Position numbers and translations under genes: made by a program. This document shows positions 1 to 64,000 of a DNA stretch of 64,000 nucleotides, one piece after another. The DNA comes from an uncultured Oligoflexia bacterium (GTDB lineage Bacteria; Bdellovibrionota; UBA1018; UBA6935). The notes beneath the pieces are model-generated. The model was not told the origin of the DNA. It saw only the letters and a program-made list of their open reading frames with translations, and ran no database searches. Positions within the stretch are counted from its first letter, which is position 1. Each line of letters starts with the position of its first letter. The DNA is taken from NCBI GenBank assembly GCA_964013565.1, contig CAXGWU010000001.1, forward strand, positions 93,601-157,600, read 5' to 3'.

Positions 1-38
1 AACTCAAAAATCGAATAGAGCAGAAACGGAAGGAAAAA

Positions 39-416
39 ATGAAGCTTTTGTCTGAGGAAGAAATCTCTTCTAGATCTCATCTACAGTTTTCGGAATATCT
101 TTCCCAGCTTGGTGTTGCTCATCAAAATGAAATTTTATTAGAAAAGATATTTTTAGTTGATATTGTTTTTGATTCTTTTAAAGCGATTATTGAAGTCAAT
201 GGGATTCATCATTACTGGGAGGACCGTGATGGGGCTTTTTATTTGAAAGGACCTGATTTAGCTAAGTATAGAATGCTAAAAAAACAGGGATGGGTCATCA
301 TTGAGTTGAATCAATTTGATTATATTGAAAGGTATGGTCAACTCGGAGTCCAAGGTGGCGTTGATGTTTTTCGGATGTGGTTTGAAAACCAGTTGCGCTC
401 GCTCCCATCTCGTTAA
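39..416 (+). CDS. DUF559/restriction-endonuclease-like domain protein; possibly 5'-truncated by the window edge
   Basis: C-terminal GWxVIxxxxxxF region resembles the DUF559 (Vsr-like endonuclease fold) tail. There is no in-frame stop upstream of the first ATG back to position 3, so the gene may start outside the window. Confidence 0.4.
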   Translation: MKLLSEEEISSRSHLQFSEYLSQLGVAHQNEILLEKIFLVDIVFDSFKAIIEVNGIHHYWEDRDGAFYLKGPDLAKYRMLKKQGWVIIELNQFDYIERYGQLGVQGGVDVFRMWFENQLRSLPSR

Positions 417-495
417 AATTATAAGCTTTTTTAATCAACTCACGTAATTTGACCGAAAATATATTTTAACCTATGCCTTATGACAGAGGTGTCCG

Positions 496-1368
496 ATGAG
501 GTTTACTTTTTTTATTGGTTTATTATTGTTTTCAACGTCCCTTTTTGCAGAAACTCTGTCTCACCAAATGGATCGTTTTCGGGTTCAAATTTTGAAATCT
601 ACCGTAGAGCCTTATGAAGAATCGCTTGGTCCGATTGTCTTTATCAAAGCTCCAACAGTGTTAGAGCAGAGTGTTTGGTTTACTCAGCTTAAAAAAATGA
701 TGAATGAACTTCCTAAAGAAGTGAATGTTTCTGTCATTTTGTATGGACCTCAGACTAAACCTGAAGTGTTAGCATCTCCTCATCATTGGGTGAACACCTC
801 ACTAACCCCACCTTGGAGTATTCAAAAGAAATTTGAAGCAGTTTATCGGGAGAAGGTAGGAACCTCAGAAACTTCATTGAAGGAATTTTCTGAAGCGTTT
901 TTTAAGTTTCATTTCATGCATGGAAATTTAAATTATGTTCGAATAATCAGAAATGAAATTTCAACTCTTGTCGCAGGTTTTTATTTTTCAGAAGATCCAA
1001 AAGAAAGAAAAATTTATTTTGATCGAATGATTCAACTAGACGGTTTAGTTACAGGAAGTATTCATGAGCCTATCGTTCATTTTGTGACTGAACATATGAT
1101 TGAGGCATTGAAAACATCTATGAATAAAGCAATAGAAAGCTTCGTATTAGATTTATTGAAGAAATGGAAGCATACGTCTGCTTCAATGTATGTTGATTTA
1201 TTAGAGTCGTTTACGAAAGAACTCAAGACTCGTTTAAAAAATAAAGGTTTTGAATCTGATTTATCTTCAAAAAAAGTTCGAATGATTGTGAGTATGCATA
1301 AGGCTTTGATCATTATCCAAGCTAATCAACCTTGTCCGACTCATTTTAAAGCACTTAAAGATGATTAA
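496..1368 (+). CDS. hypothetical secreted protein
   Basis: Long ORF with an N-terminal signal-peptide-like segment (MRFTFFIGLLLFSTSLFA). No recognisable catalytic motif. Confidence 0.5.
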   Translation: MRFTFFIGLLLFSTSLFAETLSHQMDRFRVQILKSTVEPYEESLGPIVFIKAPTVLEQSVWFTQLKKMMNELPKEVNVSVILYGPQTKPEVLASPHHWVNTSLTPPWSIQKKFEAVYREKVGTSETSLKEFSEAFFKFHFMHGNLNYVRIIRNEISTLVAGFYFSEDPKERKIYFDRMIQLDGLVTGSIHEPIVHFVTEHMIEALKTSMNKAIESFVLDLLKKWKHTSASMYVDLLESFTKELKTRLKNKGFESDLSSKKVRMIVSMHKALIIIQANQPCPTHFKALKDD

Positions 1369-1723
1369 GGAATGCTCCAGTTTTAAGTCCAAGGAGTCCC
1401 AGTAAAAGTCCGCCGATGACTGAAGCTCCAATATAGAAAATTGCAGGGCCGTTGAGTCCATTTTGAAGAAGACGAAGAGTGTCGATAGAGAAGGTTGAGA
1501 AAGTAGTAAAGCTTCCAAAAAAACCAACAGTGATTCCGATCACGAATGGAGATGGGGACTGAAAAAATGAAAGTGCTAATCCTAGGCCAAAAGCTCCAAT
1601 TAAATTAATGATTAAGGTTGTGAGTGGAAACTGAGAGGCGGGGAGGATAAACGATACTCCGTATCGACAGATTGCTCCCAAAGACCCAAACGTTCCGATA
1701 AAAAAAAGAGTTTTTACAGCCAT
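1355..1723 (-). CDS. crcB: fluoride ion channel CrcB/FluC
   Basis: 122-aa, four-TM protein with the Gly-rich small hydrophobic composition typical of CrcB (…GTFGSLGAICRYG… GFFGSFTTFSTF…). Confidence 0.75.
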   Translation of the reverse strand: MAVKTLFFIGTFGSLGAICRYGVSFILPASQFPLTTLIINLIGAFGLGLALSFFQSPSPFVIGITVGFFGSFTTFSTFSIDTLRLLQNGLNGPAIFYIGASVIGGLLLGLLGLKTGAFLNHL

Positions 1724-2370
1724 TCAATTAACGTTTCGATCGATTTTTGAATTCCACTAAAAACATCTGAAAGTTTTGCATCATCATACATATATGCAGG
1801 ACTAGAAATGATTTTATGAGATTGATCGGTATGAATTTCGTTTGTAAGACAAACATGGTGTTTGTGTCCCATGGAGACGAGTGCGTCTGCAGCTTCTCCT
1901 TGGGGACCAAGTGTCATTTCAAAAGATTCGTTTTTGAAAATCATTCCAAGAAGAGCTGGGGCAATGCATAAGGCAACAATTGGTTTTTTGTTTTGATAGA
2001 AAGTTTCGATTTTAGATTTCACCAAAGGATGAACGGAGCCTTTTGGACCTTCAAAAGCAAATGTACAGAAGTTCTTTGCAACCCCAAATCCTCCAGGGAG
2101 TACAAGTGCATCATAAGATTTTGGATCACATTCTTCCAGTGACTTAATTTGACCTCGGGCAATCCTTGCGGATTCAATGAGTTGATTTCTTTGCTCAGAA
2201 ACAGCCTGCCCACTGAGGGTGTTGATAACTTCTTTCTGGTTTTCATTGAGGGCAAAAAGGTGGACATCGACTGGATGAGAGTCCAGTGCTAGTAGTGTAC
2301 AAATAGACTCTCTTATTTCGGCTCCATCTAAATAACCACACCCAGAAAGTAAGACTGCAATTTGTTTCAT
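1714..2370 (-). CDS. elbB: ElbB/DJ-1/PfpI-family glyoxalase-like protein
   Basis: MKQIAVLLSGCGYLDGAEIRE… N-terminus and a Cys-His region (LCIAPALL) typical of ElbB (isoprenoid biosynthesis glyoxalase). Start placed at the internal ATG at 2368-2370, which has GGAGG just upstream, rather than the longer ORF-track start. Confidence 0.7.
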   Translation of the reverse strand: MKQIAVLLSGCGYLDGAEIRESICTLLALDSHPVDVHLFALNENQKEVINTLSGQAVSEQRNQLIESARIARGQIKSLEECDPKSYDALVLPGGFGVAKNFCTFAFEGPKGSVHPLVKSKIETFYQNKKPIVALCIAPALLGMIFKNESFEMTLGPQGEAADALVSMGHKHHVCLTNEIHTDQSHKIISSPAYMYDDAKLSDVFSGIQKSIETLIEWL

Positions 2371-2448
2371 GAAGATCTCCCTCTTTAGAAACGATCCTGT
2401 CTCGAAAAGAGGTGCGAAGCAAGGAAAACTCTGGTAATTGTTGCGAAT

Positions 2449-3030
2449 ATGGAAAAAAATTCGCAACACGATCACGGGGGAGTGAATGATCCAGTCGGAT
2501 CTCATTCCGAATATTATCTTCACTTTCTTCAATCACAAAAGGATTCGGAAGGTCGACTGTTTTCTGATATTCAGACCGTTCTTGTTGTTCTCTCAGCGGC
2601 AGGAATGATTTTTGACCTTGAAGGCCTTCGGCAAAAAATTATCCATGCTTATCCTGGAGCGGCTGTTTTTTTTAAAAGTACCTCAGGAGATGATATGGGA
2701 ACTCCTGCTCCACAAAAGGTTGATCTTTTAATTGATTTAACTGGGCCACGACAACGTCAAGGATGGTTCTACGCAAAAAAATTAAGAAAACAGGCAAAGT
2801 ATGCTGTTGGTAGAAATGTGGGACTCTTTCGAAAAAAAATCTATGATCGCATTTACGATGAAAAGGCCCAGATCGGATTAACTAGAGATATTCTAAAAAG
2901 AGAAGAAATTGTTCAAAAAGAAGTTCTTTCCTTGGCTGGAATTTCTTTTGCTCCGGTGTCTTCTGCTACCCCTGATCGCTCAAAAGAGATTGCGAGGAAT
3001 TTACCTAAAACAGGTTACCTTCCTCGATAG
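2449..3030 (+). CDS. hypothetical protein
   Basis: 193-aa ORF divergent from elbB and immediately upstream of ccsB. No motif confidently recognised. Confidence 0.4.
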   Translation: MEKNSQHDHGGVNDPVGSHSEYYLHFLQSQKDSEGRLFSDIQTVLVVLSAAGMIFDLEGLRQKIIHAYPGAAVFFKSTSGDDMGTPAPQKVDLLIDLTGPRQRQGWFYAKKLRKQAKYAVGRNVGLFRKKIYDRIYDEKAQIGLTRDILKREEIVQKEVLSLAGISFAPVSSATPDRSKEIARNLPKTGYLPR

Positions 3031-3054
3031 TAAGCCATTATTTCTGGAGTTTCT

Positions 3055-4455
3055 ATGAACGCATTGTTTCGTTTTTTAAGTTCTTTGAAGCTCGCGGTGA
3101 TCACCATCGTTGGGATTGCTATTGCACTGACAGTCGCTACTTTTCTGGAATCTTGGTATGACACTCGGACTGCGCGATTTTGGGTGTATCGGTCCTTTTG
3201 GTTTTATGGGATTTTGGCTTTATTAGGGGTAAATATTTTTGCGGTAATGGTTGATCGTTGGCCGTGGAAAAAACGACATCTTCCTTTCTTACTCGCACAT
3301 ATTGGAATTTTAATGTTGCTCTTTGGATCTTGGATGACCTATCAATCCGGACTCGATGGCTCTTTGATGTTGGAGGAGGGGCAGTCTTCTCCAAGAGTAG
3401 AACTCGAAGAAAACGTCCTCGTGCTTATTGATTCAATGAAAACCCAAATTCTACCCATTGAATGGAAGCCTGCTCATTATCCTTTTGAACCTTATTCTTT
3501 AGGTTCTTTCGATTTGGAAATGGATCAATGGATTTCTCATGCAGAACCTAAGATTCAATTTTCTAAAGCTCAGTCAGATGAACCTCCTGCAATTGAATTA
3601 GTAATTGAGGGAGGACCAATGAATTTTGAAAAGGCAATTTGGTTATTTGCTGGTGATCAAAATTGGAGCACTCTTTCTTTGGGACCGGCACAATTTACAC
3701 TGTTTCCAGTCAGTGTTGGTGTTGATGTGAAACAGTTATTTTCAGTACCGATTCGTAAAAATCATGCCTTTTTTTGGAGAGGAAAGAAAAACGAACTGCA
3801 TTATAGAATTTACTCAAAAGATGGAACTTATATGGGTGGAAGTCTATCTGAAAAATCTCAAGAAACTGTTTTGAGTACGGGCTGGATGAAGCAGATTAAA
3901 GAACTGAAACTACGCGTTCGTCAGTGGATGCCTCATGCATTAAACGAGACTTCCTATCATCCTGCAAGGGTTCAAAAAGGACCCGATGCTCCACCTTCAG
4001 CGATTCATTTAAGAGTGAAGGGAAAGTCCTCTGTGGGGGTATGGCTTGGTTTAGGAGATCGAGCAGTTTTAGATACGGGTGAAACAGAAATCCAAATTCA
4101 GTACCGTAGAAAACAAGTGATGCTTCCTTTTAGTTTGCACTTAGAAGAGTTTAAGATTCAAAATTATCAAGGAACTTATAATCCTGCGATGTACTCTTCA
4201 TTTGTAAGAGTCATTGACGAAAATGCACCTCAAGAAAAAATTGAAATTAAAATGAATGATCCATTAAAATGGAAGGGGTTCACTTTTTTTCAATCGAGTT
4301 ATGTTCCTGCACGACCTAGACCTACGATTTCGATTTTTACAGTGAATCAGGATCCAGGTCGATTCATGAAGTACTTGGGATCTATTTTGTTAGTTTTAGG
4401 TTCTGCACTTTTATTTATTCGAAAATACGTTGGAAAAAAGGGGAAAATATCATGA
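3055..4455 (+). CDS. ccsB: cytochrome c biogenesis protein ResB/CcsB (system II)
   Basis: N-terminal TM helices, a large periplasmic domain and C-terminal TM helices. MNALFRFLSSLKLAVITIVGIAIAL matches the ResB N-terminus. Overlaps ccsA by 4 nt, suggesting translational coupling. Confidence 0.8.
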   Translation: MNALFRFLSSLKLAVITIVGIAIALTVATFLESWYDTRTARFWVYRSFWFYGILALLGVNIFAVMVDRWPWKKRHLPFLLAHIGILMLLFGSWMTYQSGLDGSLMLEEGQSSPRVELEENVLVLIDSMKTQILPIEWKPAHYPFEPYSLGSFDLEMDQWISHAEPKIQFSKAQSDEPPAIELVIEGGPMNFEKAIWLFAGDQNWSTLSLGPAQFTLFPVSVGVDVKQLFSVPIRKNHAFFWRGKKNELHYRIYSKDGTYMGGSLSEKSQETVLSTGWMKQIKELKLRVRQWMPHALNETSYHPARVQKGPDAPPSAIHLRVKGKSSVGVWLGLGDRAVLDTGETEIQIQYRRKQVMLPFSLHLEEFKIQNYQGTYNPAMYSSFVRVIDENAPQEKIEIKMNDPLKWKGFTFFQSSYVPARPRPTISIFTVNQDPGRFMKYLGSILLVLGSALLFIRKYVGKKGKIS

Positions 4456-6119
4456 AAAGGTTAATTCTACTGGGGCTTTTAGTTTCTTCCTTTGTTTGGG
4501 CACAGCCCCAGCCTCATAATTTTAGTTTTTCACAAATAAAAAGAATTCCTATTCAAAATGGTGGGCGTTTAAAGCCTTTAGATTCATTTGCCAGAGAATG
4601 GGTTTTAGGAATTACAGGGTCTAGAACTTTTAAAGGTTTTGATTCGGTTGATTTAATTCTTTCATGGATTTCTTTTCCCAATGAATGGGAAAAAGAACCT
4701 TTTATCCGAATTAATCGTAAGGATGTAAAAAAACAACTTTTGTTGTCAGAAGACCGAAAATACTTCTCGCCACAAGAACTCACCCATAATGCGGCTTTTC
4801 TGCAGTATGCAGATCAGATTGCTAGTGAGATGGGAGGACAGGGAGTAAAAAAAGCTCAGGTGACAAAAACAGGAGTAAAAGAGGATGGTCGTCAGAGGGA
4901 ACTGAAGACGGTATTAGGAAGACTCACCTCTTTTCGTCGAGTGACTTCGGGGGAGGTGTGGACTCTCGTTCCAGATCCCCAAAAGTGGAAGTCAATTGCA
5001 GACTCCTCGTCCGCACCTGAAATTGAAAAAAGCTTTAAATCTCTTATTCGGGCCTACGTCGCTTCTGAGAAAGATGCTTTTAGTCAGGCAGCTGTTTTGT
5101 TGAAAGGGGCTGTCGAAGGAAAAATGAAAACTCAAGGTGCCGATATACAGACGGTTCAGTCTCGAGCAGGACTTGAAACGCTTAGCAATGAAATTCGCTT
5201 TTTTCAAAAAGCGTGGTCTTTGTATTTACTTGCAGGACTTTGTTTTTTGATGATGTGGGTAAGTCAAAGAAAGCGTTGGAAAGTTCTTGCGTGGGGCCTT
5301 GTTAGTTTAGGGTTTGTTTTTCATGTTTTAGGTTTTGGAATTCGAGTTTTTCTTACACAAAGAGCTCCTGTGACGAATATGTATGAGTCCATTGTTTGGG
5401 TAAGTTTCGGAGTGATGGTTTTTGCTTTTATTCTTTATCGACTTCAGAAGAAAAAGATTTTAATGACTACTGCTTGTTTTCTTTCTGCTTTAGCGTTGAT
5501 CGCTGCGGATGCCAATCCTACCATGTTAAATCCAGGACTGGATCCATTGGTTCCTGTTTTGAGAAGCAACTTTTGGCTTACCATTCATGTCCTGACCATT
5601 ACATTGGGGTACGCAGCATTTGCCCTGACTTATGGATTAGCAAATATTAATCTGTTTCATTTTTTAGCTGCAGCTTTGAAAGCTAAAAAAGAAAAGGTGA
5701 AACCTAAAGTTTCTCCTAAAATGGCTGATTTAAATCAACTGACCTATCGTGCGATGCAGTTTGGTGTGGTCTTACTCGCCGCAGGAACTATTTTGGGAGG
5801 AGTCTGGGCTGACTACTCCTGGGGAAGGTTTTGGGGATGGGACCCAAAAGAAGTGTGGGCTCTTATTGCTTTACTTTGCTACCTTGCTATTCTGCATGGT
5901 CGTTATGCGGGCTGGGTGAGACCTTTTGGCTTTGCTGCTTGGTCAGTGCTTGGGTTTACTTCAGTGGTAATGGCTTGGTATGGAGTGAACTTTGTGTTGG
6001 GAGTTGGACTTCACTCCTACGGGTTTGCGTCCGGTGGAATGGAGTGGGTGGCAACAGCTGTTTTGATACAAATTATTTTGGTTCTTCTTGTCTCTTTTTT
6101 TCATAAAAGAGCTTCTTAA
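4452..6119 (+). CDS. ccsA: cytochrome c-type biogenesis protein CcsA/ResC
   Basis: Trp-rich WWD-like motif (WGRFWGWDPKEVWALIAL) plus conserved His residues and multiple TM segments. Confidence 0.85.
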   Translation: MKRLILLGLLVSSFVWAQPQPHNFSFSQIKRIPIQNGGRLKPLDSFAREWVLGITGSRTFKGFDSVDLILSWISFPNEWEKEPFIRINRKDVKKQLLLSEDRKYFSPQELTHNAAFLQYADQIASEMGGQGVKKAQVTKTGVKEDGRQRELKTVLGRLTSFRRVTSGEVWTLVPDPQKWKSIADSSSAPEIEKSFKSLIRAYVASEKDAFSQAAVLLKGAVEGKMKTQGADIQTVQSRAGLETLSNEIRFFQKAWSLYLLAGLCFLMMWVSQRKRWKVLAWGLVSLGFVFHVLGFGIRVFLTQRAPVTNMYESIVWVSFGVMVFAFILYRLQKKKILMTTACFLSALALIAADANPTMLNPGLDPLVPVLRSNFWLTIHVLTITLGYAAFALTYGLANINLFHFLAAALKAKKEKVKPKVSPKMADLNQLTYRAMQFGVVLLAAGTILGGVWADYSWGRFWGWDPKEVWALIALLCYLAILHGRYAGWVRPFGFAAWSVLGFTSVVMAWYGVNFVLGVGLHSYGFASGGMEWVATAVLIQIILVLLVSFFHKRAS

Positions 6120-8230
6120 GAGAGTTTAGATTTCATTTGTTCTAAAAAAGAAGACACCTTCTGTTCGTGTGCTTCTCGAAGAACTTGGCTTGAAAGATCA
6201 GGTGTAGATGAGACATCTTCTGTGAAAATTAAGTTTCCGGGTATTTCTGATAGGAATCGAGAAGGGTACCGAGGTACTGGTTTCCCGTATCGAATTCTAT
6301 TTTTTGCACGAGTCAGATAGAGTTTTTCTTTTGCACGAGTGATTCCAACGTAGCAAAGACGACGTTCTTCACTATAGTCTGTTGCTTCATCCATGACTCT
6401 TTGATGAGGAAGGTAACCATCCTCCATTCCCACTAAAAAGACAGTGGGGAATTCTAAGCCTTTTGAGCCATGTAAAGTCATGAGTGTCACTTCGTCTTTT
6501 TCCTTACTTTCCTCTTCTTCGCTTTCTTCTTCGGCATCAAGAGTCAATCGAGTGATGTATTCTCTTAAAAACATAAAGCTGTTTTCAGCAGGTTCTTCAA
6601 GTTTCATCTGTCCAAGGCCATGTGCGAGCTCTTGAACCATTTCCCATCGCTGAGATGCTTGTAGGGCATCATCAACGTCGTTTTCTATTCCAGTTCTCAT
6701 TCCTATCCATTCAAAAGTTTGCCTTGCCCAGTCCGCCATAGCCGTTGGTTCAGGCTCAATCTTTTCTAATGCGTTTCTCATCTTTTGGATAAGAGAAGCG
6801 AAGGTCATGACCGCTTGTTTGGGTTTAGTCTTTAAGTCTGCATCAGGAATTGACTCAAAAAAAGAACATTGGTTTTCTACTGAATGGCTATGAATGGTGT
6901 CGATGGTTTTTTTCCCGATTCCTCTTGCAGGCCAATTAATGATTCTTCGAAGTGCAGTTTCTTCATCTGGATTTAAAATCGTTTTCCAGTAACTGAGGGT
7001 ATCTTTGATTTCTTTTCGGTCTAGAAAAGAAAAAGATCCAACTAAACGATAAGGAATCCCTTTCATTCGGAGTGCTTCTTCGAAATGTCTACTTTGTGGA
7101 TTGGATCGAAATAGAATTGCAAAATCACTCCAGTTCATGAGTGTTTTGACTTCCCCTCCCTCGTGTTTTTTTGCGAGATCAAAAATTCGCTCGGCTACGG
7201 TAGTTGCTTCGTCATGATCATCTTCAGTTAAGATGAGTGTTATCGGAGGTCCATCTTCTTTTTGAGACCAAAGCGACTTAGGGTGCCTAACCGAATTATT
7301 TTGAATAACTTGATTTGCGGCATCTAAAATAGTTTGTGTGCTTCGATAATTTTGATCAAGAGTTACTGTTTTTGCTCCTGGGTAGTGTTTTCCAAAATTT
7401 AAAATGTGGGAAGGATCAGCCCCCCTCCAAGCATAAATAGATTGGTCATCGTCTCCCACCACGCAAATATTTTGTTGCTTTAGGGTAAGGAGTCGAATGA
7501 GTTCAAATTGGGCTTGATTGGTGTCTTGGTACTCATCAACAAGAATGTATTTAAATCGATCATTATAGGCGTCACAGACTTCAGGGTGTTTTTTTAATAA
7601 ATCAACAGCGTTGAATAATAAATCGTCAAAGTCCATCGCATTCATGGCCCGAAGTTGATCTTGATACTCCGGATAGGTGGTTGCCATTTCTAAAGCAATT
7701 GGAGAGGATGCCTCATTTCTAGCTGAATTCATAAAAAAAGCTTCAGATTGATGAGGGGGAATAAATCTGTTTTTTGCTTGTCCAATTCCAAACAAGATAA
7801 AAGAAGGATCGAACTTTTTATCATCCACACTATTTTTTCTTAGAATTTTTCTGATGATCTCAATTTGATCATTTTGATCTAAAATAGAAAATTGTGAAGT
7901 GTATCCTAAGCGACTCGCTTCTTGTCTTAAGATTTTAACGCAAAGACTATGAAAAGTAGAAACAGTTAGTCCTTGTGTTCTTTTTTGTGTGATTTTTCTC
8001 ACTTCTGAATAAACGCGGTCTCTGAGTTCTCCAGCAGCCTTATTTGTAAAGCTAAGTCCTAATATTTGGCGCGGAGAGACCTTCTTTTGAGTAATCAAAT
8101 GAATCATTCGATAGGTCATTGTGCTGGTCTTTCCACTCCCTGCTCCTGCTAGGACAAGAAGGGGACCTTCTTCGTGGAGAACGGCTTGGCGTTGATTTGG
8201 ATTGAGTTTTTTTAAGTACTTCGTTTGCAT
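6116..8230 (-). CDS. uvrD: ATP-dependent DNA helicase, UvrD/PcrA/Rep family
   Basis: Walker A AGAGSGKTSTMTYR, motifs DEYQDTNQAQ, QNYRST and a C-terminal VGITRAKEKLYL helicase signature. Confidence 0.85.
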   Translation of the reverse strand: MQTKYLKKLNPNQRQAVLHEEGPLLVLAGAGSGKTSTMTYRMIHLITQKKVSPRQILGLSFTNKAAGELRDRVYSEVRKITQKRTQGLTVSTFHSLCVKILRQEASRLGYTSQFSILDQNDQIEIIRKILRKNSVDDKKFDPSFILFGIGQAKNRFIPPHQSEAFFMNSARNEASSPIALEMATTYPEYQDQLRAMNAMDFDDLLFNAVDLLKKHPEVCDAYNDRFKYILVDEYQDTNQAQFELIRLLTLKQQNICVVGDDDQSIYAWRGADPSHILNFGKHYPGAKTVTLDQNYRSTQTILDAANQVIQNNSVRHPKSLWSQKEDGPPITLILTEDDHDEATTVAERIFDLAKKHEGGEVKTLMNWSDFAILFRSNPQSRHFEEALRMKGIPYRLVGSFSFLDRKEIKDTLSYWKTILNPDEETALRRIINWPARGIGKKTIDTIHSHSVENQCSFFESIPDADLKTKPKQAVMTFASLIQKMRNALEKIEPEPTAMADWARQTFEWIGMRTGIENDVDDALQASQRWEMVQELAHGLGQMKLEEPAENSFMFLREYITRLTLDAEEESEEEESKEKDEVTLMTLHGSKGLEFPTVFLVGMEDGYLPHQRVMDEATDYSEERRLCYVGITRAKEKLYLTRAKNRIRYGKPVPRYPSRFLSEIPGNLIFTEDVSSTPDLSSQVLREAHEQKVSSFLEQMKSKLS

Positions 8231-8310
8231 GGACGATCTTTACTTTAAGGATACGCGGTGCGCTAATCAATCAGAATTCCTTGATTTTATAAGAATCAAA
8301 AAGGAAAAGT

Positions 8311-9795
8311 TTATCGTTTACTGTTAAAAGACAAAAATACACGATTGCATTTTAAATTTTCCCAGCTTTTTTGGTGATCTTGATAAGATTTCACAAGGTT
8401 ATCCAGTATTCTGTTTTTGAAAGGAGCCTTTTCAGAGAAAATTCTTGTTACTTTTTTGCTTGTCATTGAAATTTTTTGAATCAATGTAAAAAGGGTTACC
8501 GAAGGCTGAACGTCTCTTAGAACAGTATTGAGAATGTTTTCAAATTCTTTAGAGGAGATTTTCTTGTTTTTTCGTGCTACGGCTGTTTGTTCAAGAACGA
8601 GAAGAGGGATCCAGCGGTTTTTATAGTTTTTTGAAATTCTATGATAGAATTCAAAAAATTTAGAAATATCTTGTTTTTTACTTTCTTTGTTGAATGGTTT
8701 GTAAAAATTAGCAATTTCAGAATTGATAGATTCAATGTTTATTTTTTCTTTTTCCATTTTTAAAAGTAAATCTTCTTCATAATTCTTTTTTGAGATTCTT
8801 TTTTTTGTCCTATTCTTGATTTTGAATTGGTAGCCTAGCGCTTGAGCTTTTTTTATGACTTCCGCTAAAAAAGAATCGCTTGTAACAAGTTCGTAAATCG
8901 CTTTTTGATATCTAAGGAGATTCATTCTTACATCCGAAGACTTGGGGCCGAGTGACTTGGCGTAGCTATGATTGTTTTTATCTGTTGTAATTTCTGCAAA
9001 GCTTTGATTCCACGCGCCTACATAATGTTCATATCCAACTTCAGCAAACTTTGTTGAGACTTGATCATAGTAGTGAAGAGGAACGATGTTTTTATGATAT
9101 TCTGTTTGATCTGCTTGTTCTAAATTTTTTAATGTAGTTTCTTGAATTTTTCTTTTTTCCTTTAGTTCATATATGGATTCTCGAAAGGTTGGGGCAACTA
9201 CGCCTATAAAATAAAGTCGAGAAATGATGTCTTTGAGGTTTCCCCCGGAGTTTTCGTAGAGTCGGTACATTGCAGCAAGACAAGCTCGTCCTTGTCGTCC
9301 ATTTCCTTTAGAAACGGTGTCTACGAGTATGAGAGGTCTACCATTCATTCCATTTTTTAAGTCAAACCCTTTGCTTTTAAAAAGGCTATAGATTTGTTCG
9401 TCTGTAGGGTTGAATTTTGGACTAAAATCAGGATCCATTCCAAAAGTTGCTTTACTCATCCCCACTCTAATTACTTTATTGGGTTCTCCGATGCTATTGA
9501 AAAACCCTTCAATAATATCTGAAAATATTAGACTATCTCGACCTAAGAAGCCAAAAACTGCGTCTGGATAGATAAAAGATAAATGAGCGATAAATCTTGG
9601 TGCCTCTTTTTCTATAAATTGAAACCAATCAGGAAAAGGATTGTTTCCAGGAATTTCTTTTAAAACAGATTCCACCTTCTTCATAGATGGTCTTACGTTT
9701 TGATTGATTAAATTATTAATATCTTGGTCTTTTTGAGTCCAAGATAACATAGGAGAAAATAAGATAAGTAAGGCAATATATATTTTTGTTTTCAT
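8311..9795 (-). CDS. secreted hypothetical protein; member of an FxGRD / hhhDxSxxG paralog family
   Basis: Signal peptide MKTKIYIALLILFSPMLSW. The N-terminal region (…FGFLGRDSLIF… LILVDTVSKGNGRQGRACLAAMYRLYE…) is alignable with 13234-15192 and 16931-18463. Last gene of the seven-gene secreted operon. Confidence 0.55.
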   Translation of the reverse strand: MKTKIYIALLILFSPMLSWTQKDQDINNLINQNVRPSMKKVESVLKEIPGNNPFPDWFQFIEKEAPRFIAHLSFIYPDAVFGFLGRDSLIFSDIIEGFFNSIGEPNKVIRVGMSKATFGMDPDFSPKFNPTDEQIYSLFKSKGFDLKNGMNGRPLILVDTVSKGNGRQGRACLAAMYRLYENSGGNLKDIISRLYFIGVVAPTFRESIYELKEKRKIQETTLKNLEQADQTEYHKNIVPLHYYDQVSTKFAEVGYEHYVGAWNQSFAEITTDKNNHSYAKSLGPKSSDVRMNLLRYQKAIYELVTSDSFLAEVIKKAQALGYQFKIKNRTKKRISKKNYEEDLLLKMEKEKINIESINSEIANFYKPFNKESKKQDISKFFEFYHRISKNYKNRWIPLLVLEQTAVARKNKKISSKEFENILNTVLRDVQPSVTLFTLIQKISMTSKKVTRIFSEKAPFKNRILDNLVKSYQDHQKSWENLKCNRVFLSFNSKR

Positions 9796-9797
9796 TT

Positions 9798-11288
9798 CTA
9801 TTTTCCTCTCATGAGTGCAATTGCATCTTCTTCTGAATCAATAAGATGAATTCTTCTTTTTAACCATTCAGGGTAATGATCAGAGATTAAGTTTTTAAGT
9901 AACGGTTTATAGAATTCGCTATTTATAAAAGCTAATTGAGAGCGCTTATTTGGATTTCCAGAAAAATCAACAAAAGTTGTTGCTAGTTCTTTCATCGTTC
10001 CATTGCCTCCAGGTCCTACAAAAATAAGGTCTTTGTCGTGCAGTAAAAAAGGAATTCGTGTTTCATAATCCATTGATTCAATGACAAATCTTTTATTGCT
10101 AAAAGAATAAGATTTCCCAATGATAATATCGATGGCAGTTCCTCCATTATCAATGCTTGCATTTGCTGCGGCTTCCATGAGGCCACCCCCCCCACCGCTT
10201 GATAAGATATATTTATTTTTTGCAGAAACTTTAGCTACGAGTTGAACTAGTTGTCTCCAGCGATAGTCAAACGAACTAGACCCAAAAAAAACCGCTTTTT
10301 TATGATCTTTCAAACTTTCAGAAATATAATCTATATCTTCAATTCCAGCTAAGTAATTAGAGATGATTAATTTAAAACTATAATCAAATTGATGACTAAA
10401 CTTTTCTTCGTTGAAAGGAATAATGCTTTTATATCTATTGGGACCCGGAGTAATAAAACTTAAGTCATTTTTAATTTTTAAGTATGAAGACTTAAATTTT
10501 CCTAATGCTTTGAAATTTAAAAAGTCTGAATCCCATTCATTTTTATAGTTAATGAGGAAATCTAGTTTATCGATTAAATGAAGAGCTAAGGCTGTAACAG
10601 AACGAGTATCACCTACTGACTTTCCTATAGAAAAAGCTTTAAGTCTTAAGTAAGGATTTTCAATTGCAATGATGTTTTCATTTAAATTTTCTTTATTTGG
10701 GTCCGCAGTAATGCCTACTCCAAGTTTCCCTAATGTTTTTTGTATATCTTTCGCTGATATTGAATCTGCATCGTAGAAAAATATTTGAGAAAAATTAGAT
10801 AGTGTTTTTTTGAGTGAATTGAGATCGACTGTGGTTGGGTAATCGGTGGTTCCAAAAAGAAGAGTGTATGGATTCATATTGGAAAACGAATCTAACCACT
10901 TAAATCTCATAAGATCTGAAAGAAATGATTTTGATTGATCTTTTCTATCTAATTTAAAAATTTCCTCTATTGATAATTCTTGAGGTTTACTACTTTTTGA
11001 TGGAAGTTTTCTATTCTTGTTTTCGTAATGACTATTGGAATAACCTTTATAAGAATATGGGCTGTCTGTATCTAGACTTGTAACTGGAGATTGATAATCA
11101 AATTGGTATGTGTTGTTAACAGCAATCTCACTTATATCAGGAACTTCATCAATTTTAGGTGGTTTGATTCCGTGAATTCCAAAAACTAAAGCGCATTGAG
11201 AAGAAAATAAATGGTCCAAATTAGAAGTAGCGTTGGATGTTAATGTATAGATGATACCTACTATAGATATCAAAAAAAGATTTTTCAT
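9798..11288 (-). CDS. secreted protein with a C-terminal LOG-family (TIGR00730-like) domain
   Basis: Signal peptide. The C-terminus carries AVFFGSSS… ILSSGGGGGLMEAAANASIDNGGTAIDII… RIPFLLHDKDLIFVGPGGNGTMKEL, which matches the LOG GGGxGLMxA and PGGxGTxxE motifs. Overlaps the upstream gene by 4 nt. Confidence 0.65.
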   Translation of the reverse strand: MKNLFLISIVGIIYTLTSNATSNLDHLFSSQCALVFGIHGIKPPKIDEVPDISEIAVNNTYQFDYQSPVTSLDTDSPYSYKGYSNSHYENKNRKLPSKSSKPQELSIEEIFKLDRKDQSKSFLSDLMRFKWLDSFSNMNPYTLLFGTTDYPTTVDLNSLKKTLSNFSQIFFYDADSISAKDIQKTLGKLGVGITADPNKENLNENIIAIENPYLRLKAFSIGKSVGDTRSVTALALHLIDKLDFLINYKNEWDSDFLNFKALGKFKSSYLKIKNDLSFITPGPNRYKSIIPFNEEKFSHQFDYSFKLIISNYLAGIEDIDYISESLKDHKKAVFFGSSSFDYRWRQLVQLVAKVSAKNKYILSSGGGGGLMEAAANASIDNGGTAIDIIIGKSYSFSNKRFVIESMDYETRIPFLLHDKDLIFVGPGGNGTMKELATTFVDFSGNPNKRSQLAFINSEFYKPLLKNLISDHYPEWLKRRIHLIDSEEDAIALMRGK

Positions 11289-13237
11289 TTTATGTCCCCA
11301 ATAAAATTTTTCTCACATTTTTCCTCAATATCTCCATTAATTACTTCTTTTATAAATGTTTTTTTTATGTGAAGAGATTGAGCCCATTTATTTCCGAGTT
11401 CATCTAAATAGAGGAGTCTAGTTTCGGTATCTGTGGTTGTCGGAATGAGATGACCGTAGTACCAAAGGCTCCACGTTCCATTGTGAAAATATAAACTATC
11501 TGGAGTTAAACCGTGAATATATAGATTTAAATGAACTAGATGATCAAAAAAATCCGCAAGTGCTGTCCATGCAATTGTTTCATGAATTGGAACCGCTGCT
11601 TTATTTGAAAGCTCTCTTAAAGAAACTCCTTGTGGTTCATCTATCGCAACAAAATAAAGACTGTTTCTTATCTTAGAAACAATAATTCTATTCTCTTGTA
11701 GGTGCAATAGCTCATAGTATGAAGGTGTTCCTGGGTCAAACCTAAAGATCACTTGTTTTAAATTTTTTTCTTTTTGAATGATTTCATATTTTTTCAATTC
11801 TCCAATGTTCACTTTTTTTGGCGAAGAATTAATAAAAGGAGGCTCTTTTTTTATGTCATTATTTTCATAATTTAATTCATTACTTTTTTTTCGTCTTTTC
11901 TTTTTGGGACCTTTTGAATGATTTTGGAAGTTTTGTTTATCTAGTAATTCTTTCCAAAATAAATCAATTTCTTTTTTTTTGCTTTTAAGTTCTTCTCTTA
12001 ACCATTTTGTTTTTAGTTTGTTTGAGTATTCATTTAGAGTTCTATGTTTGCTGAAAAAAGTTCTAATTGGTCCGCTATCAACTATTTGCCATTCTTTTCC
12101 ATCAAAAATAAGATTGTCAGGGTTTAATCCGGAGACATAAATGTATTTTTCAGAAGCTTTAATGAAAAATTTTTCTAGTGCTAATTTTTTTGGGTTATTT
12201 TTTGTGTCTAAAATTTTTTCATCGAGAATCGCTTCTCTTAATCGAGTTCCTTCAATGAAATTCATAAGTAGAGACTTTTTATCTGTACTCCATTTCACAT
12301 TAACTGAAGACAGACCGTTTTTTCTCCATTCTTCTGATAGCTCTATCTGTTTTTTGAAACTTTTTTGAATATCCGCACTATCGTTTACTGGAACTTTCCA
12401 AGCCCATAGTTCTCCATTTGAGTCCTTTAACTGATGAACTCTACCTGTTTTTCCAACGCCTACGGCTTCTTTTTCTAATGAGTAACCTTCCGGAATATCG
12501 ACCTCTTTAACTGAGTTAATGAGAGCTAATAATTTTTCCCAGTTTTTTTCTTCAATCAAATCTTTGGCATTTTGTAAGAACTTTCTCCTTTGGCTAACTT
12601 CGGTAATGGTATTGGCTTTTTTTAGAACTTGAAAATGAATTGGTTCGAGATCAATTTTTGGGAAAACATACCGACTCAATCGCCTGAGAGTTTTTGTGTT
12701 TGCTCGGCTTGTGATAATCCAAATTAATTCAAAATCATCTCTATAAGAGGATAGAGGAAGGATATGTTTTGTAAAAGATTCTAATTCATCTAATGGTATG
12801 ATCGCTGCTGTATAACGAAGAGAAGGAAGTAAATTTTTTTCATTACTTTGAGTGAATAGTTTAAAGAGTGTAGAAAAGTTATAAATTTTTTTGTCGCTTA
12901 AAATGCCAATTAGAACATTGTTATTGTTTTTTCCTTTTTCTGAATGCAAATATTGATTAATAATGATGTCTCTTAGACAGAAACTTTCTGTCGCTAGTTT
13001 AATATAAAATTTATCAGGTGGGTTGTTTTGTGATTTAATGATTTCATCAATGATAGCTATATTCATCGCTTTATATTCATTGCTTTTCGCCAAAGATAGT
13101 TTTTTTATAACCTGAGAAATCGCCTCCCACTGTTGATTTTCGATTAGTTTTTTGAGTCGATGTGGAACCACGGTTTGAGCATGTGCTGGTATGATAAAAA
13201 ACAGACAAGCTAAATATAAGAAAATTTGTTTTTTCAT
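11285..13237 (-). CDS. secreted protein with tandem protein-kinase-like domains (atypical, possibly pseudokinase)
   Basis: Signal peptide. Domain 1: Gly-rich loop VGVGKTGRV, Lys in WAWKV, loop SGLNPDNLIF, and DSG. Domain 2: HGLTPDSLYF. Both lack a canonical HRD Asp. Confidence 0.5.
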   Translation of the reverse strand: MKKQIFLYLACLFFIIPAHAQTVVPHRLKKLIENQQWEAISQVIKKLSLAKSNEYKAMNIAIIDEIIKSQNNPPDKFYIKLATESFCLRDIIINQYLHSEKGKNNNNVLIGILSDKKIYNFSTLFKLFTQSNEKNLLPSLRYTAAIIPLDELESFTKHILPLSSYRDDFELIWIITSRANTKTLRRLSRYVFPKIDLEPIHFQVLKKANTITEVSQRRKFLQNAKDLIEEKNWEKLLALINSVKEVDIPEGYSLEKEAVGVGKTGRVHQLKDSNGELWAWKVPVNDSADIQKSFKKQIELSEEWRKNGLSSVNVKWSTDKKSLLMNFIEGTRLREAILDEKILDTKNNPKKLALEKFFIKASEKYIYVSGLNPDNLIFDGKEWQIVDSGPIRTFFSKHRTLNEYSNKLKTKWLREELKSKKKEIDLFWKELLDKQNFQNHSKGPKKKRRKKSNELNYENNDIKKEPPFINSSPKKVNIGELKKYEIIQKEKNLKQVIFRFDPGTPSYYELLHLQENRIIVSKIRNSLYFVAIDEPQGVSLRELSNKAAVPIHETIAWTALADFFDHLVHLNLYIHGLTPDSLYFHNGTWSLWYYGHLIPTTTDTETRLLYLDELGNKWAQSLHIKKTFIKEVINGDIEEKCEKNFIGDIK

Positions 13238-15192
13238 TTTTTAAGGTTTCCAGGTGTTCCAAATAGGATTTGACATGTCGAAGTACTGTTAGAACTAAAG
13301 CTCTTATTTTTACGACTGTCATGATAAAAGAACTCTTTTAAAAAATTCATATCTGAAAGCATTTCAGTTTGAGTTTTGTCTGTAAAAAAATAAGTATAAA
13401 ATCCTTTATTGAGACGTGGAGTGTAGTCTACATTAACAATTTGCTCAGCGTTATCGACCTGAAAATTTGCGGCTTTGAAGTCTAACCAAATGTTTTGTTC
13501 TGCTGCAATTTTTTTTGCGATAAGCCATTGTTCCAATACCTGGTTTTTTATTTTTTTCGGTATTTCTTCAATTGGATTTTGAGAATATTTTGCTTCTAAG
13601 TTTTTTCCGTCAAAGTAAGTTTGTTCTACAATTACCCCTGTTGGATGTGCATAAAGTATTTTTGCATGCCTAAAATTTGGATAATTTTTTAGAATTCTAT
13701 CTTGTGTCCATTTTTGCAAAAGAGATTTACGTGCATTTTTTGGGTTTTTTGTAATTTTAATAACTCTATTTTTATCACTTAAAAATACTTGTACATTTCT
13801 ACCTTCTCCTAGATATCCTTTTAACTTATAGAGGACTGCATTATTAGAGGTTAGAACCATTGGGTAATTTGGATCATCGCTTTTTTTGATTTCCAGAGAT
13901 GAAAAAAAGTCATTTGCTCCCTCTAATGGTTCCAGATATTGCCAATCTTTCATAGCACTGAAGCCTTTTTGATGGACTTCAGATATTTCCTGAAATAAGA
14001 GTTCGTTTTTGTTTAAGTCTTTTTTGTTTTTTCTTATTTTTTCTTGATTTTTAGTGGTCTTCTTTTTTACTGGAATAATTGTTTCAGCAAGTCGTAGATC
14101 AGATACTAGTCCAAGGAGTGATATAACTTTTTGAGATAGTTTTATAGGTTTGTCACTATAAATATGAAGTGACGGTTTTGTTTTAAATTTTAGTCCTGTT
14201 TGTATAAACTTATGACGATGCTCTAGTAGATTGTGAACATGATCAGCATCCCAGTGATTAATTGCTCCTGGAATAGCGATTTGAAATCGTTGAATAGAAA
14301 AAAAATAATCAGTTTCGGTGAGTTTTTTAATAGTCTCTGAAGAGAGTTCTTCGTTGTTCCTGGTGTAATTGTTGATAATATCTTTAAAAGAAGAGTTTCC
14401 ATCTACTCTTTTTGATCTCAAATATCTGAAATCTACAAGTTTCAGGAATTGAGTTGCTTCAGATTTATTTAGGTTTTCACAAATGGCTCTTAAAATTGCT
14501 CTGGGAATTTTTCCAGACATACTTGAATCCATAAATACTAAGCCATTTTTTAATAATCTCTCTTTTGTTAGTCCGATGGAATTTAATAAATGGTAAATTT
14601 CAGAAGTTTGATGGTTGAAGATTAAGTCTCTTATTTTCCTTGATACATTAAGGGTGTAAAGAAAATTTTTATCTATAGATTTTTTTAAAGAGATAAAAAG
14701 ATATGGAGCCGTAAAGTCTCTTCCTATAAAAAATAAATTTTTATTATTAAAATCTCTTTTGATTTCATTTTCTATTTGAGCGATTACAGGAATGATGACT
14801 TCTGTTTCGTATTCTTGAGTGTAACGAATAAGTTGATCTGTTATTTTTTTAGAATCAATTGAATCTAAAGAAACAACACCGATTTTTTTGTCTAATTCAA
14901 GAGCACTATTTTTAAGTTTTGAGCGTTTATTTGACCAATGAAAAAAGAGTTCATTGAAAAACTGAGTTTTTTCTTGAGTCGTTAGAGTTTTAACTTCTTC
15001 TAAAATTAAATAGATGTCATTACGAATTGACTCTAAAATATCGGTTTGAATCCATTTTTTAAGAAATTCATCGTAGCTATTAGAGTTTTGGGCTTGAAGA
15101 GCTGATTCATAGTGATTTTCTATTACATCGCTGGAAAATACATTAGTCTCAGTAAAGCAAAATAATAGAATAAATAAAATTAATTTATTCAT
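13234..15192 (-). CDS. secreted protein with an N-terminal FxGRD-family domain and a C-terminal protein-kinase-like domain
   Basis: Signal peptide. N-terminus has NLFFIGRDF… VFMDSSMSGKIPRAILRAICE, paralogous to 8311 and 16931. C-terminus has LGEGRNVQVF (Gly loop), VIKITK (Lys), DFKAANFQV (catalytic-loop-like D..K..N) and VNVDY. Confidence 0.55.
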   Translation of the reverse strand: MNKLILFILLFCFTETNVFSSDVIENHYESALQAQNSNSYDEFLKKWIQTDILESIRNDIYLILEEVKTLTTQEKTQFFNELFFHWSNKRSKLKNSALELDKKIGVVSLDSIDSKKITDQLIRYTQEYETEVIIPVIAQIENEIKRDFNNKNLFFIGRDFTAPYLFISLKKSIDKNFLYTLNVSRKIRDLIFNHQTSEIYHLLNSIGLTKERLLKNGLVFMDSSMSGKIPRAILRAICENLNKSEATQFLKLVDFRYLRSKRVDGNSSFKDIINNYTRNNEELSSETIKKLTETDYFFSIQRFQIAIPGAINHWDADHVHNLLEHRHKFIQTGLKFKTKPSLHIYSDKPIKLSQKVISLLGLVSDLRLAETIIPVKKKTTKNQEKIRKNKKDLNKNELLFQEISEVHQKGFSAMKDWQYLEPLEGANDFFSSLEIKKSDDPNYPMVLTSNNAVLYKLKGYLGEGRNVQVFLSDKNRVIKITKNPKNARKSLLQKWTQDRILKNYPNFRHAKILYAHPTGVIVEQTYFDGKNLEAKYSQNPIEEIPKKIKNQVLEQWLIAKKIAAEQNIWLDFKAANFQVDNAEQIVNVDYTPRLNKGFYTYFFTDKTQTEMLSDMNFLKEFFYHDSRKNKSFSSNSTSTCQILFGTPGNLKK

Positions 15193-16880
15193 CTTTTATT
15201 CCTCTTTTTATTAAAGAAATAAATTTCTTCATCTAAAAGGCCAAAGCTGAAGAGGGTCTCTATAGTGATTTTTAATTCAAAATCGTTTTTGACAAAATGA
15301 ATTCTATCTTTAATGAATTGCGGAATTGATGAGCTGTCGATTTGATTTTTTAAGCCACTGTAATAGTCATCACCCACAAAAATGATCTCTAATTTTTCTT
15401 TTGGGTTTTCTAGAAGTTTTAGAATCGTTATCCAAAATTCTTTCATGGTTCCAGAGCCTCCTGGAACAAAAACAACAAGTTGTTTTTCGTGAAGAAGGAG
15501 AGGGATTCGGGTTTCATATCCACTACTCGAAACGGTAAGAGAATGATGTTCTTTTTCTACTTTTTTTTCTGTTTTTAGAGTGTGTTTACCCGTGATAGGG
15601 ATCCCAACTGATGGAACATGAGATGATATTGCTGCAGTATTTGAAGTTTTCATGGCACCGCCAGCTCCGCCAGTCGTGATGCTAATATCAAGAGATCCTA
15701 AGGCGAGACCAGATTTGAAAATAAGGTTCTCAAAAGGATTCTCATCCCTTCCCGTTCCAAAAACTGCAGCTCCTCTTACTCCTGTTAAATCTTCTTGTCC
15801 GATTAGAAGTTCAGTAACTTCTTTGACGATATGATCAATTTGATAATCAGAAAGGTCTGAAAGAGTTATTTTTTTTGGTTTAAATTGTTTTGTAATTATT
15901 GGGAAAATTTCTGTCTCAACGTGAGGAGAGGTACGAATAGGCTCTCCTGCAAGGTCAAATTCTTGATTAAAGTAACTTTTACTGTAGATAGGAGATGAAG
16001 GGATTTTTTTAATCGCTGTAGTAACGGTTGTAGCTTGATCAAAAATAGGTATTTCTTTAGTTCGAACTCCCATGTTTATGTTCATAAGATCTAAGTCTTG
16101 TTTCCATTGATGAAGAGAAAAGTTCCATTCTTTTTTTGGATCAAAAATAATGTCTATTTCATTATTGAATAATCCCGCAAATCCAGTTGTGGAGTCAGGA
16201 GTTGTAATTATTTTTTCCGAGGTGTTAAATAAAGCCTGTGCTCTTAAGTAGGTGTTTTTAATGTAAACTTGGCCTCTTTGTTTTGTTGGTTGATTAGAGA
16301 TACCAAAAGATGATTTTTGAGCTAGAGATTGAATTAGTTTAGCGTAAGGACTATTTGATTCGTAGAGGATAAAATATCCACGAGAAATAAATTGAGAAAC
16401 TAATTCGGTCAATTCAGTTTGCATTTGAGGATCAGGCTGTGTTCCAGAAGTCCCTGCAAGAATCGTCACTGTTTGTTTTGAATTTAGTTTTTTTAATCTT
16501 TCTAGGTTGAGGTGATCTTGAATGTACTGACCTTCAGTAGTTAATAATACCAATTCAAGTGCTTTTAGGTTTTTTTCTCTGTTTGTTTTTTTTAGACGTT
16601 GAATCTCTGAAGTTATTTGAGCTATTTGCTTTTTTACCGATTGATTTTCTTTTTTTCCAGAATTACTAAAAATTTTTTTTAGTAATCCTCTTTGTTTTTT
16701 AGAAATTTTTTTAGTATTTAAAGACGTTAATTTTTTTTCTAATTCTTTAATCCGTTCTGACTCCTGATTTAGACTAGTTAGTCGTTCTAATGTGGATAGA
16801 CGACTTAAAAAATTTTCTTCACATCCGGCTAAAGAGAAGTGATGGGCAATTAAAGTTAAAATAATAATAAGTTTTTTCAC
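15189..16880 (-). CDS. lipoprotein with a C-terminal LOG-family domain
   Basis: Lipobox LAGC after the signal peptide. C-terminus has AAVFGTGR… ISITTGGAGGAMKTSNTAA… RIPLLLHEKQLVVFVPGGSGTMKEF (LOG motifs). Paralogous over this domain to 9798-11288. Confidence 0.65.
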   Translation of the reverse strand: MKKLIIILTLIAHHFSLAGCEENFLSRLSTLERLTSLNQESERIKELEKKLTSLNTKKISKKQRGLLKKIFSNSGKKENQSVKKQIAQITSEIQRLKKTNREKNLKALELVLLTTEGQYIQDHLNLERLKKLNSKQTVTILAGTSGTQPDPQMQTELTELVSQFISRGYFILYESNSPYAKLIQSLAQKSSFGISNQPTKQRGQVYIKNTYLRAQALFNTSEKIITTPDSTTGFAGLFNNEIDIIFDPKKEWNFSLHQWKQDLDLMNINMGVRTKEIPIFDQATTVTTAIKKIPSSPIYSKSYFNQEFDLAGEPIRTSPHVETEIFPIITKQFKPKKITLSDLSDYQIDHIVKEVTELLIGQEDLTGVRGAAVFGTGRDENPFENLIFKSGLALGSLDISITTGGAGGAMKTSNTAAISSHVPSVGIPITGKHTLKTEKKVEKEHHSLTVSSSGYETRIPLLLHEKQLVVFVPGGSGTMKEFWITILKLLENPKEKLEIIFVGDDYYSGLKNQIDSSSIPQFIKDRIHFVKNDFELKITIETLFSFGLLDEEIYFFNKKRNKR

Positions 16881-16930
16881 CGTTTATTTAGTCCTTTTTT
16901 AAAAGTAAGATTTGCTTTTTTTAAAATGAT

Positions 16931-18463
16931 TTATTTTTTATCTATTTGTGTAAAAATTCGATTACATCCAGTTTTTGTAAGATAATCTGAGATGGTTTTA
17001 GTGTGTTCCGAAATTTTCCCTCCAAATTTGTCGGAGTTTTTAAATTCATCTTCTCTTTTTTCAAACATAGATCTGAATTTTTCATCGTTTTCATAAAGCT
17101 CCCGAATAGCTTTTAGTTGATCGTCAGAAAGAGAAGGAGTGTTGCCTAGGACATAACGATAAAGTCGTTTATAATCTCTTCCTTTAATTTTCTGAGAAGC
17201 TCTTGCTCTAGTGATAGCCTGCATAAATGGGACAATGATTTTGTCTTTAAAATCTGTATTTTGAAATTGCTTTAACCATTGAAGGTAGTGATTTCCGTTG
17301 TTTGAGAGTTTGTTTGTGATTTCTCCGGGTTCATTTAAAGATTGTTCTATTTCAAAAAGGTTTTTTAGATGTTCTTTAAGTTGTTCTTGTTTTTTCTCTT
17401 CTTGAAGAGCTAATTCTTTTTTTCTTTGTTTTTTTCTTTCATTGATTTGTTGTGACGTTAGTGATTGATAAAGTTTTGAATTTCCATCTAAATCAATTTT
17501 ATAGAGTTTTAGATATTCATCTAATTTGTCTTTAAATTCATTAGATTTAATGAGTTCGATAATTATATAAATTTCTTGTAAAACAGTTTTTTTTGAAATA
17601 TTCGAAAATTGCACGCCAGAAATTGGAATAAGTTTTTCGTTTATTTCTTTAAAACCTAGCCATGAATCATGCCACTCTGAAGTCCTATGATTTATCCTAA
17701 AAAAAGTTCCATAACTTGTGCTTAATCGTGGAACCGGTACGCCGTCTATATGAGATAGTGATGATACGTTTTCGAAAAAGTTTTCCTGATCAAAGTCTTC
17801 GTTGATAGTATGTTTTAGGTTGTTGTCGCTAATATTAACAAACGCAATTTTTCCAAGAAGATCTTTTGGGTCTTTTCCTAGATTTTTGTAGGTTTCATAG
17901 AGATATCTCATCGTTAGCCTGGATTGGCTTGCTTCTCCTCCTCCTCCTCCACTGGTATAAGTTGGGCTATAGCTACTAAAATCATAGAGAACCCAAGGGG
18001 CACTTTCTGTAATGGTATCGAAGTTAATGCCTAGAGACTGAGCATATCGAACAATGGTTTCTGAGGAAGAGTTTTTAAAACTTGGAGTACTTGCGTTGAA
18101 TCTTCCTGCGCGATTAGGCTCACCTCTCAGATAGTAAAACGCTTCCAGGGCTAGACTATTTTGGATGACATCTCTTCCAAGAGAAAAATATCTTCCTCCA
18201 GGAAAGGCTTTTTCAAAACTTACAATCATTCTGGCGATATTGTTTATAGCATTAGGGTAAGCATTAGCGATAAACTCTTGATTAAGCATTTTTTCATGAC
18301 TCGGCCATGGGTTGAGTACAGTGAGCATTTCTTCGATTGTGGGAACTGTTTTTTTTTGTACTAACTCATCAATTTGATTTTCTAATTGTGTTTGATCAGA
18401 AAAAGCAAAAGAAATGAAAAGAAAGTGGAGGCTAAAAAAAATAGATTTATTTATGAGTTTCAT
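16931..18463 (-). CDS. secreted hypothetical protein; FxGRD / hhhDxSxxG paralog family member
   Basis: Start chosen at the internal Met (MKLINKSIFFSLHFLFISFAFS signal peptide) so that it abuts rather than overlaps the Prs-like gene. Carries RYFSLGRDVIQ… WVLYDFSSYSPTYTSGGGGGEASQSRLTMRYLYE. Confidence 0.5.
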   Translation of the reverse strand: MKLINKSIFFSLHFLFISFAFSDQTQLENQIDELVQKKTVPTIEEMLTVLNPWPSHEKMLNQEFIANAYPNAINNIARMIVSFEKAFPGGRYFSLGRDVIQNSLALEAFYYLRGEPNRAGRFNASTPSFKNSSSETIVRYAQSLGINFDTITESAPWVLYDFSSYSPTYTSGGGGGEASQSRLTMRYLYETYKNLGKDPKDLLGKIAFVNISDNNLKHTINEDFDQENFFENVSSLSHIDGVPVPRLSTSYGTFFRINHRTSEWHDSWLGFKEINEKLIPISGVQFSNISKKTVLQEIYIIIELIKSNEFKDKLDEYLKLYKIDLDGNSKLYQSLTSQQINERKKQRKKELALQEEKKQEQLKEHLKNLFEIEQSLNEPGEITNKLSNNGNHYLQWLKQFQNTDFKDKIIVPFMQAITRARASQKIKGRDYKRLYRYVLGNTPSLSDDQLKAIRELYENDEKFRSMFEKREDEFKNSDKFGGKISEHTKTISDYLTKTGCNRIFTQIDKK

Positions 18464-18464
18464 T

Positions 18465-19850
18465 TTATTTAATCTTTCTGCGTATAAATAACGTTTTACA
18501 AAGTGGAGTCTTTTTTTCTCCTGAAAATACAGACTGTAAAGTTTCCGAAATTTCAAAACCTAAATTTAAAACTGATATATCTGGCTGAGTAATGTTAAAT
18601 GAATTCGTCACAACCATGAGATCAATGTCTGGCGAGTCAATTGCTTTTTGAGCGTTTCCTGCAAGATGGCTAACAACACCAAATATCTTATTTGCACCAT
18701 GCTTTTTAAGAAACTCTGCTGACTCGGCAAGTGTTCCTCCAGAGGCAGTTTCGTCATCAACAATCGCTACAGTATGCCCTTTTACAGAGTCTCCACTAAT
18801 CCCGAGAATACGAGTCTCTCCAGTGAGAGGATTTCTTTTCTTATTGATAATTGCGAGGGGTAGGTGAAGTTCTTCTGCATATAAAGTAGCATCTTTTTGA
18901 AAACCAGCGTCAGGAGAAACGATAATAGAAACTCCCAGTTTCTTGAGTTCTTTATTGATTGTTTCTCTTCCGTTGATTTCAAAAACAGGGATAGAAAAAA
19001 AACCTACACTCTGAGGTGCATGCGGTCTTACAATTGTTATTGTTTTTACTCCTAGTCCCTCAATGAGGTCAGCAGTGAGTCTTCCTGTTACAGTAATTCC
19101 AAATTGATCTATCTTATCTGATCGAGCATAAGGAAGGTAGGGAGAGATCAGGTGAACTTGTTGCCACTTTGATTGAGTGCTATATATTTTATGTAAAGTA
19201 TCAAAAAATGATTTGTTTATTGGAGACTCAAGAGAAGATACATAAAATATATTGTATCCAGAGAGCTTTTTATTGTTGGGGTTCCATTCAGATTCTTGAA
19301 TGACTGGGATATTGAGTTGTTTTGATAAGGTGTCTCTCAATGAAGGGTTTGTGTCTCCTACAATTGCAAACTTTTTTTTAAAATTTTTTGTTTTTGTTTG
19401 ATATTCTGGAAAGTCATAATCTTGGTTTGCAATACGGTAAGATTCCGCCCCCGAAATTTTGAAAAGTTTTAATACAAAAGTTGAAGGTAAGGATTCAGAT
19501 TCAAAATGAACGGATATTGATAAGGCACCCATTGTTTTAGCGGTGCGAACTTTAATGAGAGCTTCCATAAGAAGGTCATCATGATCTTCAATGTTGTTTG
19601 GAATATACAGAGTTAGTTTCTGATTGATAGGATTTTTTAAAAATCGAACAAAAGTATTTCCGTTGCTAAACTCCGTTGTTTTTGTCGGAAGAATTTTACT
19701 TTCAATAGTTTCAGAATACGATTGAGTCTTTGCCTCATATCCACGAATTCCAACAAGCCATGGCTTTTTAGAAGCGATACAAACATTTGAAAAGCTAAAG
19801 CTTAAAAGAAATAAAAGTCCAAATTGTATTTTTTTTTGTGCCCCACCCAT
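18465..19850 (-). CDS. secreted ribose-phosphate pyrophosphokinase (Prs/PRPP synthetase) homolog with an N-terminal extension
   Basis: Signal peptide MGGAQKKIQFGLLFLLSFSFSNVCIA. Matches Prs landmarks: FAIVGDTNPSLRDTL…, ISPYLPYARSDK (cf. PYFGYARQDRK), RPHAPQSVGFFSIPVFEING (cf. DLHAxQIQGFFDIPVDN), IVSPDAG, AIINKKR, and PRPP loop VAIVDDETASGGT. The first ~130 aa look like a degenerate extra Prs N-half. Confidence 0.7.
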   Translation of the reverse strand: MGGAQKKIQFGLLFLLSFSFSNVCIASKKPWLVGIRGYEAKTQSYSETIESKILPTKTTEFSNGNTFVRFLKNPINQKLTLYIPNNIEDHDDLLMEALIKVRTAKTMGALSISVHFESESLPSTFVLKLFKISGAESYRIANQDYDFPEYQTKTKNFKKKFAIVGDTNPSLRDTLSKQLNIPVIQESEWNPNNKKLSGYNIFYVSSLESPINKSFFDTLHKIYSTQSKWQQVHLISPYLPYARSDKIDQFGITVTGRLTADLIEGLGVKTITIVRPHAPQSVGFFSIPVFEINGRETINKELKKLGVSIIVSPDAGFQKDATLYAEELHLPLAIINKKRNPLTGETRILGISGDSVKGHTVAIVDDETASGGTLAESAEFLKKHGANKIFGVVSHLAGNAQKAIDSPDIDLMVVTNSFNITQPDISVLNLGFEISETLQSVFSGEKKTPLCKTLFIRRKIK

Positions 19851-20214
19851 TAATACTTTTGATCCTTTCTTATGTGTTTCTAGGAGTCCTTAGAATTCGA
19901 ATTGCAATGTGTCAATCTGTATGGTTAAAAAAATTATAAGAAGAATTTGCTTTTTATAATTAAAACCAACTTAGATTGTTGTTTATGAATAGATTGATTT
20001 AATGAGATTTCTTTATAGATAACCGGTTATTTGATTTTAAAATCGGTTTGTTAATGCCTATTTTGTTGTTTAGAAGAATCCAATGATAAATTAATGCATA
20101 TTGCTAATCTAAATGGATGGAAGTTCTACAGTTTAATGAATAAAGACGAAGGATCTAAAGTTTATGAATGTGTCTGCCTTGTTCTAAATGAGGATCATGC
20201 TAGAGTACCATGCG

Positions 20215-21009
20215 ATGAAAAATTATCTCGAATTGATGGAAAAGGTTTTGGTAGAGGGGACTCATAAAGAAGATCGGACAGGAACTGGAACAATAAGCTT
20301 ATTTGGCCATCAGATGCGATTTGACCTCGAAGAAGGTTTTCCTTTGGTGACGACAAAAAAAGCTCATCTTAAGTCGATCATTTATGAACTTCTTTGGTTT
20401 TTAAGAGGTGAAGGGAATATTCAATATTTAAAAGATCACAAAGTCACCATCTGGGATGAGTGGGCGGATCAAAAAGGTGATTTAGGGCCAGTCTACGGTG
20501 TTCAGTGGCGTTCCTGGCCAAAGCCGGATGGTCAGGTTGTTGATCAAATTTCTACAGTGGTTAATCAAATAAAAACAAACCCGGATTCTCGGAGATTAAT
20601 TGTCAGTGCGTGGAATGTAGGAATGCTTGATAAAATGGCTCTTCCTCCATGTCATGCTTTTTTTCAATTTTATGTCGCAGAAGGAAAGCTTTCTTGCCAG
20701 CTTTATCAAAGAAGTGCGGACTTGTTTTTGGGGGTTCCTTTTAATATTGCCAGTTACAGCTTACTCGTGTTGATGATGGCTCAGGTTTGTGGATTAAAGC
20801 CAGGGAGTTTTGTACATACTTTTGGAGATGTACATCTTTATACGAATCATTTAGAGCAAGCAAAAACTCAGCTCTCTCGAATTCCAAGAAAAAAACCTCT
20901 GATGAAACTAAATCCTGAAGTCAAAAATATTTTTGACTTTAAGTATGAGGATTTTGAATTGGTTGATTATGATCCGTATCCTGCAATCAAAGCACCGGTA
21001 GCAGTATGA
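20215..21009 (+). CDS. thyA: thymidylate synthase (ThyA)
   Basis: [26 protein letters not shown]…, an active-site Cys region ([11 protein letters not shown]), and near-colinearity with E. coli ThyA. Start taken at the MKNY Met (20215) rather than the ORF-track ATG 27 nt upstream. Confidence 0.9.
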
Positions 21010-21482
21010 TTTCATTAATTGCTGCAATGGCGGAAAACCGGGTGATCGGCAAAGATGGAACGCTTCCTTGGAATATCCCTAGTGAAATGAAGTATTTTAG
21101 GGAAACAACTTCTGGATGTCCGATCATCATGGGAAGAAAAACGTTGGAAGAGTTAGGTGGAAAGCCCCTACCTAAAAGACGTAATATTGTAATCACTAGA
21201 AATAGAGATCTAGTTGTAGACTCTCGGATTGAGGTTTTTCATTCTCTTAAGGAAGCGATTGAAAATATTTCCTCTCAGATAGAAGTTTTTGTCATTGGTG
21301 GTGCTCAAATGTATAAGGAAGCTCTTCCATACTGTGATCGAATTTATTTAACTTCTATTCATGAGACTTACGAGGGAGATACTTATTTTCCTGAATTTAA
21401 CGAAGAGAGTTATGAGATTATTCGTGAAACATTTGTTGAAGAAGATCCTTCTTATACGATTCGAGTCTACCAAAAAAAATAG
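21006..21482 (+). CDS. folA: dihydrofolate reductase
   Basis: [35 protein letters not shown]… GRKT…, the classic DHFR N-terminus. 4-nt overlap with thyA (thyA-folA operon). Confidence 0.9.
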
Positions 21483-21606
21483 TTCTCGTTTTATTCTGCA
21501 GACATTTGTAAACACATTTTTATGAATAGTCATTCATTTATGATGAATGGCTTGACGAAAAACGTATTTTTAGTTCTGATTTGGATGAATAAGTATAGAA
21601 TTAAAA

Positions 21607-22719
21607 GTGGGGGCATTGTTAATGCGATTTCTTCTTATCGTATCTTTTTTATTTTTAAGTCAAAATAGTTTTGCTCATCCGATGATGATTCGTCATGGGT
21701 ATACGACCTGTGTGACTTGTCATCGATCTCCACTGGGTGGATCTTTGTTGACTGATTACGGAAAAGGAATTGCAGCATCTCTTTCGATCTCTCCTTCAGA
21801 ATATGATCCTGAAGAAAAGAGTTCATTTGAAAAAACGCTTACACTAAATGGTCGCATTCAGCATGGGCTCCAGTTTCGTGGTGTAGTTTTAGATAAGAAT
21901 GGTGAATGGTCGGCCTTTCCGATGCAACTTGATTATTTAAATTTTATTGATTTTGGAAAAGGACATGGTTTTCAGTTCGAAGTAGGGCGAACTCCAAATC
22001 GAAGTGATGGGACTCGTTCTTTTTTAAATACGCTTTTATTGAGACGAGCGGTTTACTCTTATCGTTGGAAAAAGAAGAAAAGAGGAGATCAAATTACTAT
22101 TGGTAGAGACTACCTTCCTTATGGAATTAGAATCGATGATCATCGTGCCTATATTCGATTTAGAAATCGACAGGATGTCAGTGATGTCGTTTCCACAATT
22201 AGATATGATTTTTGGAGAGAGAATGATCAATCTACCTTTTTTTTAGGGGCACCGAGTGGACAAGAAGTATCTCAAAATGGAGAGTGGTCTTTAGGGGGAA
22301 GATATGAGTATTATTTAGATTCTCACTTTTCTCTTGGGGGAATTGGTCTTTTTGCTCACTCAGAAGTATTAAATAGAACTCTGCTGGGTTTATTTTCTCG
22401 CTATGGAAATGAACAATATGGAGTTCTTTCCGAATATGATTTTAATTTTAGAAATATTTTAAATCGATCAGATGAATCTTTTTTTCAGCATTCGTTTTAT
22501 CTCAGGCCATTTTATTATCCAGTTGAATTTTTGGAAATCGCTTTTATTGGAGAACTTCTTTATGTTCAAAGTCCTTTTTTGGAGTTTAATAAGCGACTTG
22601 GTCTGGGGTTAGATTTGAAAATTTTAAGAAATCTAACTTTTAAAACAGACTTTAGGAAGGCGTGGAATCAATCTCTTTCTGAAGATTTATTGATGGCACA
22701 ATTGTTTTTGAATTTTTAG
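21607..22719 (+). CDS. secreted protein with a single CxxCH heme-binding motif; possible outer-membrane beta-barrel
   Basis: Signal peptide. CVTCH motif near the N-terminus. Alternating aromatic/hydrophobic pattern and a C-terminal …LFLNF (terminal Phe) consistent with an OMP beta-signal. Confidence 0.45.
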   Translation: MGALLMRFLLIVSFLFLSQNSFAHPMMIRHGYTTCVTCHRSPLGGSLLTDYGKGIAASLSISPSEYDPEEKSSFEKTLTLNGRIQHGLQFRGVVLDKNGEWSAFPMQLDYLNFIDFGKGHGFQFEVGRTPNRSDGTRSFLNTLLLRRAVYSYRWKKKKRGDQITIGRDYLPYGIRIDDHRAYIRFRNRQDVSDVVSTIRYDFWRENDQSTFFLGAPSGQEVSQNGEWSLGGRYEYYLDSHFSLGGIGLFAHSEVLNRTLLGLFSRYGNEQYGVLSEYDFNFRNILNRSDESFFQHSFYLRPFYYPVEFLEIAFIGELLYVQSPFLEFNKRLGLGLDLKILRNLTFKTDFRKAWNQSLSEDLLMAQLFLNF

Positions 22720-22728
22720 GAGGAATTT

Positions 22729-23403
22729 ATGAAGAAGTTTTCTTTATTGCTTTTTTTATTCGTTGGAGCTTGTGCCAAAACGGGAACGGATGAAGCGTCT
22801 CAGTTTGGAGGACCTTCACAATCAGAATTATTGAATCGTCTGAAAGAAGTTTCCGCATATGAGAGAGTTCAAATGATTGTTCAGGAGAAATGTATTAATT
22901 GTCACACGGGATTTCATCGATCGTGGGCAAAGAATTTGCAAAAATCAATTTCAAAACGAATCAAGCCAGGAGATCCTATTCGATCCTCTCTTTATTGCAG
23001 AACAGACCCCAATTGTTCTCGGCGGTCGTTAATGCCTCTTAATTCAAGTCCTCTCAGTGATATTGAGAGGACTTATATTCGAGATTATATTTTGAGTTTA
23101 GAACAAACAGATCCAGATCCCGTTCCTCCTCCGGTTCTTAAGAAGGTGAGTTTTGTCGATTTGAAAAAAACGGTCTTAGATGTGAGTTGCGCTAAATGTC
23201 ACGGAGATCCAAGTCAAAATACAGAGGGTTTTGACCCTCCTCTTTATACTTATGATCAGGTAAAAGAGAAAATTGAGCTTGTGATCGACCGAGTTCAAAC
23301 GGCTAAAGACATGCCTCCAGAGTGGGATGATGAAGCTGTTTTCCCTTCGGAAAAACAGAGAAGTCTTTTCTTTCAATGGAAAGAGGGAGGATTTCTTCCT
23401 TAA
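22729..23403 (+). CDS. diheme c-type cytochrome lipoprotein
   Basis: Lipobox (FVGAC) and two CxxCH motifs (CINCH, CAKCH). Starts 10 nt after the upstream gene. Confidence 0.6.
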   Translation: MKKFSLLLFLFVGACAKTGTDEASQFGGPSQSELLNRLKEVSAYERVQMIVQEKCINCHTGFHRSWAKNLQKSISKRIKPGDPIRSSLYCRTDPNCSRRSLMPLNSSPLSDIERTYIRDYILSLEQTDPDPVPPPVLKKVSFVDLKKTVLDVSCAKCHGDPSQNTEGFDPPLYTYDQVKEKIELVIDRVQTAKDMPPEWDDEAVFPSEKQRSLFFQWKEGGFLP

Positions 23404-23479
23404 GTCATCTCTTTGACGTTATTGAGCTCGGCTTAATTTTCCTACTTTCTGTATGAAAAAACGTAGTTATAATTGAGGG

Positions 23480-24451
23480 ATGTCATTGCGAATTAAAATT
23501 TGGGGAGCGCGTGGCTCCCTCCCTACACCCCATCTTCCTTCTGAGTTAAATCAACGATTTACTCATTTGATGCATGACTTTTTCGAGTCCGGATACAAAA
23601 AGAAAAGTGATGTTCAAACTTTTTTAGAAGGACTTCCTCTTTATAAGTTAGGCGGCTATGGAGGAAACTCTCCTTGTATTGAAGTAAATAGTGATCGCGA
23701 TCAAATGATTATTGATGGTGGAAGTGGTATTCGGCTTTTAGGATATCAACTGATGAATGGACCCTGCGGTAAAGGAAAAGGAGAGGTTCATCTTTTCTTT
23801 ACTCACTTTCACTGGGATCATCTCATTGGCCTTCCTTTTTTTACCCCTCTTTTTATACCTGGGAATAAAATTCATGTTTATTCGGTTCAGAAAGATTTGC
23901 CTGAAGTTTTTCAAACCATTTTCAAAAAACCGTATTTTCCAGTTTCAATTGATAGTTTAGAAGCGGATATTATTTATCATCAGTTAGAGCCACGAAAACC
24001 TCTTAAGTTTGGGGATATGGTGATTACTCCTTATCAGCTAGATCACCCAGATCCATGTTGGGGGTACCGAGTTGAAAGTGGAGGAAAAGTCTATTCTCAT
24101 TGTGTTGATACTGAAGCGACTCGCATTTCAGAAAAAGAATTGGGTCTTGACCTCCCTCTTTATCAAAATGTTGATTTGATGTTGTTTGATGCTCAGTATA
24201 CGTTGATGGAGACGATCGAAAAAATCAATTGGGGTCATGCTACGGCTTCGATTGGACTTGATATTGCTATTCGAGAAAAAATCAAAAAAGTTCTTTTCAT
24301 GCATCATGATCCAGCTTCTTCAGATGAAAAAATAGCAGCTGCTGAAGCAGAAGCCAGAAGATATTATCAAATTCAGAAAAAAGCTGAAGAATCAGGTTTT
24401 TTTGAGGTGGATTGGTCTTTTGCATTTGAAGGCCAAGAGATTGAGTTGTAG
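23480..24451 (+). CDS. MBL-fold metallo-hydrolase
   Basis: HFHWDHLIGLP (HxHxDH) zinc-binding motif, plus downstream His/Asp residues. Confidence 0.7.
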   Translation: MSLRIKIWGARGSLPTPHLPSELNQRFTHLMHDFFESGYKKKSDVQTFLEGLPLYKLGGYGGNSPCIEVNSDRDQMIIDGGSGIRLLGYQLMNGPCGKGKGEVHLFFTHFHWDHLIGLPFFTPLFIPGNKIHVYSVQKDLPEVFQTIFKKPYFPVSIDSLEADIIYHQLEPRKPLKFGDMVITPYQLDHPDPCWGYRVESGGKVYSHCVDTEATRISEKELGLDLPLYQNVDLMLFDAQYTLMETIEKINWGHATASIGLDIAIREKIKKVLFMHHDPASSDEKIAAAEAEARRYYQIQKKAEESGFFEVDWSFAFEGQEIEL

Positions 24452-24462
24452 AAAGAAGGACA

Positions 24463-24771
24463 ATGAGTTCAGATGACTATTTTTTCTTAAGTCCAGAAGA
24501 CACAGATCCAGCTCGGATAAAAAAAGAACGAGAAAAAGCAAAAAAATTAAAGAAAACACAGTGGTGGCAGAATCAACTGAATCAAGGAGTTTGCCATTAT
24601 TGCGAAAAATCCTTTTCTGCTCAGCAGTTGACGATGGATCATGTCGTTCCACTCGCTCGAGGGGGGACGAGTTCAAAGGGGAATATCGTTCCTTGTTGTC
24701 GGGAGTGTAATCAAAAAAAGAAATTAGGAATTCCGGCCGAAGATTTGTTAAAAAATATACAAGATGAATAA
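24463..24771 (+). CDS. HNH endonuclease (small, stand-alone)
   Basis: CHYCEKS… MDHVVPLARGGTSSKGNIVPCCRECNQKK, an HNH motif with a Cys4 zinc finger. 8-nt overlap with mepA. Confidence 0.7.
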   Translation: MSSDDYFFLSPEDTDPARIKKEREKAKKLKKTQWWQNQLNQGVCHYCEKSFSAQQLTMDHVVPLARGGTSSKGNIVPCCRECNQKKKLGIPAEDLLKNIQDE

Positions 24772-25810
24772 GTTAATCCCTCTTTTTTTATTCTTAGGAA
24801 CGACTCTTTTATTTGCAGGGGGAGAGCAAATTGAGTTTTGTCCCGCATGTGGACCAGAGTCTGAATATATTGTTTATCCTGACGAAGGCCTTACCTTAAA
24901 CTTTTGTGCAAAATGGGATCCTGACTTTGCGTTTCGAGGAGGAAGATGTTGCGGAAAAATTCCTTGGAAATACCGAAGAAGAAGGATTCGGTGTAATCCT
25001 GCGAGGGCAAAAAGATCATTTTGTGATGAACAGACTCAAGAGCAAATGAATTACATTCGGTCTGTAAAAACAGGAAAAATTAAAGATATTTTAGCACATT
25101 TACTCATTGAGTCTGGAAAACGAGGTCCTCAGGCTTATTGTAAAGTGAATCAAGGGTTTTTGGCTTGGGGAAGGCCGATCGTCTCAACAGAAGAAAATCG
25201 ACTGATTGTTCGTAGAGAGCATCGTTGTGTACATTTTGGTACAGATCGCATGGTTGGAATGCTTGAATGGGTTGGAAGAGAAATTTCGAAAACTTACTTT
25301 TCAGTTTCAGAAAAAGGAATCAAGCTTTTAGTTGGTGATATTTCAGCGCCTCGCGGAGGCTGTCTTTTTGGCCGAGGAGGAAGGAGAGGTCATGCTTCTC
25401 ATATGACAGGGCAAGATGTGGACATCGGATTTTTACATGCAAACAAAGATCGAAAATCGCCTCTTTCCTTTTCAAGAAAATTTGATCCTGAGGCGAATTG
25501 GTGGTTAATAAAGAAATTTTTTCAAAACCCTTTTGCCTGTATTAAAGTAATTTTTATTGATCGAAGGTTGAAAAGAAGATTAAAACGAGTTGCTCAATCA
25601 GATCCGCTGTGGCCAAAAGTTTCTCGGTATTTGAGGCATGTGAGAAGTCATCGCAATCACATGCATGTGCGGATTGGGGATCGAGTGGGGGAGCCAGGGT
25701 GTGGGACTCCTGTTGATATTGAATATGAAGAAAGGTTCTTTGAGGATTTAAGAAAAGAGCTTTTAAAAGAGGGGAATGAGCTTGAAGAAGAAGAGTTTGA
25801 TCAAGACTGA
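24764..25810 (+). CDS. mepA: penicillin-insensitive murein endopeptidase (peptidase M74)
   Basis: Signal peptide. HASHMTGQDVDIGF and HRNHMHVRI metal-binding motifs characteristic of MepA. Confidence 0.8.
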   Translation: MNKLIPLFLFLGTTLLFAGGEQIEFCPACGPESEYIVYPDEGLTLNFCAKWDPDFAFRGGRCCGKIPWKYRRRRIRCNPARAKRSFCDEQTQEQMNYIRSVKTGKIKDILAHLLIESGKRGPQAYCKVNQGFLAWGRPIVSTEENRLIVRREHRCVHFGTDRMVGMLEWVGREISKTYFSVSEKGIKLLVGDISAPRGGCLFGRGGRRGHASHMTGQDVDIGFLHANKDRKSPLSFSRKFDPEANWWLIKKFFQNPFACIKVIFIDRRLKRRLKRVAQSDPLWPKVSRYLRHVRSHRNHMHVRIGDRVGEPGCGTPVDIEYEERFFEDLRKELLKEGNELEEEEFDQD

Positions 25811-26595
25811 GGAAGTTTTGGTTGAGATCGAGTTGCTCGTTGTCCTTGCATCACTGGAGCAATTGGATGAAGAGAAATAGGCTTCAATGCTTCCCGACGA
25901 TATCCTTTTGAAGTGCGAGTGATTCTTACGAGCTCCTGTGTTTTTCTCATCGGATCTTTTGCGACGGGCATAATCAGCCTTCCTCCCACTCGAAGTTGTT
26001 CTATGAGTGGACGAGGAATATGATCGGGAGCTGCGGATAAAATGATGACATCAAAAGGTGCATTACCTTTCCAACCCGCATATCCGTCTCCTGTTTTTGA
26101 TATAATATTCTGGTACCCTAGTTTTTGAAAAACTTTTTGAGCTGACTGGGCAAGTTGAGGAACAATTTCAATCGTAAAAACTTTTTGGGCTAATTTTCCA
26201 AGAACAGCAACGTGATATCCAGAACCAGTTCCCACATTGAGCACATGATCCGTTGGTTTAATTTTTGCTGAATCTGTTAAAAAAGCAACTAGATAAGGAT
26301 TTGCAACGGTTTGTCCAAAGCCAATAGGGATCGGAGTATCGTAATAAGCAAACTCCTGTCGAGCTTTTGGGACAAATTGTTCGCGGGGGACTTGTTTCAT
26401 TGCCCGAATGAGTTTTGGGTTGTGAATTCCTCGTCCGACTACTTGGGATCGAATCATGCGATTTCGAATGGTTTGCATGGGGTCAGAAGGAGCGGGGCGA
26501 GCCTCGCTGATTGATGTAAATCCCATGAATATTAAAAAAAAGAAAAGTCCCCGGTCCATTGATTTCTGGATAACTTTTTTCTTTGCATGTGGCAA
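25801..26595 (-). CDS. pcm: protein-L-isoaspartate O-methyltransferase
   Basis: SAM-binding VLNVGTGSGYHVAVL and the overall Pcm layout. The N-terminus (…MDRGLFFFLIFMGFTSISEA) looks like a signal peptide. An alternative start is at 26559. Confidence 0.85.
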   Translation of the reverse strand: MPHAKKKVIQKSMDRGLFFFLIFMGFTSISEARPAPSDPMQTIRNRMIRSQVVGRGIHNPKLIRAMKQVPREQFVPKARQEFAYYDTPIPIGFGQTVANPYLVAFLTDSAKIKPTDHVLNVGTGSGYHVAVLGKLAQKVFTIEIVPQLAQSAQKVFQKLGYQNIISKTGDGYAGWKGNAPFDVIILSAAPDHIPRPLIEQLRVGGRLIMPVAKDPMRKTQELVRITRTSKGYRREALKPISLHPIAPVMQGQRATRSQPKLPQS

Positions 26596-26703
26596 TTGTT
26601 AAAAGAAGGCTTGGTTTTTATTTGATTTTAAAAATATCTGATGAAATTTGTTTTTTTTAAAAATTAACTTCATTGTTTAAAAAAGACTCATTGTGTTACC
26701 TTT

Positions 26704-27030
26704 GTGCTCATGAATTCAAAAAAGAAGATTTTCATTTTTCTCTTATTTTTTCTGGCTGCTTGTGAAGATCAAAAAACCGATGAAACCACTAAGAAACTAT
26801 GTGAAAAAAAGGTGGGACCGGAATTAAAAACGTCACTCATTGAGAGTTGTTTGCAGGGATTTGCTTTCAAAAAAGAGCTCGTTTCGGCAGAAAAAGCGAA
26901 AGAAGAGTGTAGAAAACGATATCGAGATGTTGCTTTTCAGCAAACGGTTGATGGAGAGAAGGATTTGACTTTGAGTGTATTAACGAGTGGAGAGCTTTAC
27001 CGAGCCTGTCTGAATGGGACAGATCTTTAA
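26704..27030 (+). CDS. small lipoprotein, hypothetical
   Basis: Lipobox LAAC after a hydrophobic N-terminus. 108 aa with several Cys. Confidence 0.45.
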   Translation: MLMNSKKKIFIFLLFFLAACEDQKTDETTKKLCEKKVGPELKTSLIESCLQGFAFKKELVSAEKAKEECRKRYRDVAFQQTVDGEKDLTLSVLTSGELYRACLNGTDL

Positions 27031-27090
27031 GATGGCTTTTCTGTGTACTTCGGAAACATGACAATTCTGTAATCTTTTAAAAAAGATTTT

Positions 27091-27121
27091 TTCACAAAAG
27101 CGGGTAGAGTTTTTGTACAAT
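27091..27121 (+). promoter_or_regulatory. putative sigma70-like promoter upstream of the act operon (TTCACA-N19-TACAAT)
   Basis: Hexamers read directly from the sequence ~110 nt upstream of the actA start. The spacer is long (19 nt), so this is weak. Confidence 0.25.
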
Positions 27122-27230
27122 GCAAGTTAATAAAATAGCAGGAATCATCAACCATTTATGAGGCTCGTTGTATTTCTTCTTTAATTTCAGAGAAGTTGCG
27201 ATGAGTTTCGGAAACTAGACGATTAACTTC

Positions 27231-27854
27231 GTGGAGATTGGTGCATCTATGTTGAGCATCCTTGGTAAGCTAACAAAATCCCAAATTCGTTTGGGTCTGT
27301 TTTTTGGTACATTGGTAGGACTTGCGATTGTGGTCGGAATTGTCTCGTTATTTCCGTCTGCGTCTGATCAGGGCTATTACCCTGAGCAACCTATTCCCTT
27401 TAGTCATAAGTTACATGCAGGAACAAATAAGATTGACTGTAAGTACTGTCACGTGGGTGTGACTCGTTCTCATCATGCAAGTATTCCTCCGATGAATGTT
27501 TGTATGAACTGTCATCGAGTTGTGAAGACGGATAGTCCTCATATTCAGAAACTTGCGCGGGCTTATCGAGATGGGAAACCAATTGAGTGGGTTCGAATCC
27601 ATCGTCTGCCCGATCATGTTTTTTTCAATCATAGACCTCATATCTCTGCTGGAGTTTCCTGTGAAACTTGTCATGGAGATATTAAGGAAATGGACCGAAT
27701 CTATCAATCAAAACCATTGACGATGGGGTGGTGTTTGAATTGTCACAGGGGTGAAACAACTCCTGAACAGGTCCTTGAAAATCTGGGTAAAAAGCGTGGA
27801 AAAGATGGTCGAGCGGATGTAGCTCCTGTGAACTGTTCCACTTGTCATTATTAA
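27231..27854 (+). CDS. actA: alternative complex III subunit ActA (pentaheme cytochrome c)
   Basis: Five CxxCH motifs (CKYCH, CMNCH, CETCH, CLNCH, CSTCH) after an N-terminal TM anchor. First gene of the act cluster. Confidence 0.75.
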   Translation: MEIGASMLSILGKLTKSQIRLGLFFGTLVGLAIVVGIVSLFPSASDQGYYPEQPIPFSHKLHAGTNKIDCKYCHVGVTRSHHASIPPMNVCMNCHRVVKTDSPHIQKLARAYRDGKPIEWVRIHRLPDHVFFNHRPHISAGVSCETCHGDIKEMDRIYQSKPLTMGWCLNCHRGETTPEQVLENLGKKRGKDGRADVAPVNCSTCHY

Positions 27855-27887
27855 AAACAACAAAGACGCGATTAGAGAGGCAAATTC

Positions 27888-30800
27888 ATGGCTCATCAGA
27901 AAAATTCAGATCAAAAAAAGTTTGAAAAACCACGTCACTGGGTAGCTCTAGAGGAACTTTCAGAGAGTTATTGGGGTGATGGAGGGTCACAGGAAAAGAG
28001 AGGGCAAGAGTTTCTTTTTAAACCTGTGGAAACGATAGCAAATATAGACAAAATTGATTCCAAAGGAATGGCCAGACGGGATTTTTTAACTGTGATGGGC
28101 GCTTCGATGGCCATGGCTTCTTTGTCTTGCGCAAGAAGACCGGTTTCAAAAATCATTCCCTACGTTAATAAACCAGAAGAAGTAACTCCTGGGGTACCTA
28201 ATTTTTATGCTTCAACTTTTGTTGATGGAACAGCTTCAACTGGAATTTTAGTGAAGACTAGAGAAGGTCGGCCCATTAAACTCGAAGGAAATCCTGATCA
28301 CCCTACAAGTTTAGGGGCGTTAAGCGCGAAGGCTCAAGGTTCGCTTCTTGGATTGTATGACCCAGATCGATTGAGAGCACCGCAGAAGGTTCAGTCTTTT
28401 CGAACCGCTCCGATGACGTGGTCTGAAATTGATCAGACCGTTGTTTCTCGATTAAAAAGTCTTGCTGTTGGAGATGGAGGGGTCCGTTTTTTAACTGCTC
28501 CACTGGTGTCGCCGAGTGCATCTCGACTGACTCAGGATTTTTTACAGGCGTTTAAAAATGCAAAACATGTGGAGTGGGATGTCGAGTGTTTCGATGATTT
28601 AAGGCTTTCACAAAAAGACAATTATGGAACCGACTCTATTCCAAACTATCACTTTGATCGAGCAGATGTGATTGTCTCTTTTGGTGCCAACTTTATTGAT
28701 GGATGGCTTTCTCCAACTGAGTATGCAAAAGCATGGTCAAAAAATAGAAAAGTAAAAAGTGAAGATTCGGCTCAGGCAAAAATGTCAGAGACTTATGTGT
28801 TTGAGTCAACCATGACTCCAACAGGAAGTAATGCAGATCATCGTTATGCGATTGCTCCGGGGGATGAGCTGAGTGTGGCTGCTGCAGTTGCATATGAAAT
28901 TGCTCGTAAAGCTGGAGTGAGCACTTCTGCTTTTTCAGAATATAGCCCTGAAGCGGTTGCTGCAGCGGTGGATGGTTTTTTAACGGCCAAGGATATTAAA
29001 AAAGTAGCGAAAACGTTGTGGGCTGCGAGAGGACGTTCTTTGGTTGTTGGTGGATCTTTGAATGCTTCAACTAAAAACGCTCATGCACTTCAGGCGACTA
29101 TTAATTTTCTGAATTCGACGTTGGAAAATGAAGGAAAGACAGTCGATGGAACAGGTGATGTTTTTACTGTCGGTGGAAGTTCTGAAGATTATTTAAAATT
29201 AAAGAAAGAGATGGCTTCAGGGAAAGTTGATCTTTTAGTTATTTCTGGACTGAATCCGGGGTACATGGATCCGACATGGGAAGCTGCTGTTGCAAAAGTT
29301 CCTATGGTTTTGGTAGTTACTGACCGCGTTGATGAAACAGCAAAGTTAGGTCATTATGTTCTTGCTTCTCACCATGCTCTTGAGGCTTGGGGAGATGTTC
29401 AAGTTCGAAAATCAATCATGAGTTTGGTACAACCAACCATTGCTCCTTTAGGTGACACTCGTTCCTATGAAGATCTTCTTTTAAATTGGGCTTCGAAAGC
29501 AGGTTTAAGAGTAGGAACATTAACTCAATCTTATCTTTCTCAAGAAAAAGAACCGACTACTCACACTTACTTAAAGTACTTTTGGAAAAAAGAAGTTTAC
29601 CCTGAGTGGGGACATTCTGAAGGATTCGAAATTTTTTGGGAGAACACTCTTCGGAAAGGTGTTGCGAATCGAACAACAAAACAAGGAGTTCGTAAGTTTA
29701 GTTGGGGTCGAACAAAAATTCCTTCATTGAAAAAAAATTCTGCAATGAAGCTTGCCCTTTATGAAATGGCACATTATGGGGATGGGGCTCATGCAAATAA
29801 TGCTTGGCTTCAAGAACTTCCGGATCCGGTGAGTTCTATTACTTGGGATAATTTTGCAAACATTGCTCCGTCTACGGCAAAAAAGATGGGAATTCGTCAA
29901 GATGATGTCATTGAAGTGACTTCAGGTTCGCTTCGAATGGAGCTTCCGGTGAATGTCCAACCGGGGATGCATCCTCGAACGATTTCAGTGGCGACTGGTT
30001 ATGGTCGATTTGCGGCTGGACGAGTTGGAAATGGAACAGGAGTGAATGTTTATCCATTTGCTTCTTGGGATGAGGAAGTTACTTTTTCTGGACGGGAGAT
30101 TGATATTCGTAAAACAGGACGTCGGTATCAATTGGCTGCGGTTCAAGGCCACCACCGTACAGAAGGAAGACCGATCATTAATGATATTACTTTAGAAGAA
30201 TTTCAAAATAATCCAAAAGCGGAAAATCATACAGACCCTCATTTGAGGTTAAAAACAGTCCCTACCATGTGGACTCAGCACAAATATCCTGGGTATCGAT
30301 GGGGAATGGCAATTGACTTAAATTCGTGTACGGGGTGTGGAGCATGTGTTGTTGCATGTCAGGCCGAAAATAATATTCCAGTTGTTGGGAGAGATCGGGT
30401 TCGGGTAGGACGAGAGATGCATTGGATTCGTGTGGATCGATACTACGCGGGATCTGAAGATCAACCTGATGTCGTTTATCAACCCTTGATGTGTCAGCAT
30501 TGTGAGAATGCTTCTTGCGAAACGGTGTGTCCGGTACTTGCCACTGTTCATGGCAGTGAAGGTTTGAATGAGCAAGCCTATAATCGATGTGTTGGAACTC
30601 GATACTGTTCGAATAACTGTCCTTATAAAGCACGTCGGTTTAACTTCTTTGATCATTGGAAGGATTATAAAGATTCAATGAATCTTGTGTGGAATCCCGA
30701 TGTGACGGTACGTTCTCGAGGAATTATGGAAAAGTGTACTTTCTGTGTACAAAGAATTAATTCTGCTAAAGATATTGCGAAAAAAGATGGGAGACGAAAG

Positions 30801-31016
30801 TTGCGAGACGGAGAATTAAAAACCGCTTGTCAACAGACTTGCCCGACAGACGCAATTACTTTTGGAAATACCAATGATGCAAACTCAATGGTTTCTCAAC
30901 AGAAAAAAGAGAAGCATGTTTTTCATTCTCTTGAAATTTTAAATAACTTACCGCAAGTGTCTTACCTTACTAAAGTAAGAAACAAAGAAGAAGGGGCTCA
31001 TCATGGAAAGCACTGA
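27888..31016 (+). CDS. actB: alternative complex III subunit ActB (fused molybdopterin-oxidoreductase-like and Fe-S domains)
   Basis: Tat motif [17 protein letters not shown], a complex-iron-sulfur-molybdoenzyme-like large domain, and C-terminal ferredoxin motifs [39 protein letters not shown]. Confidence 0.85.
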
Positions 31017-32376
31017 GAGATTTCATCAGGACGTTCTTGTCACCGGTGGAAAACAGTACTCGGATTTAAATGACGATGTTGCAAAACCGTTGGAGAGTTT
31101 TCCTACGAAAAAATGGTGGGTCTGTTTTATTACAGCGGTACTTGTTTTTGCTTTTGGGGCGATGCTTGCAGCAAATATGTTTATGCAAGGACTAGGTGTT
31201 CTTGGATTAAACCAGCCTACCGGCTGGGGAACATTTATCGTAAACTTTGTTTTTTGGGTCGGTATTGGACATGCAGGAACATTGATTTCAGCAATTCTTT
31301 TTCTTTTTAGACAAAAGTGGAGAACGGCAATTAATCGTTCGGCTGAGGCAATGACAATCTTTGCGGTGATGACTGCATTGTTATTCCCTTTGATTCATAC
31401 GGGGCGACCGTGGTACGCGGCGTTTTGGTTATTGCCCTATCCCAATCAAAGAGAGTTGTGGGTGAATTTTAGGTCACCACTTTTATGGGACGTTTTTGCG
31501 GTATCCACCTATTTTACTATTTCAGCTATTTTTTGGTATGTGGGTTTGATTCCAGACTTGGCTTCCATTCGAGATCGAGCAAAGCATCCAATTCGAAAAT
31601 TAATTTATACTCTTTTGTCGATGGGATGGACGGGCTCCAATAAAAATTGGAGGCATTATGAAGTGGCTTATTTGTTATTTGCTGGACTTTCTACACCGTT
31701 GGTTCTTTCTGTGCATTCAGTCGTTTCGTTTGACTTTGCGGTTTCAAATCTTCCTGGTTGGCATACGACGATTTTTCCTCCCTACTTCGTAGCCGGAGCT
31801 ATTTTTTCTGGCTTTGCGATGGTGGTGACTTTGTTGACAATTGTTCGAGAAGTCTTTGAATTGAAAAACTATATTACTATTGACCATCTGGAGAAGATGA
31901 ACAAAATCATCATGGCGACAGGGATGTTGGTCGGTTACGCATATGCCTGTGAATTTTTCATTGCCTGGTACAGTGGTGCGGAATTTGAAAGATTTGCGTT
32001 TATTAATAGAGCTTTTGGCCCTTACTGGTGGGCTTATTGGACGATGGCGATTTGTAACGTGATTATTCCTCAGATTTTTTGGTGGAGACCTGCACGAAGA
32101 AATATTGCAATTATGTTTGTGATCTCCTTGTTTGTGAATATTGGGATGTGGTTTGAACGGTACGTCATTACCGTCACTTCACTTCATCGTGATTTTATTC
32201 CTGGAAATTGGAATATGTATATTCCAACTTGGTATGACTGGGGAATCACCCTTGGAAGTTTTGGTTGGTTCTTTATTTTCTTCTTACTTTTTTGTCGATT
32301 ATTACCAGCGTTGGCAATGTCTGAAATTAAAGGCGTGATGCCAAGTCCAAAGGGAGGAGCCGCTCATGTCGAGTAA
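31003..32376 (+). CDS. actC: alternative complex III subunit ActC (NrfD/PsrC-like membrane quinol-interacting subunit)
   Basis: Polytopic NrfD-like membrane protein immediately after actB (14-nt overlap). Confidence 0.8.
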
Positions 32377-32929
32377 TGCTCAAATATTAGAGGGAGTTGT
32401 TGGATTTTTTGATGATCCTGAAACAACTCTAGAGGCGATGAAAAAAGTGACGGAGGCAAATTATGAATCTTATGATTCTTATACTCCGTATCCAATTCAT
32501 GGAATGGACGATGCGATGGGACTGAAAAGGTCTCCTCTTCCTTGGATTACTTTAGCGGCGGGTATTGCTGGAGTGTCCTTGGCTTTTGCGCTTCAGTATT
32601 GGACTTCTGTCGTTGATTGGCCTGTGAATGTAGGAGGAAAGCCTTTTAATTCTTGGCCGGCATTTGTTCCAGTGATGTTTGAGTTAACGATTTTGTTTTC
32701 TGGGATTTTTACGTTACTTGGACTTTTAGGGCTGTGTCGACTTCCAAATACTGGAAGGAAAGTCATTGATCCTTCGATTACTCGAGATCGATTTGCAATT
32801 ATGATCGATTTACCTAAAAAAGTAAGAAATTCTTCTTGTAAGCCATTTGAGGAGAGTGAAGTCACTCAATTCTTACAGTCTTTGGGAGCCAAGGATGTCC
32901 GAAAAGTTTATGAAGAAGGGTGGTTCTAA
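32366..32929 (+). CDS. actD: alternative complex III subunit ActD
   Basis: 187-aa protein with a central TM pair, in the conserved position between actC and actE. Confidence 0.6.
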
Positions 32930-33499
32930 GTGAAGGTTTTTTTCAAGAAATCACTTTTAGTGGCAGTCATGTTAGGAGGGTTGACCTCTTGTCGGCACGA
33001 TAAACCGAATATGACCTACATGCCAGATATGCATTACAGTCCTGCAGTCAAAGCTCAAGAGCAGACTCGGTGGAATTCAAAAACCCGGGTTCCTGTAGAA
33101 GGAACAATACCGAGAGGATATCATCCTTATCGGTACTCTGGTCAGCCAGAAAAAGCAGGTCAAATGTTAAAGAACCCACTTCGAAGGACAAAGACGGTCC
33201 TCAATCATGGGCGGGATTTATTTAATACCTACTGTATTGTCTGTCATGGGAAGTTTGGAGAGGGAGATGGTTACATTATTCCTAAGTATCCACGTCCACC
33301 AAGTTTACAGTCAGATAAAATTAGAAACTACCCTGATGGGAGAATTTATCACATCATTACAGAGGGTCAGAATTTAATGCCAAGTTATGCTTCTCAAATT
33401 TTACAAGAAGATCGATGGGCAATTATTCATTATATCCGAGTGCTACAACGAGCAAAAAAGCCAACCGCTTCGGATTTAAAGAAATTGGAGAATTGGTAA
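32930..33499 (+). CDS. actE: alternative complex III subunit ActE (monoheme cytochrome c lipoprotein)
   Basis: Lipobox-like LTSC. Single CIVCHG heme motif. Confidence 0.7.
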   Translation: MKVFFKKSLLVAVMLGGLTSCRHDKPNMTYMPDMHYSPAVKAQEQTRWNSKTRVPVEGTIPRGYHPYRYSGQPEKAGQMLKNPLRRTKTVLNHGRDLFNTYCIVCHGKFGEGDGYIIPKYPRPPSLQSDKIRNYPDGRIYHIITEGQNLMPSYASQILQEDRWAIIHYIRVLQRAKKPTASDLKKLENW

Positions 33500-33500
33500 G

Positions 33501-34709
33501 ATGAGTGCACATTCACACGTTGAAAAAGAGTTAGTGAATCCTGGAAGTTTTCATGCATCGGGACGGCTCAAAGGAGTTTTATTTTTGTGTGCCTTAGTTG
33601 GCTTAGCGGCAACTGCGGGAGCTTTTTTTACAGATACACACAGAGCCTGGCCAAGTTTTTTAATAAATCACTTTTATTTTCTTTGTTTAGGTTTAGGTGG
33701 GCTCTTCTTTGCAGCGATCCAGTGGTTGACAGGAGCGATGTGGAGTGCACCAGTGCGTAGAGTCAGTGAGTCTTTTACAGCTTATCTGCCTGTAGCCGTC
33801 TTAACGACAGTTGTTATTTTTATTGGAATGCACGACCTGTTTCATTGGACGCATCCTGAGGTGGTAAAAGGAGATATTGTTTTAGAAGGGAAAGCTCCTT
33901 ATCTCAATGAAGCTTTTTTTATCGTAAGAAACTGTGTCTTTCTTTTGGCCTGGTTGTTTTTTTCTCATAAAATGATTGGGAATAGTTTAGCTCAAGATCA
34001 AGATCCCGGGAATTATCGATTTAATTTAAAAAATAGAGTGTTAGCGCCTATTTTTCTTGTGGTATTTGGTTTTGGTTTCACTTTTACTTCGTTTGATCAG
34101 CTCATGTCTCTTGACCCTCATTGGTTTAGTACAATGTTTGGAGTTTATGCTTTTGCGGGGCTTTTTTATTCAAATCTTGCGATCACTTGTCTTTTAACTA
34201 TTTATTTGAGAAGAAAAGGACATCTTAAAGAATTTGTAAATGAAAACCATTTACATGACCTAGGGAAATTTATGTTCGCTTTTACAGTATTTTGGGCTTA
34301 CATCGGATTTTCTCAGTTTATGTTGATATGGTACGCAAACCTTCCTGAAGAAACAGGATACTTTTTAAGAAGAATGGATGATGCGTGGATGGGGTTCTCC
34401 CTGGTTTTGTTCTTCGGAAAATTTATTCTTCCATTCTTTTGGTTGCTTCCACGAGCAGCGAAGCGATCAGAATCAAGATTGATGATCGCTGGAATTTTTA
34501 TGTTGATTGCTCAGTGGGTTGATTTGGCTTGGCTTGTTCAGCCTGAGTTTTTTAAAGATGGCCCTCATATTGGATGGATTGAGATTGGTATGTTTGTTGG
34601 ATTCGCAGGTGTTTTTGGGCTGACTGTTTTACGGTTCTTGTCTAAAAATAACGTGGTAGCGATTGGTGATCCACGGTTACAGGAATCCGTTTTTCATCAT
34701 CATCAATAA
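33501..34709 (+). CDS. actF: alternative complex III subunit ActF (NrfD-like membrane subunit)
   Basis: Polytopic membrane protein paralogous in topology to ActC. Last gene of the cluster. Confidence 0.7.
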   Translation: MSAHSHVEKELVNPGSFHASGRLKGVLFLCALVGLAATAGAFFTDTHRAWPSFLINHFYFLCLGLGGLFFAAIQWLTGAMWSAPVRRVSESFTAYLPVAVLTTVVIFIGMHDLFHWTHPEVVKGDIVLEGKAPYLNEAFFIVRNCVFLLAWLFFSHKMIGNSLAQDQDPGNYRFNLKNRVLAPIFLVVFGFGFTFTSFDQLMSLDPHWFSTMFGVYAFAGLFYSNLAITCLLTIYLRRKGHLKEFVNENHLHDLGKFMFAFTVFWAYIGFSQFMLIWYANLPEETGYFLRRMDDAWMGFSLVLFFGKFILPFFWLLPRAAKRSESRLMIAGIFMLIAQWVDLAWLVQPEFFKDGPHIGWIEIGMFVGFAGVFGLTVLRFLSKNNVVAIGDPRLQESVFHHHQ

Positions 34710-34736
34710 GATAAAAGGGTAAAAGAATTAAAAAAA

Positions 34737-34768
34737 GCGAAGAAGATTTTCATCTCTTCGCTTTTTTT
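34737..34768. terminator. bidirectional intrinsic terminator between convergent actF and the 34767-35621 gene
   Basis: GCGAAGA / TCTTCGC 7-bp stem (34737-34743 / 34755-34761) with an 11-nt loop, preceded by an A-run and followed by TTTTTTT. Confidence 0.6.
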
Positions 34769-35621
34769 ATAGAGTCCTGTTTCTTTTTTCTACTAATTTA
34801 AAATGCAAACTGTAGTTTTGAAGTGAGAGACCGTAAGATCCTGAATTTGCAATATATCCTTCTTTGTAGCGAATGCCACCTAAGTTTTTATGGACTTCTG
34901 GATTGAGTTTGTGTCTTAAAACACTGTGCCATTCTCCATTTTGATCTACAATTGCACCGGTCTGACTTTCTTCATTATAATAAGTTCCTTCAATTTTAGG
35001 CCCTCGATAAAAGAGAATGCTTGCTCGAGCACCAATACCGACGCGAGAATGAATTTCAATCAAGGGTCTAGCGTTAAAAGTTTCTTTCATTTTTTTGTAT
35101 TGTTCTTGAATTTGTTGAGAGAAGTTTTCGACGGCGGGTTGATTGGCGAGTACCTCACTAAGATTTTTTTCTAGTGCTTCATCGTATCCACTTGAGTAAA
35201 AAAAATGTTCTAAGAGAAGTTGAATTCTTGTAGAAGAAGTCTCAAAGGAGTGTTTGATCACTTCAAAAAGAACTGGTTTTTGAATGTCTTTTGGCCATTT
35301 TAATAGTTTGGATACAAAATCAGAGGTTGTAGTTCTGTTCTGAAACTCATAGAGATCAACAGAACGAATAACAAATGGAATTAATTCTTCACTTGGTAAG
35401 CTGAGTGAAGCTTCTCCAATTTTTTCTAAATAGTTTGAAAAATAAGAAAGATCATTAATTGAAGCGTCATGAGCTCTTGCTAAGTTCAGTCTTATGTCAC
35501 CGAGAAGTTTTTGTTTGATTCCTTTTAGGCCTGAGAATTGATAACGGCAAGTAATGGGTTTCGGTGGCTGAGCGTATGAATATAAAGAGAAAAGAGAAAT
35601 AAATAGAAGAAGCAGTTTCAT
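34767..35621 (-). CDS. hypothetical secreted protein
   Basis: Signal peptide MKLLLLFISLFSLYSYA. No recognisable motif. 4-nt overlap with the upstream gene. Confidence 0.5.
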   Translation of the reverse strand: MKLLLLFISLFSLYSYAQPPKPITCRYQFSGLKGIKQKLLGDIRLNLARAHDASINDLSYFSNYLEKIGEASLSLPSEELIPFVIRSVDLYEFQNRTTTSDFVSKLLKWPKDIQKPVLFEVIKHSFETSSTRIQLLLEHFFYSSGYDEALEKNLSEVLANQPAVENFSQQIQEQYKKMKETFNARPLIEIHSRVGIGARASILFYRGPKIEGTYYNEESQTGAIVDQNGEWHSVLRHKLNPEVHKNLGGIRYKEGYIANSGSYGLSLQNYSLHFKLVEKRNRTL

Positions 35622-36532
35622 CGTTTTTTACCCTTTTTGTCGTAAAATTCAGACTCACAGTGACCTAAAAGTCCACGGTGGAGTCGTTGAAATCCATTGA
35701 GTGAAGCACGGGTTGTTTTTCTAGGGAAAAAGAGGCGAACTCCTGTTTGATCAAGAGATGAAAAAATGGAAAGAACTTTGTTTTCTGTAGATGGTGAGAG
35801 ACTTGCTTGAAAAAGAACGCGTTCTCGTTGATTGATATAAATTTCAATAAGGTTTTCAGCAATGAATTGCTTTTTTTTCATTTGTTCTGAAGCTTTTTGT
35901 TCTGTCCTTATTTTTTCTAAAATAGAGACTTGTCTTCGAAGGATTTCAGCAATTTTCAAATGAAAATCTTCGACAGGACGGAGTTTGAATTCTGAAGTCA
36001 ACTCATATCCATGTTGAAGGAGTATAAGGGTATCATTAAAATAGCGAATAAAGCGACGACCATCATCTTTCAGAGCTTCTCGCTCAAGATGATTTAAGTA
36101 GGAGGGATCGCTAATGGGGAGGCGATTTCGTAAAGTGAGTCGACGGAGATAGTTTTTTCTTTGGATGACCTCTTCTTGAAGCGTTTCTTTTACCATTGAA
36201 GAAAAAGAGGGGGAGTAATCATGAATCGCATTAAGCGCAGTGATTGCTTGATTTTGTTTTCTGTGTTCAAATGCATTCATTATTTCATTTCCCATTTGAT
36301 AGAGAAGAAGAACTAATTTGTCTTTTCTTGTTTCACGGCGAATTTTTGGATCTAAAAAAAGCTCTGTAAATTCTTTAGATTTTAAGGACAATGCAATCGG
36401 ATGATTTGTGAGGACAGCGTAGACTTTTTCTTGCCATTGAATTTCGTATTCGATTTCAGGATGGGTTGAGTGTGCATGTAAGGGGAGGAGAGAGACGATG
36501 ATACCGGTAAAAAAGAGTGTTATCGTTTTCAT
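35618..36532 (-). CDS. hypothetical secreted protein
   Basis: Signal peptide MKTITLFFTGIIVSLLPLHA. No recognisable motif. Confidence 0.5.
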   Translation of the reverse strand: MKTITLFFTGIIVSLLPLHAHSTHPEIEYEIQWQEKVYAVLTNHPIALSLKSKEFTELFLDPKIRRETRKDKLVLLLYQMGNEIMNAFEHRKQNQAITALNAIHDYSPSFSSMVKETLQEEVIQRKNYLRRLTLRNRLPISDPSYLNHLEREALKDDGRRFIRYFNDTLILLQHGYELTSEFKLRPVEDFHLKIAEILRRQVSILEKIRTEQKASEQMKKKQFIAENLIEIYINQRERVLFQASLSPSTENKVLSIFSSLDQTGVRLFFPRKTTRASLNGFQRLHRGLLGHCESEFYDKKGKKR

Positions 36533-36710
36533 ACCCTAGTGGATAACACGTCTACTTCATTGATTCGAAGCAAAAAATGCTTAGCGTTATATTTTTCAGG
36601 TATTTTTGAATTCTGCAAGTAACTTATTGATTTTTAAGATTATTTGCAAAATATAACTCAATGAGTTAAAGAAAGGGCTGGGAATTTTAGGTGTGAATTG
36701 AGGAGTTTTT

Positions 36711-38612
36711 GTGAGATTTTACGCTTCGTTTTTGACCCTTCTTTTTCTGAACCTGAATTTAGCAAATGCTGCAAATTCTCAATCTTTCGATCTTTCTTGT
36801 GACGATTCAAATAAAGTTTTAGCTTATTCTTATGCAAAACATGTGAGAGATCGAGACGATCTTTGGGTTCTTCCAAGAGATTTAAAGAGAGCAGGGCTTC
36901 ATATCATTCAACGTGCTGATCCTCACCGAATTATTTGGTCACAAGCTGATGTTGATCACTTAATGAAAAGTCTTTCTTTTCAGGAATTTGAAAGTGAAGA
37001 GCATTGTCAATATAGGAATAAGTGGCTCTTCAACGTTCTTGAGATAAGGAAACTATGGGTAGTTACTCCGGAGTGGCTTGAAAATCATAAAGCAATTCTG
37101 ACATCAAATACGCCTTTTGAATTTATGGTCGATGAGGTTGAGGTTTCAAAAGAGCGTCCTTATGTTGCTTCAACTGACCTTTTAGAGAAGAGAAGACTTT
37201 GGATCCTGAGAAAAACTTATCGGGAACGATTAGCGAGCAAAAAGAATCCAAAAAAAGCGTGGGAGTCTCTGGTTCAATTAATTACTAATTATGCGGATCT
37301 GGATTTAGGAGATCCTGAGAAAGTCTGGTTAGATGCATTGCTCGCAGAGCTTGGTCCTCATACGAACTATTTTCCACCAGCTCAACAGAAAGCGTTTTCT
37401 GAGAGTACTTCAGCAACGATTGGAGGTGTTGGTGCCTTATTAACGCTGGATCACGGAAAAGTAAAAGTAAAAGAAACAACGGAAGGTTCATCATCAGCTG
37501 CTGAGGGAGGCTTGGTTTCCGGGGATCAAATTCTGGCTGTTGATCAAGTGAAAGTACAAAAGAAGTCATTAGTTGAAGTAGTCGCTATGATTAAAGGAGA
37601 GGTGGGAACGACCGTTGCTTTAAGTATTTTACGGCGTAGCAAAAAACTTGAAGTGAATTTGGTTCGTCAGAAAGTAGATACCTCCTCTTCAGAATACAGT
37701 GTTCGTTTTATTCAAGAGGAAGGGAAAAATTTAGCATGGATTTCTATTCATTCTTTTTTTGGAAATAGAATGAGAGGAGTGTCTAAATTGGTTCGAGAAG
37801 AGTTACAAAAAATTCAGGAGTCTCATAAGATTGATGGTGTGGTTTTTGATTTAAGGGGAAACCCTGGAGGCCTCTTACTTGAGGCAGATTTGTTGCTTGA
37901 TCAGTTTATTTCTACTGGAGTATTGACCGTTTTAAAGTCACGAAGTGTTGATCCTATTACTTTGAAAAAAAGTTGGCGATACGAACCTTATATCTCTGGA
38001 GATCAGGGTGCGATTTTATTTGATTTTCCAGTGGTAGTTTTGGTGAATCGATTAAGTGCAAGTGCTTCAGAAATTTTAGCCGGTGGACTTCAGGCGTATC
38101 GAAGAGCAATTGTAGTGAGTACTGATTCTCAAACTTTTGGAAAAGGAAGTGCCCAGGTCATTGAAAATGTGGGGAATGTTCCAGGTTCATTAAAGTTTAC
38201 TTCGTCGTATTATTATCTTCCAAATGGAATGAGCCCTCAAAATGTTGGAGTGGTTCCTGATGTTTTATTGGAAACTGATTCAGAAGTTCAAAAACGGAAA
38301 GAAAACTATGATGAGATGTTTTCTAAAAGAATATATAAAAAACTAAAAAGCCCAGAACGCATAAATGTATTTGTAAATGAAAACAACGAATATATGAATG
38401 GAGAGGATTGGGGGCTTTTAAAAAATCAATTGAAGCAACGAATGAGTCAACGACTCCAATTAGATGAATCTCAGTCTCATGACCATGGATTGAAGTTTTC
38501 TTCAGTGCCTGGAGTAGCTGAAGCAAGAGCGTTAGAGGTTTTATTAGACTGGGTTTCTGTTGATTCTCAAAAGAATGTCACTCGTGAATTAAAATCAGTT
38601 TGGTCTCCGTAA
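36711..38612 (+). CDS. S41 family C-terminal processing peptidase (Ctp/Prc-like) with a PDZ domain
   Basis: Signal peptide. PDZ-like GDQILAVDQVKV. GVVFDLRGNPGGLL. Catalytic region NRLSASASEILAG and TFGKGSAQV (Ser/Lys dyad motifs). Confidence 0.8.
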   Translation: MRFYASFLTLLFLNLNLANAANSQSFDLSCDDSNKVLAYSYAKHVRDRDDLWVLPRDLKRAGLHIIQRADPHRIIWSQADVDHLMKSLSFQEFESEEHCQYRNKWLFNVLEIRKLWVVTPEWLENHKAILTSNTPFEFMVDEVEVSKERPYVASTDLLEKRRLWILRKTYRERLASKKNPKKAWESLVQLITNYADLDLGDPEKVWLDALLAELGPHTNYFPPAQQKAFSESTSATIGGVGALLTLDHGKVKVKETTEGSSSAAEGGLVSGDQILAVDQVKVQKKSLVEVVAMIKGEVGTTVALSILRRSKKLEVNLVRQKVDTSSSEYSVRFIQEEGKNLAWISIHSFFGNRMRGVSKLVREELQKIQESHKIDGVVFDLRGNPGGLLLEADLLLDQFISTGVLTVLKSRSVDPITLKKSWRYEPYISGDQGAILFDFPVVVLVNRLSASASEILAGGLQAYRRAIVVSTDSQTFGKGSAQVIENVGNVPGSLKFTSSYYYLPNGMSPQNVGVVPDVLLETDSEVQKRKENYDEMFSKRIYKKLKSPERINVFVNENNEYMNGEDWGLLKNQLKQRMSQRLQLDESQSHDHGLKFSSVPGVAEARALEVLLDWVSVDSQKNVTRELKSVWSP

Positions 38613-38682
38613 GTTTATCATTCAACCGGGATCTATTTTGTTGTGAGAAAGAATATTCTCATAAAAAGCCGGAGTTTTTTAT

Positions 38683-39600
38683 TCACTGTGTGAGAGGGAT
38701 CCAAAGATAAATTCCCCAGTAATCGATTAGTGCTGCGGCAAGAATGAGAATAAGGCTGAAATTGACCCAGAGGAAAAATCTAAGCCATGACTTTTCTAGA
38801 TCTTTGGTTGAAAATCGTTTGAGTTCAAAAAGAATTTTTACTCCAATGAGAACGGAGGCTCCCATATAAAAAGCACCGACGTGTAAAAAAAGAGGACCAA
38901 TTAATAAGAGTGCAATATAGCCAAGGGACCATACGGCGATTTCTTGCACGGTGGTTTCCTCTCCTTGAGAAACAGGAAGAGTGGGAATGTTTCCGAGTTG
39001 ATAGTCTTTTTTAAATCGAATTGCTAGTGACCAAAAGTGAGGCATTTGCCAAAAAAATAAAATAAAGAAGAGGTACCAACCTGCAGGATCAAAAGGATGT
39101 CCTGAAGAAGAGAGGTGTCCCATCAGAATCGGAAGGGCTCCTGGAATAGCTCCTGGAATAGCGGCGTGAGCCCATCTGGGTTTCCACCAAAGGGTATAAA
39201 GAAAGTTGTAGGAGAGTACTGCAAATAGTCCAAAAATAAAAAGGGATCGGCTGAGAAAGAAAAGACATGATGCTCCAATGATTAAAAGTGTGGTGGCTAA
39301 GAGTTTCGCTTGCGTGGGAGTGATCCGTCCAGAGGGTAAGGGACGGTTCTGAGTTCGTGGCATTTTGGCGTCAATGATTGCTTCACTGATTTGGTTCCAT
39401 CCAGAAGATCCGGAAGCTAAAAAAAAGATCCCGATGAACGTTATTGAAAAACGAAACCAGTCAAGTTTTTTTTCAAGAGGATGACCTAGAAAATAGCCAC
39501 TAAGAACACTAATGAGAACAAGGGAGACGATTCCTCCTTTTGTAAATTCTCGAAAAGTTTTCAGTAGGTTTTGTTGAGGAATTGCTGTTTTCGTGGTCAT
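38683..39600 (-). CDS. ctaB: protoheme IX farnesyltransferase (heme O synthase), UbiA family
   Basis: Polytopic UbiA-type prenyltransferase with NxxxD-like Asp-rich segments. Start placed at the internal MTTKT Met (39598-39600). The ORF track extends 27 codons further. Confidence 0.8.
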   Translation of the reverse strand: MTTKTAIPQQNLLKTFREFTKGGIVSLVLISVLSGYFLGHPLEKKLDWFRFSITFIGIFFLASGSSGWNQISEAIIDAKMPRTQNRPLPSGRITPTQAKLLATTLLIIGASCLFFLSRSLFIFGLFAVLSYNFLYTLWWKPRWAHAAIPGAIPGALPILMGHLSSSGHPFDPAGWYLFFILFFWQMPHFWSLAIRFKKDYQLGNIPTLPVSQGEETTVQEIAVWSLGYIALLLIGPLFLHVGAFYMGASVLIGVKILFELKRFSTKDLEKSWLRFFLWVNFSLILILAAALIDYWGIYLWIPLTQ

Positions 39601-39809
39601 TGGAAGGCGACTATATAACAGTTGACCACAATGAAAAGAGAATTTCTCATGCGCTTTTAAAGAATACAAAAAAGTCATCATTAAAAAAAACGACGTAAAA
39701 CGTTGACTTAGAGAGGTTTAAAAAATAGAAAATGAGTTCAACCTAAAAAAACTAAAGAAAGTTTTAGAAGATGGACGTCTTGCAGACAATAGAGCGCGGA
39801 GTAAAAGTG

Positions 39810-40646
39810 ATGGGGATACGAGCGCTCGTCGTCTTTTTCTTATTTAGCAGTTTATCTTCTTTTGCAGCTTCAGAAATTCCAGGTGAATTAAAGGGAGTTG
39901 GAATTGAGGAGAAATTAGGAAATCAAGTTCCAATTACCGAGTTAGAATTCAAAAACGAGGATTCTCAACCAGTTCGTTTAAGTCAATATTTTAAAAGTGG
40001 TAAACCAGTTGTTCTTGCTCTTGTTTATTATAACTGCCCTAATCTCTGTAATTTTCTTCTCAATGGCTTTTTGGATACGCTGAAAAAGTTTCAATGGTTA
40101 CCTGGACGCGAGTTTGAAATTGTAACGGTAAGTATTAATCCCAGAGAAGGTTCTTCTTTAGCTAAAGAAAAGAAGAAGCGATATATAGAGGCTCTTGGAA
40201 GAGATCCAGAGGTGGTTGCTCAGGGTTGGCATTTTTTGACCGGACAGGAAGATCAGATTAAGAAGCTGGCTGATTCTGTAGGGTTTGGTTTTCGGTTTGA
40301 TGAAAAAAGTGGCGAATTTGCTCATAGTTCGGCTCTTTTTGTATTAACTCCTTCTGGAAAGCTTTCTAGAAATCTTTATGGGATTGAATTTCCTCAAAAA
40401 GACTTTAAGCTCGCTTTATTAGAGGCATCTGACGGAAAAATTGGTACTATAGTAGACCGAGTCCTTTTATTTTGTTTCCATTATGATCCAGATTCACGGG
40501 GATATTCCCTCTATGTCTGGAGATTAATGCGTCTTGGCAGTGCGGGAACCCTCTTTGCTGTAGGTGGTTATCTCGCTGTTTTTTGGAGACGTCAGAGAAG
40601 GAAAGAAGAAGAGGACGAAGAGACTGTGAATGAAGGAGATGTGTAA
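39810..40646 (+). CDS. SCO1/SenC copper chaperone
   Basis: Thioredoxin-like fold with the CPNLC (CxxxC) copper-binding motif and a conserved His. Start taken at MGIRALVVFF… (signal/TM anchor). Confidence 0.8.
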   Translation: MGIRALVVFFLFSSLSSFAASEIPGELKGVGIEEKLGNQVPITELEFKNEDSQPVRLSQYFKSGKPVVLALVYYNCPNLCNFLLNGFLDTLKKFQWLPGREFEIVTVSINPREGSSLAKEKKKRYIEALGRDPEVVAQGWHFLTGQEDQIKKLADSVGFGFRFDEKSGEFAHSSALFVLTPSGKLSRNLYGIEFPQKDFKLALLEASDGKIGTIVDRVLLFCFHYDPDSRGYSLYVWRLMRLGSAGTLFAVGGYLAVFWRRQRRKEEEDEETVNEGDV

Positions 40647-41669
40647 ATGATATCCATTGCGAATGCCGCAGATAAATTTGCTGGAACCCTACCGATCCAA
40701 GGGACAAATGTCGCTACAGGTTGGGACATGCTATATTGGTTCTTAATTGGCGTAAGTGTCTTTTTCTTTGTGGGAACCATGGCTGCAATGGTTTTTTTCG
40801 CTTGGAAATATCGAGCAAGTTCGGGCGCAAAACCAGTTGATTTTCGAGGAAATCACCTTATTGAGATTATTTGGACGGTTATTCCAACTGCACTGGTTCT
40901 TTTGATTTTTGCATGGGGATGGGTTGTTTACAAACAAATGGTACATGTTCCTGGTGACGCGATGGAAATTCGAGTCATTGGAAAACAGTGGCTTTGGCAG
41001 TTTATTTATGACGATGGTCGTAAGACAGTCGGTGAAGTTTATGTTCCTGTGAATCGTCCTGTTAAACTGATTCTGACTTCAGATGACGTGATTCACGGAT
41101 TTTTTATTCCAAACTTTCGAGTGAAAAAGGATGTTGTTCCTGGGATGTATACTTCTGTTTGGTTTCAGGCAAAGGTACCGGGGCGGCATCAGGTTTTTTG
41201 TACTGAATACTGTGGAGGCGCTCACTCAGGGATGTTAGCTAAAATTTATGCACTTCCAGAAGCGGATTTTCAGGCATGGAAGCGTGGCAAAAAAGTGGAA
41301 GTCAAAGGATTTGATGCCGAGCTTGCAAATAAAGAAATTTCTGGTGGGGCTTCTTCGGGAGGTCAATTAAAGAAAGTTTCTCTTGCCGACCAAGGAAAGA
41401 AACTCACTGAGACTAAAGGATGTATTGCTTGTCATAGCTCAGATGGTTCAAAATTAATTGGTCCTTCTTATAAAGGGCTTTTTGGTAGTAAAAGAGTCTT
41501 TACTGATGGGAGCTCTGTTGTCGCCGATGAGAATTATATTCGTGAGTCCATTGAGAATCCCGGTAAAAAGGTGGTTCAGGGATTTGCTCCGTCGATGCCA
41601 ACCTTTAAAGGTTTAGTTAACGAAGAAGAGTTAAATGCGATTATCTCTTATATTAAGAGTTTGAAATAA
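40647..41669 (+). CDS. coxB: cytochrome c oxidase subunit II with a C-terminal cytochrome c domain (caa3-type)
   Basis: CuA site HGFFIPNF… CTEYCGGAHSGM and a C-terminal CIACHS heme c motif. Confidence 0.85.
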   Translation: MISIANAADKFAGTLPIQGTNVATGWDMLYWFLIGVSVFFFVGTMAAMVFFAWKYRASSGAKPVDFRGNHLIEIIWTVIPTALVLLIFAWGWVVYKQMVHVPGDAMEIRVIGKQWLWQFIYDDGRKTVGEVYVPVNRPVKLILTSDDVIHGFFIPNFRVKKDVVPGMYTSVWFQAKVPGRHQVFCTEYCGGAHSGMLAKIYALPEADFQAWKRGKKVEVKGFDAELANKEISGGASSGGQLKKVSLADQGKKLTETKGCIACHSSDGSKLIGPSYKGLFGSKRVFTDGSSVVADENYIRESIENPGKKVVQGFAPSMPTFKGLVNEEELNAIISYIKSLK

Positions 41670-41680
41670 AGGAGACAGAT

Positions 41681-43282
41681 GTGAGTAGTGAACACCACGG
41701 AGATGTCAATTACCTGAATCATGAAAAAGGATTAAAATCCTGGTTGACGACTGTTGACCATAAACGGATTGGAATGATGTATCTTTTCACCGTTTTGTTC
41801 ATGTTTTTAATTGGGGGGATTTTTGCCCTTTTGGTTCGATTGGAGCTATTTTCAACAGGCCCAACGATTATTGATATGAATACTTATAATCAGTATTTCA
41901 CTTATCATGGGACGATTATGGTATTCATGGTGGTCATTCCATTGATCCCTGCCGCGATTGGGAACTTTGTTTTACCAATTATGTTGGGGGCAAAAGATGT
42001 TGCCTTTCCAAGATTGAATCTAGCTACTTATTATATCTATCTTGTAGGTGTTTTGGTTGCTTGTACAACGTTGTTTTTAAATGGAGTAGATACGGGCTGG
42101 ACTTTTTATACTCCTTATTCGATCCGAACGAGTACTTCTACAACATTGGTTATTTTAGGCGCCTTTATTCTTGGGTTTTCTGGAATTTTTACGGCACTTA
42201 ATTTTATTGTTAGTATTCACAAGTTAAGAGCACCCGGACTGACATGGGATCGACTCCCTCTTTTTGTTTGGGCATCTTATGCCACAAGTATTGTGCAGAT
42301 GTTGGCAACTCCGGTTCTTGCTATTACTCTTTTCTTATTAATTTTTGAGAGACTAACTGGGATTGGGATTTTTGATCCAAAGCTGGGTGGAGACCCTGTA
42401 ATGTTTCAACATTTCTTTTGGTTTTATTCTCATCCTGCGGTGTATATTATGGCACTTCCTGCCATGGGAATTGTTTCAGAGGTCATTCCCGTTCATTCTC
42501 AAAAGCCGATTTTTGGCTATAAAGCGATTGCGATGGCAACTTTTGGGATTGCTCTTGTTGCCTTCATTGTTTGGGGACATCATATGTTTGTTTCTGGACA
42601 GTCTGAGTTAGCAAACTTTGTATTCTCTTTGCTAACGATGTTTGTGGCGGTTCCTACAGGAGTGAAAGTTTTTAGTTGGATAGGGACAATGTATAAAGGT
42701 TCGATCCGATTTAATGCCCCCATGCTTTACGCAATGGCATTTTTGTTTATTTTTACGATCGGTGGTTTGACTGGAATCTTTTTAGCGACCGTTGCAACCA
42801 ATGTTCATTTAACGGATACGTACTTTGTTGTGGCTCACTTTCACTATGTAATGGTGGGTGGAACGTTGATGGGCTTTATGGCTGGATTCCATCATTGGTT
42901 TCCTAAAATGTTTGGAAGAATGTACAACGAGTCTGCCGCATTAGTTTCGGGTTTTTTAGTATTTGTTGGCTTTAATGTAACTTTCTTTCCTCAGTTTATT
43001 TTGGGGGCACAGGGAATGCCGAGAAGGTACTATGATTACCTTCCTGAGTTTGAAGCTCTTAACCGGGTTTCTACCGTTGGTTCAATGATGATTGGGTTAG
43101 GTTTTGTTTTTTCAGCAATTTACTTATTTAAAGCAATGAAATCAGGACCAAAAGCTTCGGCGAATCCGTGGAATGGAAAATCGTTGGAATGGGAAACGAC
43201 TTCCCCTCCACATCCTCATAACTTTCATGATCAGCCTGTTGTGACTCATGGACCTTACGACTTTATTGAGCAGGGAGAATAA
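41681..43282 (+). CDS. coxA: cytochrome c oxidase subunit I
   Basis: Canonical HCO subunit I (…WFFGHPEVY-like WFYSHPAVYI, HHMF, many TM helices). GTG start. Confidence 0.9.
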   Translation: MSSEHHGDVNYLNHEKGLKSWLTTVDHKRIGMMYLFTVLFMFLIGGIFALLVRLELFSTGPTIIDMNTYNQYFTYHGTIMVFMVVIPLIPAAIGNFVLPIMLGAKDVAFPRLNLATYYIYLVGVLVACTTLFLNGVDTGWTFYTPYSIRTSTSTTLVILGAFILGFSGIFTALNFIVSIHKLRAPGLTWDRLPLFVWASYATSIVQMLATPVLAITLFLLIFERLTGIGIFDPKLGGDPVMFQHFFWFYSHPAVYIMALPAMGIVSEVIPVHSQKPIFGYKAIAMATFGIALVAFIVWGHHMFVSGQSELANFVFSLLTMFVAVPTGVKVFSWIGTMYKGSIRFNAPMLYAMAFLFIFTIGGLTGIFLATVATNVHLTDTYFVVAHFHYVMVGGTLMGFMAGFHHWFPKMFGRMYNESAALVSGFLVFVGFNVTFFPQFILGAQGMPRRYYDYLPEFEALNRVSTVGSMMIGLGFVFSAIYLFKAMKSGPKASANPWNGKSLEWETTSPPHPHNFHDQPVVTHGPYDFIEQGE

Positions 43283-43285
43283 TCA

Positions 43286-43930
43286 ATGGCAATAGTTGCA
43301 AGTGAAAGAAAACATTCAGAACACTTTAATAGTGCGGAACATGAATTTGTTTCGAGTAAGCAGGGAATGTGGTTATTTCTGCTTCAAGAGGTCTTGTTTT
43401 TTGCGGGTCTTTTTGTTGCTTATGGAATTTTTAGGGCTCTAAACCCGGAAATGTTTCATGCAGCATCACAAATGCTCGATGTAAAAATGGGTGCTTTGAA
43501 TACTGTGGTTTTGATTTGTAGTAGTTTGACGATGGCTTTTGCCGTTCGTTCTGCTCAAACAAATCAGACTAAAAAGACAACGATGTATTTGATTGTCACT
43601 TTTCTACTCGCATCCGTTTTCTTGGTGGTGAAGTATTTTGAATATAGCCACAAATTTCATGTCGGACTTCTTCCTGGTCAATATTTTACGAACACAGAAT
43701 TGACGGATCCAAAGTCAGGACTCTTTTTCTCATTGTACTTTATGATGACGGGGGTTCATGGATTGCACATTATTTTAGGAATGCTTGTGATTCTTTGGTT
43801 GGTTAGAAGATCATCCAGAAATGAGTTTGGCTCGAATTATTATACACCTGTTGAACTATTTGGTTTGTATTGGCACTTTGTCGATTTAATTTGGATTTAT
43901 TTATTCCCATTATTGTATCTTATTGATTAA
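43286..43930 (+). CDS. coxC: cytochrome c oxidase subunit III
   Basis: Subunit III-like polytopic protein following coxA. Conserved His-rich C-terminal helices. Confidence 0.8.
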   Translation: MAIVASERKHSEHFNSAEHEFVSSKQGMWLFLLQEVLFFAGLFVAYGIFRALNPEMFHAASQMLDVKMGALNTVVLICSSLTMAFAVRSAQTNQTKKTTMYLIVTFLLASVFLVVKYFEYSHKFHVGLLPGQYFTNTELTDPKSGLFFSLYFMMTGVHGLHIILGMLVILWLVRRSSRNEFGSNYYTPVELFGLYWHFVDLIWIYLFPLLYLID

Positions 43931-43943
43931 GGCGAGGAAAAGC

Positions 43944-44741
43944 ATGAGTAATCAACACGAACATCATGAACATTTTATTTTACCAGTGAAACTAGGAATT
44001 TTTGTTTGGTTCGCTTTGATCATTGGTACGATTATTACGGTATTAGTCGCTCAGGTTCACTTAGGTGAGTGGAATTTTGCTGTGGCAATGGCCATTGCAA
44101 CTGTAAAGGCGGCGCTTGTCGTTACTTACTTTATGGGAATGAAGTATGAAACAAACGATAATAGAGTAATTGCAGTCAGTGCGATTATTTTTAGTGTCAT
44201 CTTTTTCGTTCTTACAGCAACAGATCTGTTTTTTAGGAAAGATGGGGTCTATGTTCAAAAGGGTGATCTAGAAGCATGGGCCGCTTTGGGAGCAGACTCT
44301 CAAACTCTTAAATTTAAAAAACCTTGGGTATCTAGCGATGAGCTCGTTGCTCATGGGAAAAAGTTATTTGATATGCAATGTGCCACTTGCCACGGTTCTG
44401 CTGGGAAAGGTGATGGTCCTGCTTCAGGTGCACTTAATCCGAAACCAAGGAATTTCACACAGGCATCTGGATGGAAAAATGGACGAAAACCCGCACAGAT
44501 TTACGGAACTCTTCAAAAAGGGTTAGGAACAATGCCTTCGTTCGGATCTCTTCCTAAGGATGACCTTTGGGCATTGGCTCATTATGTCTCGCATTTTGGA
44601 CCAGATGTCTTAAAAGATAGCAATGCAGACTTGAAAAAAGTTGGAATTGACCCATCAAAAGAAGATGGTGGTCTTGGGGGAGCAGGGTCTAAGGTTCTTC
44701 CAATTGACTTCGCAATTGAATTGATGTCAGAAGATTCATAA
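43944..44741 (+). CDS. caa3-type oxidase subunit IV-like membrane domain fused to a C-terminal cytochrome c domain
   Basis: N-terminal two-helix COX4_pro-like segment (MSNQHEHHEHFILPVKLGIFVWFALIIG…), then a soluble domain with CATCHG. ATG at 43944 with GAGGAAAA upstream. The ORF-track TTG at 43923 overlaps the coxC stop. Confidence 0.55.
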   Translation: MSNQHEHHEHFILPVKLGIFVWFALIIGTIITVLVAQVHLGEWNFAVAMAIATVKAALVVTYFMGMKYETNDNRVIAVSAIIFSVIFFVLTATDLFFRKDGVYVQKGDLEAWAALGADSQTLKFKKPWVSSDELVAHGKKLFDMQCATCHGSAGKGDGPASGALNPKPRNFTQASGWKNGRKPAQIYGTLQKGLGTMPSFGSLPKDDLWALAHYVSHFGPDVLKDSNADLKKVGIDPSKEDGGLGGAGSKVLPIDFAIELMSEDS

Positions 44742-44757
44742 AAACTAGAAAAAATTA

Positions 44758-44859
44758 AAGAGGAGATTGATTACTTTTCATCTTCGGGTGAACAGTGTTC
44801 TTCAAAGCTTTTCATCATGATTTGTTCGGATGGGGATGAAGAGTAATCAATCTCCTCTT
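44758..44859. repeat. 17-bp perfect inverted repeat (AAGAGGAGATTGATTAC … GTAATCAATCTCCTCTT) spaced by 68 nt, followed by a T-run
   Basis: Read directly from the sequence. It lies in the 127-nt gap between convergent genes, so it may be a long-stem bidirectional terminator. Confidence 0.55.
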
Positions 44860-44868
44860 CTTTTTTCT

Positions 44869-45750
44869 TTAGAATAATTTTTTTATTTTTAACCATTCTC
44901 TAATCGCTTGATCTTTAGATCCTCGATTAAACATTTCTACTTGATGATCTTCCCCTCCATAACGAAAAGTGAGAACGTCTAAAGATGGATCGTTCTTTAA
45001 CGCTTTTGCTACTCCATCGCAGTGATGTCTATGGTCATCTATAAAGAGGATAGATTTAAGCTTTTTTTTCGCATGATTTAAAAAAAGCTTAAGCATTGCT
45101 CCTTTATGTTGTCCTTCTGAAAAAAAAATACCTTCTCGATAAAGAACTTTTCGTGGAGAGGTAAGTAGATGAAAATTTTTAATTTCTTTTAAAGAAAATC
45201 CTTCTTTTTGAAGAGTTGAATATTGATACGGTAAAAAAGTATTTTTTGGAAAAGATGAAGGTATTGCGTTTTGACTTAAGTCCACTTGAATTGAAGTCAG
45301 ATGCCTCATGGTGTACGGGTAAAAACGAGGCCCCCGACTGGTTAAAATGAGAATAGGGTATCCTTGATTTTGAAGGGAGCGGATGAGAGTCGATGTGTTT
45401 TTCTGAGTAGGTCGAGCTGCGGCGAGCGCATGCAGTTTCCCTTGTACTTCTAATAGCCCCATAAAAGACTGAGCGACAGCAAAAGGAAAGTGAGGCTGAT
45501 TTAGATGTTCATATTGCCAACGAAACCATTGATCACTTCCAATCGATTGTTGATAAGCAAGTAGAGTATTGTCGAGATCAAAAACGACAAGAGTTTGAAA
45601 AATACTGTGAGTGTTTGACTGTATTTTGGAATATTTGACGACTTCTTCGAGATGGTTGATTTCATAGTGATGAGATGAAGCATATGAGAGTTGAAAAATA
45701 ATCTGAAAAAATAAGATCAAGACAAATTCTCTTTCATTTGTGGCTCCCAT
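44869..45750 (-). CDS. HAD-superfamily hydrolase-like protein
   Basis: DxDxT motif I (VVFDLDNTLL) and a late DD motif (ILFIDDHRHH). Hydrophobic N-terminus. Confidence 0.5.
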   Translation of the reverse strand: MGATNEREFVLILFFQIIFQLSYASSHHYEINHLEEVVKYSKIQSNTHSIFQTLVVFDLDNTLLAYQQSIGSDQWFRWQYEHLNQPHFPFAVAQSFMGLLEVQGKLHALAAARPTQKNTSTLIRSLQNQGYPILILTSRGPRFYPYTMRHLTSIQVDLSQNAIPSSFPKNTFLPYQYSTLQKEGFSLKEIKNFHLLTSPRKVLYREGIFFSEGQHKGAMLKLFLNHAKKKLKSILFIDDHRHHCDGVAKALKNDPSLDVLTFRYGGEDHQVEMFNRGSKDQAIREWLKIKKLF

Positions 45751-46895
45751 TTTTTTTGTACTACTTTAGCTAATACGAATGCCAAAAGGAGAACCCCAGA
45801 AGCTGCTATAAAGGGAGTTCCTGCACCTAGATGATCAAAAAGGTATCCACTCATGGGAGGTCCTACAATTCTGGCTAGGCTTGACGATGAATGAAAAATT
45901 CCCATAGTGACCCCTCTTCTGGAAGGGGCTGCGCCTTGAGAGCAAAGACTTGAGAGGGTTGGGTGTAAAATTCCATGTCCGAATGCCATAAGAATCATTG
46001 CATAAATAAGGTGAGTATAATCAAATGTTTGACCAAACCAACTCATTCCGGCTGACATTAAAACAGTACCGATTAAGACTAATCGAATATCTCCAAATAA
46101 TTTTGAGAGTTTTCCAATCAGTCCTCCTTGAATAAAAGCCATGATCAGTCCCATGGTACCGAGCAGGTATCCTGCTTGTAGAGCTGTTTTAGAAAAACGA
46201 GTCTTTAAGTAAAGAGCAAATGACACTTCCATTTGAACAACCGCTAAGGTGAGAAGAAAAAATAAGAAAGTTGTACTTCCAGTGAGAGGATGGCTTAAAA
46301 CTTCTTTTAAGGTTGTTCGGTTGAATTTACGATCCCGATTTGCTTTTCTTTGCTCGTGAGTGAGGGGAGGCTCTTTTAAAATAAATATTGCTAAGATCAA
46401 GTTTAAAGCAGAGAGTCCAGCCGCAAAGAATAAAGGAGTGGAGTATCCATGTTGGGACAGAATCCCTCCAATGGCGGGTCCAAAGATAAATCCCAATCCA
46501 AACCCGGCACCAATCAGTCCCATTCCTTTTGAGCGGTTCTCTTGAGTAGTTACATCTGCTACGTAAGCATAGGCTGTGGAAATATTTGCCGTCATGATTC
46601 CTGCACAGAATCGAGCAATAAATAGCCAAACGAGAGAAGATGCAAATCCTAGACCGGTAAGACTAAGGACCGTTCCAAAAATACTGATTAAGAGAACTTT
46701 TCTTCTTCCGATTCTGTCGGAGAGTTGCCCCCAAAGGGGAGCAAAAAGAAATTGCATAAGTGAGTAAATAGTCATTAACCAACCGAGGTCCCAGGCGGTA
46801 GCTCCAAAGCTCTCCGCATAATAAGGGAGAATTGGGATGACGATTCCAAAACCGAGAAGGTCAATAAATAGGACCAAAAAAAGAGTAAGTAACAT
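45717..46895 (-). CDS. MFS transporter
   Basis: 12-TM pattern with the MFS signature GRRKVLLISIFG between TM2 and TM3. Confidence 0.8.
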   Translation of the reverse strand: MLLTLFLVLFIDLLGFGIVIPILPYYAESFGATAWDLGWLMTIYSLMQFLFAPLWGQLSDRIGRRKVLLISIFGTVLSLTGLGFASSLVWLFIARFCAGIMTANISTAYAYVADVTTQENRSKGMGLIGAGFGLGFIFGPAIGGILSQHGYSTPLFFAAGLSALNLILAIFILKEPPLTHEQRKANRDRKFNRTTLKEVLSHPLTGSTTFLFFLLTLAVVQMEVSFALYLKTRFSKTALQAGYLLGTMGLIMAFIQGGLIGKLSKLFGDIRLVLIGTVLMSAGMSWFGQTFDYTHLIYAMILMAFGHGILHPTLSSLCSQGAAPSRRGVTMGIFHSSSSLARIVGPPMSGYLFDHLGAGTPFIAASGVLLLAFVLAKVVQKKWEPQMKENLS

Positions 46896-46906
46896 GGGAA
46901 TAAGGT

Positions 46907-47614
46907 TTATCTTGATTCAGGGGGGCCATGCAAGAACGCAATGAGTGATGCGAAAAAGAATCCAAAAAAACCGCCAAAAACTACATCAGTCGGATAATGT
47001 CGCCCCGCCCAGACTCGAAGAACTCCTGTTGAAATGGTGAGAAAGAGGCTGAGAAAGAAGATCATTTTTTGCGCTCTTGAGTTTAGATTCCGCCTTACAC
47101 CAAAATAAATGAGGGAAACACAGGAAGCCGCAGCAAAACTCGTATGTCCTGAGAAAAAGGAACTATAATCGTGAACGTTATTTGCTTGATGCCACGGTTT
47201 AAGAAATAAGTAAGGGCGAGGACGGTTGGTTACGATTTTTGTGATCTCTGTAAACATTCCTGTGATGAGAACAGATTGAGCAAAAATAGTGAAATCAAAT
47301 AAAAAGTCTTTTGAGGTACTCTTTTCAAAAGGAGGAAGTTTTTGGATTTTTCGGTAGAGGTGAATACTTAAAGGAATAAATACAGCACAAAGACCAGCAA
47401 GATCTTGAGTCCAAAATGATGCAATATCAGCGAGATCATGAATGGGATGAATTGCAAGTTGATCAATGAAATTAATTTCTGAAGCTGAGCATGCTCCTTC
47501 TTTTGCGCAGGGAGTGTTCATCCATTGATCTCTATTTTTGACTAGAAAAATCCAGAGCAAACCTGGAATCAGAATAAGCCATGCATCTACTTTAAAAAAT
47601 AAGCTTCGTTTCAT
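46907..47614 (-). CDS. PAP2-family phosphatase
   Basis: KIVTNRPRPY (KxxxxxxRP), SFFSGHTS (PSGH) and RVWAGRHYPTDVVFG (SRxxxxxHxxxD) motifs. Confidence 0.8.
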   Translation of the reverse strand: MKRSLFFKVDAWLILIPGLLWIFLVKNRDQWMNTPCAKEGACSASEINFIDQLAIHPIHDLADIASFWTQDLAGLCAVFIPLSIHLYRKIQKLPPFEKSTSKDFLFDFTIFAQSVLITGMFTEITKIVTNRPRPYLFLKPWHQANNVHDYSSFFSGHTSFAAASCVSLIYFGVRRNLNSRAQKMIFFLSLFLTISTGVLRVWAGRHYPTDVVFGGFFGFFFASLIAFLHGPPESR

Positions 47615-47659
47615 TTTAAGTCACTTTAACATAATTCGTTTTTGACTGGTAAATTTCAT

Positions 47660-48553
47660 TTATTCAAGCGCCCAATCAAAAATTCCATGGATTCTTAATC
47701 TTCTGACTTCTTCTTTGAGTCGATCTACTTCAATTTGAAGGTCTTCGATTCTGTTGATGAACGTTGAAGCCGTAAAAAACAGGGTTTCAACGTCAATGCT
47801 TATTTGAAGAAGTGCTTTTGAGTGATTTTGCAATAACACTCGATAGTAAATTCGGGCATTTTTGAGTTCATCAATACGGTAGTTATCAATACTTAAGGCG
47901 AGATCAAAAAGTTCTTTTTCAGTAGATTCAATAATGTCGAGTTGAGTGCTTTCTAAGAGTTCAAATGGGTTGAGATAGTTTCTTCTTAAATGTTCAATGA
48001 TGAATGCGTCAATTCCCCCAATGATTCCACCTGTAAGATAGACTTGAGTTCTACCAATGAGGGTTTTTGGAAGCTCATGAGAGACAACCTTCAGTCGTCG
48101 AGAGAATTGCTCTAGGTTTGTCTTTCCTGCAGAAACCCAAGCAGATTTTTTAAATAAACCACGAGTCCATTTAAATCCATAAAACAAAGTCCAGTATACA
48201 GCAATATCTTTAAAGATAATCATGACGGGATGACGTTTCTCTTGTTCATCCAGTTCTCTTTGAATCATTGATTGTATTTGAGAGAGAAGTAAAACGGTAT
48301 TTGCTCGGTCAATCGGATTCCAGCGATAATGACTTATTAAATTAAGAAGCGTTTCATTAAAATCTTCTTTTGAAAGAGATTTAATTCTTCTGGAGAGAGC
48401 ACGGGCATGTCTGAGTTGTAGATCTTCACTCGAGGGAGAGTCGTTTTCATTTGATGAATAAGTATTAAAATAATCTTGAATCATTTGATCTGACCAAGGA
48501 GCTGCATAAGAAAATCCATGAAATAAAAAAATTCCTAATAAAAATTGAATCAT
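47660..48553 (-). CDS. hypothetical secreted protein
   Basis: Signal peptide MIQFLLGIFLFHGFSYA (start at the internal Met). No known motif. First of three co-directional AT-rich genes. Confidence 0.45.
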   Translation of the reverse strand: MIQFLLGIFLFHGFSYAAPWSDQMIQDYFNTYSSNENDSPSSEDLQLRHARALSRRIKSLSKEDFNETLLNLISHYRWNPIDRANTVLLLSQIQSMIQRELDEQEKRHPVMIIFKDIAVYWTLFYGFKWTRGLFKKSAWVSAGKTNLEQFSRRLKVVSHELPKTLIGRTQVYLTGGIIGGIDAFIIEHLRRNYLNPFELLESTQLDIIESTEKELFDLALSIDNYRIDELKNARIYYRVLLQNHSKALLQISIDVETLFFTASTFINRIEDLQIEVDRLKEEVRRLRIHGIFDWALE

Positions 48554-50019
48554 GGGGTCTCTTCTTTCCATTCATAAGTCATTTGAAGAAATTGATTAAG
48601 CATTTGATTGATTGAATGCATGTCTTGAGTCAAACGAGTAATGAGAGTTTGTTTACCTGGGAATGTATATTGGTGAAGATTTGCTATAGCATGAAGAAAA
48701 ACCGAGTTGGGATGGGAGAAGCTAGTTTGAGGTAATAAGCTATTTAAATAGCGTAGATTCATTTTTTCTACCCACTTCGAATAAAGATCTTCTTTTAGAG
48801 AAAGAAGCATGGATGATTGAATTTGTTCTTCTTGATGGGGTTTTATTTTTTGAAGGTAAAAATCTCTATAGAACCATGCAAGTTCCTTTAGGTGAGGTTC
48901 AAATGCGGCTAAAGAATACCAGTCTTTGTGAATGATGCGTTCTCGAGTTAAAAATCCAGAGTAGCCAAAATGTGAGAGCATTTTATGTTTATTAAATACA
49001 TGAAGGAGTTCTAGGAAAAGCTCATTTGATTCCTTTTTTGAAAGTTCAGTGGGGTTTTCAAATGCCTCACTGGTGAGCTCTATGGTTTCTTCATAAACAG
49101 GTTGAAATAAAAAATAAGCAAGTTTTTGAGCGTCTTTGGCGATTCTGTGTCCATAAATGGCTCTTTGATGTGGGGTAGTTGCTAATTTAAATTCATCAAT
49201 TGAACTAAGGTAATCTTTAGTGTGATTTGATTTTTTATGTTTTTGATAACGGGCATATGCTTGTTCTTCTACGAGTACGCCTGCAACAATGCTTCCAGCA
49301 AAAACAAGTGGATGAGCTTTTGCTGGTGTTGCAGCTCGATTGACTCCTCCGAACAGAAGAGCACCTCGTTGAATCATTTTTCCTATGAGTGCTTCTGCTA
49401 AGAAGCTACCGCTAACAAAACTTCCTAGTTTAAAAAATAAGTCTGTCGTTACAGGGCCATTAAGAAGAGGAAAGGGATCAGAGGGAAGAGCTTCTAATTG
49501 AATGAGATGAGAAGGGGGGGCTTTCTCTGTTGCAGATCGAGAAAGAAATTCTCCAGTAGATTTTCCAGCAACAAAGCCAACAACTGGGAGTGTGCCTCTT
49601 AAAAATTTAAAATAAGAACTTATTTTTTCTGGGTGTTTTTTTAGAATGAAGTAAAAAGCAAGGGCAAGTCCTATTCCACTTACAGTTCCAATTCCCGCTC
49701 CCGCATCGATTGTTAAATTTCGAATTCTTTGAGAGCCTTTGGCACAATGACTTTCCCAGTGTGTTTGTAGATCGATAGCAATGGATGGAAGTTTATTGGG
49801 ATCTATTTTTTCACTTAAAATGAGTAACGCATTTGAGTAGTTTTCATTGTCTAGTGAGAATACTTTTTGAATAAGTAAATCAGAAGAAATTAAGTTTTCT
49901 GTGGTTGTTTGAGCTGAGTTTACTCTAGTTATGATTTCTTCAAGTGAGTTATTAAGTGCTTTAGTTTTACAAATTCCGAAAGCGAGTTGTGGAATAAAAA
50001 AAAGAAAAAATAATTTCAT
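48550..50019 (-). CDS. hypothetical secreted protein
   Basis: Signal peptide MKLFFLFFIPQLAFG (internal Met). No known motif. Abuts the upstream gene. Confidence 0.45.
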   Translation of the reverse strand: MKLFFLFFIPQLAFGICKTKALNNSLEEIITRVNSAQTTTENLISSDLLIQKVFSLDNENYSNALLILSEKIDPNKLPSIAIDLQTHWESHCAKGSQRIRNLTIDAGAGIGTVSGIGLALAFYFILKKHPEKISSYFKFLRGTLPVVGFVAGKSTGEFLSRSATEKAPPSHLIQLEALPSDPFPLLNGPVTTDLFFKLGSFVSGSFLAEALIGKMIQRGALLFGGVNRAATPAKAHPLVFAGSIVAGVLVEEQAYARYQKHKKSNHTKDYLSSIDEFKLATTPHQRAIYGHRIAKDAQKLAYFLFQPVYEETIELTSEAFENPTELSKKESNELFLELLHVFNKHKMLSHFGYSGFLTRERIIHKDWYSLAAFEPHLKELAWFYRDFYLQKIKPHQEEQIQSSMLLSLKEDLYSKWVEKMNLRYLNSLLPQTSFSHPNSVFLHAIANLHQYTFPGKQTLITRLTQDMHSINQMLNQFLQMTYEWKEETP

Positions 50020-52649
50020 AAACTGGCCTCCAGAGTTTTTAGAGTGCCCGGTTGTTTTAAGATCCATCTTTCATTTAAAAGAGTTTTTTCACTGAGTCTA
50101 AAATAGGCCTTTTCAATAGATTTAAGTTCTTCTTGAGTTAGGTTCTGAGGTTTTTTTCTGAGGTGATCAAGTTGTTTTTTTAATTGTTCTAAATTCCAGC
50201 TTTTAGAATTTCCTGGTTTTATTTTTAAAGTTTTAAAAGCTTCAATATCTTTAATGATTTCTTTGAATCTTAACGCCGATCCAGATTCAAATTCAATAAA
50301 ATGAGCAATGGGTTTGTATCGAGATACTTTGATCCACTGTAAAAGTCTGCTAGCCCAAGATAAGCCAAAAAGTAATCCAATATCTACGATTAAAAATTTT
50401 ATTTTTTGGCTTTGGTATATTTTCTTTGCTGAATCGAGATTAATAAAGCTTATAAAGGCATCTTTTTTAACTTGAGAACGATATATTTTTTTGATCTTAT
50501 TTTTCTTTATTCGTGTGTCATAAAAAGTGTTTTTTGCTTGATAAGCGATTTCTCCAATGAGCATCCAAGCAATTACTTTTTTTAAACGTTCTGTAAATGG
50601 CATTTTTAAAATCAGTTTAGAGAAAGGACCTAGTTTTTTTGAAAAGAAACTCACACTTTCAAGGATGATGAGTCCTGTTGCTAAGTTGATCATTTCATCG
50701 GAAAGAGTTTCTCCTGCAATTTGATCTAAAAGGGTTTGTTCTTGAAGTCTTTTTTTCTCGTTTTGAATGATCTTGTTATAGTTTGGGTAATTTTCAATAA
50801 ATGATTCTGTGATTTGGGATTCTAAAAAAATGATTTTTAAATCATCTATTTTTTTTGCAGATTGAACTCGATTGATGAGTTGAAATAGGTTTTTTTTAGC
50901 GATTTCAATCGATGCTTCAATCGGAGCCCAAGGGGTATAGGCTGCGAGGTTTTCAGATAAATATTTTCCTTCAGAAGTGTTTGTGTTTAGAAGTGGATGT
51001 CTGAGTCGAGTATTTTCTCTTTTTTCTTCATAGTCTTCTGTAGAGAGGTTTTTAAAAAAATCGAGAGAAGGGCTTTGTTCTGGATGAAACGGTCTAAGAA
51101 ATCCCATCCATTTTCCGAAATGGTAAAGACTATAAAGGTCTCTTCTTATTTCTGATTTAATTTCATGAATCATTCGATGTGTTTTTAAAGACTCTTTTTG
51201 GGACTTTATTTTAGCAGGAAGTGAAATTTTTCCGTTCTCTAAAAAATGAATAAATCTGACTTTGTCAATTTTCCCTTCGTAAAAACACCATGGAGGAAGA
51301 AATAGTTCTAGAGATGACTGGTAGTTGTTGAAGGACTCAGAATAAGAGTTTGATTGAACGATTTTCTGAAAAATTTGTTTTGCAAATAGTGATGGGTTGT
51401 CTTTTAGAAAAAAAGGAAGATAGTGTTTTCCCAGAAGAAGGGGTTGGATAAAGGTTTGTCTTGCAAATGATTTTTTTATTTGGATTAATTCAGATTTAAA
51501 TTCTTCTCTTTTTATTTGTGTGTTGTCACTTTTTAAAGTTTTATTTGATTCATTAATCCAATTTTCAATTTGATCAGAAGGAATTTTTTTTAAAAAATTG
51601 TTACTGATTTCATGTATTTTTTCAGTAAGAGATTCTTCGATAGATTGATCTAAATCAAACGCGATGTGGGTAAATGATAGTCTTAAGGTTTCTTCTAATG
51701 CGAGGGCAATCCACCTTTTTAGTAATGGGATCCACGTTTCTTGCGGGCTTTTAGAAAATAAAAACGATGTATTGAAGATTTGAGTTTTTGTAGCTTTTAT
51801 TGCCACATCTTGGATGTATTTTATTTTTTCTTTTTTAAAGAGATTATTTACTCTTTTGTCTTGTGCAATGCGAATAAGGTCTGCTCTGTCTTCTTCATCT
51901 AAAAAAAGAGGTAAATTAAGTGTGTCAATGCTCTTTGACAGTGCATTACGTGTTTCGTTTTCTTTATTTGATTCGTTTATTTGTGTAAAATAAGCTAATC
52001 CATTTTGTTGTGGTGAAACGTTTATAGATTTTAAAGTGTCTTGAATGTCTCTTTTGTTTTTTTCAGAAACAATTTCATTCATAACAAATAGTTGCTCTAT
52101 TGCCTGTTCTATAACTTTTTGTTTAAAAATTTTGAAGAAGTTTTTTTTATTTGGATTTTGTTTGAGTTTATAATTTTTTGCTTCTTGAGAAAAGTCACTA
52201 AGGAGTTTAAGTCGATATTTGTTGTCTTCTTTTTGAATTTTTATTGGAAAGGGCCGGTCTTGGTTTGCTTGAAATTTTAACCAGGCAAACAAGCGTTCTT
52301 CAGAAAGAGGGATGCTCCAATCAATACTGGAAGGGGAGGAGTGGAGCTGAGAGGTGATCAAGAAGATTTCAATGATTTCTAGATATTTTTGTAACGGATC
52401 AGATTCATCGCTCAGTGGATCTTTAATGATTTGAGTTTTCCATTGGAGCAATTCCGATTCAATTTCTACAAGGGAATGAGAGGGAGTCATTGAAGTCCAG
52501 CGATCAGGGTGAATTACTTGCTTCATTTGAAGCACAATTTGTCGATGAAGCTCATTTGGAACTAATGCTGCCATTGAATTCAAAGGAAAAACAAAGAGTT
52601 TTGCCAGAATCACAATTGTGAAGCGTGTACCCCAAGGAAGTCTTTTCAT
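50016..52649 (-). CDS. large hypothetical secreted/membrane-anchored protein
   Basis: Start taken at MKRLPWGTRFTIVILAKLFVFPLNSMAA (ATG 52647-52649). ~878 aa, Lys/Glu-rich. No known motif. Confidence 0.4.
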   Translation of the reverse strand: MKRLPWGTRFTIVILAKLFVFPLNSMAALVPNELHRQIVLQMKQVIHPDRWTSMTPSHSLVEIESELLQWKTQIIKDPLSDESDPLQKYLEIIEIFLITSQLHSSPSSIDWSIPLSEERLFAWLKFQANQDRPFPIKIQKEDNKYRLKLLSDFSQEAKNYKLKQNPNKKNFFKIFKQKVIEQAIEQLFVMNEIVSEKNKRDIQDTLKSINVSPQQNGLAYFTQINESNKENETRNALSKSIDTLNLPLFLDEEDRADLIRIAQDKRVNNLFKKEKIKYIQDVAIKATKTQIFNTSFLFSKSPQETWIPLLKRWIALALEETLRLSFTHIAFDLDQSIEESLTEKIHEISNNFLKKIPSDQIENWINESNKTLKSDNTQIKREEFKSELIQIKKSFARQTFIQPLLLGKHYLPFFLKDNPSLFAKQIFQKIVQSNSYSESFNNYQSSLELFLPPWCFYEGKIDKVRFIHFLENGKISLPAKIKSQKESLKTHRMIHEIKSEIRRDLYSLYHFGKWMGFLRPFHPEQSPSLDFFKNLSTEDYEEKRENTRLRHPLLNTNTSEGKYLSENLAAYTPWAPIEASIEIAKKNLFQLINRVQSAKKIDDLKIIFLESQITESFIENYPNYNKIIQNEKKRLQEQTLLDQIAGETLSDEMINLATGLIILESVSFFSKKLGPFSKLILKMPFTERLKKVIAWMLIGEIAYQAKNTFYDTRIKKNKIKKIYRSQVKKDAFISFINLDSAKKIYQSQKIKFLIVDIGLLFGLSWASRLLQWIKVSRYKPIAHFIEFESGSALRFKEIIKDIEAFKTLKIKPGNSKSWNLEQLKKQLDHLRKKPQNLTQEELKSIEKAYFRLSEKTLLNERWILKQPGTLKTLEASL

Positions 52650-52861
52650 GGAGTTTTTATAACGCAATAAGTCATTGTTTTCAATGAAGAAGGTTCGTAG
52701 GGCCTTTGATTCAAATTTCAGGTTCGACCCATGCATTTATTTGAAATTACTATTAAAATTGTAACGATTTAGTCTGGAACTTCGAATAAGTTCTATTACA
52801 GGCGAAAAATAGTACTTCTAAAAAGGAAAGTTTGTTTCGATTGACTCGATTATCAATCTTT

Positions 52862-54757
52862 TTAGACTTTCCCTTCTTTAAGCTCTTCCACAATCTGAGG
52901 GTCCAAGAGGGTACTGGTGTCACCGAGGTTTTCAGTTTCTCCAGAAGCAATTTTTCTTAAAATTCTTCTCATAATTTTTCCAGACCGTGTTTTTGGAAGT
53001 CCAGAGACGATTTGAATTTTGTCTGGTTTTGCTATGGGACCGATTTGTTGAGTGACCGTTTTTAAAATACTCTTTTTTATTTCTTCTTGATCTAAAAGAG
53101 TTTGATCACAAATTAAAAAAGCATAAATTCCTTGTCCTTTGATGTCGTGAGGATATCCTACCACCGCACTTTCAATGACGTGAGGGTTAAGGTCAATCGC
53201 ATCTTCAACTTCAGCGGTTCCAATTCGGTGACCAGAAACATTAATGACGTCATCCACTCTCCCTGTAATTCGATAGAGTCCATTTTCATCTTTTTTGCAT
53301 CCATCCCCTGTAAAGTAATAACCTTCGTAGGTGGAAAAATAAGTTTGTTTAAAGCGGTCGTGATCTCTAAAAACGGTTCGAGCAATTCCTGGCCAGGATC
53401 GTTTGATACATAAATTTCCTTCAATATTATTTCCAGTTAGGTCTGTGCCCTTGTCATTTTTAAGAACGATTTCGACTCCGGGAAGTGGAAGGGTTGCGTA
53501 ACTGGGTTTCATTGGCGTGACTCCCGCAAGATTAGAAATCATGATTCCACCGGTTTCTGTTTGCCACCACGTATCGACAACAGGGCACTTTTTTCTTCCT
53601 ACAATATCGTGGTACCAAATCCACGCTTCTTCGTTGATAGGTTCGCCTACAGTACCTAATACTTTTAAAGAACTGAGTTCGGCTCTTTCAACCCAGTGGT
53701 CTCCCTGTCCCATAAGGGCTCGAATTGCTGTTGGAGCAGTGTAGAAATGTGAGACTTTATGCTTTTCAATCACATTCCAAAACCTCCCTGGATGCGGATA
53801 GTTTGGAACTCCTTCAAACATGACTGTTGTGATTCCATTAATTAAAGGAGCATATGTAAGATAGGTATGACCAGTAACCCATCCGATATCTGCGCTACAC
53901 CAGTAAATGCTTTTGTCATTGATTTGAAAAACATTTCTAAAAGTATACGCACCCCAAACCATATATCCTGCGGTAGTGTGAACGACGCCCTTGGGTTTTC
54001 CTGTGGAACCAGAAGTATAAAGAATAAAAAGAGGGTCTTCGCTTTGCATGGGTTCAGCAGGACATTCGGAAGCAGCGGAGCTTTGAAGATCATGCCACCA
54101 AAAGTCCCTTCCATTTTGAAGTGAAATATCAGAATAGGTTCTTCGATGGATGATCACTTTAGAAATAGATGGGCAAGTTTTTAACGCCTCGTCAGCAATT
54201 TCCTTAAGAGGAATAGTCTTTTCACCTCGAAACCCACCATCATTAGTGATCAGTAGACTACATTCGCAGTCATTGATTCGATCACTGAGGGCTTTTGCTG
54301 AAAAACCACCAAAAACAACAGTATGGACTGCTCCAATACGAGCACATGCAAGGAGGCTGATTAATAGTTCAGGGACCATCGACATATAGAGACAGACGCG
54401 GTCTCCTTTTTTTACACCACTGCTTTTTAGCATATTTGCGGTCTTACAAACCTCAGTATAAAGCTCTTGAAAGGTATATTTTTTTGTTTCAGAGTTTTCT
54501 TCATTTGGTTCAAAAATAAGAGCAGTGTGATTTCCGCGTTTTTCTAAATGACGATCGAGTGCATTTTCTGTGATATTTAGAATTCCACCTTCAAACCATT
54601 TTACATCCACTTTTTTGAAGTCTCCACTTTGAACGGAATCAAATTCCTTTTTCCATTGAAAACTTTTGGCAATTTCTCCCCAAAATTCTTCCGGTTCGGA
54701 AAGACTTTTTTTGTAAGCGTTTTGATATTCTTCGTAGGATTTGATTTGCCAGAACAT
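52862..54757 (-). CDS. acs: acetyl-coenzyme A synthetase (acetate--CoA ligase)
   Basis: Colinear with Acs: AMP-binding motifs YTSGSTGKPKG and GDGCKKDENGLYRITGRVDD, and the C-terminal SGKIMRRILRKIA lysine-acetylation motif. Confidence 0.9.
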   Translation of the reverse strand: MFWQIKSYEEYQNAYKKSLSEPEEFWGEIAKSFQWKKEFDSVQSGDFKKVDVKWFEGGILNITENALDRHLEKRGNHTALIFEPNEENSETKKYTFQELYTEVCKTANMLKSSGVKKGDRVCLYMSMVPELLISLLACARIGAVHTVVFGGFSAKALSDRINDCECSLLITNDGGFRGEKTIPLKEIADEALKTCPSISKVIIHRRTYSDISLQNGRDFWWHDLQSSAASECPAEPMQSEDPLFILYTSGSTGKPKGVVHTTAGYMVWGAYTFRNVFQINDKSIYWCSADIGWVTGHTYLTYAPLINGITTVMFEGVPNYPHPGRFWNVIEKHKVSHFYTAPTAIRALMGQGDHWVERAELSSLKVLGTVGEPINEEAWIWYHDIVGRKKCPVVDTWWQTETGGIMISNLAGVTPMKPSYATLPLPGVEIVLKNDKGTDLTGNNIEGNLCIKRSWPGIARTVFRDHDRFKQTYFSTYEGYYFTGDGCKKDENGLYRITGRVDDVINVSGHRIGTAEVEDAIDLNPHVIESAVVGYPHDIKGQGIYAFLICDQTLLDQEEIKKSILKTVTQQIGPIAKPDKIQIVSGLPKTRSGKIMRRILRKIASGETENLGDTSTLLDPQIVEELKEGKV

Positions 54758-54893
54758 AAACGAGCCCCTTTAGCGTTTTGTTTGTGATTTCAATAGTTAA
54801 CCTATCAAAGCTTTAAGAAAAGCAAAAGGAGTGGGGGTGTTTTGAGGTATTTATTATAAAAAACAATAAGTTATATGAATACTGTTGAAAAAT

Positions 54894-54957
54894 AACCTTA
54901 AAAGTCAGATATTAAGGTTAAGGATCACTTCTATTACTCCGATAGGAAGTTAAGGTT
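54894..54957. promoter_or_regulatory. AACCTTAA-N10-TTAAGGTT palindrome plus a third TTAAGGTT copy just upstream of the large secreted-protein gene
   Basis: Copies at 54894-54901, 54912-54919 and 54950-54957, read directly from the sequence. Confidence 0.3.
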
Positions 54958-54959
54958 TT

Positions 54960-57900
54960 ATGGGCTTTTTGGTGTCCATGAATCTAAAAGTAAAAAAAAG
55001 GTTTAAGATCATGAAAATACAACATTTCATTTTACCGCTCTCAGTGGTCTTTTTTGGGTTGATGGGAATAAGTCAGGCTTCTGGTGGACCTGCAACCCAA
55101 GAGGAAAAAGAAGCTCTTGTTTTTTTCAAGAACAATGGCCTGGAGTTAACTCTAAAAGAACTACGAGAAAATGAAAAAGATGCACAAAAAATAGCAGATA
55201 TGTGCACGAGCATTAAGGAAGACTATCAGCAGATTCCAGAAAGAGTAAAACAACGCTGTATTCATAGTGGGTCTGCAGGAACTTATATGCGGAATAAGTA
55301 CATTGTTAAATACACTCAAAGATTATTTAAAAAAGCAAACTGTGAAGGTGCAGATACCAAAGAATCGGTGATCGACTGTTATCAAAACATCCAAAATAAA
55401 TTGATTGATAAAAAAAATAAGTCAAAAAAGTCAGGGATTACCGGATATGGAAGACATTTCTCTAAGGTAAGACCGACTTTTAAAGAAGTTGCAGTGGATA
55501 AGTACTGCCATTCGATTGCACGAAAAAGAAGTGAAAACGGGGCTGCATTGCCTCCAACGTTTGTTACGGATTGTGTCGCTCTTGAGTATGGGCATTTAGC
55601 GGTCCTCGTAGAGGGACTTGATGTTAGAGATGATGAAAGTCTTTCTGGGACAAATATGATGCAAAAAAATGTTTCTCGTTTTGTGAGTCATTTACAAAAT
55701 CCAAAAGCATTTGAAGAAATCTTTAAAAAAGCCAGAGAGAAAGCAATTCGCCTTTCTAAAACTCCAGGGCAAAGTTTTCAAAAAGCTAATCTTGAATATC
55801 GAAGATTGGCTCGAATAGGTGCAGTCTTAAAGGAACTTGATGCCGTATGTAAAGGACTCAAAGGACAAAAGGCAAGAGCATGCGTACGTGAACAGCTGGG
55901 AGATATGAAGTATGAGCTCAGTCGTGGAGTGATGGAAAATGGTCTTGGTAATGAATTAGATTACGCAACCGCATGGGATTGGGCGAGAAGAGATTGTGTC
56001 GCTGCTTTGATTCAGCTCGATGGAAGTGAAGTTTCAGATACTAAAATAAGACAAAAAGAACTGAGAGATCAGTGTACTTCTCCTAAAGTGATTCAAGACA
56101 GGCTTTGGGAAGTTCCGAGCTTAGCTTTTGTTCCTCTAAAAAAAGGAGGAGGAGCAGGAGGTTCTGATGAGGACGGTGAGGGCTCAGGAGGAAGTGGCTC
56201 AGATGGGGAAAAGGGCGGAAGTTTTGGTGGCGTTGCTGGCGGTGGAAATGCAGACGCAGCTTCTTCCTCTGGTAATGTCGTTTTAGCTGATGATAAAGAT
56301 CATTGGAGTATTACCAATGATATTGCTTCTTTAAGAAATTTAATCAGTGAAAAAGTTTTTGACTCTAGTTCAGTTTGCCAAAGAGTCGCTTCAAAAGATG
56401 CAAACTTAAAGTATAAGAAAGAAGCAGCGTCCAGTCTTGGTGTTCCTGATGATGGCGTTTGTGTCGAATGTAAAAAAAGTGGAACGGGATTTTTAGGTAC
56501 CACTGTAGGTGACTTAGCTGAACACCTTGCTCATGAAAAAGCCGATGTGACTGTGGGTGAATATGACCGAATGCTTCGAAGGAAGTTTTTAAAAGTACTT
56601 TCCGATTCCTATAAAGAAGATTTTTTAGAAGATCTTCCTATTGAGAAAGAGGGAGCTTTTCCTGCTTCGAGGAAGAAAACATTTGGATCCTTGGGGCTTG
56701 ATGGATCGATGTGTGAAATTAATCCAAGTCTTTTAGATGCGATGGGTTTTGAGAAAGACGAAAAAGGGAACATTCAACCTGTGGTTCCTTTCCGAAAAAA
56801 CCAACTTGAAAAAGAGGATAGAATCGATCCTAAAAGAATTCGTTCATGCGCAAAAAGAATTTCTGATGCAAGAAATGCAGTGAGGACACGACTGTTTGGA
56901 AAAGACCCAGACGCTCTTCTTGACATGGTTTCTCAAGAAGATAAAGAGTTTGTGATTCAAAAAACAAAGCTTTATGAAGAAGTTGCGCAAGAGTGTCCAG
57001 AAGTCAAATGGGGTGCTCCTGGTGCTTCTCAGTTTCTTGGAAACCCTGGAAGCGAAGAAAAAGCGATGAAGTGGTATGACATCGAATTTAAAGGTTGGGG
57101 ATTTACTAAAGATAAAATTTCAAGAGATGGTCTTCCTTTTGTTACTCAATTTGGAGATTCATCTCTGAGTGATGCAGAGATTTCTTCTCGATTAACAAAA
57201 ATTAGAAAAGAAAGAAAAGATGCATATTTGAAACTGATCCATTCCACATGTGATCCTGATTTAAAACAAGCTGGGAAAATCACTTCTTATTTAAATAATA
57301 TGGCAGCTTTAGTTTCCGTGGATGATCCTGGTCATTTAAAAGATGAAAGAAGAGTGGGTGCGGACGGAAAAATTACCGCTTATGGAAAAATGAGAGATGC
57401 TCACGAGTGTGTCAATTTGACCAATAATGCAGATTTTAAACATGACGCATTTCAGACGTTTACGATGGTGGCGTGTACACTTGGAGAAGTGGCAGTGGGA
57501 GCATCAGGTGTGGGATTACCGATCACTGTTGGAATAGGTGCTGCGTGTTTTGGTGGAGAAGCATTAGAGCTTCTTGATCATATGAACCACAAATCTCAGA
57601 AAGCATCCTTTTTGTCGGCATGTGAACTCCTAAATGCGGGAAGAAAAGGAGTATGTGACTATGATTCTGCTCAAAAGGCAGCCCAAGAAGTTGAAGCGAT
57701 TTACGATGAATTAGTTCTAAGTGCTGCAATGAATGGAGTTGGGGTTTTGGGTGGAGACGTCCTAGGAAAAGGGTATGCGAAGGCAAAGCAGCTGAAGGGG
57801 GCTGCTCGTCGAATTAAGGATTGGAATACCTTATCTAAAGTGACTGGAGAGCTTGCTACCGCAAAGGGGCTTCAAAAGAAAATGAGCCGCTTGAAAAGGA

Positions 57901-58487
57901 TTGAAGATCAAATCGTGTCTCATCGAGGGCGGATCAGTCGACGAAAAATGAAAGCTCTTGAAAATGAAGCAGCTCGATTGAATAAGGAAATTTCAAGAGA
58001 TCTTGATGATGTGACCAATGCGATGATTGCTCAGATTAAGGTTAACGATCCAGCTCTTTATAAAGAAATGATTGCGGATGCGGCAGTTAAAAATAAAACG
58101 AATAAAATTGAACTTTTTGAAGATCTTTCTAGAAGAATGGATCAGAATGAAGCTTTTGCTAATAAAATGAGAGCTCAAGCAAAAGAGGCTCGAGAACGCT
58201 TGGCGGATACTCATCCAAATGTGCGGATGTACGACCCGGATCGGCAGCCTGCTGAGATTTTAGCGATTCAATCTAGAGTTGATGAAATCAAAAGTGGTTT
58301 AAAAGCAGATGAGAATCGACATTATTTTGAATTAGTCGAAGCTCATAAAAAGAAGCATGGAAGGAAACCAAGATTGCTTCAGCGAAGAAAGTATAAAAAA
58401 CAGGCTCGAGAACGCGCTGAGCTTGATATGAAACGAAAAGACGTTGACTTGGACAAACGTATCGTGAGTTGTCACGGAAAACGCTAA
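54960..58487 (+). CDS. very large secreted protein, Cys-rich N-terminal region, Gly/Ser/Asp-rich linker, Lys/Arg/Glu-rich C-terminus
   Basis: Signal peptide (MKIQHFILPLSVVFFGLMGISQA; an alternative start is at 55011). Low-complexity linker KKGGGAGGSDEDGEGSGGSGSDGEKGGSFGGVAGGGNADAASSSGN (~56141-56280). C-terminal charged heptad-like region. Confidence 0.55.
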   Translation: MGFLVSMNLKVKKRFKIMKIQHFILPLSVVFFGLMGISQASGGPATQEEKEALVFFKNNGLELTLKELRENEKDAQKIADMCTSIKEDYQQIPERVKQRCIHSGSAGTYMRNKYIVKYTQRLFKKANCEGADTKESVIDCYQNIQNKLIDKKNKSKKSGITGYGRHFSKVRPTFKEVAVDKYCHSIARKRSENGAALPPTFVTDCVALEYGHLAVLVEGLDVRDDESLSGTNMMQKNVSRFVSHLQNPKAFEEIFKKAREKAIRLSKTPGQSFQKANLEYRRLARIGAVLKELDAVCKGLKGQKARACVREQLGDMKYELSRGVMENGLGNELDYATAWDWARRDCVAALIQLDGSEVSDTKIRQKELRDQCTSPKVIQDRLWEVPSLAFVPLKKGGGAGGSDEDGEGSGGSGSDGEKGGSFGGVAGGGNADAASSSGNVVLADDKDHWSITNDIASLRNLISEKVFDSSSVCQRVASKDANLKYKKEAASSLGVPDDGVCVECKKSGTGFLGTTVGDLAEHLAHEKADVTVGEYDRMLRRKFLKVLSDSYKEDFLEDLPIEKEGAFPASRKKTFGSLGLDGSMCEINPSLLDAMGFEKDEKGNIQPVVPFRKNQLEKEDRIDPKRIRSCAKRISDARNAVRTRLFGKDPDALLDMVSQEDKEFVIQKTKLYEEVAQECPEVKWGAPGASQFLGNPGSEEKAMKWYDIEFKGWGFTKDKISRDGLPFVTQFGDSSLSDAEISSRLTKIRKERKDAYLKLIHSTCDPDLKQAGKITSYLNNMAALVSVDDPGHLKDERRVGADGKITAYGKMRDAHECVNLTNNADFKHDAFQTFTMVACTLGEVAVGASGVGLPITVGIGAACFGGEALELLDHMNHKSQKASFLSACELLNAGRKGVCDYDSAQKAAQEVEAIYDELVLSAAMNGVGVLGGDVLGKGYAKAKQLKGAARRIKDWNTLSKVTGELATAKGLQKKMSRLKRIEDQIVSHRGRISRRKMKALENEAARLNKEISRDLDDVTNAMIAQIKVNDPALYKEMIADAAVKNKTNKIELFEDLSRRMDQNEAFANKMRAQAKEARERLADTHPNVRMYDPDRQPAEILAIQSRVDEIKSGLKADENRHYFELVEAHKKKHGRKPRLLQRRKYKKQARERAELDMKRKDVDLDKRIVSCHGKR

Positions 58488-59083
58488 AAAAGATCAATGA
58501 GAACAATCTGTTCGTTTTGTTTGAGATACTTTAAAACAATCTGAGTGAGCATTTCAGCATAATCTTTAGGAGAGATTTCCTGGGGGTCTGGGGGATTGTT
58601 TAAATTAAATTCTGACTCTATAGAATGAAAGTAGTGATCAAAAGATTGAGGGTGAATCCCCAGGTCGTTGTCTTTAATGCCAAGAAGTTTTCCTGTGAAA
58701 TAGTATGTAATTTCCATACTGAAAATATCATATTGAAACTCTGTAAGATGAAGCTTTGGGATCTCTCCATGAAGAAATTTTTTAATTTCATCTAAAGTCA
58801 GTTCTATTTTTTCTTCCTCTGCAAGGAGGAGGTCATTGTTTTGATGTTCAAAAATGACAGCAGAAAAATCAAAAGTCGACCCTGAGACTTTTGTAAATGC
58901 TTCTTGAATGAATCTAAGGTCCGCCTTTTTTCTTTCTTGATCAATCATTGATTGAGGTTTTTGATTGGCTGGAACTAATCTGCTGTTTGGATCTTCAATT
59001 TCAAAAAGCTCGTTACAGAAAAAATCATCAGCAAAAGAGGTTCCTGATAGCAGAAAAAAGACCGTAAGTATCGAAAACTTCAT
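58484..59083 (-). CDS. hypothetical secreted protein
   Basis: Signal peptide MKFSILTVFFLLSGTSFA (internal Met start). No motif. Confidence 0.45.
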   Translation of the reverse strand: MKFSILTVFFLLSGTSFADDFFCNELFEIEDPNSRLVPANQKPQSMIDQERKKADLRFIQEAFTKVSGSTFDFSAVIFEHQNNDLLLAEEEKIELTLDEIKKFLHGEIPKLHLTEFQYDIFSMEITYYFTGKLLGIKDNDLGIHPQSFDHYFHSIESEFNLNNPPDPQEISPKDYAEMLTQIVLKYLKQNEQIVLIDLF

Positions 59084-59220
59084 GAGTTGCATATATCACA
59101 TCAGTTTTGTTTGAAAAGGACGTCTTTGAATAATGGCTCTTTTTGAAAGAATAAGTGGAGAAAGGATCATCTTTAAAATTCTTTTATCCTCCTCATCCAT
59201 TTAAAACAGGTGAACTCGTG

Positions 59221-59255
59221 TCAGAAGACCAGTCCCGTATGGGGACTGGTCTTCT
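59221..59255. repeat. perfect 15-bp stem / 5-nt loop hairpin (CAGAAGACCAGTCCC-gtatg-GGGACTGGTCTTCTG)
   Basis: Read directly from the sequence. Located in a ~490-nt ORF-poor, locally GC-richer gap between divergent genes. No flanking T-run on either strand. Confidence 0.6.
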
Positions 59256-59579
59256 GGGGAGGAGCGTACAACTTCTAGCTGTACATGCCTGGTCTAGGCA
59301 ACTCTTTGAAACTTTTCTTAAGGACATAGAAGGAGGAGCTGATCCTGGCAAGTGATCCTCAGGGATGAGGCGTAGATTCTTGATTACGGAATTTTATTTA
59401 TTAACTATTTATTTTTATTGATAAAATATTAGTCACTTAAGTTGATTTTTTTGGTTTATTATTGCGCGGCAGGTCTTTATTGCTGAGAAGAGAGAAAATT
59501 ACCAGAAGGATAGAAGAGAATGATTGAAGCCAGAGCAGCTTTGTTCTATATAAGGGGTTTGTTTTTATAAGGAGTTTTT

Positions 59580-59768
59580 ATGTCTGAAGCGGCAACTGTT
59601 GATAAAAGTAAATTTTCTAGAAAAACTTTAAAGAAGCTTTTCAGAAAAGCACTTTCAAAAAAAATTCACGAAGATCGTGATTTTGCAAAAACCTTTTTCG
59701 AAGAAAAGTCAAAGCGTTCTACTGAAAGAAAAGTGGCTTATCGAAGAAGACACGTAGCTAAGAAGTAA
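59580..59768 (+). CDS. small highly basic hypothetical protein (62 aa)
   Basis: Lys/Arg-rich ORF with a plausible RBS. No homology recognised. Confidence 0.3.
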   Translation: MSEAATVDKSKFSRKTLKKLFRKALSKKIHEDRDFAKTFFEEKSKRSTERKVAYRRRHVAKK

Positions 59769-59799
59769 TTCTAAGCTTTTATTTATACGTTCGGGGGGA

Positions 59800-60336
59800 A
59801 TGATGGGTCTTTCTAAAGGCGGGCGTTCGTCTATTCAATCAAAAGTACAGAAGCTGTTATCTCCGCTTCCTGAGAACCTTAGGAATACGCTCTATTTAAG
59901 AGTGTTTTCTTTGATGCAAATCCCTGTTCTTTTTTTTATTAGGCCTAAGGTTCTCCGAGTTGATGAAAAAGGCTGTACGGTAGTTATTCCTTTAAATCGA
60001 CGAACGAAAAACCATTTAGGATGTATGTATTTTGGGGTTCTTGCCTGTGGTGCAGATATCGCAGGAGGACTCGTGGCTATGAAAGCCATTGATGAAAGCG
60101 GAGAAAAGATTTCTCTGATCTTTAAAGATTTTCAAGCTCAGTTTTTAAAAAGAGTCGAAGGAGATTGTCATTTTGTGAGTGATGATGCCGATCGAGTCAA
60201 AGCATTAGTCCAAGAAGCAATACAGACCGGAGATCGAGTGGAAACTTCTGTATCTGTAGTTGCTCATGTTCCAGGTGTTTTAGACGAACCTGCCGCAACT
60301 TTCCAATTGACTCTGTCCCTGAAAAAGAAAAGCTAA
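59800..60336 (+). CDS. hypothetical protein, possibly hotdog-fold thioesterase-like
   Basis: 178-aa ORF. Weak resemblance of …CMYFGVLACGADIAGGLVAM… to a hotdog-fold central helix region. Not confidently assigned. Confidence 0.35.
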   Translation: MMGLSKGGRSSIQSKVQKLLSPLPENLRNTLYLRVFSLMQIPVLFFIRPKVLRVDEKGCTVVIPLNRRTKNHLGCMYFGVLACGADIAGGLVAMKAIDESGEKISLIFKDFQAQFLKRVEGDCHFVSDDADRVKALVQEAIQTGDRVETSVSVVAHVPGVLDEPAATFQLTLSLKKKS

Positions 60337-61004
60337 GATTGAATGAGTTGATTTGCTCTGTGAAAAACTTCATCGAACATGGGTTCAGTCAGTCTCTTTG
60401 TAAAGGTGTTTTGTTGGCTTGGATGATAAGACATTAAAATCACCCTTCCATCTGGAAGGCGGTGTTCTCCGAGGTGTTTGAATTTTGGTTTTTTTTGATT
60501 TGGACTAAGTGTCTTCCAAAGTGAATTTAAAGCAATTTGTCCTAGAACTAAATAAACTTTTATTGGAATCCATTTGATTTCATTTTCTAAATAAGGAAGA
60601 CAGTTTTTAATTTCCTCTGGAGTAGGTTTGTTTTGGGGAGGAGCACAATGGGCTGTTGCAGTGATGTATGCATTTTTTAATTTTAAAGAATCTGTAGAAT
60701 GAACCGATTCCATCTGATTTGAAAACCCCGCTTTGTAAAGGGCTCGGTAAAGCCATTCTCCTGAGCGATCTCCTGTAAACATACGTCCGGTACGGTTTGC
60801 CCCATGGGCTGCAGGAGCTAATCCTAGAATAAAGAGTTTTGCTTTTGGATCGCCAAAGCTAGGGACTGGTTTGCCCCAATACTTTTCATTGATGAATGCT
60901 TTTCTTTTTTTTTCTGAAATATTTTTACAGTGTTCGATGAGCCTTGGGCAAAGAGTACATTGTGGAATTTTAATGTTTTGGTTTTTTATTTTTTGTAAAT
61001 TCAT
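60333..61004 (-). CDS. uracil-DNA glycosylase superfamily protein (family 4/5-type, Fe-S)
   Basis: N-terminal Cys cluster (CTLCPRLIEHC) and the motif LFILGLAPAAHGANRTGRMFTGDRSG typical of family 4/5 UDGs. Confidence 0.7.
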   Translation of the reverse strand: MNLQKIKNQNIKIPQCTLCPRLIEHCKNISEKKRKAFINEKYWGKPVPSFGDPKAKLFILGLAPAAHGANRTGRMFTGDRSGEWLYRALYKAGFSNQMESVHSTDSLKLKNAYITATAHCAPPQNKPTPEEIKNCLPYLENEIKWIPIKVYLVLGQIALNSLWKTLSPNQKKPKFKHLGEHRLPDGRVILMSYHPSQQNTFTKRLTEPMFDEVFHRANQLIQS

Positions 61005-61723
61005 GACTTCTTTTTTGGAATCATTTGATCCAGATCGGTAACTTCTTTTTCTGAAAGAATTCTAAATTCTCCAGAAGCGAGGTGAGAAAGTTCTAGAGGT
61101 CCTTGTTCTATTCTTTTGAGTTTTAAAACCTCATATCCTTGATTTTGAAACATCCTTCGAACAAAGCGATTTCTTCCTTCGCTGACTTCTACCTCATAGA
61201 CTTTTTTTGAGAGTGTATGAAGTCCTTCAAAGTGTCCTGGACCATCTTCGAGAAGAATTTGAGAAAGAAGGTGGTGTCGATCGACTTCATCGAGTTCTTT
61301 GTCTAAATGAACTTCGTAAGTTTTTCTTACACCAAAGCTTGGATGCATGAGTCTATTTCCTAGGTCGCCATCGTTAGTGAGTAAAAGAAGTCCTTCAGAT
61401 TCATAATCAAGTCTTCCCACGGGATTGAGATGATGATATTTTTTTGGAATCCAATCATAAATAGTCTTTCTGCCGTGAGGATCGTGTTTAGTGGTTAAGC
61501 ATTGAATCGGTTTATGAAAAAGTAGAAATTCCTTTTTTTTATCAAGAATCACTTTTTGATGGTCAAGTTCAATCAAATCGGTTGTTGGATCTGCTTTGAC
61601 TCCTAATTCAGTAATCACGTTTCCATTTATTTTTACTCTGCCGGATTCAATTGCTTTTTCAGCCGCTCTTCGACTAAGAAGCCCTGCTTGGGATAGGATT
61701 TTTTGAATTCGCAATTTACTCAT
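61001..61723 (-). CDS. rRNA pseudouridine synthase, RsuA/RluB family
   Basis: N-terminal S4 domain (RIQKILSQAGLLSRRAAEKAIESGRVKING) and catalytic NPVGRLDYESEGLLLLTNDG. Confidence 0.8.
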   Translation of the reverse strand: MSKLRIQKILSQAGLLSRRAAEKAIESGRVKINGNVITELGVKADPTTDLIELDHQKVILDKKKEFLLFHKPIQCLTTKHDPHGRKTIYDWIPKKYHHLNPVGRLDYESEGLLLLTNDGDLGNRLMHPSFGVRKTYEVHLDKELDEVDRHHLLSQILLEDGPGHFEGLHTLSKKVYEVEVSEGRNRFVRRMFQNQGYEVLKLKRIEQGPLELSHLASGEFRILSEKEVTDLDQMIPKKKS

Positions 61724-62493
61724 TTTTTTGTGATTTCACTTTCGTAGAAGGTAAATTGATCTTTAAAACCAATTTGATGATAAAGGTCGATTGCTTTTTT
61801 ATTTTTACTTAGAACATTGAGTCCAATCCATTGACACTCGTTCATGAGTTCTAAACAAAGAGCTGTAATTACCTCGTATCCATACCCTTGGTTTCGGTGG
61901 AGAGGATGAGTAGCAATGTTTCCTAGCGCTGCTGTTTTATAATCAGGAGAGTAAGTGTGAATTCCAGCAACAGAAAGAATTTGATCATCTTTGATGATTG
62001 CTTTGAATTTTCCGGTCTCAATCATAAATGAATCATACCAATGATCTGGATAGGAGAGGGTATAAAAATCAAGGAGTTGTTGAGAATGAGAATGATTTAA
62101 GCTTTGGATTAAAAGGGAAGGGTTTCTTCTTTTTAAAGAAGGATTTTGAAGTAACATGCGCTGATGAGGGTGAGAGAATCCAATCGTAAAATTTCTATCG
62201 GCTTTGGGGCGGGCTGGAGAGTCGAGGTAAAACCGTTCAGGTAGAACAAAAGAAAGTTCAGAAAGGATTTCTGATAGCGTGCTGGAATCTTGAATTTTTG
62301 GTGTAATTAGAATGGAGTGTTTTTCTGCTTGATAGAGTAAGAAAACACTTGGAAGTCCTTTAATGGTAAACCAACGGGTTTTCGGAAAATAAAAAGGATC
62401 AAGATCCCCGATAAGGTATAGGTACGCGCATGGATCCTTTTTCATGAGCTCCCAGAGTTTATTTTTTTCTTTGATTTCTCGTACTAAAGACAC
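61720..62493 (-). CDS. GNAT-family N-acetyltransferase
   Basis: C-terminal acetyl-CoA-binding motif (LGNIATHPLHRNQGYGYEVITAL). Confidence 0.6.
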   Translation of the reverse strand: MSLVREIKEKNKLWELMKKDPCAYLYLIGDLDPFYFPKTRWFTIKGLPSVFLLYQAEKHSILITPKIQDSSTLSEILSELSFVLPERFYLDSPARPKADRNFTIGFSHPHQRMLLQNPSLKRRNPSLLIQSLNHSHSQQLLDFYTLSYPDHWYDSFMIETGKFKAIIKDDQILSVAGIHTYSPDYKTAALGNIATHPLHRNQGYGYEVITALCLELMNECQWIGLNVLSKNKKAIDLYHQIGFKDQFTFYESEITKK

Positions 62494-62513
62494 TCCGTGT
62501 CTTTAGCATGACT

Positions 62514-63002
62514 TTATTTTTTTGCAAAGAAGTGATCAATGTGTTTTAGCGCCTTTTGGTAGGAAAGGGAGTAGGGGCATAGGCTTTGCTGTTGATTTGT
62601 ACAATCTGTTTGAATTTGTGCTGCCATCTTTTTAAAGACGGGAACATATTTCTTGAGTTGTACCTTTGCTTCTGTTGAACCTTGATGGACCTTTTCTATA
62701 AGAGCTTTGGTCGTGTTATAGAGGAGAATGCTGATGTCAGCTTTGTTTTTAAGGGGACTTCTTAGGTATGAACTTGTGACCACACGATTGCATTGGACGT
62801 ACTCTTCTATGTCTAGCTCCATGAGGTCTGCTTGCAAAAAAGCTCCTTGAGAAATAAGGTCGTTGACCACTTTTTGATCACAAGAAGCTCCTTTTTTTCC
62901 TTCAATACTTAGAGCATGAGAAAGTTCTTTGAGATCTTTGGCAAATGCAAAAGTTTTGAAATGAATAAGAATCAGAAAACTATAAAAAAAGAATCGCATC
63001 AA
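62514..63002 (-). CDS. hypothetical secreted protein
   Basis: Signal peptide MMRFFFYSFLILIHFKTFAFA. No motif. Confidence 0.4.
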   Translation of the reverse strand: MMRFFFYSFLILIHFKTFAFAKDLKELSHALSIEGKKGASCDQKVVNDLISQGAFLQADLMELDIEEYVQCNRVVTSSYLRSPLKNKADISILLYNTTKALIEKVHQGSTEAKVQLKKYVPVFKKMAAQIQTDCTNQQQSLCPYSLSYQKALKHIDHFFAKK

Positions 63003-63420
63003 GAGAATATCTCCCTGGTCCTATTACAAAAAAGACCATTAATATCACAGCAAGATTAATAGTATATTCGGCTCCTGGAGGATTATTGGTAATTAAGTAC
63101 CCTCCTCCTTTATGTCCAATCAGTCCAGCAACCACCATTGTAAAAAAAAGAACAATTGCGGCAGGTCTCATCAAAAGCCCAAGGGCAAGTGCAGCTCCTC
63201 CGACAAGCTCACTCAGCATCGCTAAATAAGCTTGCAGTTTTGGCATGGGAACTCCCAGGCTTTTTAGCCAGCCTGCAAATCCTTTCATGCTTCCTCCTGG
63301 ACCAACCCAGCCGAGCTTTCCAAACGCATGAATCATAAAACAGACACCGATAAAGATTCGTCCTATGAGTATTGCAATATGAATCCATTCACCATGACTT
63401 TTAAGGAGATAAATTGACAT
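62980..63420 (-). CDS. DoxX-family membrane protein
   Basis: ~145-aa four-TM protein with the Gly-rich DoxX-like helices (…LIGHKGGGYLITNNPPG…). Confidence 0.65.
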   Translation of the reverse strand: MSIYLLKSHGEWIHIAILIGRIFIGVCFMIHAFGKLGWVGPGGSMKGFAGWLKSLGVPMPKLQAYLAMLSELVGGAALALGLLMRPAAIVLFFTMVVAGLIGHKGGGYLITNNPPGAEYTINLAVILMVFFVIGPGRYSLDAILFL

Positions 63421-63434
63421 TCTTCAAAAGTAAC

Positions 63435-63749
63435 TTAGTTCTGAAGGGCTGGCAAAAGGTATTTTTCACGGTCTTTTAAGTAACTTTCAATATTCTGGAT
63501 AACTACTCTTCTTTGCTTTGACTCTATATCGTTTTCTAGGCGCTCAGAGAGTTCTCCTTGAATACTTACGTATTCAAGCGTGAGAATATGAAAAAGAGAT
63601 TCAAGCAAGGGGTCAATTTCAAAGGAAATTTCTCTTTTCTTCTCTTTAAAAGAACGAGTATTGTCAAAGAGGAGTTCAAGTTCTCTTCGTTTTGAGGAAT
63701 AGAGAGATTCAATTACCCAAATCGCATTTCTGACAGACCAGGTATACAT
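63435..63749 (-). CDS. hypothetical protein (possibly the C-terminal part of a frameshifted gene)
   Basis: ORF overlaps a second minus-strand ORF (63713-63964) in another frame. No motif. Confidence 0.25.
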   Translation of the reverse strand: MYTWSVRNAIWVIESLYSSKRRELELLFDNTRSFKEKKREISFEIDPLLESLFHILTLEYVSIQGELSERLENDIESKQRRVVIQNIESYLKDREKYLLPALQN

Positions 63750-64000
63750 TTGAAGACCGGAGTTCGAAGCTTCTTGGGCTTTGTTTTGTAAAAGGTATAA
63801 AATCTCCCACTGGCGTTGAATATAAGATCTGAGCTCTTTTGAGTCGTAAGGGTCTTTTTGTTGAAATAAAGTTGAATTTTTTTGAATTCGATCCAGTACT
63901 GTTTTTCCATTTTTTTTCTTTTTTTGATAAAAACGAGCAAGTTTTTCAACTCTCTCAAATCCATAAGGCTTTTTTAGATCTTTATTTTTAGATTGAAGAT

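Follow-up and report, generated by a model that had tools for sequence, protein, structure and literature searches.

A Bdellovibrionota protein family with a predicted PRT-like fold, encoded beside LOG-like proteins and a PRPP synthase paralog

Organisation of the operon

The window analysed here is a stretch of 64,000 nucleotides from an uncultured Oligoflexia bacterium. It holds an operon of seven genes (Table 1), flanked by uvrD-like, thyA and folA genes; a promoter and terminator scan of the region was uninformative, with promoter-like sites fewer than in shuffled sequences. The 18465-19850 gene encodes a PRPP synthase (Prs) paralog, which scores above the curated cutoff of TIGR01251 ribP_PPkin (180.4 bits against 113), contains the Pfam domains Pribosyltran_N, Pribosyl_synth and Pribosyltran, matches PDB Prs structures at E 7e-29 and carries an additional ~150 aa in its N-terminal region. 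Two genes encode LOG/SLOG-like proteins. The 9798 protein has the LOG motifs GGGGGLMEAA and PGGNGTMKE, with Pfam scores of 32.5 bits for LDcluster4 (cutoff 26.3) and 25.3 bits for Lysine_decarbox, and weak matches to TIGR00725 and TIGR00730. The 15189 protein has GGAGGAMK and PGGSGTMKE, scores 33.1 bits for Lysine_decarbox (cutoff 27) and 29.4 bits for LDcluster4 (cutoff 26.3) in Pfam, and matches TIGR00730 and PpnN weakly.

Table 1. Genes, domains and motifs of the operon, in window positions
Feature	Position	Strand	Details
famA paralog 2 (P0001)	8311..9795	(-)	494 aa
Predicted PRT-like domain, 8311 protein	8776-9732		~aa 22-340
RPS, 8311 protein	9685-9693
GRD motif, 8311 protein	9499-9555
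Loop-2 Ser, 8311 protein	9442-9462
Asp/Gly/Gln loop, 8311 protein	9253-9333
WNQS, 8311 protein	8998-9018
C-terminal KCNRVF, 8311 protein	8335-8352
LOG/SLOG-like protein	9798..11288	(-)	496 aa; signal peptide; single Cys aa 32 (SQCALVF)
Exported protein with two kinase-like repeats	11285..13237	(-)	650 aa; C-terminal motif KCEKNF
famB protein	13234..15192	(-)	652 aa; signal peptide; C-terminal end motif TCQILF
Divergent predicted PRT-like N-domain, 13234 protein	14053-15132		~aa 21-380
IGRDF, 13234 protein	14686-14736
NVSR, 13234 protein	14626-14652
DSSMSGKIP, 13234 protein	14476-14538
DxxHxHNxxEHRxKF, 13234 protein	14206-14250		famB subfamily-specific
Kinase-like C-terminal domain, 13234 protein	13258-13905		~aa 430-645
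LOG/SLOG-like protein	15189..16880	(-)	563 aa; lipobox-like LAGC aa 17-20
famA paralog 1	16931..18463	(-)	510 aa; sequence identical to database protein P0010
Predicted PRT-like domain, 16931 protein	17414-18391		~aa 25-350
GRD motif, 16931 protein	18131-18190
Asp/Gly loop, 16931 protein	17894-17995
C-terminal GCNRIF, 16931 protein	16952-16969
PRPP synthase (Prs) paralog	18465..19850	(-)	461 aa; N-terminal signal peptide; C-terminal motif LCKTLF

Kinase-like sequences occur twice. The 11285 protein has no direct match in Pfam, NCBIfam or the PDB sequences, and the equivalents of its catalytic loops (GLNPDNLIF and GLTPDSLYF) are without the usual Asp; residues 226-440 have homologs in related loci (E 1e-36 and 2e-19) that themselves match Pfam Pkinase weakly (E 2e-5 and 4e-6). 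The C-terminal domain of the famB protein keeps LGEGRNVxV, an invariant Lys, WLDF(K/R)xxNF and VD(Y/F) across four sequences. It has no Pfam or PDB match, and its best hhalign comparison with the kinase-like proteins of related loci reaches E 0.0075. The first-pass annotation had called this domain a kinase; the kinase-like motifs are there, but no HMM confirms the name.

Two close paralogs and a distant third

The first-pass annotation had proposed that the 8311, 16931 and 13234 proteins share a domain homologous over ~150 aa. The six motif strings that it quoted were all found in the genes named (8311 protein, aa 81-99 and 155-181; 16931 protein, aa 92-111 and 157-190; 13234 protein, aa 153-169 and 219-239), and the three copies do belong together, although the extent was underestimated: the domain spans ~330 aa, and two of the copies are full-length paralogs. 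The 8311 and 16931 proteins match over their full length (BLASTP E 2e-16), and their N-terminal 340 aa give a Smith-Waterman z of 22 against 500 shuffles; on this sequence evidence they are paralogs over ~490 aa.

The 13234 protein is related to the other two at the level of profiles and fold only. Compared pairwise with either of them, it shows no significant similarity by BLASTP or Smith-Waterman (p 0.12 and 0.22), so that significance over shuffled controls holds for this copy at the profile level and not pairwise. The famB and famA profiles, of 4-9 sequences, align by hhalign at E 5e-6 (probability 86%) and 1.3e-5 (probability 80%) over 97-119 columns, and in this alignment the two GRD motifs fall together, as do the hhhD-S-x-G loop and its equivalent, in the register that the first-pass annotation had proposed; the real pair scores 49, against 14-15 for reversed profiles and no more than 26 for 25 block-shuffled ones. 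The pairwise results, the modest hhalign probabilities and the small profiles would allow that only two paralogs exist and that the third resembles them by chance in two short motifs, but we hold this to be very improbable.

A large family without previous annotation

The shared domain is a family of ~330 residues previously without annotation. The three proteins match nothing in Pfam or NCBIfam scans, and HMM searches of the PDB sequences with three family profiles returned noise only, so the earlier verdict that the domain could not be assigned to a known family stands for these collections; a structural relative nevertheless exists, as described below. A word-indexed homolog search yielded 3-4 relatives per query, and an exhaustive HMM search was needed to reveal the family. 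This search retrieved 352 cluster representatives at E<=1e-3, of which 247 reach E<=1e-30; the famA HMM matches the 16931 protein at E 1e-102. The family comprises at least 350 clusters defined at 50% identity. Its matches in genomes fall in Bdellovibrionota every time; a cluster look-up assigned one protein to Bacteriovorax sp. BSW11_IV, which encodes the family member M899_1769, and the other names were uninformative ("hypothetical protein").

Among 93 sequences, P36, G85-R86-D87, S114, D159 and Q168 (numbering of the 8311 protein) are invariant and W262 is nearly so; the Gln of the Asp/Gly loop is not conserved in famB. Several paralogs occur per locus, with coiled-coil tails or kinase-like domains as fusion partners. 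A Pfam scan of the extra regions of 45 long members was almost empty (one Pkinase, one ABC1, weak HAD), the distant member P0048 being the only family member with HAD matches, themselves weak (E 0.003-0.006).

Predicted fold and active site

The two structure models of the domain draw on few aligned sequences (7 and 4), have pLDDT values of 74 and 72, and leave out one 59-residue insert. They lie nearest to PRPP-dependent ribofuranosyltransferases and next to the type I PRTases, at a similarity that is not significant in a Foldseek search of the PDB with the famA model (best E 0.046, Bcs3 at E 0.16-0.46). The closest known systems are the glycan phosphoribosyltransferase (gPRT) domains of CriT in Haemophilus influenzae Bcs3 (PDB 8A0C) and of the Thermobacillus composti ribofuranosyltransferase (PDB 7SHG); gPRTs take ribose-5-phosphate from PRPP and attach it to a hydroxyl acceptor. 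The models show the gPRT arrangement, in which helical bundles flank an alpha/beta catalytic core of PRT-like fold, with the HB-2 helical insert, large in gPRT, reduced. The predicted order of elements is strand-GRD-helix, strand-Ser-helix, strand-Asp-loop-helix, strand; that of CriT-CAT is beta20-loop1-alpha37, beta21-loop2-alpha38, beta22-loop3-alpha45 (PMC10299916), and the match between them supports the reading of the domain as a PRT-like fold.

The resemblance extends to the active-site loops, compared here at the level of motifs and not by superposition. In CriT, loop 1 (S-R-D) directs an Arg to the pyrophosphate and an Asp to the ribose, loop 2 carries Ser-Arg, and loop 3 (E818...T825) binds PRPP at its ribose and 5-phosphate (PMC10299916). 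The family has G-R-D and a Ser at loops 1 and 2: in the comparison of the family with Bcs3, IYFISRDGHFLKQIADKI pairs with FGFLGRDSLIFSDIIEGF and YGSRKAW with GMSKATF, and the Ser lies exactly 27 residues after the Asp in both (D680 and S707 in Bcs3). At loop 3, strand 3 ends in D159, with T-V-S-K-G-N-G-R-Q next, where Bcs3 has E-F-W-G-R-G-Y-T-Q; a third pair of motifs is FVEFWGRGYTQD and LVDTVSKGNGRQGR. The first-pass comparison of the second motif with a nucleotide- or PRPP-binding loop is supported by the nearest structures, by the likeness to CriT loop 3 and by the Prs paralog of the operon.

We make no claim of homology to gPRT in sequence, because neither the famA profile (93 sequences) nor the famB profile aligns significantly by hhalign (E 0.09-0.4) with Bcs3, or with a gPRT profile of 13 sequences that was assembled from its metagenome relatives (L016-L028); segment-restricted comparisons were likewise not significant, and the HMM search of PDB sequences was empty. 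Nor is the domain a recognisable type I PRTase (HGPRT, OPRT, UPRT, APRT; PF00156). It has no Pribosyltran match and no hhhhDDhhxTGxT PRPP motif; a single acidic residue stands in place of the DD pair, the second acid coming from loop 1 as in CriT; and it is much larger, with helical extensions and without a recognisable hood domain or flexible loop. The best reading of the models is that the catalytic core has a PRT-like fold which, among solved structures, is nearest gPRT/CriT.

Conserved neighbourhood and export signals

LOG-like genes flank famA in 11 of 12 independent loci, and 7 of the 12 contain a Prs paralog (the window and 6 of the 11 others), the remaining loci lying on short or truncated contigs. 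A hydrophobicity heuristic, as opposed to a trained predictor, calls signal-peptide-like N-termini in 85 of 91 family members (~93%), in all seven operon proteins and, at every locus examined, in the Prs, LOG, kinase-like and famB proteins. Most family members also have a lone terminal Cys motif. We found no earlier description of the family or operon in the open-access literature searched, nor one of exported LOG, Prs and PRT-like proteins arranged together.

Proposed activity and its alternatives

The explanation that we favour, and hold to be somewhat more probable than its negation, is an exported, divergent family of PRPP-dependent phosphoribosyltransferases supplied by its own LOG and Prs enzymes. 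Its partners resemble the LOG/PpnN and class I PRPP synthase pair in carrying GGxGxM and PGGxGTxxE and in one of them passing TIGR01251, and the two chemistries together would make PRPP from nucleotides; here, unlike in that pair, both are predicted to be exported, have long N-terminal extensions and are encoded with PRT-like transferases. LOG-like proteins would split nucleoside monophosphates into base and ribose-5-phosphate, and the Prs paralog would convert ribose-5-phosphate and ATP into PRPP and AMP; with AMP fed back into LOG, the net reaction would be ATP to PRPP and adenine. The three PRT-like paralogs could then phosphoribosylate acceptors with this PRPP, and the kinase-like domains might add or prime phosphates. 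In the transferase itself, the GRD Asp (D87 of the 8311 protein) and the strand-3 Asp (D159) would hold the ribose, as D680 and E818 do in CriT, the GRD Arg and the loop-2 Ser (S114) the pyrophosphate, and the T-x-S-x-G...Q loop the 5-phosphate.

Since signal peptides occur on all seven proteins, the site of such a pathway is presumably not the cytoplasm of the producer but the envelope or the prey. The compartment poses a real puzzle, because a periplasm is not expected to contain the ATP that PRPP synthase and kinases require. One might speculate that Bdellovibrio-like bacteria export a self-contained pathway that turns nucleotides and ATP into PRPP outside their own cytoplasm, for instance in invaded prey, where gPRT-like transferases, some fused to kinases, phosphoribosylate macromolecules of prey or envelope and the enzymes may be tied through their lone terminal cysteines; this fuller scenario is tentative, and we think it rather unlikely.

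A PRT- or Rossmann-like fold that does not use PRPP would instead bind another phosphorylated ligand (nucleotide, NAD/ADP-ribose, sugar phosphate) or, without catalysis, serve together with SLOG domains as a sensor or scaffold of some conflict or effector system centred on nucleotides. The non-significant Foldseek result and sequence links to PRPP enzymes speak for this, as do the RelA/SpoT-type pyrophosphokinase encoded in one related locus and the frequent proposal of SLOG/LDcluster4 domains as nucleotide sensors. We nevertheless consider it unlikely, as polar residues that are strictly invariant (R, D, S, D, Q) are more in keeping with an active site than with a scaffold, they are placed and spaced as in the CriT loops that contact PRPP, and the neighbourhood repeatedly includes a PRPP synthase paralog.

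More doubtful still is an ordinary, cytoplasmic-type true gPRT that transfers ribofuranose onto the cell's own capsule, O-antigen or teichoic-like polymer, with PRPP supplied in housekeeping style. A HAD-type phosphoribose phosphatase is the obligatory partner of known gPRTs, and HAD has no match at E<=1 in the seven operon proteins (Pfam, NCBIfam). In and beside the operon there is no PRP/HAD domain, no glycosyltransferase, no ABC transporter and no other gene of glycan assembly, whereas gPRTs belong to capsule and O-antigen loci; known Ribf loci also differ in that here several paralogs, some fused as described, share a locus with dedicated Prs and LOG genes. Profile-level similarity to gPRT is absent, the family is so far confined to Bdellovibrionota, and signal peptides are found on nearly all members and all partners, while known gPRTs are cytoplasmic (PMC11127046).

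Significance and relation to other PRPP-dependent systems

What is new in the favoured reading is a large family with a gPRT-like fold and active-site layout, missing from Pfam and NCBIfam, predicted to be exported and found in predatory-type bacteria. To our knowledge, it was not until 2022-2023 that hydroxyl acceptors were recognised as targets of PRPP-dependent glycosyl transfer, and then solely in a cytoplasmic step of capsule or O-antigen synthesis. If the proposed chemistry is true, these secreted enzymes would constitute a new class and perhaps a new means of modifying or starving prey, would give a function to dozens of "hypothetical" genes per Bdellovibrionota genome, and would offer a minimal ATP-to-PRPP enzyme set and new phosphoribosyl transferases for glycoengineering; an exported pathway would be the first PRPP-dependent modification system to act outside the cytoplasm or between organisms.

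The operon has no UbiA-type or GT-C component. The known way for PRPP-derived ribose to reach the outside of the cytoplasmic membrane is that of the three-component pentofuranose systems (polyprenyl-phosphoribose synthase, flippase and GT-C; PMC11127046). Such systems use up their PRPP inside the cytoplasm, and what they export is a lipid-linked sugar, whereas here the soluble enzymes proposed to make and to use PRPP themselves carry export signals.

Three paralogs in one operon

The three proteins in which the first-pass annotation had noted a shared, unassigned N-terminal domain are encoded by a compact operon of seven genes on the minus strand (8311-19850; see table), whose junctions abut, overlap by 4 nt or leave gaps of at most 51 nt, and whose flanks carry housekeeping genes by sequence assignment (UvrD-like helicase, thyA, folA). 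Its G+C content is about 31% (0.31-0.35 across 8001-20000) versus 37-40% in the flanks, as might be expected of an island that was acquired or evolves fast. For the 16931 gene, an automatic call places a TTG start at 18556, overlapping the Prs (PRPP synthase) gene by 92 nt (18464-18556); the ATG at 18463, chosen in the first-pass annotation and present in the database copy P0010, yields a normal signal peptide and is likelier.

All six motif strings reported earlier are present in the genes named. The 8311 and 16931 proteins (subfamily famA) align over their full length (BLASTP E 2e-16; Smith-Waterman z = 22 relative to shuffles), and the similarity to them claimed for the 13234 protein (famB), not detectable pairwise by BLASTP or Smith-Waterman, was recovered by profile comparison. 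With each subfamily aligned together with its metagenomic relatives, hhalign matched famB (A2) to famA (A1/A3) with E-values of 5e-6 and 1.3e-5 along some 100-120 columns, GRD lying opposite GRD and the Asp/Gly loop opposite its counterpart; the real pair scored 49, against 14-15 for reversed and at most 26 for block-shuffled controls. The three-way paralogy is real and 13234 represents a divergent subfamily.

Features of the operon, of locus L001 and of the rest of the window (coordinates refer to the window, except those of L001; genes numbered as transcribed)
Feature	Position	Strand	Remarks
Gene 1, PRPP synthase paralog	18465-19850	-	TIGR01251 180 bits (cutoff 113); Pfam Prs domains
Gene 2, famA paralog 1	16931-18463	-	
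Gene 3, LOG/SLOG-like protein	15189-16880	-	
Gene 4, famB	13234-15192	-	
Gene 5, protein with two kinase-like repeats	11285-13237	-	exported, 650 aa
Gene 6, second LOG/SLOG-like protein	9798-11288	-	
Gene 7, famA paralog 2	8311-9795	-	
Catalytic-loop equivalents, gene 5	12104-12130, 11486-11512	-	GLNPDNLIF, GLTPDSLYF
His-rich motif, famB	14206-14250	-	D-x-x-H-x-H-N-x-x-E-H-R-x-K-F
C-terminal Cys motifs	8335-8352, 16952-16969, 13261-13278, 11303-11320, 18486-18503		
N-terminal Cys motifs, LOG-like proteins	11181-11201, 16809-16832		
RelA/SpoT-family pyrophosphokinase and 1298-aa protein, L001	12006-13013, 14589-18485	-	
Unrelated protein with signal peptide	35618-36532	-	304 aa
Second AT-rich stretch	47660-52736	-	G+C 0.31 at 50-52 kb
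ORF with 23 Cys	54960-58487	+	1175 aa

Word-indexed searches returned only a handful of relatives, among them a protein identical to that of 8311 from a Tara Oceans MAG ('Bdellovibrionaceae bacterium'); when 1.84 billion cluster representatives were searched exhaustively with an HMM, 352 passed E<=1e-3, and 247 of them also E<=1e-30. The match covers about 330 residues of proteins of 300-1864 aa, in the longer of which a Pfam scan of the extra regions is nearly empty, and the shared domain has no match in Pfam, NCBIfam or PDB sequences. All ten genome loci recovered with the family are from Bdellovibrionota (Bdellovibrio, Oligoflexia, Bacteriovorax, Pseudobdellovibrionaceae). Invariant in 93 sequences are P36, G85-R86-D87, S114, D159 and Q168 (8311 numbering), and W262 and several further residues are almost so; as read from the alignment, this is an active-site pattern. 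The His-rich motif is invariant in, and specific to, famB, famA having W-H-D-S there, and may bind a metal or an acceptor, setting the two subfamilies apart.

Likeness to glycan phosphoribosyltransferases

The PRPP-binding loop suspected earlier finds support in a correspondence of motifs with CriT, the glycan phosphoribosyltransferase (gPRT) domain of Haemophilus influenzae Bcs3 (PDB 8A0C). CriT and the Thermobacillus composti ribofuranosyltransferase (7SHG) are PRPP-dependent gPRTs, which attach ribose-5-phosphate to the hydroxyl of a sugar (PMC10299916; PMC11127046; PMC11294581). In Bcs3, loop 1 comprises S678-R679-D680, loop 2 S707, R708 and R712, and loop 3 E818 and residues 821-825, D680 and E818 standing in for the classical PRTase 'DD' pair (PMC10299916); we confirmed this numbering on the true Bcs3 sequence. 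The motif pairs from Bcs3 and the family are IYFISRDGHFLKQIADKI against FGFLGRDSLIFSDIIEGF, YGSRKAW against GMSKATF and FVEFWGRGYTQD against LVDTVSKGNGRQGR. Asp and Ser are 27 residues apart in both Bcs3 and famA and 25 in famB, and the order of secondary structures in the famA model agrees with that published for CriT; Foldseek with this model found nothing significant in the PDB. We place the domain outside the gPRT family proper, as a variant, since it shows no detectable sequence homology, has no HAD partner and does not lie in a cytoplasmic glycan-assembly context; it is most aptly seen as a new family, exported and restricted to Bdellovibrionota, with a gPRT/PRT fold and active-site layout. 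A distant member from the exhaustive search (P0048, 1296 aa) has, downstream of its PRT-like domain, weak HAD-phosphatase matches at residues 613-815 (Acid_phosphat_B, E 0.003; NIF, E 0.006), a layout recalling the gPRT + PRP pairing of canonical ribofuranosyltransferases.

Kinase-like partners

Of the kinase said to be fused to 13234, the motifs stand (a Gly-rich loop, Lys, a D-x-(K/R)-x-x-N loop and VD(Y/F) are conserved in the famB C-terminal domain), but no HMM or profile comparison supports the assignment. The 11285 protein has homologs that match Pfam Pkinase weakly, and its kinase-like domain is duplicated internally, the halves matching at E ~1e-6. With the usual catalytic Asp absent from both catalytic-loop equivalents, the protein could be a pseudokinase or a transferase of atypical type.

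A putative PRPP-generating system

Among 12 independent loci (the window and the related loci L001, L004 and L007-L015), most with two to four famA paralogs, LOG-like genes adjoin famA in 11, a Prs paralog occurs in 7 and famB in 4; those lacking Prs are short or truncated contigs and a stand-alone 1864-aa protein of Bacteriovorax sp. BSW11_IV. The Prs paralog of the operon has some 150 additional residues past its signal peptide and matches Prs models well only from residue ~193 onward, and those of related loci are all comparably long (474-514 aa). The LOG-like proteins retain GGxGxM and PGGxGTxxE. LOG/PpnN enzymes split NMP into base and ribose-5-phosphate, which Prs converts with ATP to PRPP and AMP; combined, the two reactions would form a cycle with the net conversion of ATP to PRPP and adenine, and this PRPP could feed the PRT-like transferases. 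In the open-access literature searched, we found no prior description of an exported system of LOG, Prs, several transferases and kinase-like proteins. L001, from an uncultured Bdellovibrio MAG, has between its famA paralogs a 1298-aa protein without Pfam match and a RelA/SpoT-family pyrophosphokinase, a further nucleotide-pyrophosphoryl enzyme beside famA.

Export and a terminal cysteine

Signal-peptide-like N-termini occur in all seven operon proteins (one with a lipobox), in 85 of 91 family members, and in Prs, LOG-like, kinase-like and famB proteins of other loci. Such predicted export is what chiefly sets these proteins apart from known gPRTs, described as cytoplasmic (PMC11127046), and is puzzling, as Prs and kinases need ATP. 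One might speculate, as the most economical reading, that these enzymes act in an ATP-containing compartment such as the prey cytoplasm.

Of 91 members, 74 have a Cys among their C-terminal 25 residues, at a median distance of 8 residues from the terminus; the consensus there is C-[EAD]-x-x-[LF]. The rest of these proteins is nearly Cys-free (0.11%, median 0), so that chance would account for such a Cys in 2.7%. The motif is also present in Prs, famB and the kinase-like partners, the LOG-like proteins having instead C-x-x-h-[FY] a few residues past the signal peptide, and the lone terminal Cys recurs in loci L001-L014. The pattern hints at disulfides between proteins, at lipidation or at a signal for sorting. 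The motif may be a general trait of this organism's exported proteins rather than operon-specific, since an unrelated 304-aa protein with a signal peptide, without significant match in Pfam, has its sole Cys there (GHCESEFYDKKGKKR).

Elsewhere in the window, the three ORFs of a second AT-rich stretch (303, 505 and 906 aa) lack Pfam matches, as does a nearby 1175-aa ORF, which contains 23 Cys and whose N-terminus is hydrophobic and resembles a signal peptide.

What the first reader, a model, noticed from the sequence alone, without database searches (positions are those of the whole stretch)
9798..11288. Secreted protein with a C-terminal LOG-family domain (first of two paralogs)
The last ~180 aa carry the diagnostic LOG/TIGR00730 motifs (GGGGGLMEAAANASIDNGGTAIDII and VGPGGNGTMKEL, with a preceding VFFGSSS). 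The N-terminal ~300 aa are unassigned. Characterised LOG-family enzymes (cytokinin-activating LOGs, the E. coli nucleotide 5'-monophosphate nucleosidase PpnN) act in the cytoplasm. A signal-peptide-bearing version inside a secreted-protein operon is unusual.
Basis: partly seen in the sequence, partly recalled or inferred. Interest (0 to 1): 0.7.

Follow-up and report, generated by a model that had tools for sequence, protein, structure and literature searches.

The report
Exported two-domain LOG-like phosphoribohydrolase
This gene encodes an exported protein whose C-terminal half is an intact LOG-type nucleotide-cleaving domain. It belongs to an undescribed family in Bdellovibrio-like bacteria that sits in a conserved operon of exported, apparently ATP-using enzymes, including a PRPP synthetase look-alike.

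Summary

The "unassigned" N-terminal part is a disordered linker followed by a second Rossmann-like domain (aa 118-262). This domain has the same strand/helix order as the LOG domain but lacks the Gly loops and the Glu. It is probably a degenerate duplicate.

An exhaustive HMMER search found 129 clusters at E<=1e-30, most matching both domains, and about 80% of the members checked have leader peptides. Named genomes are all Oligoflexia or Bdellovibrionaceae MAGs.

The neighbours are conserved across independent contigs: an exported PRPP-synthetase homologue, an unknown exported family, and kinase-like proteins. The unknown family tentatively resembles PRPP-dependent ribofuranosyltransferases.

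Best reading: an exported phosphoribohydrolase in a PRPP-centred effector module that acts where ATP exists, probably inside another cell. Activity, substrate and destination are all inferred. It is a new variant of a known kind.

The parts
9798..11288 (-). Gene E: exported two-domain SLOG protein, 496 aa (the finding)
   Evidence: ORF list. Identical to a MAG protein named hypothetical protein CL678_04840, Bdellovibrionaceae bacterium.
11229..11288 (-). Signal peptide, aa 1-20 (MKNLFLISIVGIIYTLTSNA), predicted cleavage after SNA
   Evidence: Hydropathy 2.45 over 12 aa, no other TM-like segment. AF2 helix 2-19 followed by disorder.
10938..11228 (-). Disordered linker, aa 21-117, with a single Cys at 32
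   Evidence: pLDDT below 50 for aa 25-98. Length and sequence are variable in the family.
10503..10937 (-). N-domain, aa 118-262: Rossmann-like, probably a degenerate SLOG duplicate. Motifs LLFGTT 143-148, YDADS 172-176, ENPYLRLKAF 210-219, S230
   Evidence: pLDDT above 90. The strand/helix order is the same as in the C-domain. hhalign of N against C (60 sequences each) gives local E 0.0018, probability 14.7%, 124 collinear columns. G146, D173, N211 and S230 are at least 90% conserved. No Pfam match.
10314..10502 (-). Inter-domain segment, aa 263-325, ending in a long helix 303-325 that corresponds to the extra N-terminal helix of type-II LOGs
9801..10313 (-). C-domain, aa 326-496: LOG-type phosphoribohydrolase domain
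9987..10013 (-). PGGNGTMKE, aa 426-434: phosphate-binding loop and catalytic Glu434
   Evidence: Aligned to 170-PGGFGTLDE-178 of CgLOGII. P426, G427, G428, G430, T431 and E434 are at least 90% conserved.
10056..10058 (-). Codon of Arg411 (YETRIP), equivalent to the catalytic and ribose-binding Arg of LOGs
   Evidence: Aligned to Arg155 of CgLOGII. Arg in 58/60 members.
15189..16880 (-). Gene B: paralogue, 563 aa, same two-domain architecture, lipoprotein-type leader (LAGC)
   Evidence: BLASTP 1e-28. PF03641 33.1 bits, above threshold. Lipobox read from the sequence.
18465..19850 (-). Gene G: exported PRPP-synthetase homologue, 461 aa. Leader, an extra degenerate Pribosyltran_N-like segment, then a complete PRS core
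   Evidence: Pfam Pribosyltran_N 3.7e-16, Pribosyl_synth, Pribosyltran. PDB 7pn0 6.5e-29 with the HxPQ, PDAG, KKR and DDETASGGT motifs aligned. Leader.
16931..18463 (-). Gene A: exported protein of the unknown 'A/F' family. The likely true start is the internal ATG that yields MKLINKSIFF...
   Evidence: BLASTP to F 1.7e-15. Leader begins at the internal Met.
8311..9795 (-). Gene F: exported 'A/F' family protein, 494 aa. Invariant G85-R86-D87, S114, D159, Q168
13234..15192 (-). Gene C: exported 652 aa protein. The N-half is A/F-like (FFIGRD ... LVFMDSSMSGK) and the C-half is kinase-like (LGEGRNVQVF, VIKITK, DFKAANF)
   Evidence: Motifs read from the sequence. Full-length orthologues in L007 (1e-109) and L005. 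Pfam gives only ABC1 at E 0.09.
11285..13237 (-). Gene D: exported 650 aa kinase-like protein
   Evidence: PADLOC PD-T4-6 E 9e-6. Orthologues L005_4576 and L007_2084 hit Pkinase at E 3.6e-6 and 2.3e-5, below threshold.

Best explanation
Gene E encodes a Sec-exported enzyme. After the leader and a floppy linker come two Rossmann-like SLOG-type domains joined by a long helix. The C-terminal domain is a working LOG-type phosphoribohydrolase. It holds the 5'-phosphate with the GSS and PGGxGT loops and the ribose with Arg411. It cuts the bond between ribose C1' and a nitrogen base using Arg411 and Glu434, releasing ribose 5-phosphate and a free base. The base pocket is not the adenine/cytokinin pocket of studied LOGs, so the substrate is probably another nucleoside 5'-monophosphate or phosphoribosyl N-glycoside. 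The N-terminal domain is most likely a degenerate copy. It would take the place of the second subunit of a LOG dimer and shape or gate the active site, as proposed for the PAG2 domain of PpnN. The protein works together with its conserved exported neighbours. A PRPP-synthetase homologue can turn the released ribose 5-phosphate plus ATP into PRPP and AMP. The A/F family may transfer phosphoribose from PRPP, and kinase-like proteins are also present. Because several partners need ATP, the module most likely acts inside another cell (prey or host), where it would drain or rewire the nucleotide pool. Shown: architecture, fold, conserved catalytic residues, leader peptides, conserved neighbourhood. 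Inferred: activity, substrate, coupling to PRPP synthesis, site of action.
For: LOG fold and motifs. All residues that bind phosphoribose or catalyse in CgLOG/CgLOGII (Ser of GSS, PGGxGT backbone and Thr, Arg, Glu; PMC4979012, PMC5379747) are present and at least 90% conserved in 60 members. Base-contacting positions differ: Phe152/Met96 becomes Tyr408 (56/60); Lys156/Lys100 becomes Ile412 (51/60); Asp177/Glu121 becomes Lys/Arg433 (52/60). Two-domain model with pTM 0.80. N/C collinear hhalign with R215 aligned to R411 and a five-residue gap opposite GTMKE. PpnN precedent for a degenerate second LOG-like element (PMC6717881). Family of 129 clusters at E<=1e-30, most matching both domains. Leaders in 93/114 members. 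Conserved neighbourhood across the window, the P0002 contig, L003, L004, L005/6 and L007/8: A/F next to SLOG2 in 5 of 7 loci and PRS-like in 4 of 7, twice directly upstream. G keeps the PRS catalytic motifs, and its orthologues keep the leader. A RelA_SpoT protein with a leader lies beside the cluster in L007.
Against: No activity data exist for any member. The target falls below the PF03641 and TIGR00730 cut-offs. It departs from its own family consensus at SIGIP (AIDII in the target), so E could be less active than paralogue B. The N-domain/SLOG relationship is weak by sequence (probability 14.7%; no Pfam hit). The PRPP-transferase reading of A/F rests on a low-confidence model (pLDDT 63.9), and Foldseek and a PDB profile search do not support it. 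A Sec leader only takes a protein to the periplasm, and no route into another cell was identified. The organism's lifestyle is inferred from the names of MAGs only.
Confidence: 0.5

Rival explanations
1. Nutrient scavenging. The enzyme sits in the producer's periplasm or in the invaded prey compartment and splits nucleoside monophosphates from degraded RNA into free bases and ribose 5-phosphate for uptake. It has no effector role.
For: Same chemistry as the best explanation. The Sec leader and the lipoprotein paralogue B fit a periplasmic or envelope location. From memory, not checked here: Bdellovibrio was reported in the 1970s to degrade part of prey ribonucleotides to base and ribose moieties.
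Against: This does not explain why a PRPP-synthetase homologue and kinase-like proteins with leaders are conserved partners, since the periplasm lacks ATP. It also does not explain the multi-copy, fast-diverging family with long disordered linkers.
Confidence: 0.2
2. Eraser or self-protection enzyme. The A/F proteins phosphoribosylate a nitrogen on some target using PRPP. The LOG-like proteins hydrolyse that same N-phosphoribosyl bond, either to protect the producer's own envelope or to recycle the mark.
For: PRT-type transfer and LOG-type hydrolysis are chemically opposite. SLOG2 and A/F genes are adjacent, and both are present in more than one copy in most loci. Paralogue B is lipid-anchored. 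The base pocket is not nucleobase-typical.
Against: The A/F fold assignment is tentative. No target is known. LOG enzymes described so far act on small nucleotides (PMC4979012, PMC5379747).
Confidence: 0.15
3. Non-catalytic sensor. Like the SLOG domain of Thoeris ThsA, the domains bind a nucleotide-derived ligand and regulate partner proteins instead of cutting anything.
Confidence: 0.07
4. Producer of a secreted modified purine signal, as proposed for Bordetella BpLOG (6-O-methylguanine) or for bacterial cytokinins.
For: BpLOG is a type-II LOG predicted to be exported, and its product is found in supernatants (PMC6864091). The closest structural relatives are type-II LOGs.
Against: The adenine and prenyl pocket residues are replaced. 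No isopentenyltransferase or base-modifying gene lies in the conserved cluster. The two-domain architecture and the partner set are different.
Confidence: 0.05

Closest known systems
Type-II LOG phosphoribohydrolases (CgLOGII Cg1261, PDB 5wq3; Thermus TT1465, PDB 1wek)
   Different: Those are single-domain cytoplasmic hexamers with Phe/Lys/Asp adenine contacts (PMC5379747). Here there is a leader peptide, a second degenerate domain in the same chain, Tyr/Ile/Lys-Arg at the base contacts, and scores below the TIGR00730 and PF03641 cut-offs.
BpLOG (BP1253) of Bordetella pertussis
   Same: A type-II LOG described as a predicted exported protein, so it is the only precedent found for a LOG outside the cytoplasm (PMC6864091).
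   Different: Single domain. Its location was only predicted, from a putative TM helix. It has no PRS, A/F or kinase partners, and it is linked to 6-O-methylguanine and oxidative stress.
PpnN (YgdH), nucleotide 5'-monophosphate nucleosidase
   Different: No PAG1 or PAG2 homology: the NF038390 model gives no hit for E and 15.8 bits against a cut-off of 450 for B. PpnN is cytoplasmic. In PpnN the partial LOG-like element (PAG2) lies C-terminal to the catalytic core, whereas here a complete Rossmann-like domain lies N-terminal to it.
SLOG cluster 4 (Pfam PF18306)
   Same: The only curated model that the target passes (32.5 against 26.3 bits). 57 of 60 family members match it.
   Different: PF18306 is a broad, uncharacterised bin. 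It says nothing about export, the N-domain or the partner genes.
PRPP-dependent ribofuranosyltransferases (CriT of Bcs3, PDB 8a0c; Thermobacillus enzyme, PDB 7shg), for the neighbouring A/F family
   Different: Low-confidence model. Foldseek and sequence profiles find nothing. CriT enzymes are cytoplasmic and are paired with a HAD phosphatase, which is absent here.

Membership tests
LOG / PF03641 / TIGR00730 phosphoribohydrolases | Rossmann-like SLOG fold | tested here: met
LOG / PF03641 / TIGR00730 phosphoribohydrolases | PGGxGTxxE motif | tested here: met
   PGGNGTMKE at 426-434. Conserved in at least 56/60 members at each fixed position.
LOG / PF03641 / TIGR00730 phosphoribohydrolases | Catalytic Arg and Glu (Arg155/Glu178 of CgLOGII) | tested here: met
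   R411 and E434 align to them in the HMMER alignment to 5wq3 (residue roles from PMC5379747). 58/60 members each.
LOG / PF03641 / TIGR00730 phosphoribohydrolases | Score above the curated family cut-offs | tested here: not met
   PF03641 25.3 against 27 bits. TIGR00730 28 against 96.35 bits. Paralogue B passes PF03641 at 33.1 bits but not TIGR00730.
LOG / PF03641 / TIGR00730 phosphoribohydrolases | Adenine-binding residues (Met/Phe, Lys, Glu/Asp before the catalytic Glu) | tested here: not met
   Tyr408, Ile412 and Lys433. The family has K28/R24/Q5 at position 433 and Ile in 51/60 at position 412.
LOG / PF03641 / TIGR00730 phosphoribohydrolases | Phosphoribohydrolase activity on AMP or cytokinin nucleotides | not testable with these tools
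   Needs an enzyme assay.
LOG / PF03641 / TIGR00730 phosphoribohydrolases | Homodimer (type I) or hexamer (type II) with the active site near the interface | not testable with these tools
pTM 0.80 suggests a fixed N/C arrangement.
SLOG cluster 4 (PF18306) | Score above the Pfam gathering threshold | tested here: met
   32.5 against 26.3 bits, aa 345-438. 57/60 members match.
PpnN (NF038390) | PAG1 (DUF4478) and PAG2 (DUF3412) domains flanking the nucleosidase core | tested here: not met
   No DUF4478 or DUF3412 hit. NF038390 is absent for E and scores 15.8 against 450 bits for B.
Sec-exported proteins | N-terminal n-h-c signal peptide with small residues at -3/-1 and no further TM segment | tested here: met
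   MK / NLFLISIVGIIYTLT / SNA|T, with no other TM-like 19-mer. This is a rule-based reading only, because no SignalP was available. Paralogue B has a lipobox, LAGC.
Known anti-phage defence systems (PADLOC) | Significant match to a defence protein model | tested here: not met
   E gets only E 0.0025-0.007 chance-level hits. All partners carry export leaders, which does not fit an intracellular defence role.

The most novel reading that the evidence does not exclude
Bdellovibrio-like bacteria export a self-contained PRPP pathway. The LOG-like hydrolase makes ribose 5-phosphate from the victim's nucleotides. An exported PRPP synthetase burns ATP to make PRPP and AMP, and the AMP can feed back into the hydrolase. 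CriT-like A/F enzymes then phosphoribosylate a target, with kinase-like proteins (and, in one related locus, a RelA/SpoT-like protein) alongside. This would be the first PRPP-based effector system acting outside the producer's cytoplasm, and a new way to collapse a cell's ATP and nucleotide pool.
Probability: 0.2. Interest if true: 0.85.

Novelty: new variant of a known kind. Interest (0 to 1): 0.66.

Why it matters
LOG and PpnN enzymes are known as cytoplasmic housekeeping or hormone-making enzymes. This work defines a sizeable, unannotated family in which the same catalytic core has three new features. It is exported, it is fused to a degenerate copy of itself, and it is locked into a conserved operon with an exported PRPP synthetase and other ATP-dependent enzymes. 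All named genomes come from the predatory Bdellovibrionota/Oligoflexia lineage. If the module acts in prey or host cells, it would add nucleotide and PRPP chemistry to the known arsenal of bacterial predators. It would also give directly testable candidates: seven genes, clear catalytic residues and simple assays. Even the conservative reading gives Pfam's SLOG cluster 4 a concrete architecture, context and hypothesis.

Tried and rejected
- **Word-indexed homologue search.** It found only 3 relatives for the whole protein, 1 fragment for the N-domain and 4 for the A/F family. The family became visible only with the exhaustive HMMER search.
- **hhalign of N- against C-domain with 4 sequences.** No signal (probability 0.15%). 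With 60 sequences it gave a weak, collinear match.
- **Pfam on ten isolated N-domains at E up to 10.** No recurring family. A PDB profile search with the N-domain also found nothing.
- **PADLOC.** No defence-system membership.
- **PDB sequence searches with C and D.** Nothing. Pfam on their sub-domains gave only ABC1 at E 0.09, so the kinase reading rests on motifs and on sub-threshold Pkinase hits of orthologues.
- **Locus scans.** The genome scan gave 3 loci. The metagenome scan gave one irrelevant locus.
- **Other limits.** The afdb50 fold library was not available. Cluster look-up gave no organism names.
- **Considered and rejected.** Lysine decarboxylase (an old misannotation of the family, PMC5379747) and a cytoplasmic membrane-anchored protein (the hydrophobic core is only 15 residues and has an AXA-type site).
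Full report
**1. The observation**

The ORF at 9798..11288 (minus strand) is real. It encodes 496 aa from an ATG start, with a GGGGA Shine-Dalgarno-like element upstream, and its start overlaps the stop of the preceding gene by 4 nt.

Pfam places aa 345-438 in PF18306 (SLOG cluster 4) at 32.5 bits, above the gathering score of 26.3. PF03641 ('possible lysine decarboxylase', the LOG family) scores 25.3 bits, just below its cut-off of 27. NCBIfam TIGR00725 (E 2e-10) and TIGR00730 (E 1.6e-6) match, but far below their curated cut-offs. So the protein belongs to the SLOG/LOG superfamily without doubt, but it is not a member of the curated TIGR00730 subfamily.

The N-terminus (MK, then a 15-residue hydrophobic core, then SNA|T) reads as a cleavable Sec signal peptide. 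There is no other membrane-spanning stretch. No dedicated signal-peptide predictor was available, so this is a rule-based call.

**2. The catalytic domain**

A profile of the C-terminal domain from four relatives finds type-II LOG crystal structures best: 9us2, 5wq3, 1wek and 5zi9, at E 1.9e-15 to 1.2e-13. An AlphaFold2 model built on a 60-sequence family alignment is confident (mean pLDDT 82.9, pTM 0.80, above 90 for most of aa 120-496).

Published structures assign the key roles. In CgLOG and CgLOGII the 5'-phosphate is held by the PGGxGT backbone, the Thr and a Ser of the first loop. The ribose is held by the Arg, and catalysis needs that Arg and the Glu ending the motif (PMC4979012; PMC5379747). 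In the HMMER alignment these correspond to S337/S338, P426-T431, R411 and E434. In a 60-member alignment each is conserved in 56-60 sequences.

The base-contacting positions are different. CgLOGII Phe152/Lys156/Asp177 (CgLOG Met96/Lys100/Glu121) correspond to Tyr408 (56/60), Ile412 (51/60) and Lys or Arg at 433 (52/60). I infer that the chemistry (hydrolysis of a 5-phosphoribosyl N-glycoside) is kept but the base is not adenine or a cytokinin.

The target itself deviates from its family consensus in the strand after the Gly-rich loop (AIDII instead of SIGIP). Paralogue B does not. None of these positions is among the published ligand contacts, but it leaves room for E being the less active copy.

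**3. The 'unassigned' N-terminal 300 residues**

The model shows a leader helix (2-19) and a disordered stretch (25-98, pLDDT below 50). Then comes a well-predicted alpha/beta domain at aa 118-262 and a long helix (303-325) leading into the LOG domain.

The order of elements in the N-domain mirrors that of the C-domain:
- N-domain: b141-144, a156-163, b170-173, a179-189, b190-194, b206-208, a212-219, b223-227, a231-238, b244-246.
- C-domain: b330-335, a342-357, b360-364, a369-380, b384-390, b401-405, a408-416, b421-424, a429-444, b451-455.

The conserved motifs fall at equivalent places:
- LLxGN and VxFGSS.
- YDADS and TGGxGG.
- NPYLR and GYxxRIP.
- (P)DS and PGG.

Profile-profile comparison with four sequences per domain found nothing. 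With 60 sequences per domain it gave a collinear 124-column local alignment in exactly this register. R215 falls opposite R411, and a five-residue gap falls opposite GTMKE. The support is weak (E 0.0018 for the single comparison, probability 14.7%).

No Pfam model matches the isolated N-domain in ten members, and none is found in the PDB by sequence. My reading is that this is a degenerate duplicate of the SLOG domain. It has lost the phosphate loops and the catalytic Glu but keeps its own invariant set (G146, D173, N211, S230, and R215 in 52/60). This is probable, not proven.

LOG active sites lie next to the dimer interface, and part of the base pocket comes from the partner subunit (PMC4979012). 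The PAG2 domain of PpnN has been described as resembling part of a second LOG monomer that gates the site (PMC6717881). An in-chain pseudo-partner is therefore a reasonable role.

Some relatives carry two or three copies of the N-domain (P0007, P0015), and short proteins match it alone (P0134-P0136). It therefore behaves as an independent module.

**4. The family**

The word-indexed search of 5.8 billion proteins found only the identical MAG protein ('Bdellovibrionaceae bacterium', CL678_04840) and two distant relatives. The exhaustive HMMER search of 1.84 billion cluster representatives, using a four-sequence profile, found 129 clusters at E<=1e-30. Most match profile positions ~140-540, which covers both domains, and most are 500-950 aa long.

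Of 114 members of 430 aa or more, 93 have a leader-like N-terminal hydrophobic stretch by a simple hydropathy rule. Many have a Cys a few residues after the predicted cleavage site. Many also have a C-terminal tail with a PR(N/T)xxxEF-like motif that ends in acidic and aromatic residues. The target lacks this tail.

Of the 60 aligned members, 57 match PF18306 and 56 match PF03641 at E<=1e-3. Sources name them at most 'predicted Rossmann-fold nucleotide-binding protein', and every cluster checked is a singleton from metagenomes or MAGs. The genome scan returned only Oligoflexia MAGs. No paper describing this architecture was found.

**5. The neighbourhood**

In the window, seven tightly packed minus-strand genes run from 19850 to 8311. 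Four of the junctions are 4-nt overlaps or gaps of 1-2 nt, and every product has an N-terminal leader. G+C is 0.31-0.34, against 0.39-0.40 in the uvrD and ccs genes on one flank and rising to 0.35-0.37 towards thyA on the other. In order, the genes are:

- **G (18465-19850).** A PRPP-synthetase homologue (Pfam Pribosyltran_N 3.7e-16, plus Pribosyl_synth and Pribosyltran; PDB 7pn0 6.5e-29). The PRS motifs HxPQ, PDAG, KKR and DDETASGGT are aligned. It also has a leader and an extra, degenerate N-terminal PRS-N-like segment.
- **A (16931-18463) and F (8311-9795).** Paralogues of an unknown family.
- **B (15189-16880).** The paralogue of E, with a lipobox.
- **C (13234-15192).** An A/F-like N-half plus a kinase-like C-half, read from motifs.
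- **D (11285-13237).** Kinase-like (PADLOC PD-T4-6 E 9e-6). Its orthologues hit Pkinase at E 3.6e-6 and 2.3e-5, below threshold.

The same families recur around SLOG2 genes on independent contigs:

| Locus | Genes around SLOG2 |
|---|---|
| P0002 contig | PRS-like gene overlapping the start of the SLOG2 gene |
| L003 | SLOG2, A/F, A/F, SLOG2, A/F |
| L004 | A/F, A/F, SLOG2, SLOG2 |
| L005/L006 | A/F-like, SLOG2, D-like fused to A/F-like, A/F, C, PRS-like |
| L007/L008 | D, PRS-like, SLOG2, SLOG2, A/F, C; on the other strand a RelA_SpoT protein with a leader, A/F-like, a 1298-aa protein, SLOG2 |

C and G have full-length orthologues (1e-109 and 5e-102), and the leaders are retained. By phmmer, A/F lies next to SLOG2 in 5 of 7 loci and PRS-like in 4 of 7 (the P0002 contig). 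L001 carries only SLOG2, with an exported phosphoesterase and an exported unknown protein.

**6. What the A/F family might be**

Motif comparison agrees with this:
- CriT binds PRPP through S678-R679-D680, S707/R708 and E818 plus loop 821-825 (PMC10299916).
- A/F proteins have an invariant G85-R86-D87, an invariant Ser 28 residues later (S114), and an invariant D159 followed by a Gly-rich loop and Q168/R170.

However, Foldseek on the same model finds nothing significant, and a family profile finds nothing in the PDB. I keep 'PRPP-using phosphoribosyltransferase-like' as a lead only.

**7. Mechanism and rivals**

*Shown:* an exported, two-domain protein with a structurally and catalytically intact LOG-type domain and a changed base pocket; a large family; a conserved exported partner set that includes a PRPP synthetase homologue.

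*Inferred:* E hydrolyses a nucleoside 5'-monophosphate-like compound to base plus ribose 5-phosphate. Ribose 5-phosphate is the substrate of PRPP synthetase, whose other product, AMP, is itself a LOG-type substrate. Together the two could convert ATP into base plus PRPP with catalytic ribose 5-phosphate, and A/F enzymes could spend the PRPP.

PRS-like, kinase-like and RelA/SpoT-like proteins all need ATP, and the periplasm has none. The most economical site of action is therefore the cytoplasm of another cell. That fits the Bdellovibrionota/Oligoflexia origin, but the lifestyle of these MAGs is not known, and no delivery route was identified.

Rivals are simple nucleotide scavenging, an eraser or self-protection role against A/F-made phosphoribosyl marks, a non-catalytic sensor, and a BpLOG-like signal producer. 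Each is weighed in the rivals section.

**8. Comparison and novelty**

The domain works like a type-II LOG or a PpnN core, but it fails the curated TIGR00730 and PF03641 cut-offs and the adenine-pocket test, and it lacks the PpnN PAG domains. The only precedent found for an exported LOG is BpLOG, whose location is only predicted.

The combination appears undescribed: a leader, a degenerate in-chain duplicate, and a conserved operon with an exported PRPP synthetase. I rate it a new variant of a known kind, with interest 0.66. Confidence in the core reading is 0.5.

Noticed in passing
window 18465-19850 (-): A PRPP-synthetase homologue with an N-terminal leader and an extra degenerate Pribosyltran_N-like segment heads the operon. 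Orthologues in L005 and L007 keep both features. An exported PRPP synthetase is odd in its own right, because it needs ATP.
   Followed up: partly
   Followed up: partly
window 13234-15192 (-) and 11285-13237 (-): Two exported 650-aa proteins carry protein-kinase-like motifs (Gly loop, VAIK-like Lys, DxKxxN or NPDN, DFG-like). C also has an A/F-like N-half. Pfam does not call them, and only their orthologues give sub-threshold Pkinase hits.
   Followed up: partly
window 16821-16880 (-), start of paralogue B: Paralogue B has a lipoprotein-type leader ending in LAGC, whereas E has a signal-peptidase-I type site. The two copies may therefore sit in different places.
   Followed up: no
window 8000-18000: The operon is markedly AT-rich (G+C 0.31-0.34, against 0.39-0.40 on the uvrD/ccs flank). 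This suggests foreign origin or a strong composition bias of these Lys/Asn-rich exported proteins.
   Followed up: no
family members P0009-P0065 (not in the window): Many relatives end in a conserved tail (PR[NT]xxxEF, then an acidic/aromatic terminus such as DWLW, DYWD or FWD). They also have a conserved Cys a few residues after the leader. The target lacks the tail. This could be a secretion or partner-binding signal.
   Followed up: no
L007 13088-14095 (-): A 335-aa RelA_SpoT-domain protein (E 1.6e-9) with a signal-peptide-like N-terminus lies next to the SLOG2/PRS/A-F cluster. It is another ATP-using pyrophosphokinase with an export leader.
   Followed up: partly
window 18464-18556 (-): The mechanical ORF for gene A starts at a TTG that overlaps gene G by about 90 nt. 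The hydrophobic leader begins at the internal Met (MKLINKSIFF...), so the real start is probably at 18463.
   Followed up: partly
window 48550-52736 (-): A second AT-rich patch (G+C 0.31 at 50-52 kb) holds a 906-aa and a 505-aa ORF with no Pfam match.
   Followed up: partly
L001 870-1772 (+) and 3678-4811 (+): In the one locus without A/F or PRS partners, the SLOG2 gene is flanked by a leader-bearing phosphoesterase (PF04185) and a leader-bearing 377-aa protein of unknown family.
   Followed up: no

What the first reader, a model, noticed from the sequence alone, without database searches (positions are those of the whole stretch)
13234..15192. Fusion of the novel FxGRD domain to a near-canonical protein-kinase-like domain
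The C-terminal third has the motifs in canonical order: LGEGRNVQVF (Gly loop), VIKITK (Lys), DFKAANFQV (catalytic loop with D, K, N) and VNVDY. The N-terminus belongs to the paralog family shared with 8311 and 16931. Domain fusion links the unknown domain functionally to phosphotransfer.
Basis: partly seen in the sequence, partly recalled or inferred. Interest (0 to 1): 0.65.

Follow-up and report, generated by a model that had tools for sequence, protein, structure and literature searches.

The report
Exported phosphoribosyltransferase-kinase fusion protein
The gene encodes a probably secreted two-enzyme protein, a sugar-phosphate (phosphoribosyl) transferase joined to a small kinase. It sits in a conserved operon that also exports the enzyme making the transferase's donor molecule, PRPP, so this chemistry, normally confined to the cytoplasm, may be carried out outside the producer cell.

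The parts
13234..15192 (-). Whole ORF, 652 aa: signal peptide, gPRT-like domain, Lys-rich linker, minimal kinase-like domain, and a Cys-containing tail
   Evidence: Full-length homologues P0001-3 at 31-32% identity. About 20 of 58 representative relatives keep both domains.
15133..15192 (-). Predicted Sec-type signal peptide (MNKLILFILLFCFTETNVFS)
   Evidence: Basic N-terminus followed by a 12-residue hydrophobic stretch (mean Kyte-Doolittle 2.57). Homologues have VWA|Q and SHA|E type sites. This is a heuristic; no dedicated predictor was available.
14077..15117 (-). N-terminal domain (residues 26-372): helical bundle plus a PRT-type alpha/beta core, the 'FxGRD' domain
14716..14724 (-). G157-R158-D159, the loop after beta1. 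Proposed pyrophosphate/ribose loop, equivalent to CriT S678-R679-D680.
   Evidence: Invariant in 27 family members. CriT residue roles are from PMC10299916. Also invariant in the paralog family (G85-R86-D87).
14638..14649 (-). N182-V-S184-R185 (followed by R188), the loop after beta2. Proposed phosphate-binding S-R, equivalent to CriT S707-R708(+R712).
   Evidence: S184 and R185 are invariant. The spacing from the R-D loop is 27 aa, against 29 aa in CriT and 29 aa in paralog B.
14509..14529 (-). D222-S-S-M-S-G227-K, the loop after beta3 (LVFMD). A PRPP-loop-like hhhhD-x-x-x-S-G motif, equivalent to CriT E818 plus loop 821-825.
   Evidence: D222 and G227 are invariant. Secondary structure is strand 218-222 followed by helix 228-239. 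CriT roles.
14209..14223 (-). E324-H-R-H-K328 (family consensus FEHRPK), a conserved motif of unknown role. Candidate general base or PPi contact.
   Evidence: K328 is invariant and E324 is conserved in at least 90% of 27 sequences. The proposed role is inference only.
13906..14076 (-). Lys-rich, low-confidence interdomain linker (residues 373-429)
   Evidence: pLDDT below 50 for 375-428 in the full-length model. Length varies and gaps are frequent in alignment A1.
13303..13905 (-). Minimal protein-kinase-like domain (residues 430-630)
13783..13812 (-). Gly-rich loop LGEGRNVQVF (G462, G464)
   Evidence: It aligns with LGRGGMGDVY of a Pkinase protein.
13756..13758 (-). K479, the beta3 (VAIK-type) lysine
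   Evidence: Invariant in A1 and conserved in at least 90% of A6, which includes true kinases.
13456..13482 (-). Catalytic loop D571-F-K573-A-A-N576-F-Q-V (D-x-K-x-x-N)
   Evidence: D571 is invariant across A6.
13423..13437 (-). V-N-V-D589-Y, the DFG-equivalent metal-binding Asp
   Evidence: D589 is invariant across A6 and aligns with the DFG motif of Pkinase proteins.
13261..13275 (-). C640-Q-I-L-F, the terminal Cys tag shared by every protein of the cluster
   Evidence: C640 is invariant in A1. The same C-x-x-h-[FY] motif lies near one terminus of all seven window proteins and of the L001 and L007 cluster proteins.
18465..19850 (-). Operon partner: exported PRPP-synthetase-like protein (461 aa)
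   Evidence: TIGR01251, 180 bits against a cut-off of 113. Pribosyltran_N and Pribosyl_synth in Pfam. Signal-like N-terminus.
16931..18463 (-). Operon partner: stand-alone gPRT-like paralog A. The likely true start is M32 at 18463.
   Evidence: BLASTP 2e-16 to paralog B. The signal-like segment follows M32. Paralog HMM E 1e-130.
15189..16880 (-). Operon partner: LOG/SLOG-domain protein 1 (563 aa), with a lipobox-like LAGC
   Evidence: Lysine_decarbox, 33.1 bits (cut-off 27), and LDcluster4. PGGSGTMKE motif visible in the translation. N-terminus.
11285..13237 (-). Operon partner: exported protein with two degenerate kinase-like modules (650 aa)
   Evidence: PADLOC PD-T4-6, 9.3e-6, over residues 256-347. 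Weak hhalign to the C-domain profile, with Gly at the catalytic-Asp position.
9798..11288 (-). Operon partner: LOG/SLOG-domain protein 2 (496 aa)
   Evidence: LDcluster4, 32.5 bits (cut-off 26.3), and TIGR00725/TIGR00730 hits. PGGNGTMKE motif.
8311..9795 (-). Operon partner: stand-alone gPRT-like paralog B (494 aa)
   Evidence: It is 100% identical to P0004, 'hypothetical protein [Bdellovibrionaceae bacterium]'.

Best explanation
The gene encodes an exported bifunctional enzyme. After a signal peptide comes a divergent PRPP-dependent phosphoribosyltransferase domain of the glycan-PRT (gPRT / Bcs3-CriT) type. The inference is that it binds PRPP through its G-R-D, S-R and D..S-G loops and transfers ribose-5-phosphate to a hydroxyl (or phosphate) of a bulky acceptor. 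A flexible Lys-rich linker joins it to a ~200-aa minimal protein-kinase-like domain with an intact ATP-binding and phosphotransfer set (G-loop, Lys, D-x-K-x-x-N, DFG-type Asp), which probably phosphorylates the same acceptor or the product. It is translationally coupled within a seven-gene, low-GC operon whose products all carry signal peptides. One is a PRPP-synthetase-like enzyme, two are LOG-type phosphoribohydrolases, two are stand-alone gPRT-like paralogs, and one is a degenerate double kinase-like protein. Inferred pathway: LOG converts NMP to ribose-5-P plus base. Prs converts ribose-5-P plus ATP to PRPP plus AMP, and that AMP feeds LOG again, so ATP alone can prime the cycle. The gPRT-like domains then convert PRPP plus acceptor to acceptor-ribose-5-P. 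Because ATP and PRPP are absent from a normal periplasm, the system most likely works inside or against another cell, such as the prey of a Bdellovibrio-like predator. Phage-encoded, signal-peptide-less relatives would do the same chemistry in the host cytoplasm using host PRPP. Shown here: domain folds, conserved residues, fusion conservation and operon conservation. Inferred: donor, order of reactions, export beyond the inner membrane, and site of action. Unknown: the acceptor.
For: Kinase domain.
- The profile of the family hits Pfam Pkinase proteins P0060 and P0061 (E 2e-4 against 1.84 billion proteins; their Pkinase scores are 1e-32 and 1e-37). Family member P0043 passes the ABC1 cut-off.
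- The MAFFT alignment with these kinases has the second G-loop Gly, the catalytic Asp and the DFG-type Asp invariant. The first G-loop Gly and the beta3 Lys are conserved in at least 90% of rows.

N-domain.
- The model has pLDDT 93.8.
- Family invariants are G157-R158-D159, S184-R185, D222..G227 and K328. The first three sit on the loops after beta1, beta2 and beta3, in the same order and spacing as CriT S678-R679-D680, S707-R708 and E818 plus loop 3, which bind PRPP (PMC10299916).

Paralogy.
- Four hhalign runs give E 1.2e-5 to 1.8e-4 in an identical register.
- The paralogs keep GRD, S-[KRT] and D..G.

Context.
- The order Prs-like, LOG, paralog, fusion is conserved in the window and in L001/L005, L007, L008, L010 and L011.
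- Prs-like scores 180 bits on TIGR01251, above the cut-off. The LOG proteins keep PGGxGTxxE.
- All seven window proteins, and their homologues, have signal-like N-termini.
- The genes share 4-bp overlaps.
- Fusion relatives without a signal peptide lie on phage contigs that lack Prs and LOG. Two of the three sit near a NUDIX gene (adjacent in L009, one gene away in L012).
- The literature states that prototypical gPRT enzymes must act in the cytoplasm to reach PRPP (PMC11127046). That makes a co-exported PRPP synthetase a logical requirement.
Against: - No sequence-level link to any gPRT, PRT or solved structure. The gPRT assignment rests on a predicted model, and the residue mapping rests on loop order and spacing, not on an inspected superposition.
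- The C-domain model is only of moderate confidence (pLDDT 50-77).
- The alphaC Glu column holds Gln or Ser in the target and its three closest homologues, so activity is not assured.
- Signal peptides were judged by eye and by hydrophobicity only.
- ATP- and PRPP-dependent enzymes outside the cytoplasm are hard to explain. Nothing here shows delivery into prey, or that the MAG is a predator.
- The HAD phosphatase that partners known gPRTs is absent.
- The roles of LOG (nucleotide hydrolysis) and Prs (true PRPP synthesis, as opposed to another pyrophosphoryl transfer) are inferred from family membership alone.
Confidence: 0.6

Rival explanations
1. An envelope-glycan builder of the producer itself. 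The gPRT-like domains add ribofuranose-5-phosphate to the bacterium's own surface polysaccharide or teichoic-like polymer, as in capsule and O-antigen ribofuranosyltransferases. The kinase acts as a WaaP-like sugar kinase that decorates the glycan.
Against: The window operon has no Leloir glycosyltransferase, ABC/Wzx transporter, polyprenyl-phosphate enzyme or HAD phosphoribose phosphatase. No glycan-assembly Pfam family was seen in the related loci either. Known gPRTs are cytoplasmic because PRPP is cytoplasmic, whereas every protein here has a signal peptide. Phage-borne relatives sit in replication and nucleotide modules, not glycan modules.
Confidence: 0.15
2. An exported nucleotide salvage or remodelling set, or an ATP-depleting toxin set. 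The PRT-like domains make N-glycosidic bonds (base plus PRPP gives NMP) and the kinase phosphorylates nucleotides. Alternatively, the LOG-Prs cycle simply drains the victim's adenylate pool, with PRPP consumption as a sink.
Confidence: 0.15
3. A nucleic-acid or signalling-nucleotide modifier. The fusion phosphoribosylates and phosphorylates DNA, RNA or an ADP-ribose/NAD-derived molecule. That would make it a phage or predator counter-defence or hypermodification function, with the Prs-like enzyme pyrophosphorylating something other than ribose-5-P.
For: Phage relatives sit next to a helicase or RadA-like gene, or to a Dam methylase. NUDIX and RNA ligase genes also occur in their loci. Their C-terminal tails are polybasic. 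SLOG/LOG domains are often associated with nucleotide-centred conflict systems. From memory and not tested here, phage NARP1 pairs a Prs-like enzyme with a PRT-type enzyme.
Against: No nucleic-acid-binding domain was detected. The Prs-like protein scores as a genuine ribose-phosphate diphosphokinase above the NCBIfam cut-off. There were no PADLOC or anti-defence hits for the target. The Bdellovibrio-type proteins are exported, not cytoplasmic.
Confidence: 0.08
4. The N-terminal resemblance, both to the paralogs and to PRTases, is convergent or an artefact of a generic Rossmann-like alpha/beta core. On this view the N-domain is a non-catalytic targeting or regulatory module for the kinase.
For: There are no pairwise BLAST or HMM hits between the two families. 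hhalign probabilities are only 48-81%. No sequence hit to any PRT.
Confidence: 0.05

Closest known systems
PRPP-dependent glycan phosphoribosyltransferases (gPRT domain of polysaccharide ribofuranosyltransferases, PDB 7SHG; CriT module of H. influenzae Bcs3, PDB 8A0C)
   Different: No detectable sequence homology. The known enzymes are cytoplasmic and are paired with a HAD phosphoribose phosphatase inside glycan-assembly loci. This protein has a signal peptide, is fused to a kinase rather than a phosphatase, and sits with an exported PRPP synthetase and LOG enzymes, with no glycan-assembly genes nearby.
Type-I nucleobase phosphoribosyltransferases (HPRT, UPRT, OPRT, XGPRT)
   Different: The vicinal DD pair is replaced by D222-S, with a second acidic residue on loop 1 (D159), as in CriT. 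The domain has a large N-terminal helical bundle and extra conserved motifs (NVSR, EHRPK). Similarity to these enzymes is much weaker than to gPRTs.
Minimal or atypical protein-kinase-like enzymes (Bud32, RIO1/2, WaaP/Kdo kinases, aminoglycoside and macrolide phosphotransferases)
   Different: No Pfam family reaches threshold on the target itself. The alphaC Glu is Gln. The domain carries its own conserved tail (PR-x-N..YF...FF) and a terminal Cys. It is no closer to any one of these families than to eukaryotic-type kinases such as DYRK and CLK.
Stand-alone 'FxGRD' paralog family of the same operons (window 8311-9795 and 16931-18463; P0005-7; up to nine copies in L011)
   Same: G-R-D, S-[KRT] 27-29 aa later, and hhhD-x-S-x-x-G. 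hhalign E 1e-5 to 2e-4 over 95-190 columns. Same operons, same signal peptides and same C-terminal Cys tag.
   Different: No kinase domain. They have a different C-terminal half (Y..H..AWH motif and a long helical tail). The two HMMs do not cross-hit at E below 1e-3, so they are separate families.
Phage NARP1 pathway (Prs-like Adps plus PRT-type Namat). Recalled from memory and not tested here.
   Same: The pairing of a PRPP-synthetase-like pyrophosphokinase with a phosphoribosyltransferase-type enzyme in an invader of bacterial cells.
   Different: NARP1 uses a NAMPT-like (type-II) PRT, has no kinase-like or LOG component and is cytoplasmic. No sequence or fold link was found here.

Membership tests
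Protein-kinase-like (PKL) superfamily | Glycine-rich loop (GxGxxG-type) in the N-lobe | tested here: met
   LGEGRNVQVF. G462 and G464 are invariant in A1. In the alignment with true kinases the second Gly is invariant and the first is conserved in at least 90% of rows.
Protein-kinase-like (PKL) superfamily | Beta3 lysine (VAIK) | tested here: met
   K479 (VIKITK) is invariant in A1 and conserved in at least 90% of A6.
Protein-kinase-like (PKL) superfamily | AlphaC glutamate pairing with the beta3 lysine | tested here: inconclusive
   The column that holds Glu in Pkinase P0061 and in most stand-alone relatives (WAE/WSE) holds Gln497 in the target and Q or S in its three closest homologues.
Protein-kinase-like (PKL) superfamily | Catalytic loop D-x-K-x-x-N and the DFG-type metal-binding Asp | tested here: met
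   D571, K573, N576 and D589. D571 and D589 are invariant across 19 sequences including Pkinase proteins. The register is confirmed against PKA.
Protein-kinase-like (PKL) superfamily | Bilobal kinase fold | tested here: met
Protein-kinase-like (PKL) superfamily | Statistically significant sequence-profile link to a curated kinase family | tested here: met
   The family profile hits P0060 and P0061 at about E 2e-4 in 1.84 billion proteins, and these are Pfam Pkinase at 1e-32 and 1e-37. Family member P0043 passes the ABC1 gathering score. The target alone hits no Pfam kinase model.
Eukaryotic-type Ser/Thr/Tyr protein kinases (Pfam Pkinase) | Activation segment ending in APE, plus the alphaF-alphaI C-lobe | tested here: not met
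   The domain ends about 40-50 aa after D589. No APE-like motif appears in the alignment, and only one helix (614-627) follows. It is not a member of Pkinase proper.
gPRT / CriT PRPP-dependent glycan phosphoribosyltransferases | PRT-type parallel alpha/beta catalytic core flanked by helical bundles | tested here: met
gPRT / CriT PRPP-dependent glycan phosphoribosyltransferases | Loop 1 x-R-D (CriT S678-R679-D680): Arg to the pyrophosphate, Asp to the ribose | tested here: met
   G157-R158-D159 directly follow strand 152-156 and are invariant in 27 sequences. The equivalence is inferred from loop position, not from an inspected superposition.
gPRT / CriT PRPP-dependent glycan phosphoribosyltransferases | Loop 2 S-R (CriT S707-R708, R712) binding phosphates | tested here: met
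   S184-R185 (+R188) follow strand 178-181 and are invariant. The spacing to loop 1 is 27 aa, against 29 aa in CriT.
gPRT / CriT PRPP-dependent glycan phosphoribosyltransferases | Loop 3 acidic residue (CriT E818) plus a main-chain 5-phosphate loop | tested here: met
   D222 ends strand 218-222 and is followed by SSMSG227K and helix 228-239. D222 and G227 are invariant.
gPRT / CriT PRPP-dependent glycan phosphoribosyltransferases | Partner HAD-family phosphoribose phosphatase (PRP/CrpP) in the same protein or locus | tested here: not met
   No HAD hit in any of the seven operon proteins or in the related loci. A kinase-like domain occupies the fused position.
gPRT / CriT PRPP-dependent glycan phosphoribosyltransferases | Detectable sequence homology to characterised members | tested here: not met
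   Profiles A1, A5 and A7 find no gPRT or PRT in PDB sequences at E up to 10. No Pfam or NCBIfam hit.
gPRT / CriT PRPP-dependent glycan phosphoribosyltransferases | Uses PRPP as donor to form an O-linked ribofuranose-5-phosphate | not testable with these tools
   This needs an enzyme assay. Supported only indirectly by the conserved, co-operonic PRPP-synthetase-like gene.
gPRT / CriT PRPP-dependent glycan phosphoribosyltransferases | Cytoplasmic location, inside a glycan-assembly locus | tested here: not met
   The protein has a signal-like N-terminus. No glycan-assembly genes were seen in the operon. The literature says prototypical enzymes must be cytoplasmic.
'FxGRD' paralog family (8311 / 16931 type) | Sequence homology of the N-domain to the paralogs | tested here: inconclusive
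   BLASTP is negative and the HMMs do not cross-hit. hhalign gives E 1.2e-5 to 1.8e-4 and probability 48-81% with a constant register that covers GRD, S-[RK] and D..S..G. Probably homologous but a separate family.

The most novel reading that the evidence does not exclude
The operon is a self-contained, exported phosphoribosylation machine. LOG and a secreted PRPP synthetase turn a victim cell's nucleotides and ATP into PRPP. A battery of gPRT-like enzymes, one of them fused to a kinase, then covalently phosphoribosylates (and phosphorylates) a macromolecule of the prey or host. The enzymes may be held together as a complex through their single terminal cysteines. Phages would carry the cytoplasmic version of the same weapon. 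This would be a previously undescribed effector chemistry, PRPP-dependent modification of another cell's components, shared by predatory bacteria and phages.
Probability: 0.3. Interest if true: 0.85.

Novelty: new variant of a known kind. Interest (0 to 1): 0.68.

Why it matters
PRPP-dependent glycan phosphoribosyltransferases were recognised only in 2022-2023 and are considered obligately cytoplasmic, because PRPP exists only there.

This case shows a sequence-unrecognisable branch of that fold with three unusual properties:
- It is fused to a kinase rather than a phosphatase.
- It carries a signal peptide.
- It travels with an exported PRPP synthetase and nucleotide-cleaving LOG enzymes, in an operon conserved across Bdellovibrio-type genomes and expanded to as many as nine paralogs per locus.

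If the inferred pathway is right, bacteria can take PRPP chemistry outside their own cytoplasm. That would define a new family of predator and phage effectors with a testable donor (PRPP) and testable catalytic residues.

It also assigns a probable fold and chemistry to two orphan protein families, 58 and more than 25 members seen here, that have no Pfam or NCBIfam model.

Tried and rejected
**Searches that found nothing**
- Pfam, NCBIfam and PADLOC on the target: no usable hit. PHROGs gave only a weak match of the kinase domain to the unknown-function family phrog_4301 (E 0.0014).
- Profile searches of PDB sequences with A1, A5 and A7: nothing relevant.
- BLASTP of the target against both paralogs and against the neighbouring kinase-like protein: no significant match.

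**Searches of limited value**
- The third homologous-protein run, with a 27-sequence alignment, added only P0018. That is a 272-aa Tara fragment identical to the target's C-terminus, so the full-length target is not in that collection.
- The genome-contig scan found only the same uncultured Bdellovibrio MAG as P0001. With alignment A4 it could not run at all.
- The viral-contig scan with P0024 found nothing. tblastn of the target and of P0024 against 50,697 GenBank phages found nothing.
- The afdb50 fold library was unavailable.
- The listing of cluster members gave no organism names.

**Ideas dropped or unresolved**
- The polybasic C-x-x-X ends of the signal-peptide-less relatives are not eukaryotic CaaX prenylation signals. 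Those proteins sit on bacteriophage contigs with tail fibre, endolysin and Dam genes.
- Adding more paralogs to the profile did not raise the hhalign probability (48% and 69% against 80%). The paralogy therefore remains probable, not proven.
- A link between the target's kinase domain and the neighbouring 11285 protein is weak (E 0.0027, probability 11%).

Full report
**1. What is at the coordinates**

The window holds an ATG-initiated ORF of 652 aa at 13234-15192 on the minus strand. It has a GAGGA ribosome-binding site about 8 nt upstream. It shares 4-bp ATGA overlaps with the gene before it (15189-16880) and the gene after it (11285-13237).

It lies in a seven-gene minus-strand block, 8311-19850. 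GC there is 0.30-0.35 per gene, against about 0.38-0.41 in the flanks. The flanks are housekeeping genes: cytochrome-c assembly, UvrD, thyA and folA.

The 8311 protein is 100% identical to a 'hypothetical protein' of a marine Bdellovibrionaceae MAG. The full-length target itself is absent from the 5.8-billion-protein collection. Only a 272-aa Tara fragment of its C-terminus is present.

**2. The kinase-like C-terminus**

Six lines of evidence support a kinase fold.

- The target has three full-length homologues at 31-32% identity. G462, G464, K479, D571, N576 and D589 are invariant among the four.
- A profile of these four, run against 1.84 billion representative proteins, finds 58 relatives. 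The weakest significant hits (E about 2e-4) are proteins that Pfam scores as Pkinase at 1e-32 and 1e-37. A closer family member passes the ABC1 atypical-kinase threshold.
- A MAFFT alignment of the C-domain, stand-alone relatives and the true kinases places LGEGRN under the G-loop, K479 under the VAIK lysine, WLDFKAANF under HRDIKPEN and VDY under DFG. The second G-loop Gly, the catalytic Asp and the DFG-type Asp are invariant.
- A full-length AlphaFold model (four-sequence alignment, pLDDT 62, C-domain 50-77) gives only kinases and aminoglycoside phosphotransferases among the Foldseek top hits, from 3e-4.

The domain is minimal, at about 200 aa (residues 430-630). It ends 40-50 residues after the DFG-type Asp and has no APE or activation segment. 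The alphaC-Glu column holds Gln in the target. It is therefore a PK-like domain that is probably active, but not a canonical eukaryotic-type kinase. The mix of structural neighbours does not indicate whether the substrate is a protein, a sugar or a small molecule.

**3. The 'FxGRD' N-terminus**

Pfam, NCBIfam, PADLOC and PDB-sequence profile searches find nothing usable for this region, and the weak PHROGs matches do not characterise it.

Across 27 relatives the invariant residues are G157-R158-D159, S184-R185, D222, G227 and K328. N182, P230 and E324 are conserved in at least 90%.

A model of residues 26-375, built from a 23-sequence alignment, is confident (pLDDT 93.8, pTM 0.92). It shows a helical bundle followed by a parallel alpha/beta core.

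The Bcs3 paper describes the PRPP site of its CriT module (PMC10299916):
- loop 1, S678-R679-D680: the Arg contacts the pyrophosphate, and the Asp contacts the ribose and replaces half of the classical DD motif;
- loop 2, S707-R708 (+R712);
- loop 3, E818 plus a main-chain phosphate loop.

The target's invariants occupy the equivalent loops.

| CriT | Target | Position in target |
|---|---|---|
| S678-R679-D680 | G157-R158-D159 | after strand 152-156 |
| S707-R708 (+R712) | S184-R185 (+R188) | after strand 178-181, 27 aa after loop 1 (29 aa in CriT) |
| E818 + loop 821-825 | D222 + SSMSG227K | after strand 218-222 |

The domain is thus best read as a divergent gPRT/CriT-like PRPP-dependent phosphoribosyltransferase with an intact active site. 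I could not inspect the superposition. The residue equivalence is inferred from loop order, residue type and spacing.

**4. Relation to the 8311 and 16931 proteins**

These two proteins are clear paralogs of each other (BLASTP 2e-16, full length). The target shows no BLASTP similarity to either. HMMs of the two families do not cross-hit at E below 1e-3.

Four profile-profile comparisons all align the same block, covering GRD, S-[RK] and hhhD-x-S-x-x-G.

| Comparison | E-value | Probability |
|---|---|---|
| A1 vs A3 | 1.2e-5 | 81% |
| A5 vs A3 | 1.5e-5 | 80% |
| A5 vs A7 | 1.8e-4 | 48% |
| A5 vs 27-sequence paralog profile (190 columns) | 4.4e-5 | 69% |

The paralogs keep G85-R86-D87, S114 (29 aa later) and D159..G164. 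I regard homology as probable (about 0.8).

**5. Is the fusion conserved?**

Yes. About 20 of the 58 representatives cover both domains. N-only forms (for example P0025, 385 aa, complete with the terminal Cys) and C-only forms also exist.

**6. Genomic context**

The window operon, in transcription order, is:

1. a PRPP-synthetase-like protein (TIGR01251, 180 bits against a cut-off of 113);
2. paralog A;
3. LOG-1;
4. the target;
5. a protein with two degenerate kinase-like modules (PADLOC PD-T4-6 9.3e-6; Gly in place of the catalytic Asp);
6. LOG-2;
7. paralog B.

Both LOG proteins keep the PGGxGTxxE motif.

The order Prs-like, LOG(s), stand-alone paralog, fusion recurs in five other loci: L001/L005 (an uncultured Bdellovibrio MAG), L007, L008, L010 and L011. 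The paralog family is expanded to as many as nine copies in one locus. L001 adds a RelA_SpoT-family protein.

Every protein of these operons begins with one to three basic residues and a 12-20-residue hydrophobic stretch, often followed by an AXA-like site. These are Sec-type signal peptides by eye, and LOG-1 has a lipobox-like LAGC.

Fusion relatives without a signal peptide (P0024, P0064, P0027) sit on high-GC phage contigs. Their neighbours hit tail-fibre, endolysin, DNA-methyltransferase, DnaB/RadA-like helicase and RNA-ligase PHROGs. A NUDIX gene lies adjacent in one locus and one gene away in another. None has Prs or LOG genes.

**7. Most likely mechanism**

*Shown here.* A signal-peptide-bearing protein combines a gPRT-like domain with an intact PRPP-site signature and a minimal kinase-like domain with an intact phosphotransfer signature. 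It is translationally coupled to an exported PRPP-synthetase-like enzyme and LOG enzymes in a conserved operon.

*Inferred from family knowledge.* LOG enzymes cleave nucleoside 5'-monophosphates to ribose-5-phosphate plus base. Prs makes PRPP plus AMP from ribose-5-phosphate plus ATP. The AMP can re-enter through LOG, so ATP alone can sustain PRPP production. The gPRT-like domains then transfer ribose-5-phosphate to an acceptor, and the kinase phosphorylates the acceptor or the product.

[quoted passage not shown] Exported versions that carry their own PRPP supply, and cytoplasmic phage versions that do not, fit that constraint. However, this contrast rests on six bacterial and three phage loci.

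*Site of action.* Neither ATP nor nucleotides are available in an ordinary periplasm, so the likeliest place of action is another cell. The prey of a Bdellovibrio-like predator is one candidate, but nothing here demonstrates delivery, and the acceptor is unknown.

Rival readings are listed with their evidence in the Rival explanations section: self-glycan synthesis, exported nucleotide salvage or ATP depletion, nucleic-acid or signalling-nucleotide modification, and a non-catalytic N-domain.

**8. Comparison with known systems and novelty**

The N-domain works like a gPRT/CriT. It fails three membership features: sequence homology, the partner HAD phosphatase, and a cytoplasmic glycan-assembly context. 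I do not file it as a member.

The C-domain is a member of the PK-like superfamily but not of Pfam Pkinase.

Three things appear new:
- the kinase fusion;
- the export signal;
- the association with exported Prs and LOG enzymes.

I found no description of this in the literature searches and no annotated homologue in GenBank phages. I rate it a new variant of known kinds, with an interest score of 0.68.

**9. Unexplained**

Every protein of these operons carries a C-x-x-[hydrophobic]-[F/Y/L] motif a few residues from one terminus, and in many it is the only cysteine. The motif is C-terminal in the Prs-like, gPRT-like and kinase-like proteins. In the LOG and RelA_SpoT proteins it comes just after the signal peptide.

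It could mediate disulfide tethering of the enzymes into a complex, or it could be a sorting or lipidation signal. I could not test either idea.

Noticed in passing
window 13261-13275 (target CQILF); also the C-termini of 8311-9795, 11285-13237, 16931-18463 and 18465-19850, the N-termini of 9798-11288 and 15189-16880, and loci L001, L007, L010 and L011: All seven operon proteins, and their homologues in other loci, carry a C-x-x-[hydrophobic]-[F/Y/L] motif 4-12 residues from one end. It is often the protein's only Cys. It is C-terminal in the Prs-like, gPRT-like and kinase-like proteins. In the LOG and RelA_SpoT proteins it comes just after the signal peptide. Possible roles are a disulfide-tethering, sorting or lipidation tag. 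It is unexplained.
   Followed up: partly
window 8311-19850: The seven-gene block has markedly lower GC (0.30-0.35 per gene) than its housekeeping flanks (about 0.38-0.41). That suggests a horizontally acquired island, sitting between uvrD and thyA-folA.
   Followed up: partly
window 16931-18556 (-): The listed TTG start gives a 92-bp overlap with the upstream Prs-like gene and a 31-aa leader before the signal-like segment. The likely true start is the ATG at 18463 (M32), which abuts the Prs-like stop at 18465.
   Followed up: partly
window 11285-13237 (-): The downstream neighbour has two kinase-like modules. The first has a G-loop and Lys (PADLOC PD-T4-6, 9.3e-6), but its catalytic-loop Asp is replaced (SGLNPDN). 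The second (HGLTPDSLYF) looks more degenerate still. It may be a pseudokinase, or a PK-like enzyme with a different chemistry.
   Followed up: partly
window 15189-16880 (-): LOG-1 starts with VKKLIIILTLIAHHFSLAG|C, a lipobox-like LAGC, so it may be a lipoprotein. LOG-2 and the LOG homologues in other loci lack a lipobox.
   Followed up: no
L011:1551-21139; L007:3754-17226: The stand-alone gPRT-like paralog family is tandemly expanded, with nine copies in L011 (six of them consecutive ~500-aa genes downstream of the fusion) and six in L007. This suggests diversification of acceptor specificity.
   Followed up: partly
L001:12006-13013 (-): In the homologous locus of an uncultured Bdellovibrio MAG, a RelA_SpoT-family protein (335 aa) sits next to the fusion gene. 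It has a signal peptide and the N-terminal Cys tag. The window has no counterpart.
   Followed up: no
L009:10001-11899, L012:10001-11881, L013:1950-3731: Fusion relatives without a signal peptide are encoded on high-GC phage contigs carrying tail fibre, endolysin, Dam, helicase and RNA ligase genes. In L009 and L012 a RadA/DnaB-like ATPase lies upstream and a NUDIX gene downstream. They end in a polybasic C-x-x-X tail. None is found in 50,697 GenBank phages.
   Followed up: partly
window 13234-15192, residue Q497: The position that aligns with the kinase alphaC glutamate is Gln (Q or S in the three closest homologues), although most stand-alone relatives have Glu there. The Lys-Glu salt bridge may be missing in this subfamily.
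   Followed up: partly
window 50016-52736 (-), 48550-50067 (-), 54960-58487 (+): Three further large ORFs (906, 505 and 1175 aa) have no Pfam hit at E up to 0.001. The 906-aa ORF lies in a second low-GC stretch (0.31).
   Followed up: no
window 13303-13905 (target residues 452-640): The kinase-like domain weakly matches phrog_4301 (E 0.0014, covering nearly the whole 225-position profile). That is a phage protein family of unknown function and may be a stand-alone minimal kinase.
   Followed up: no
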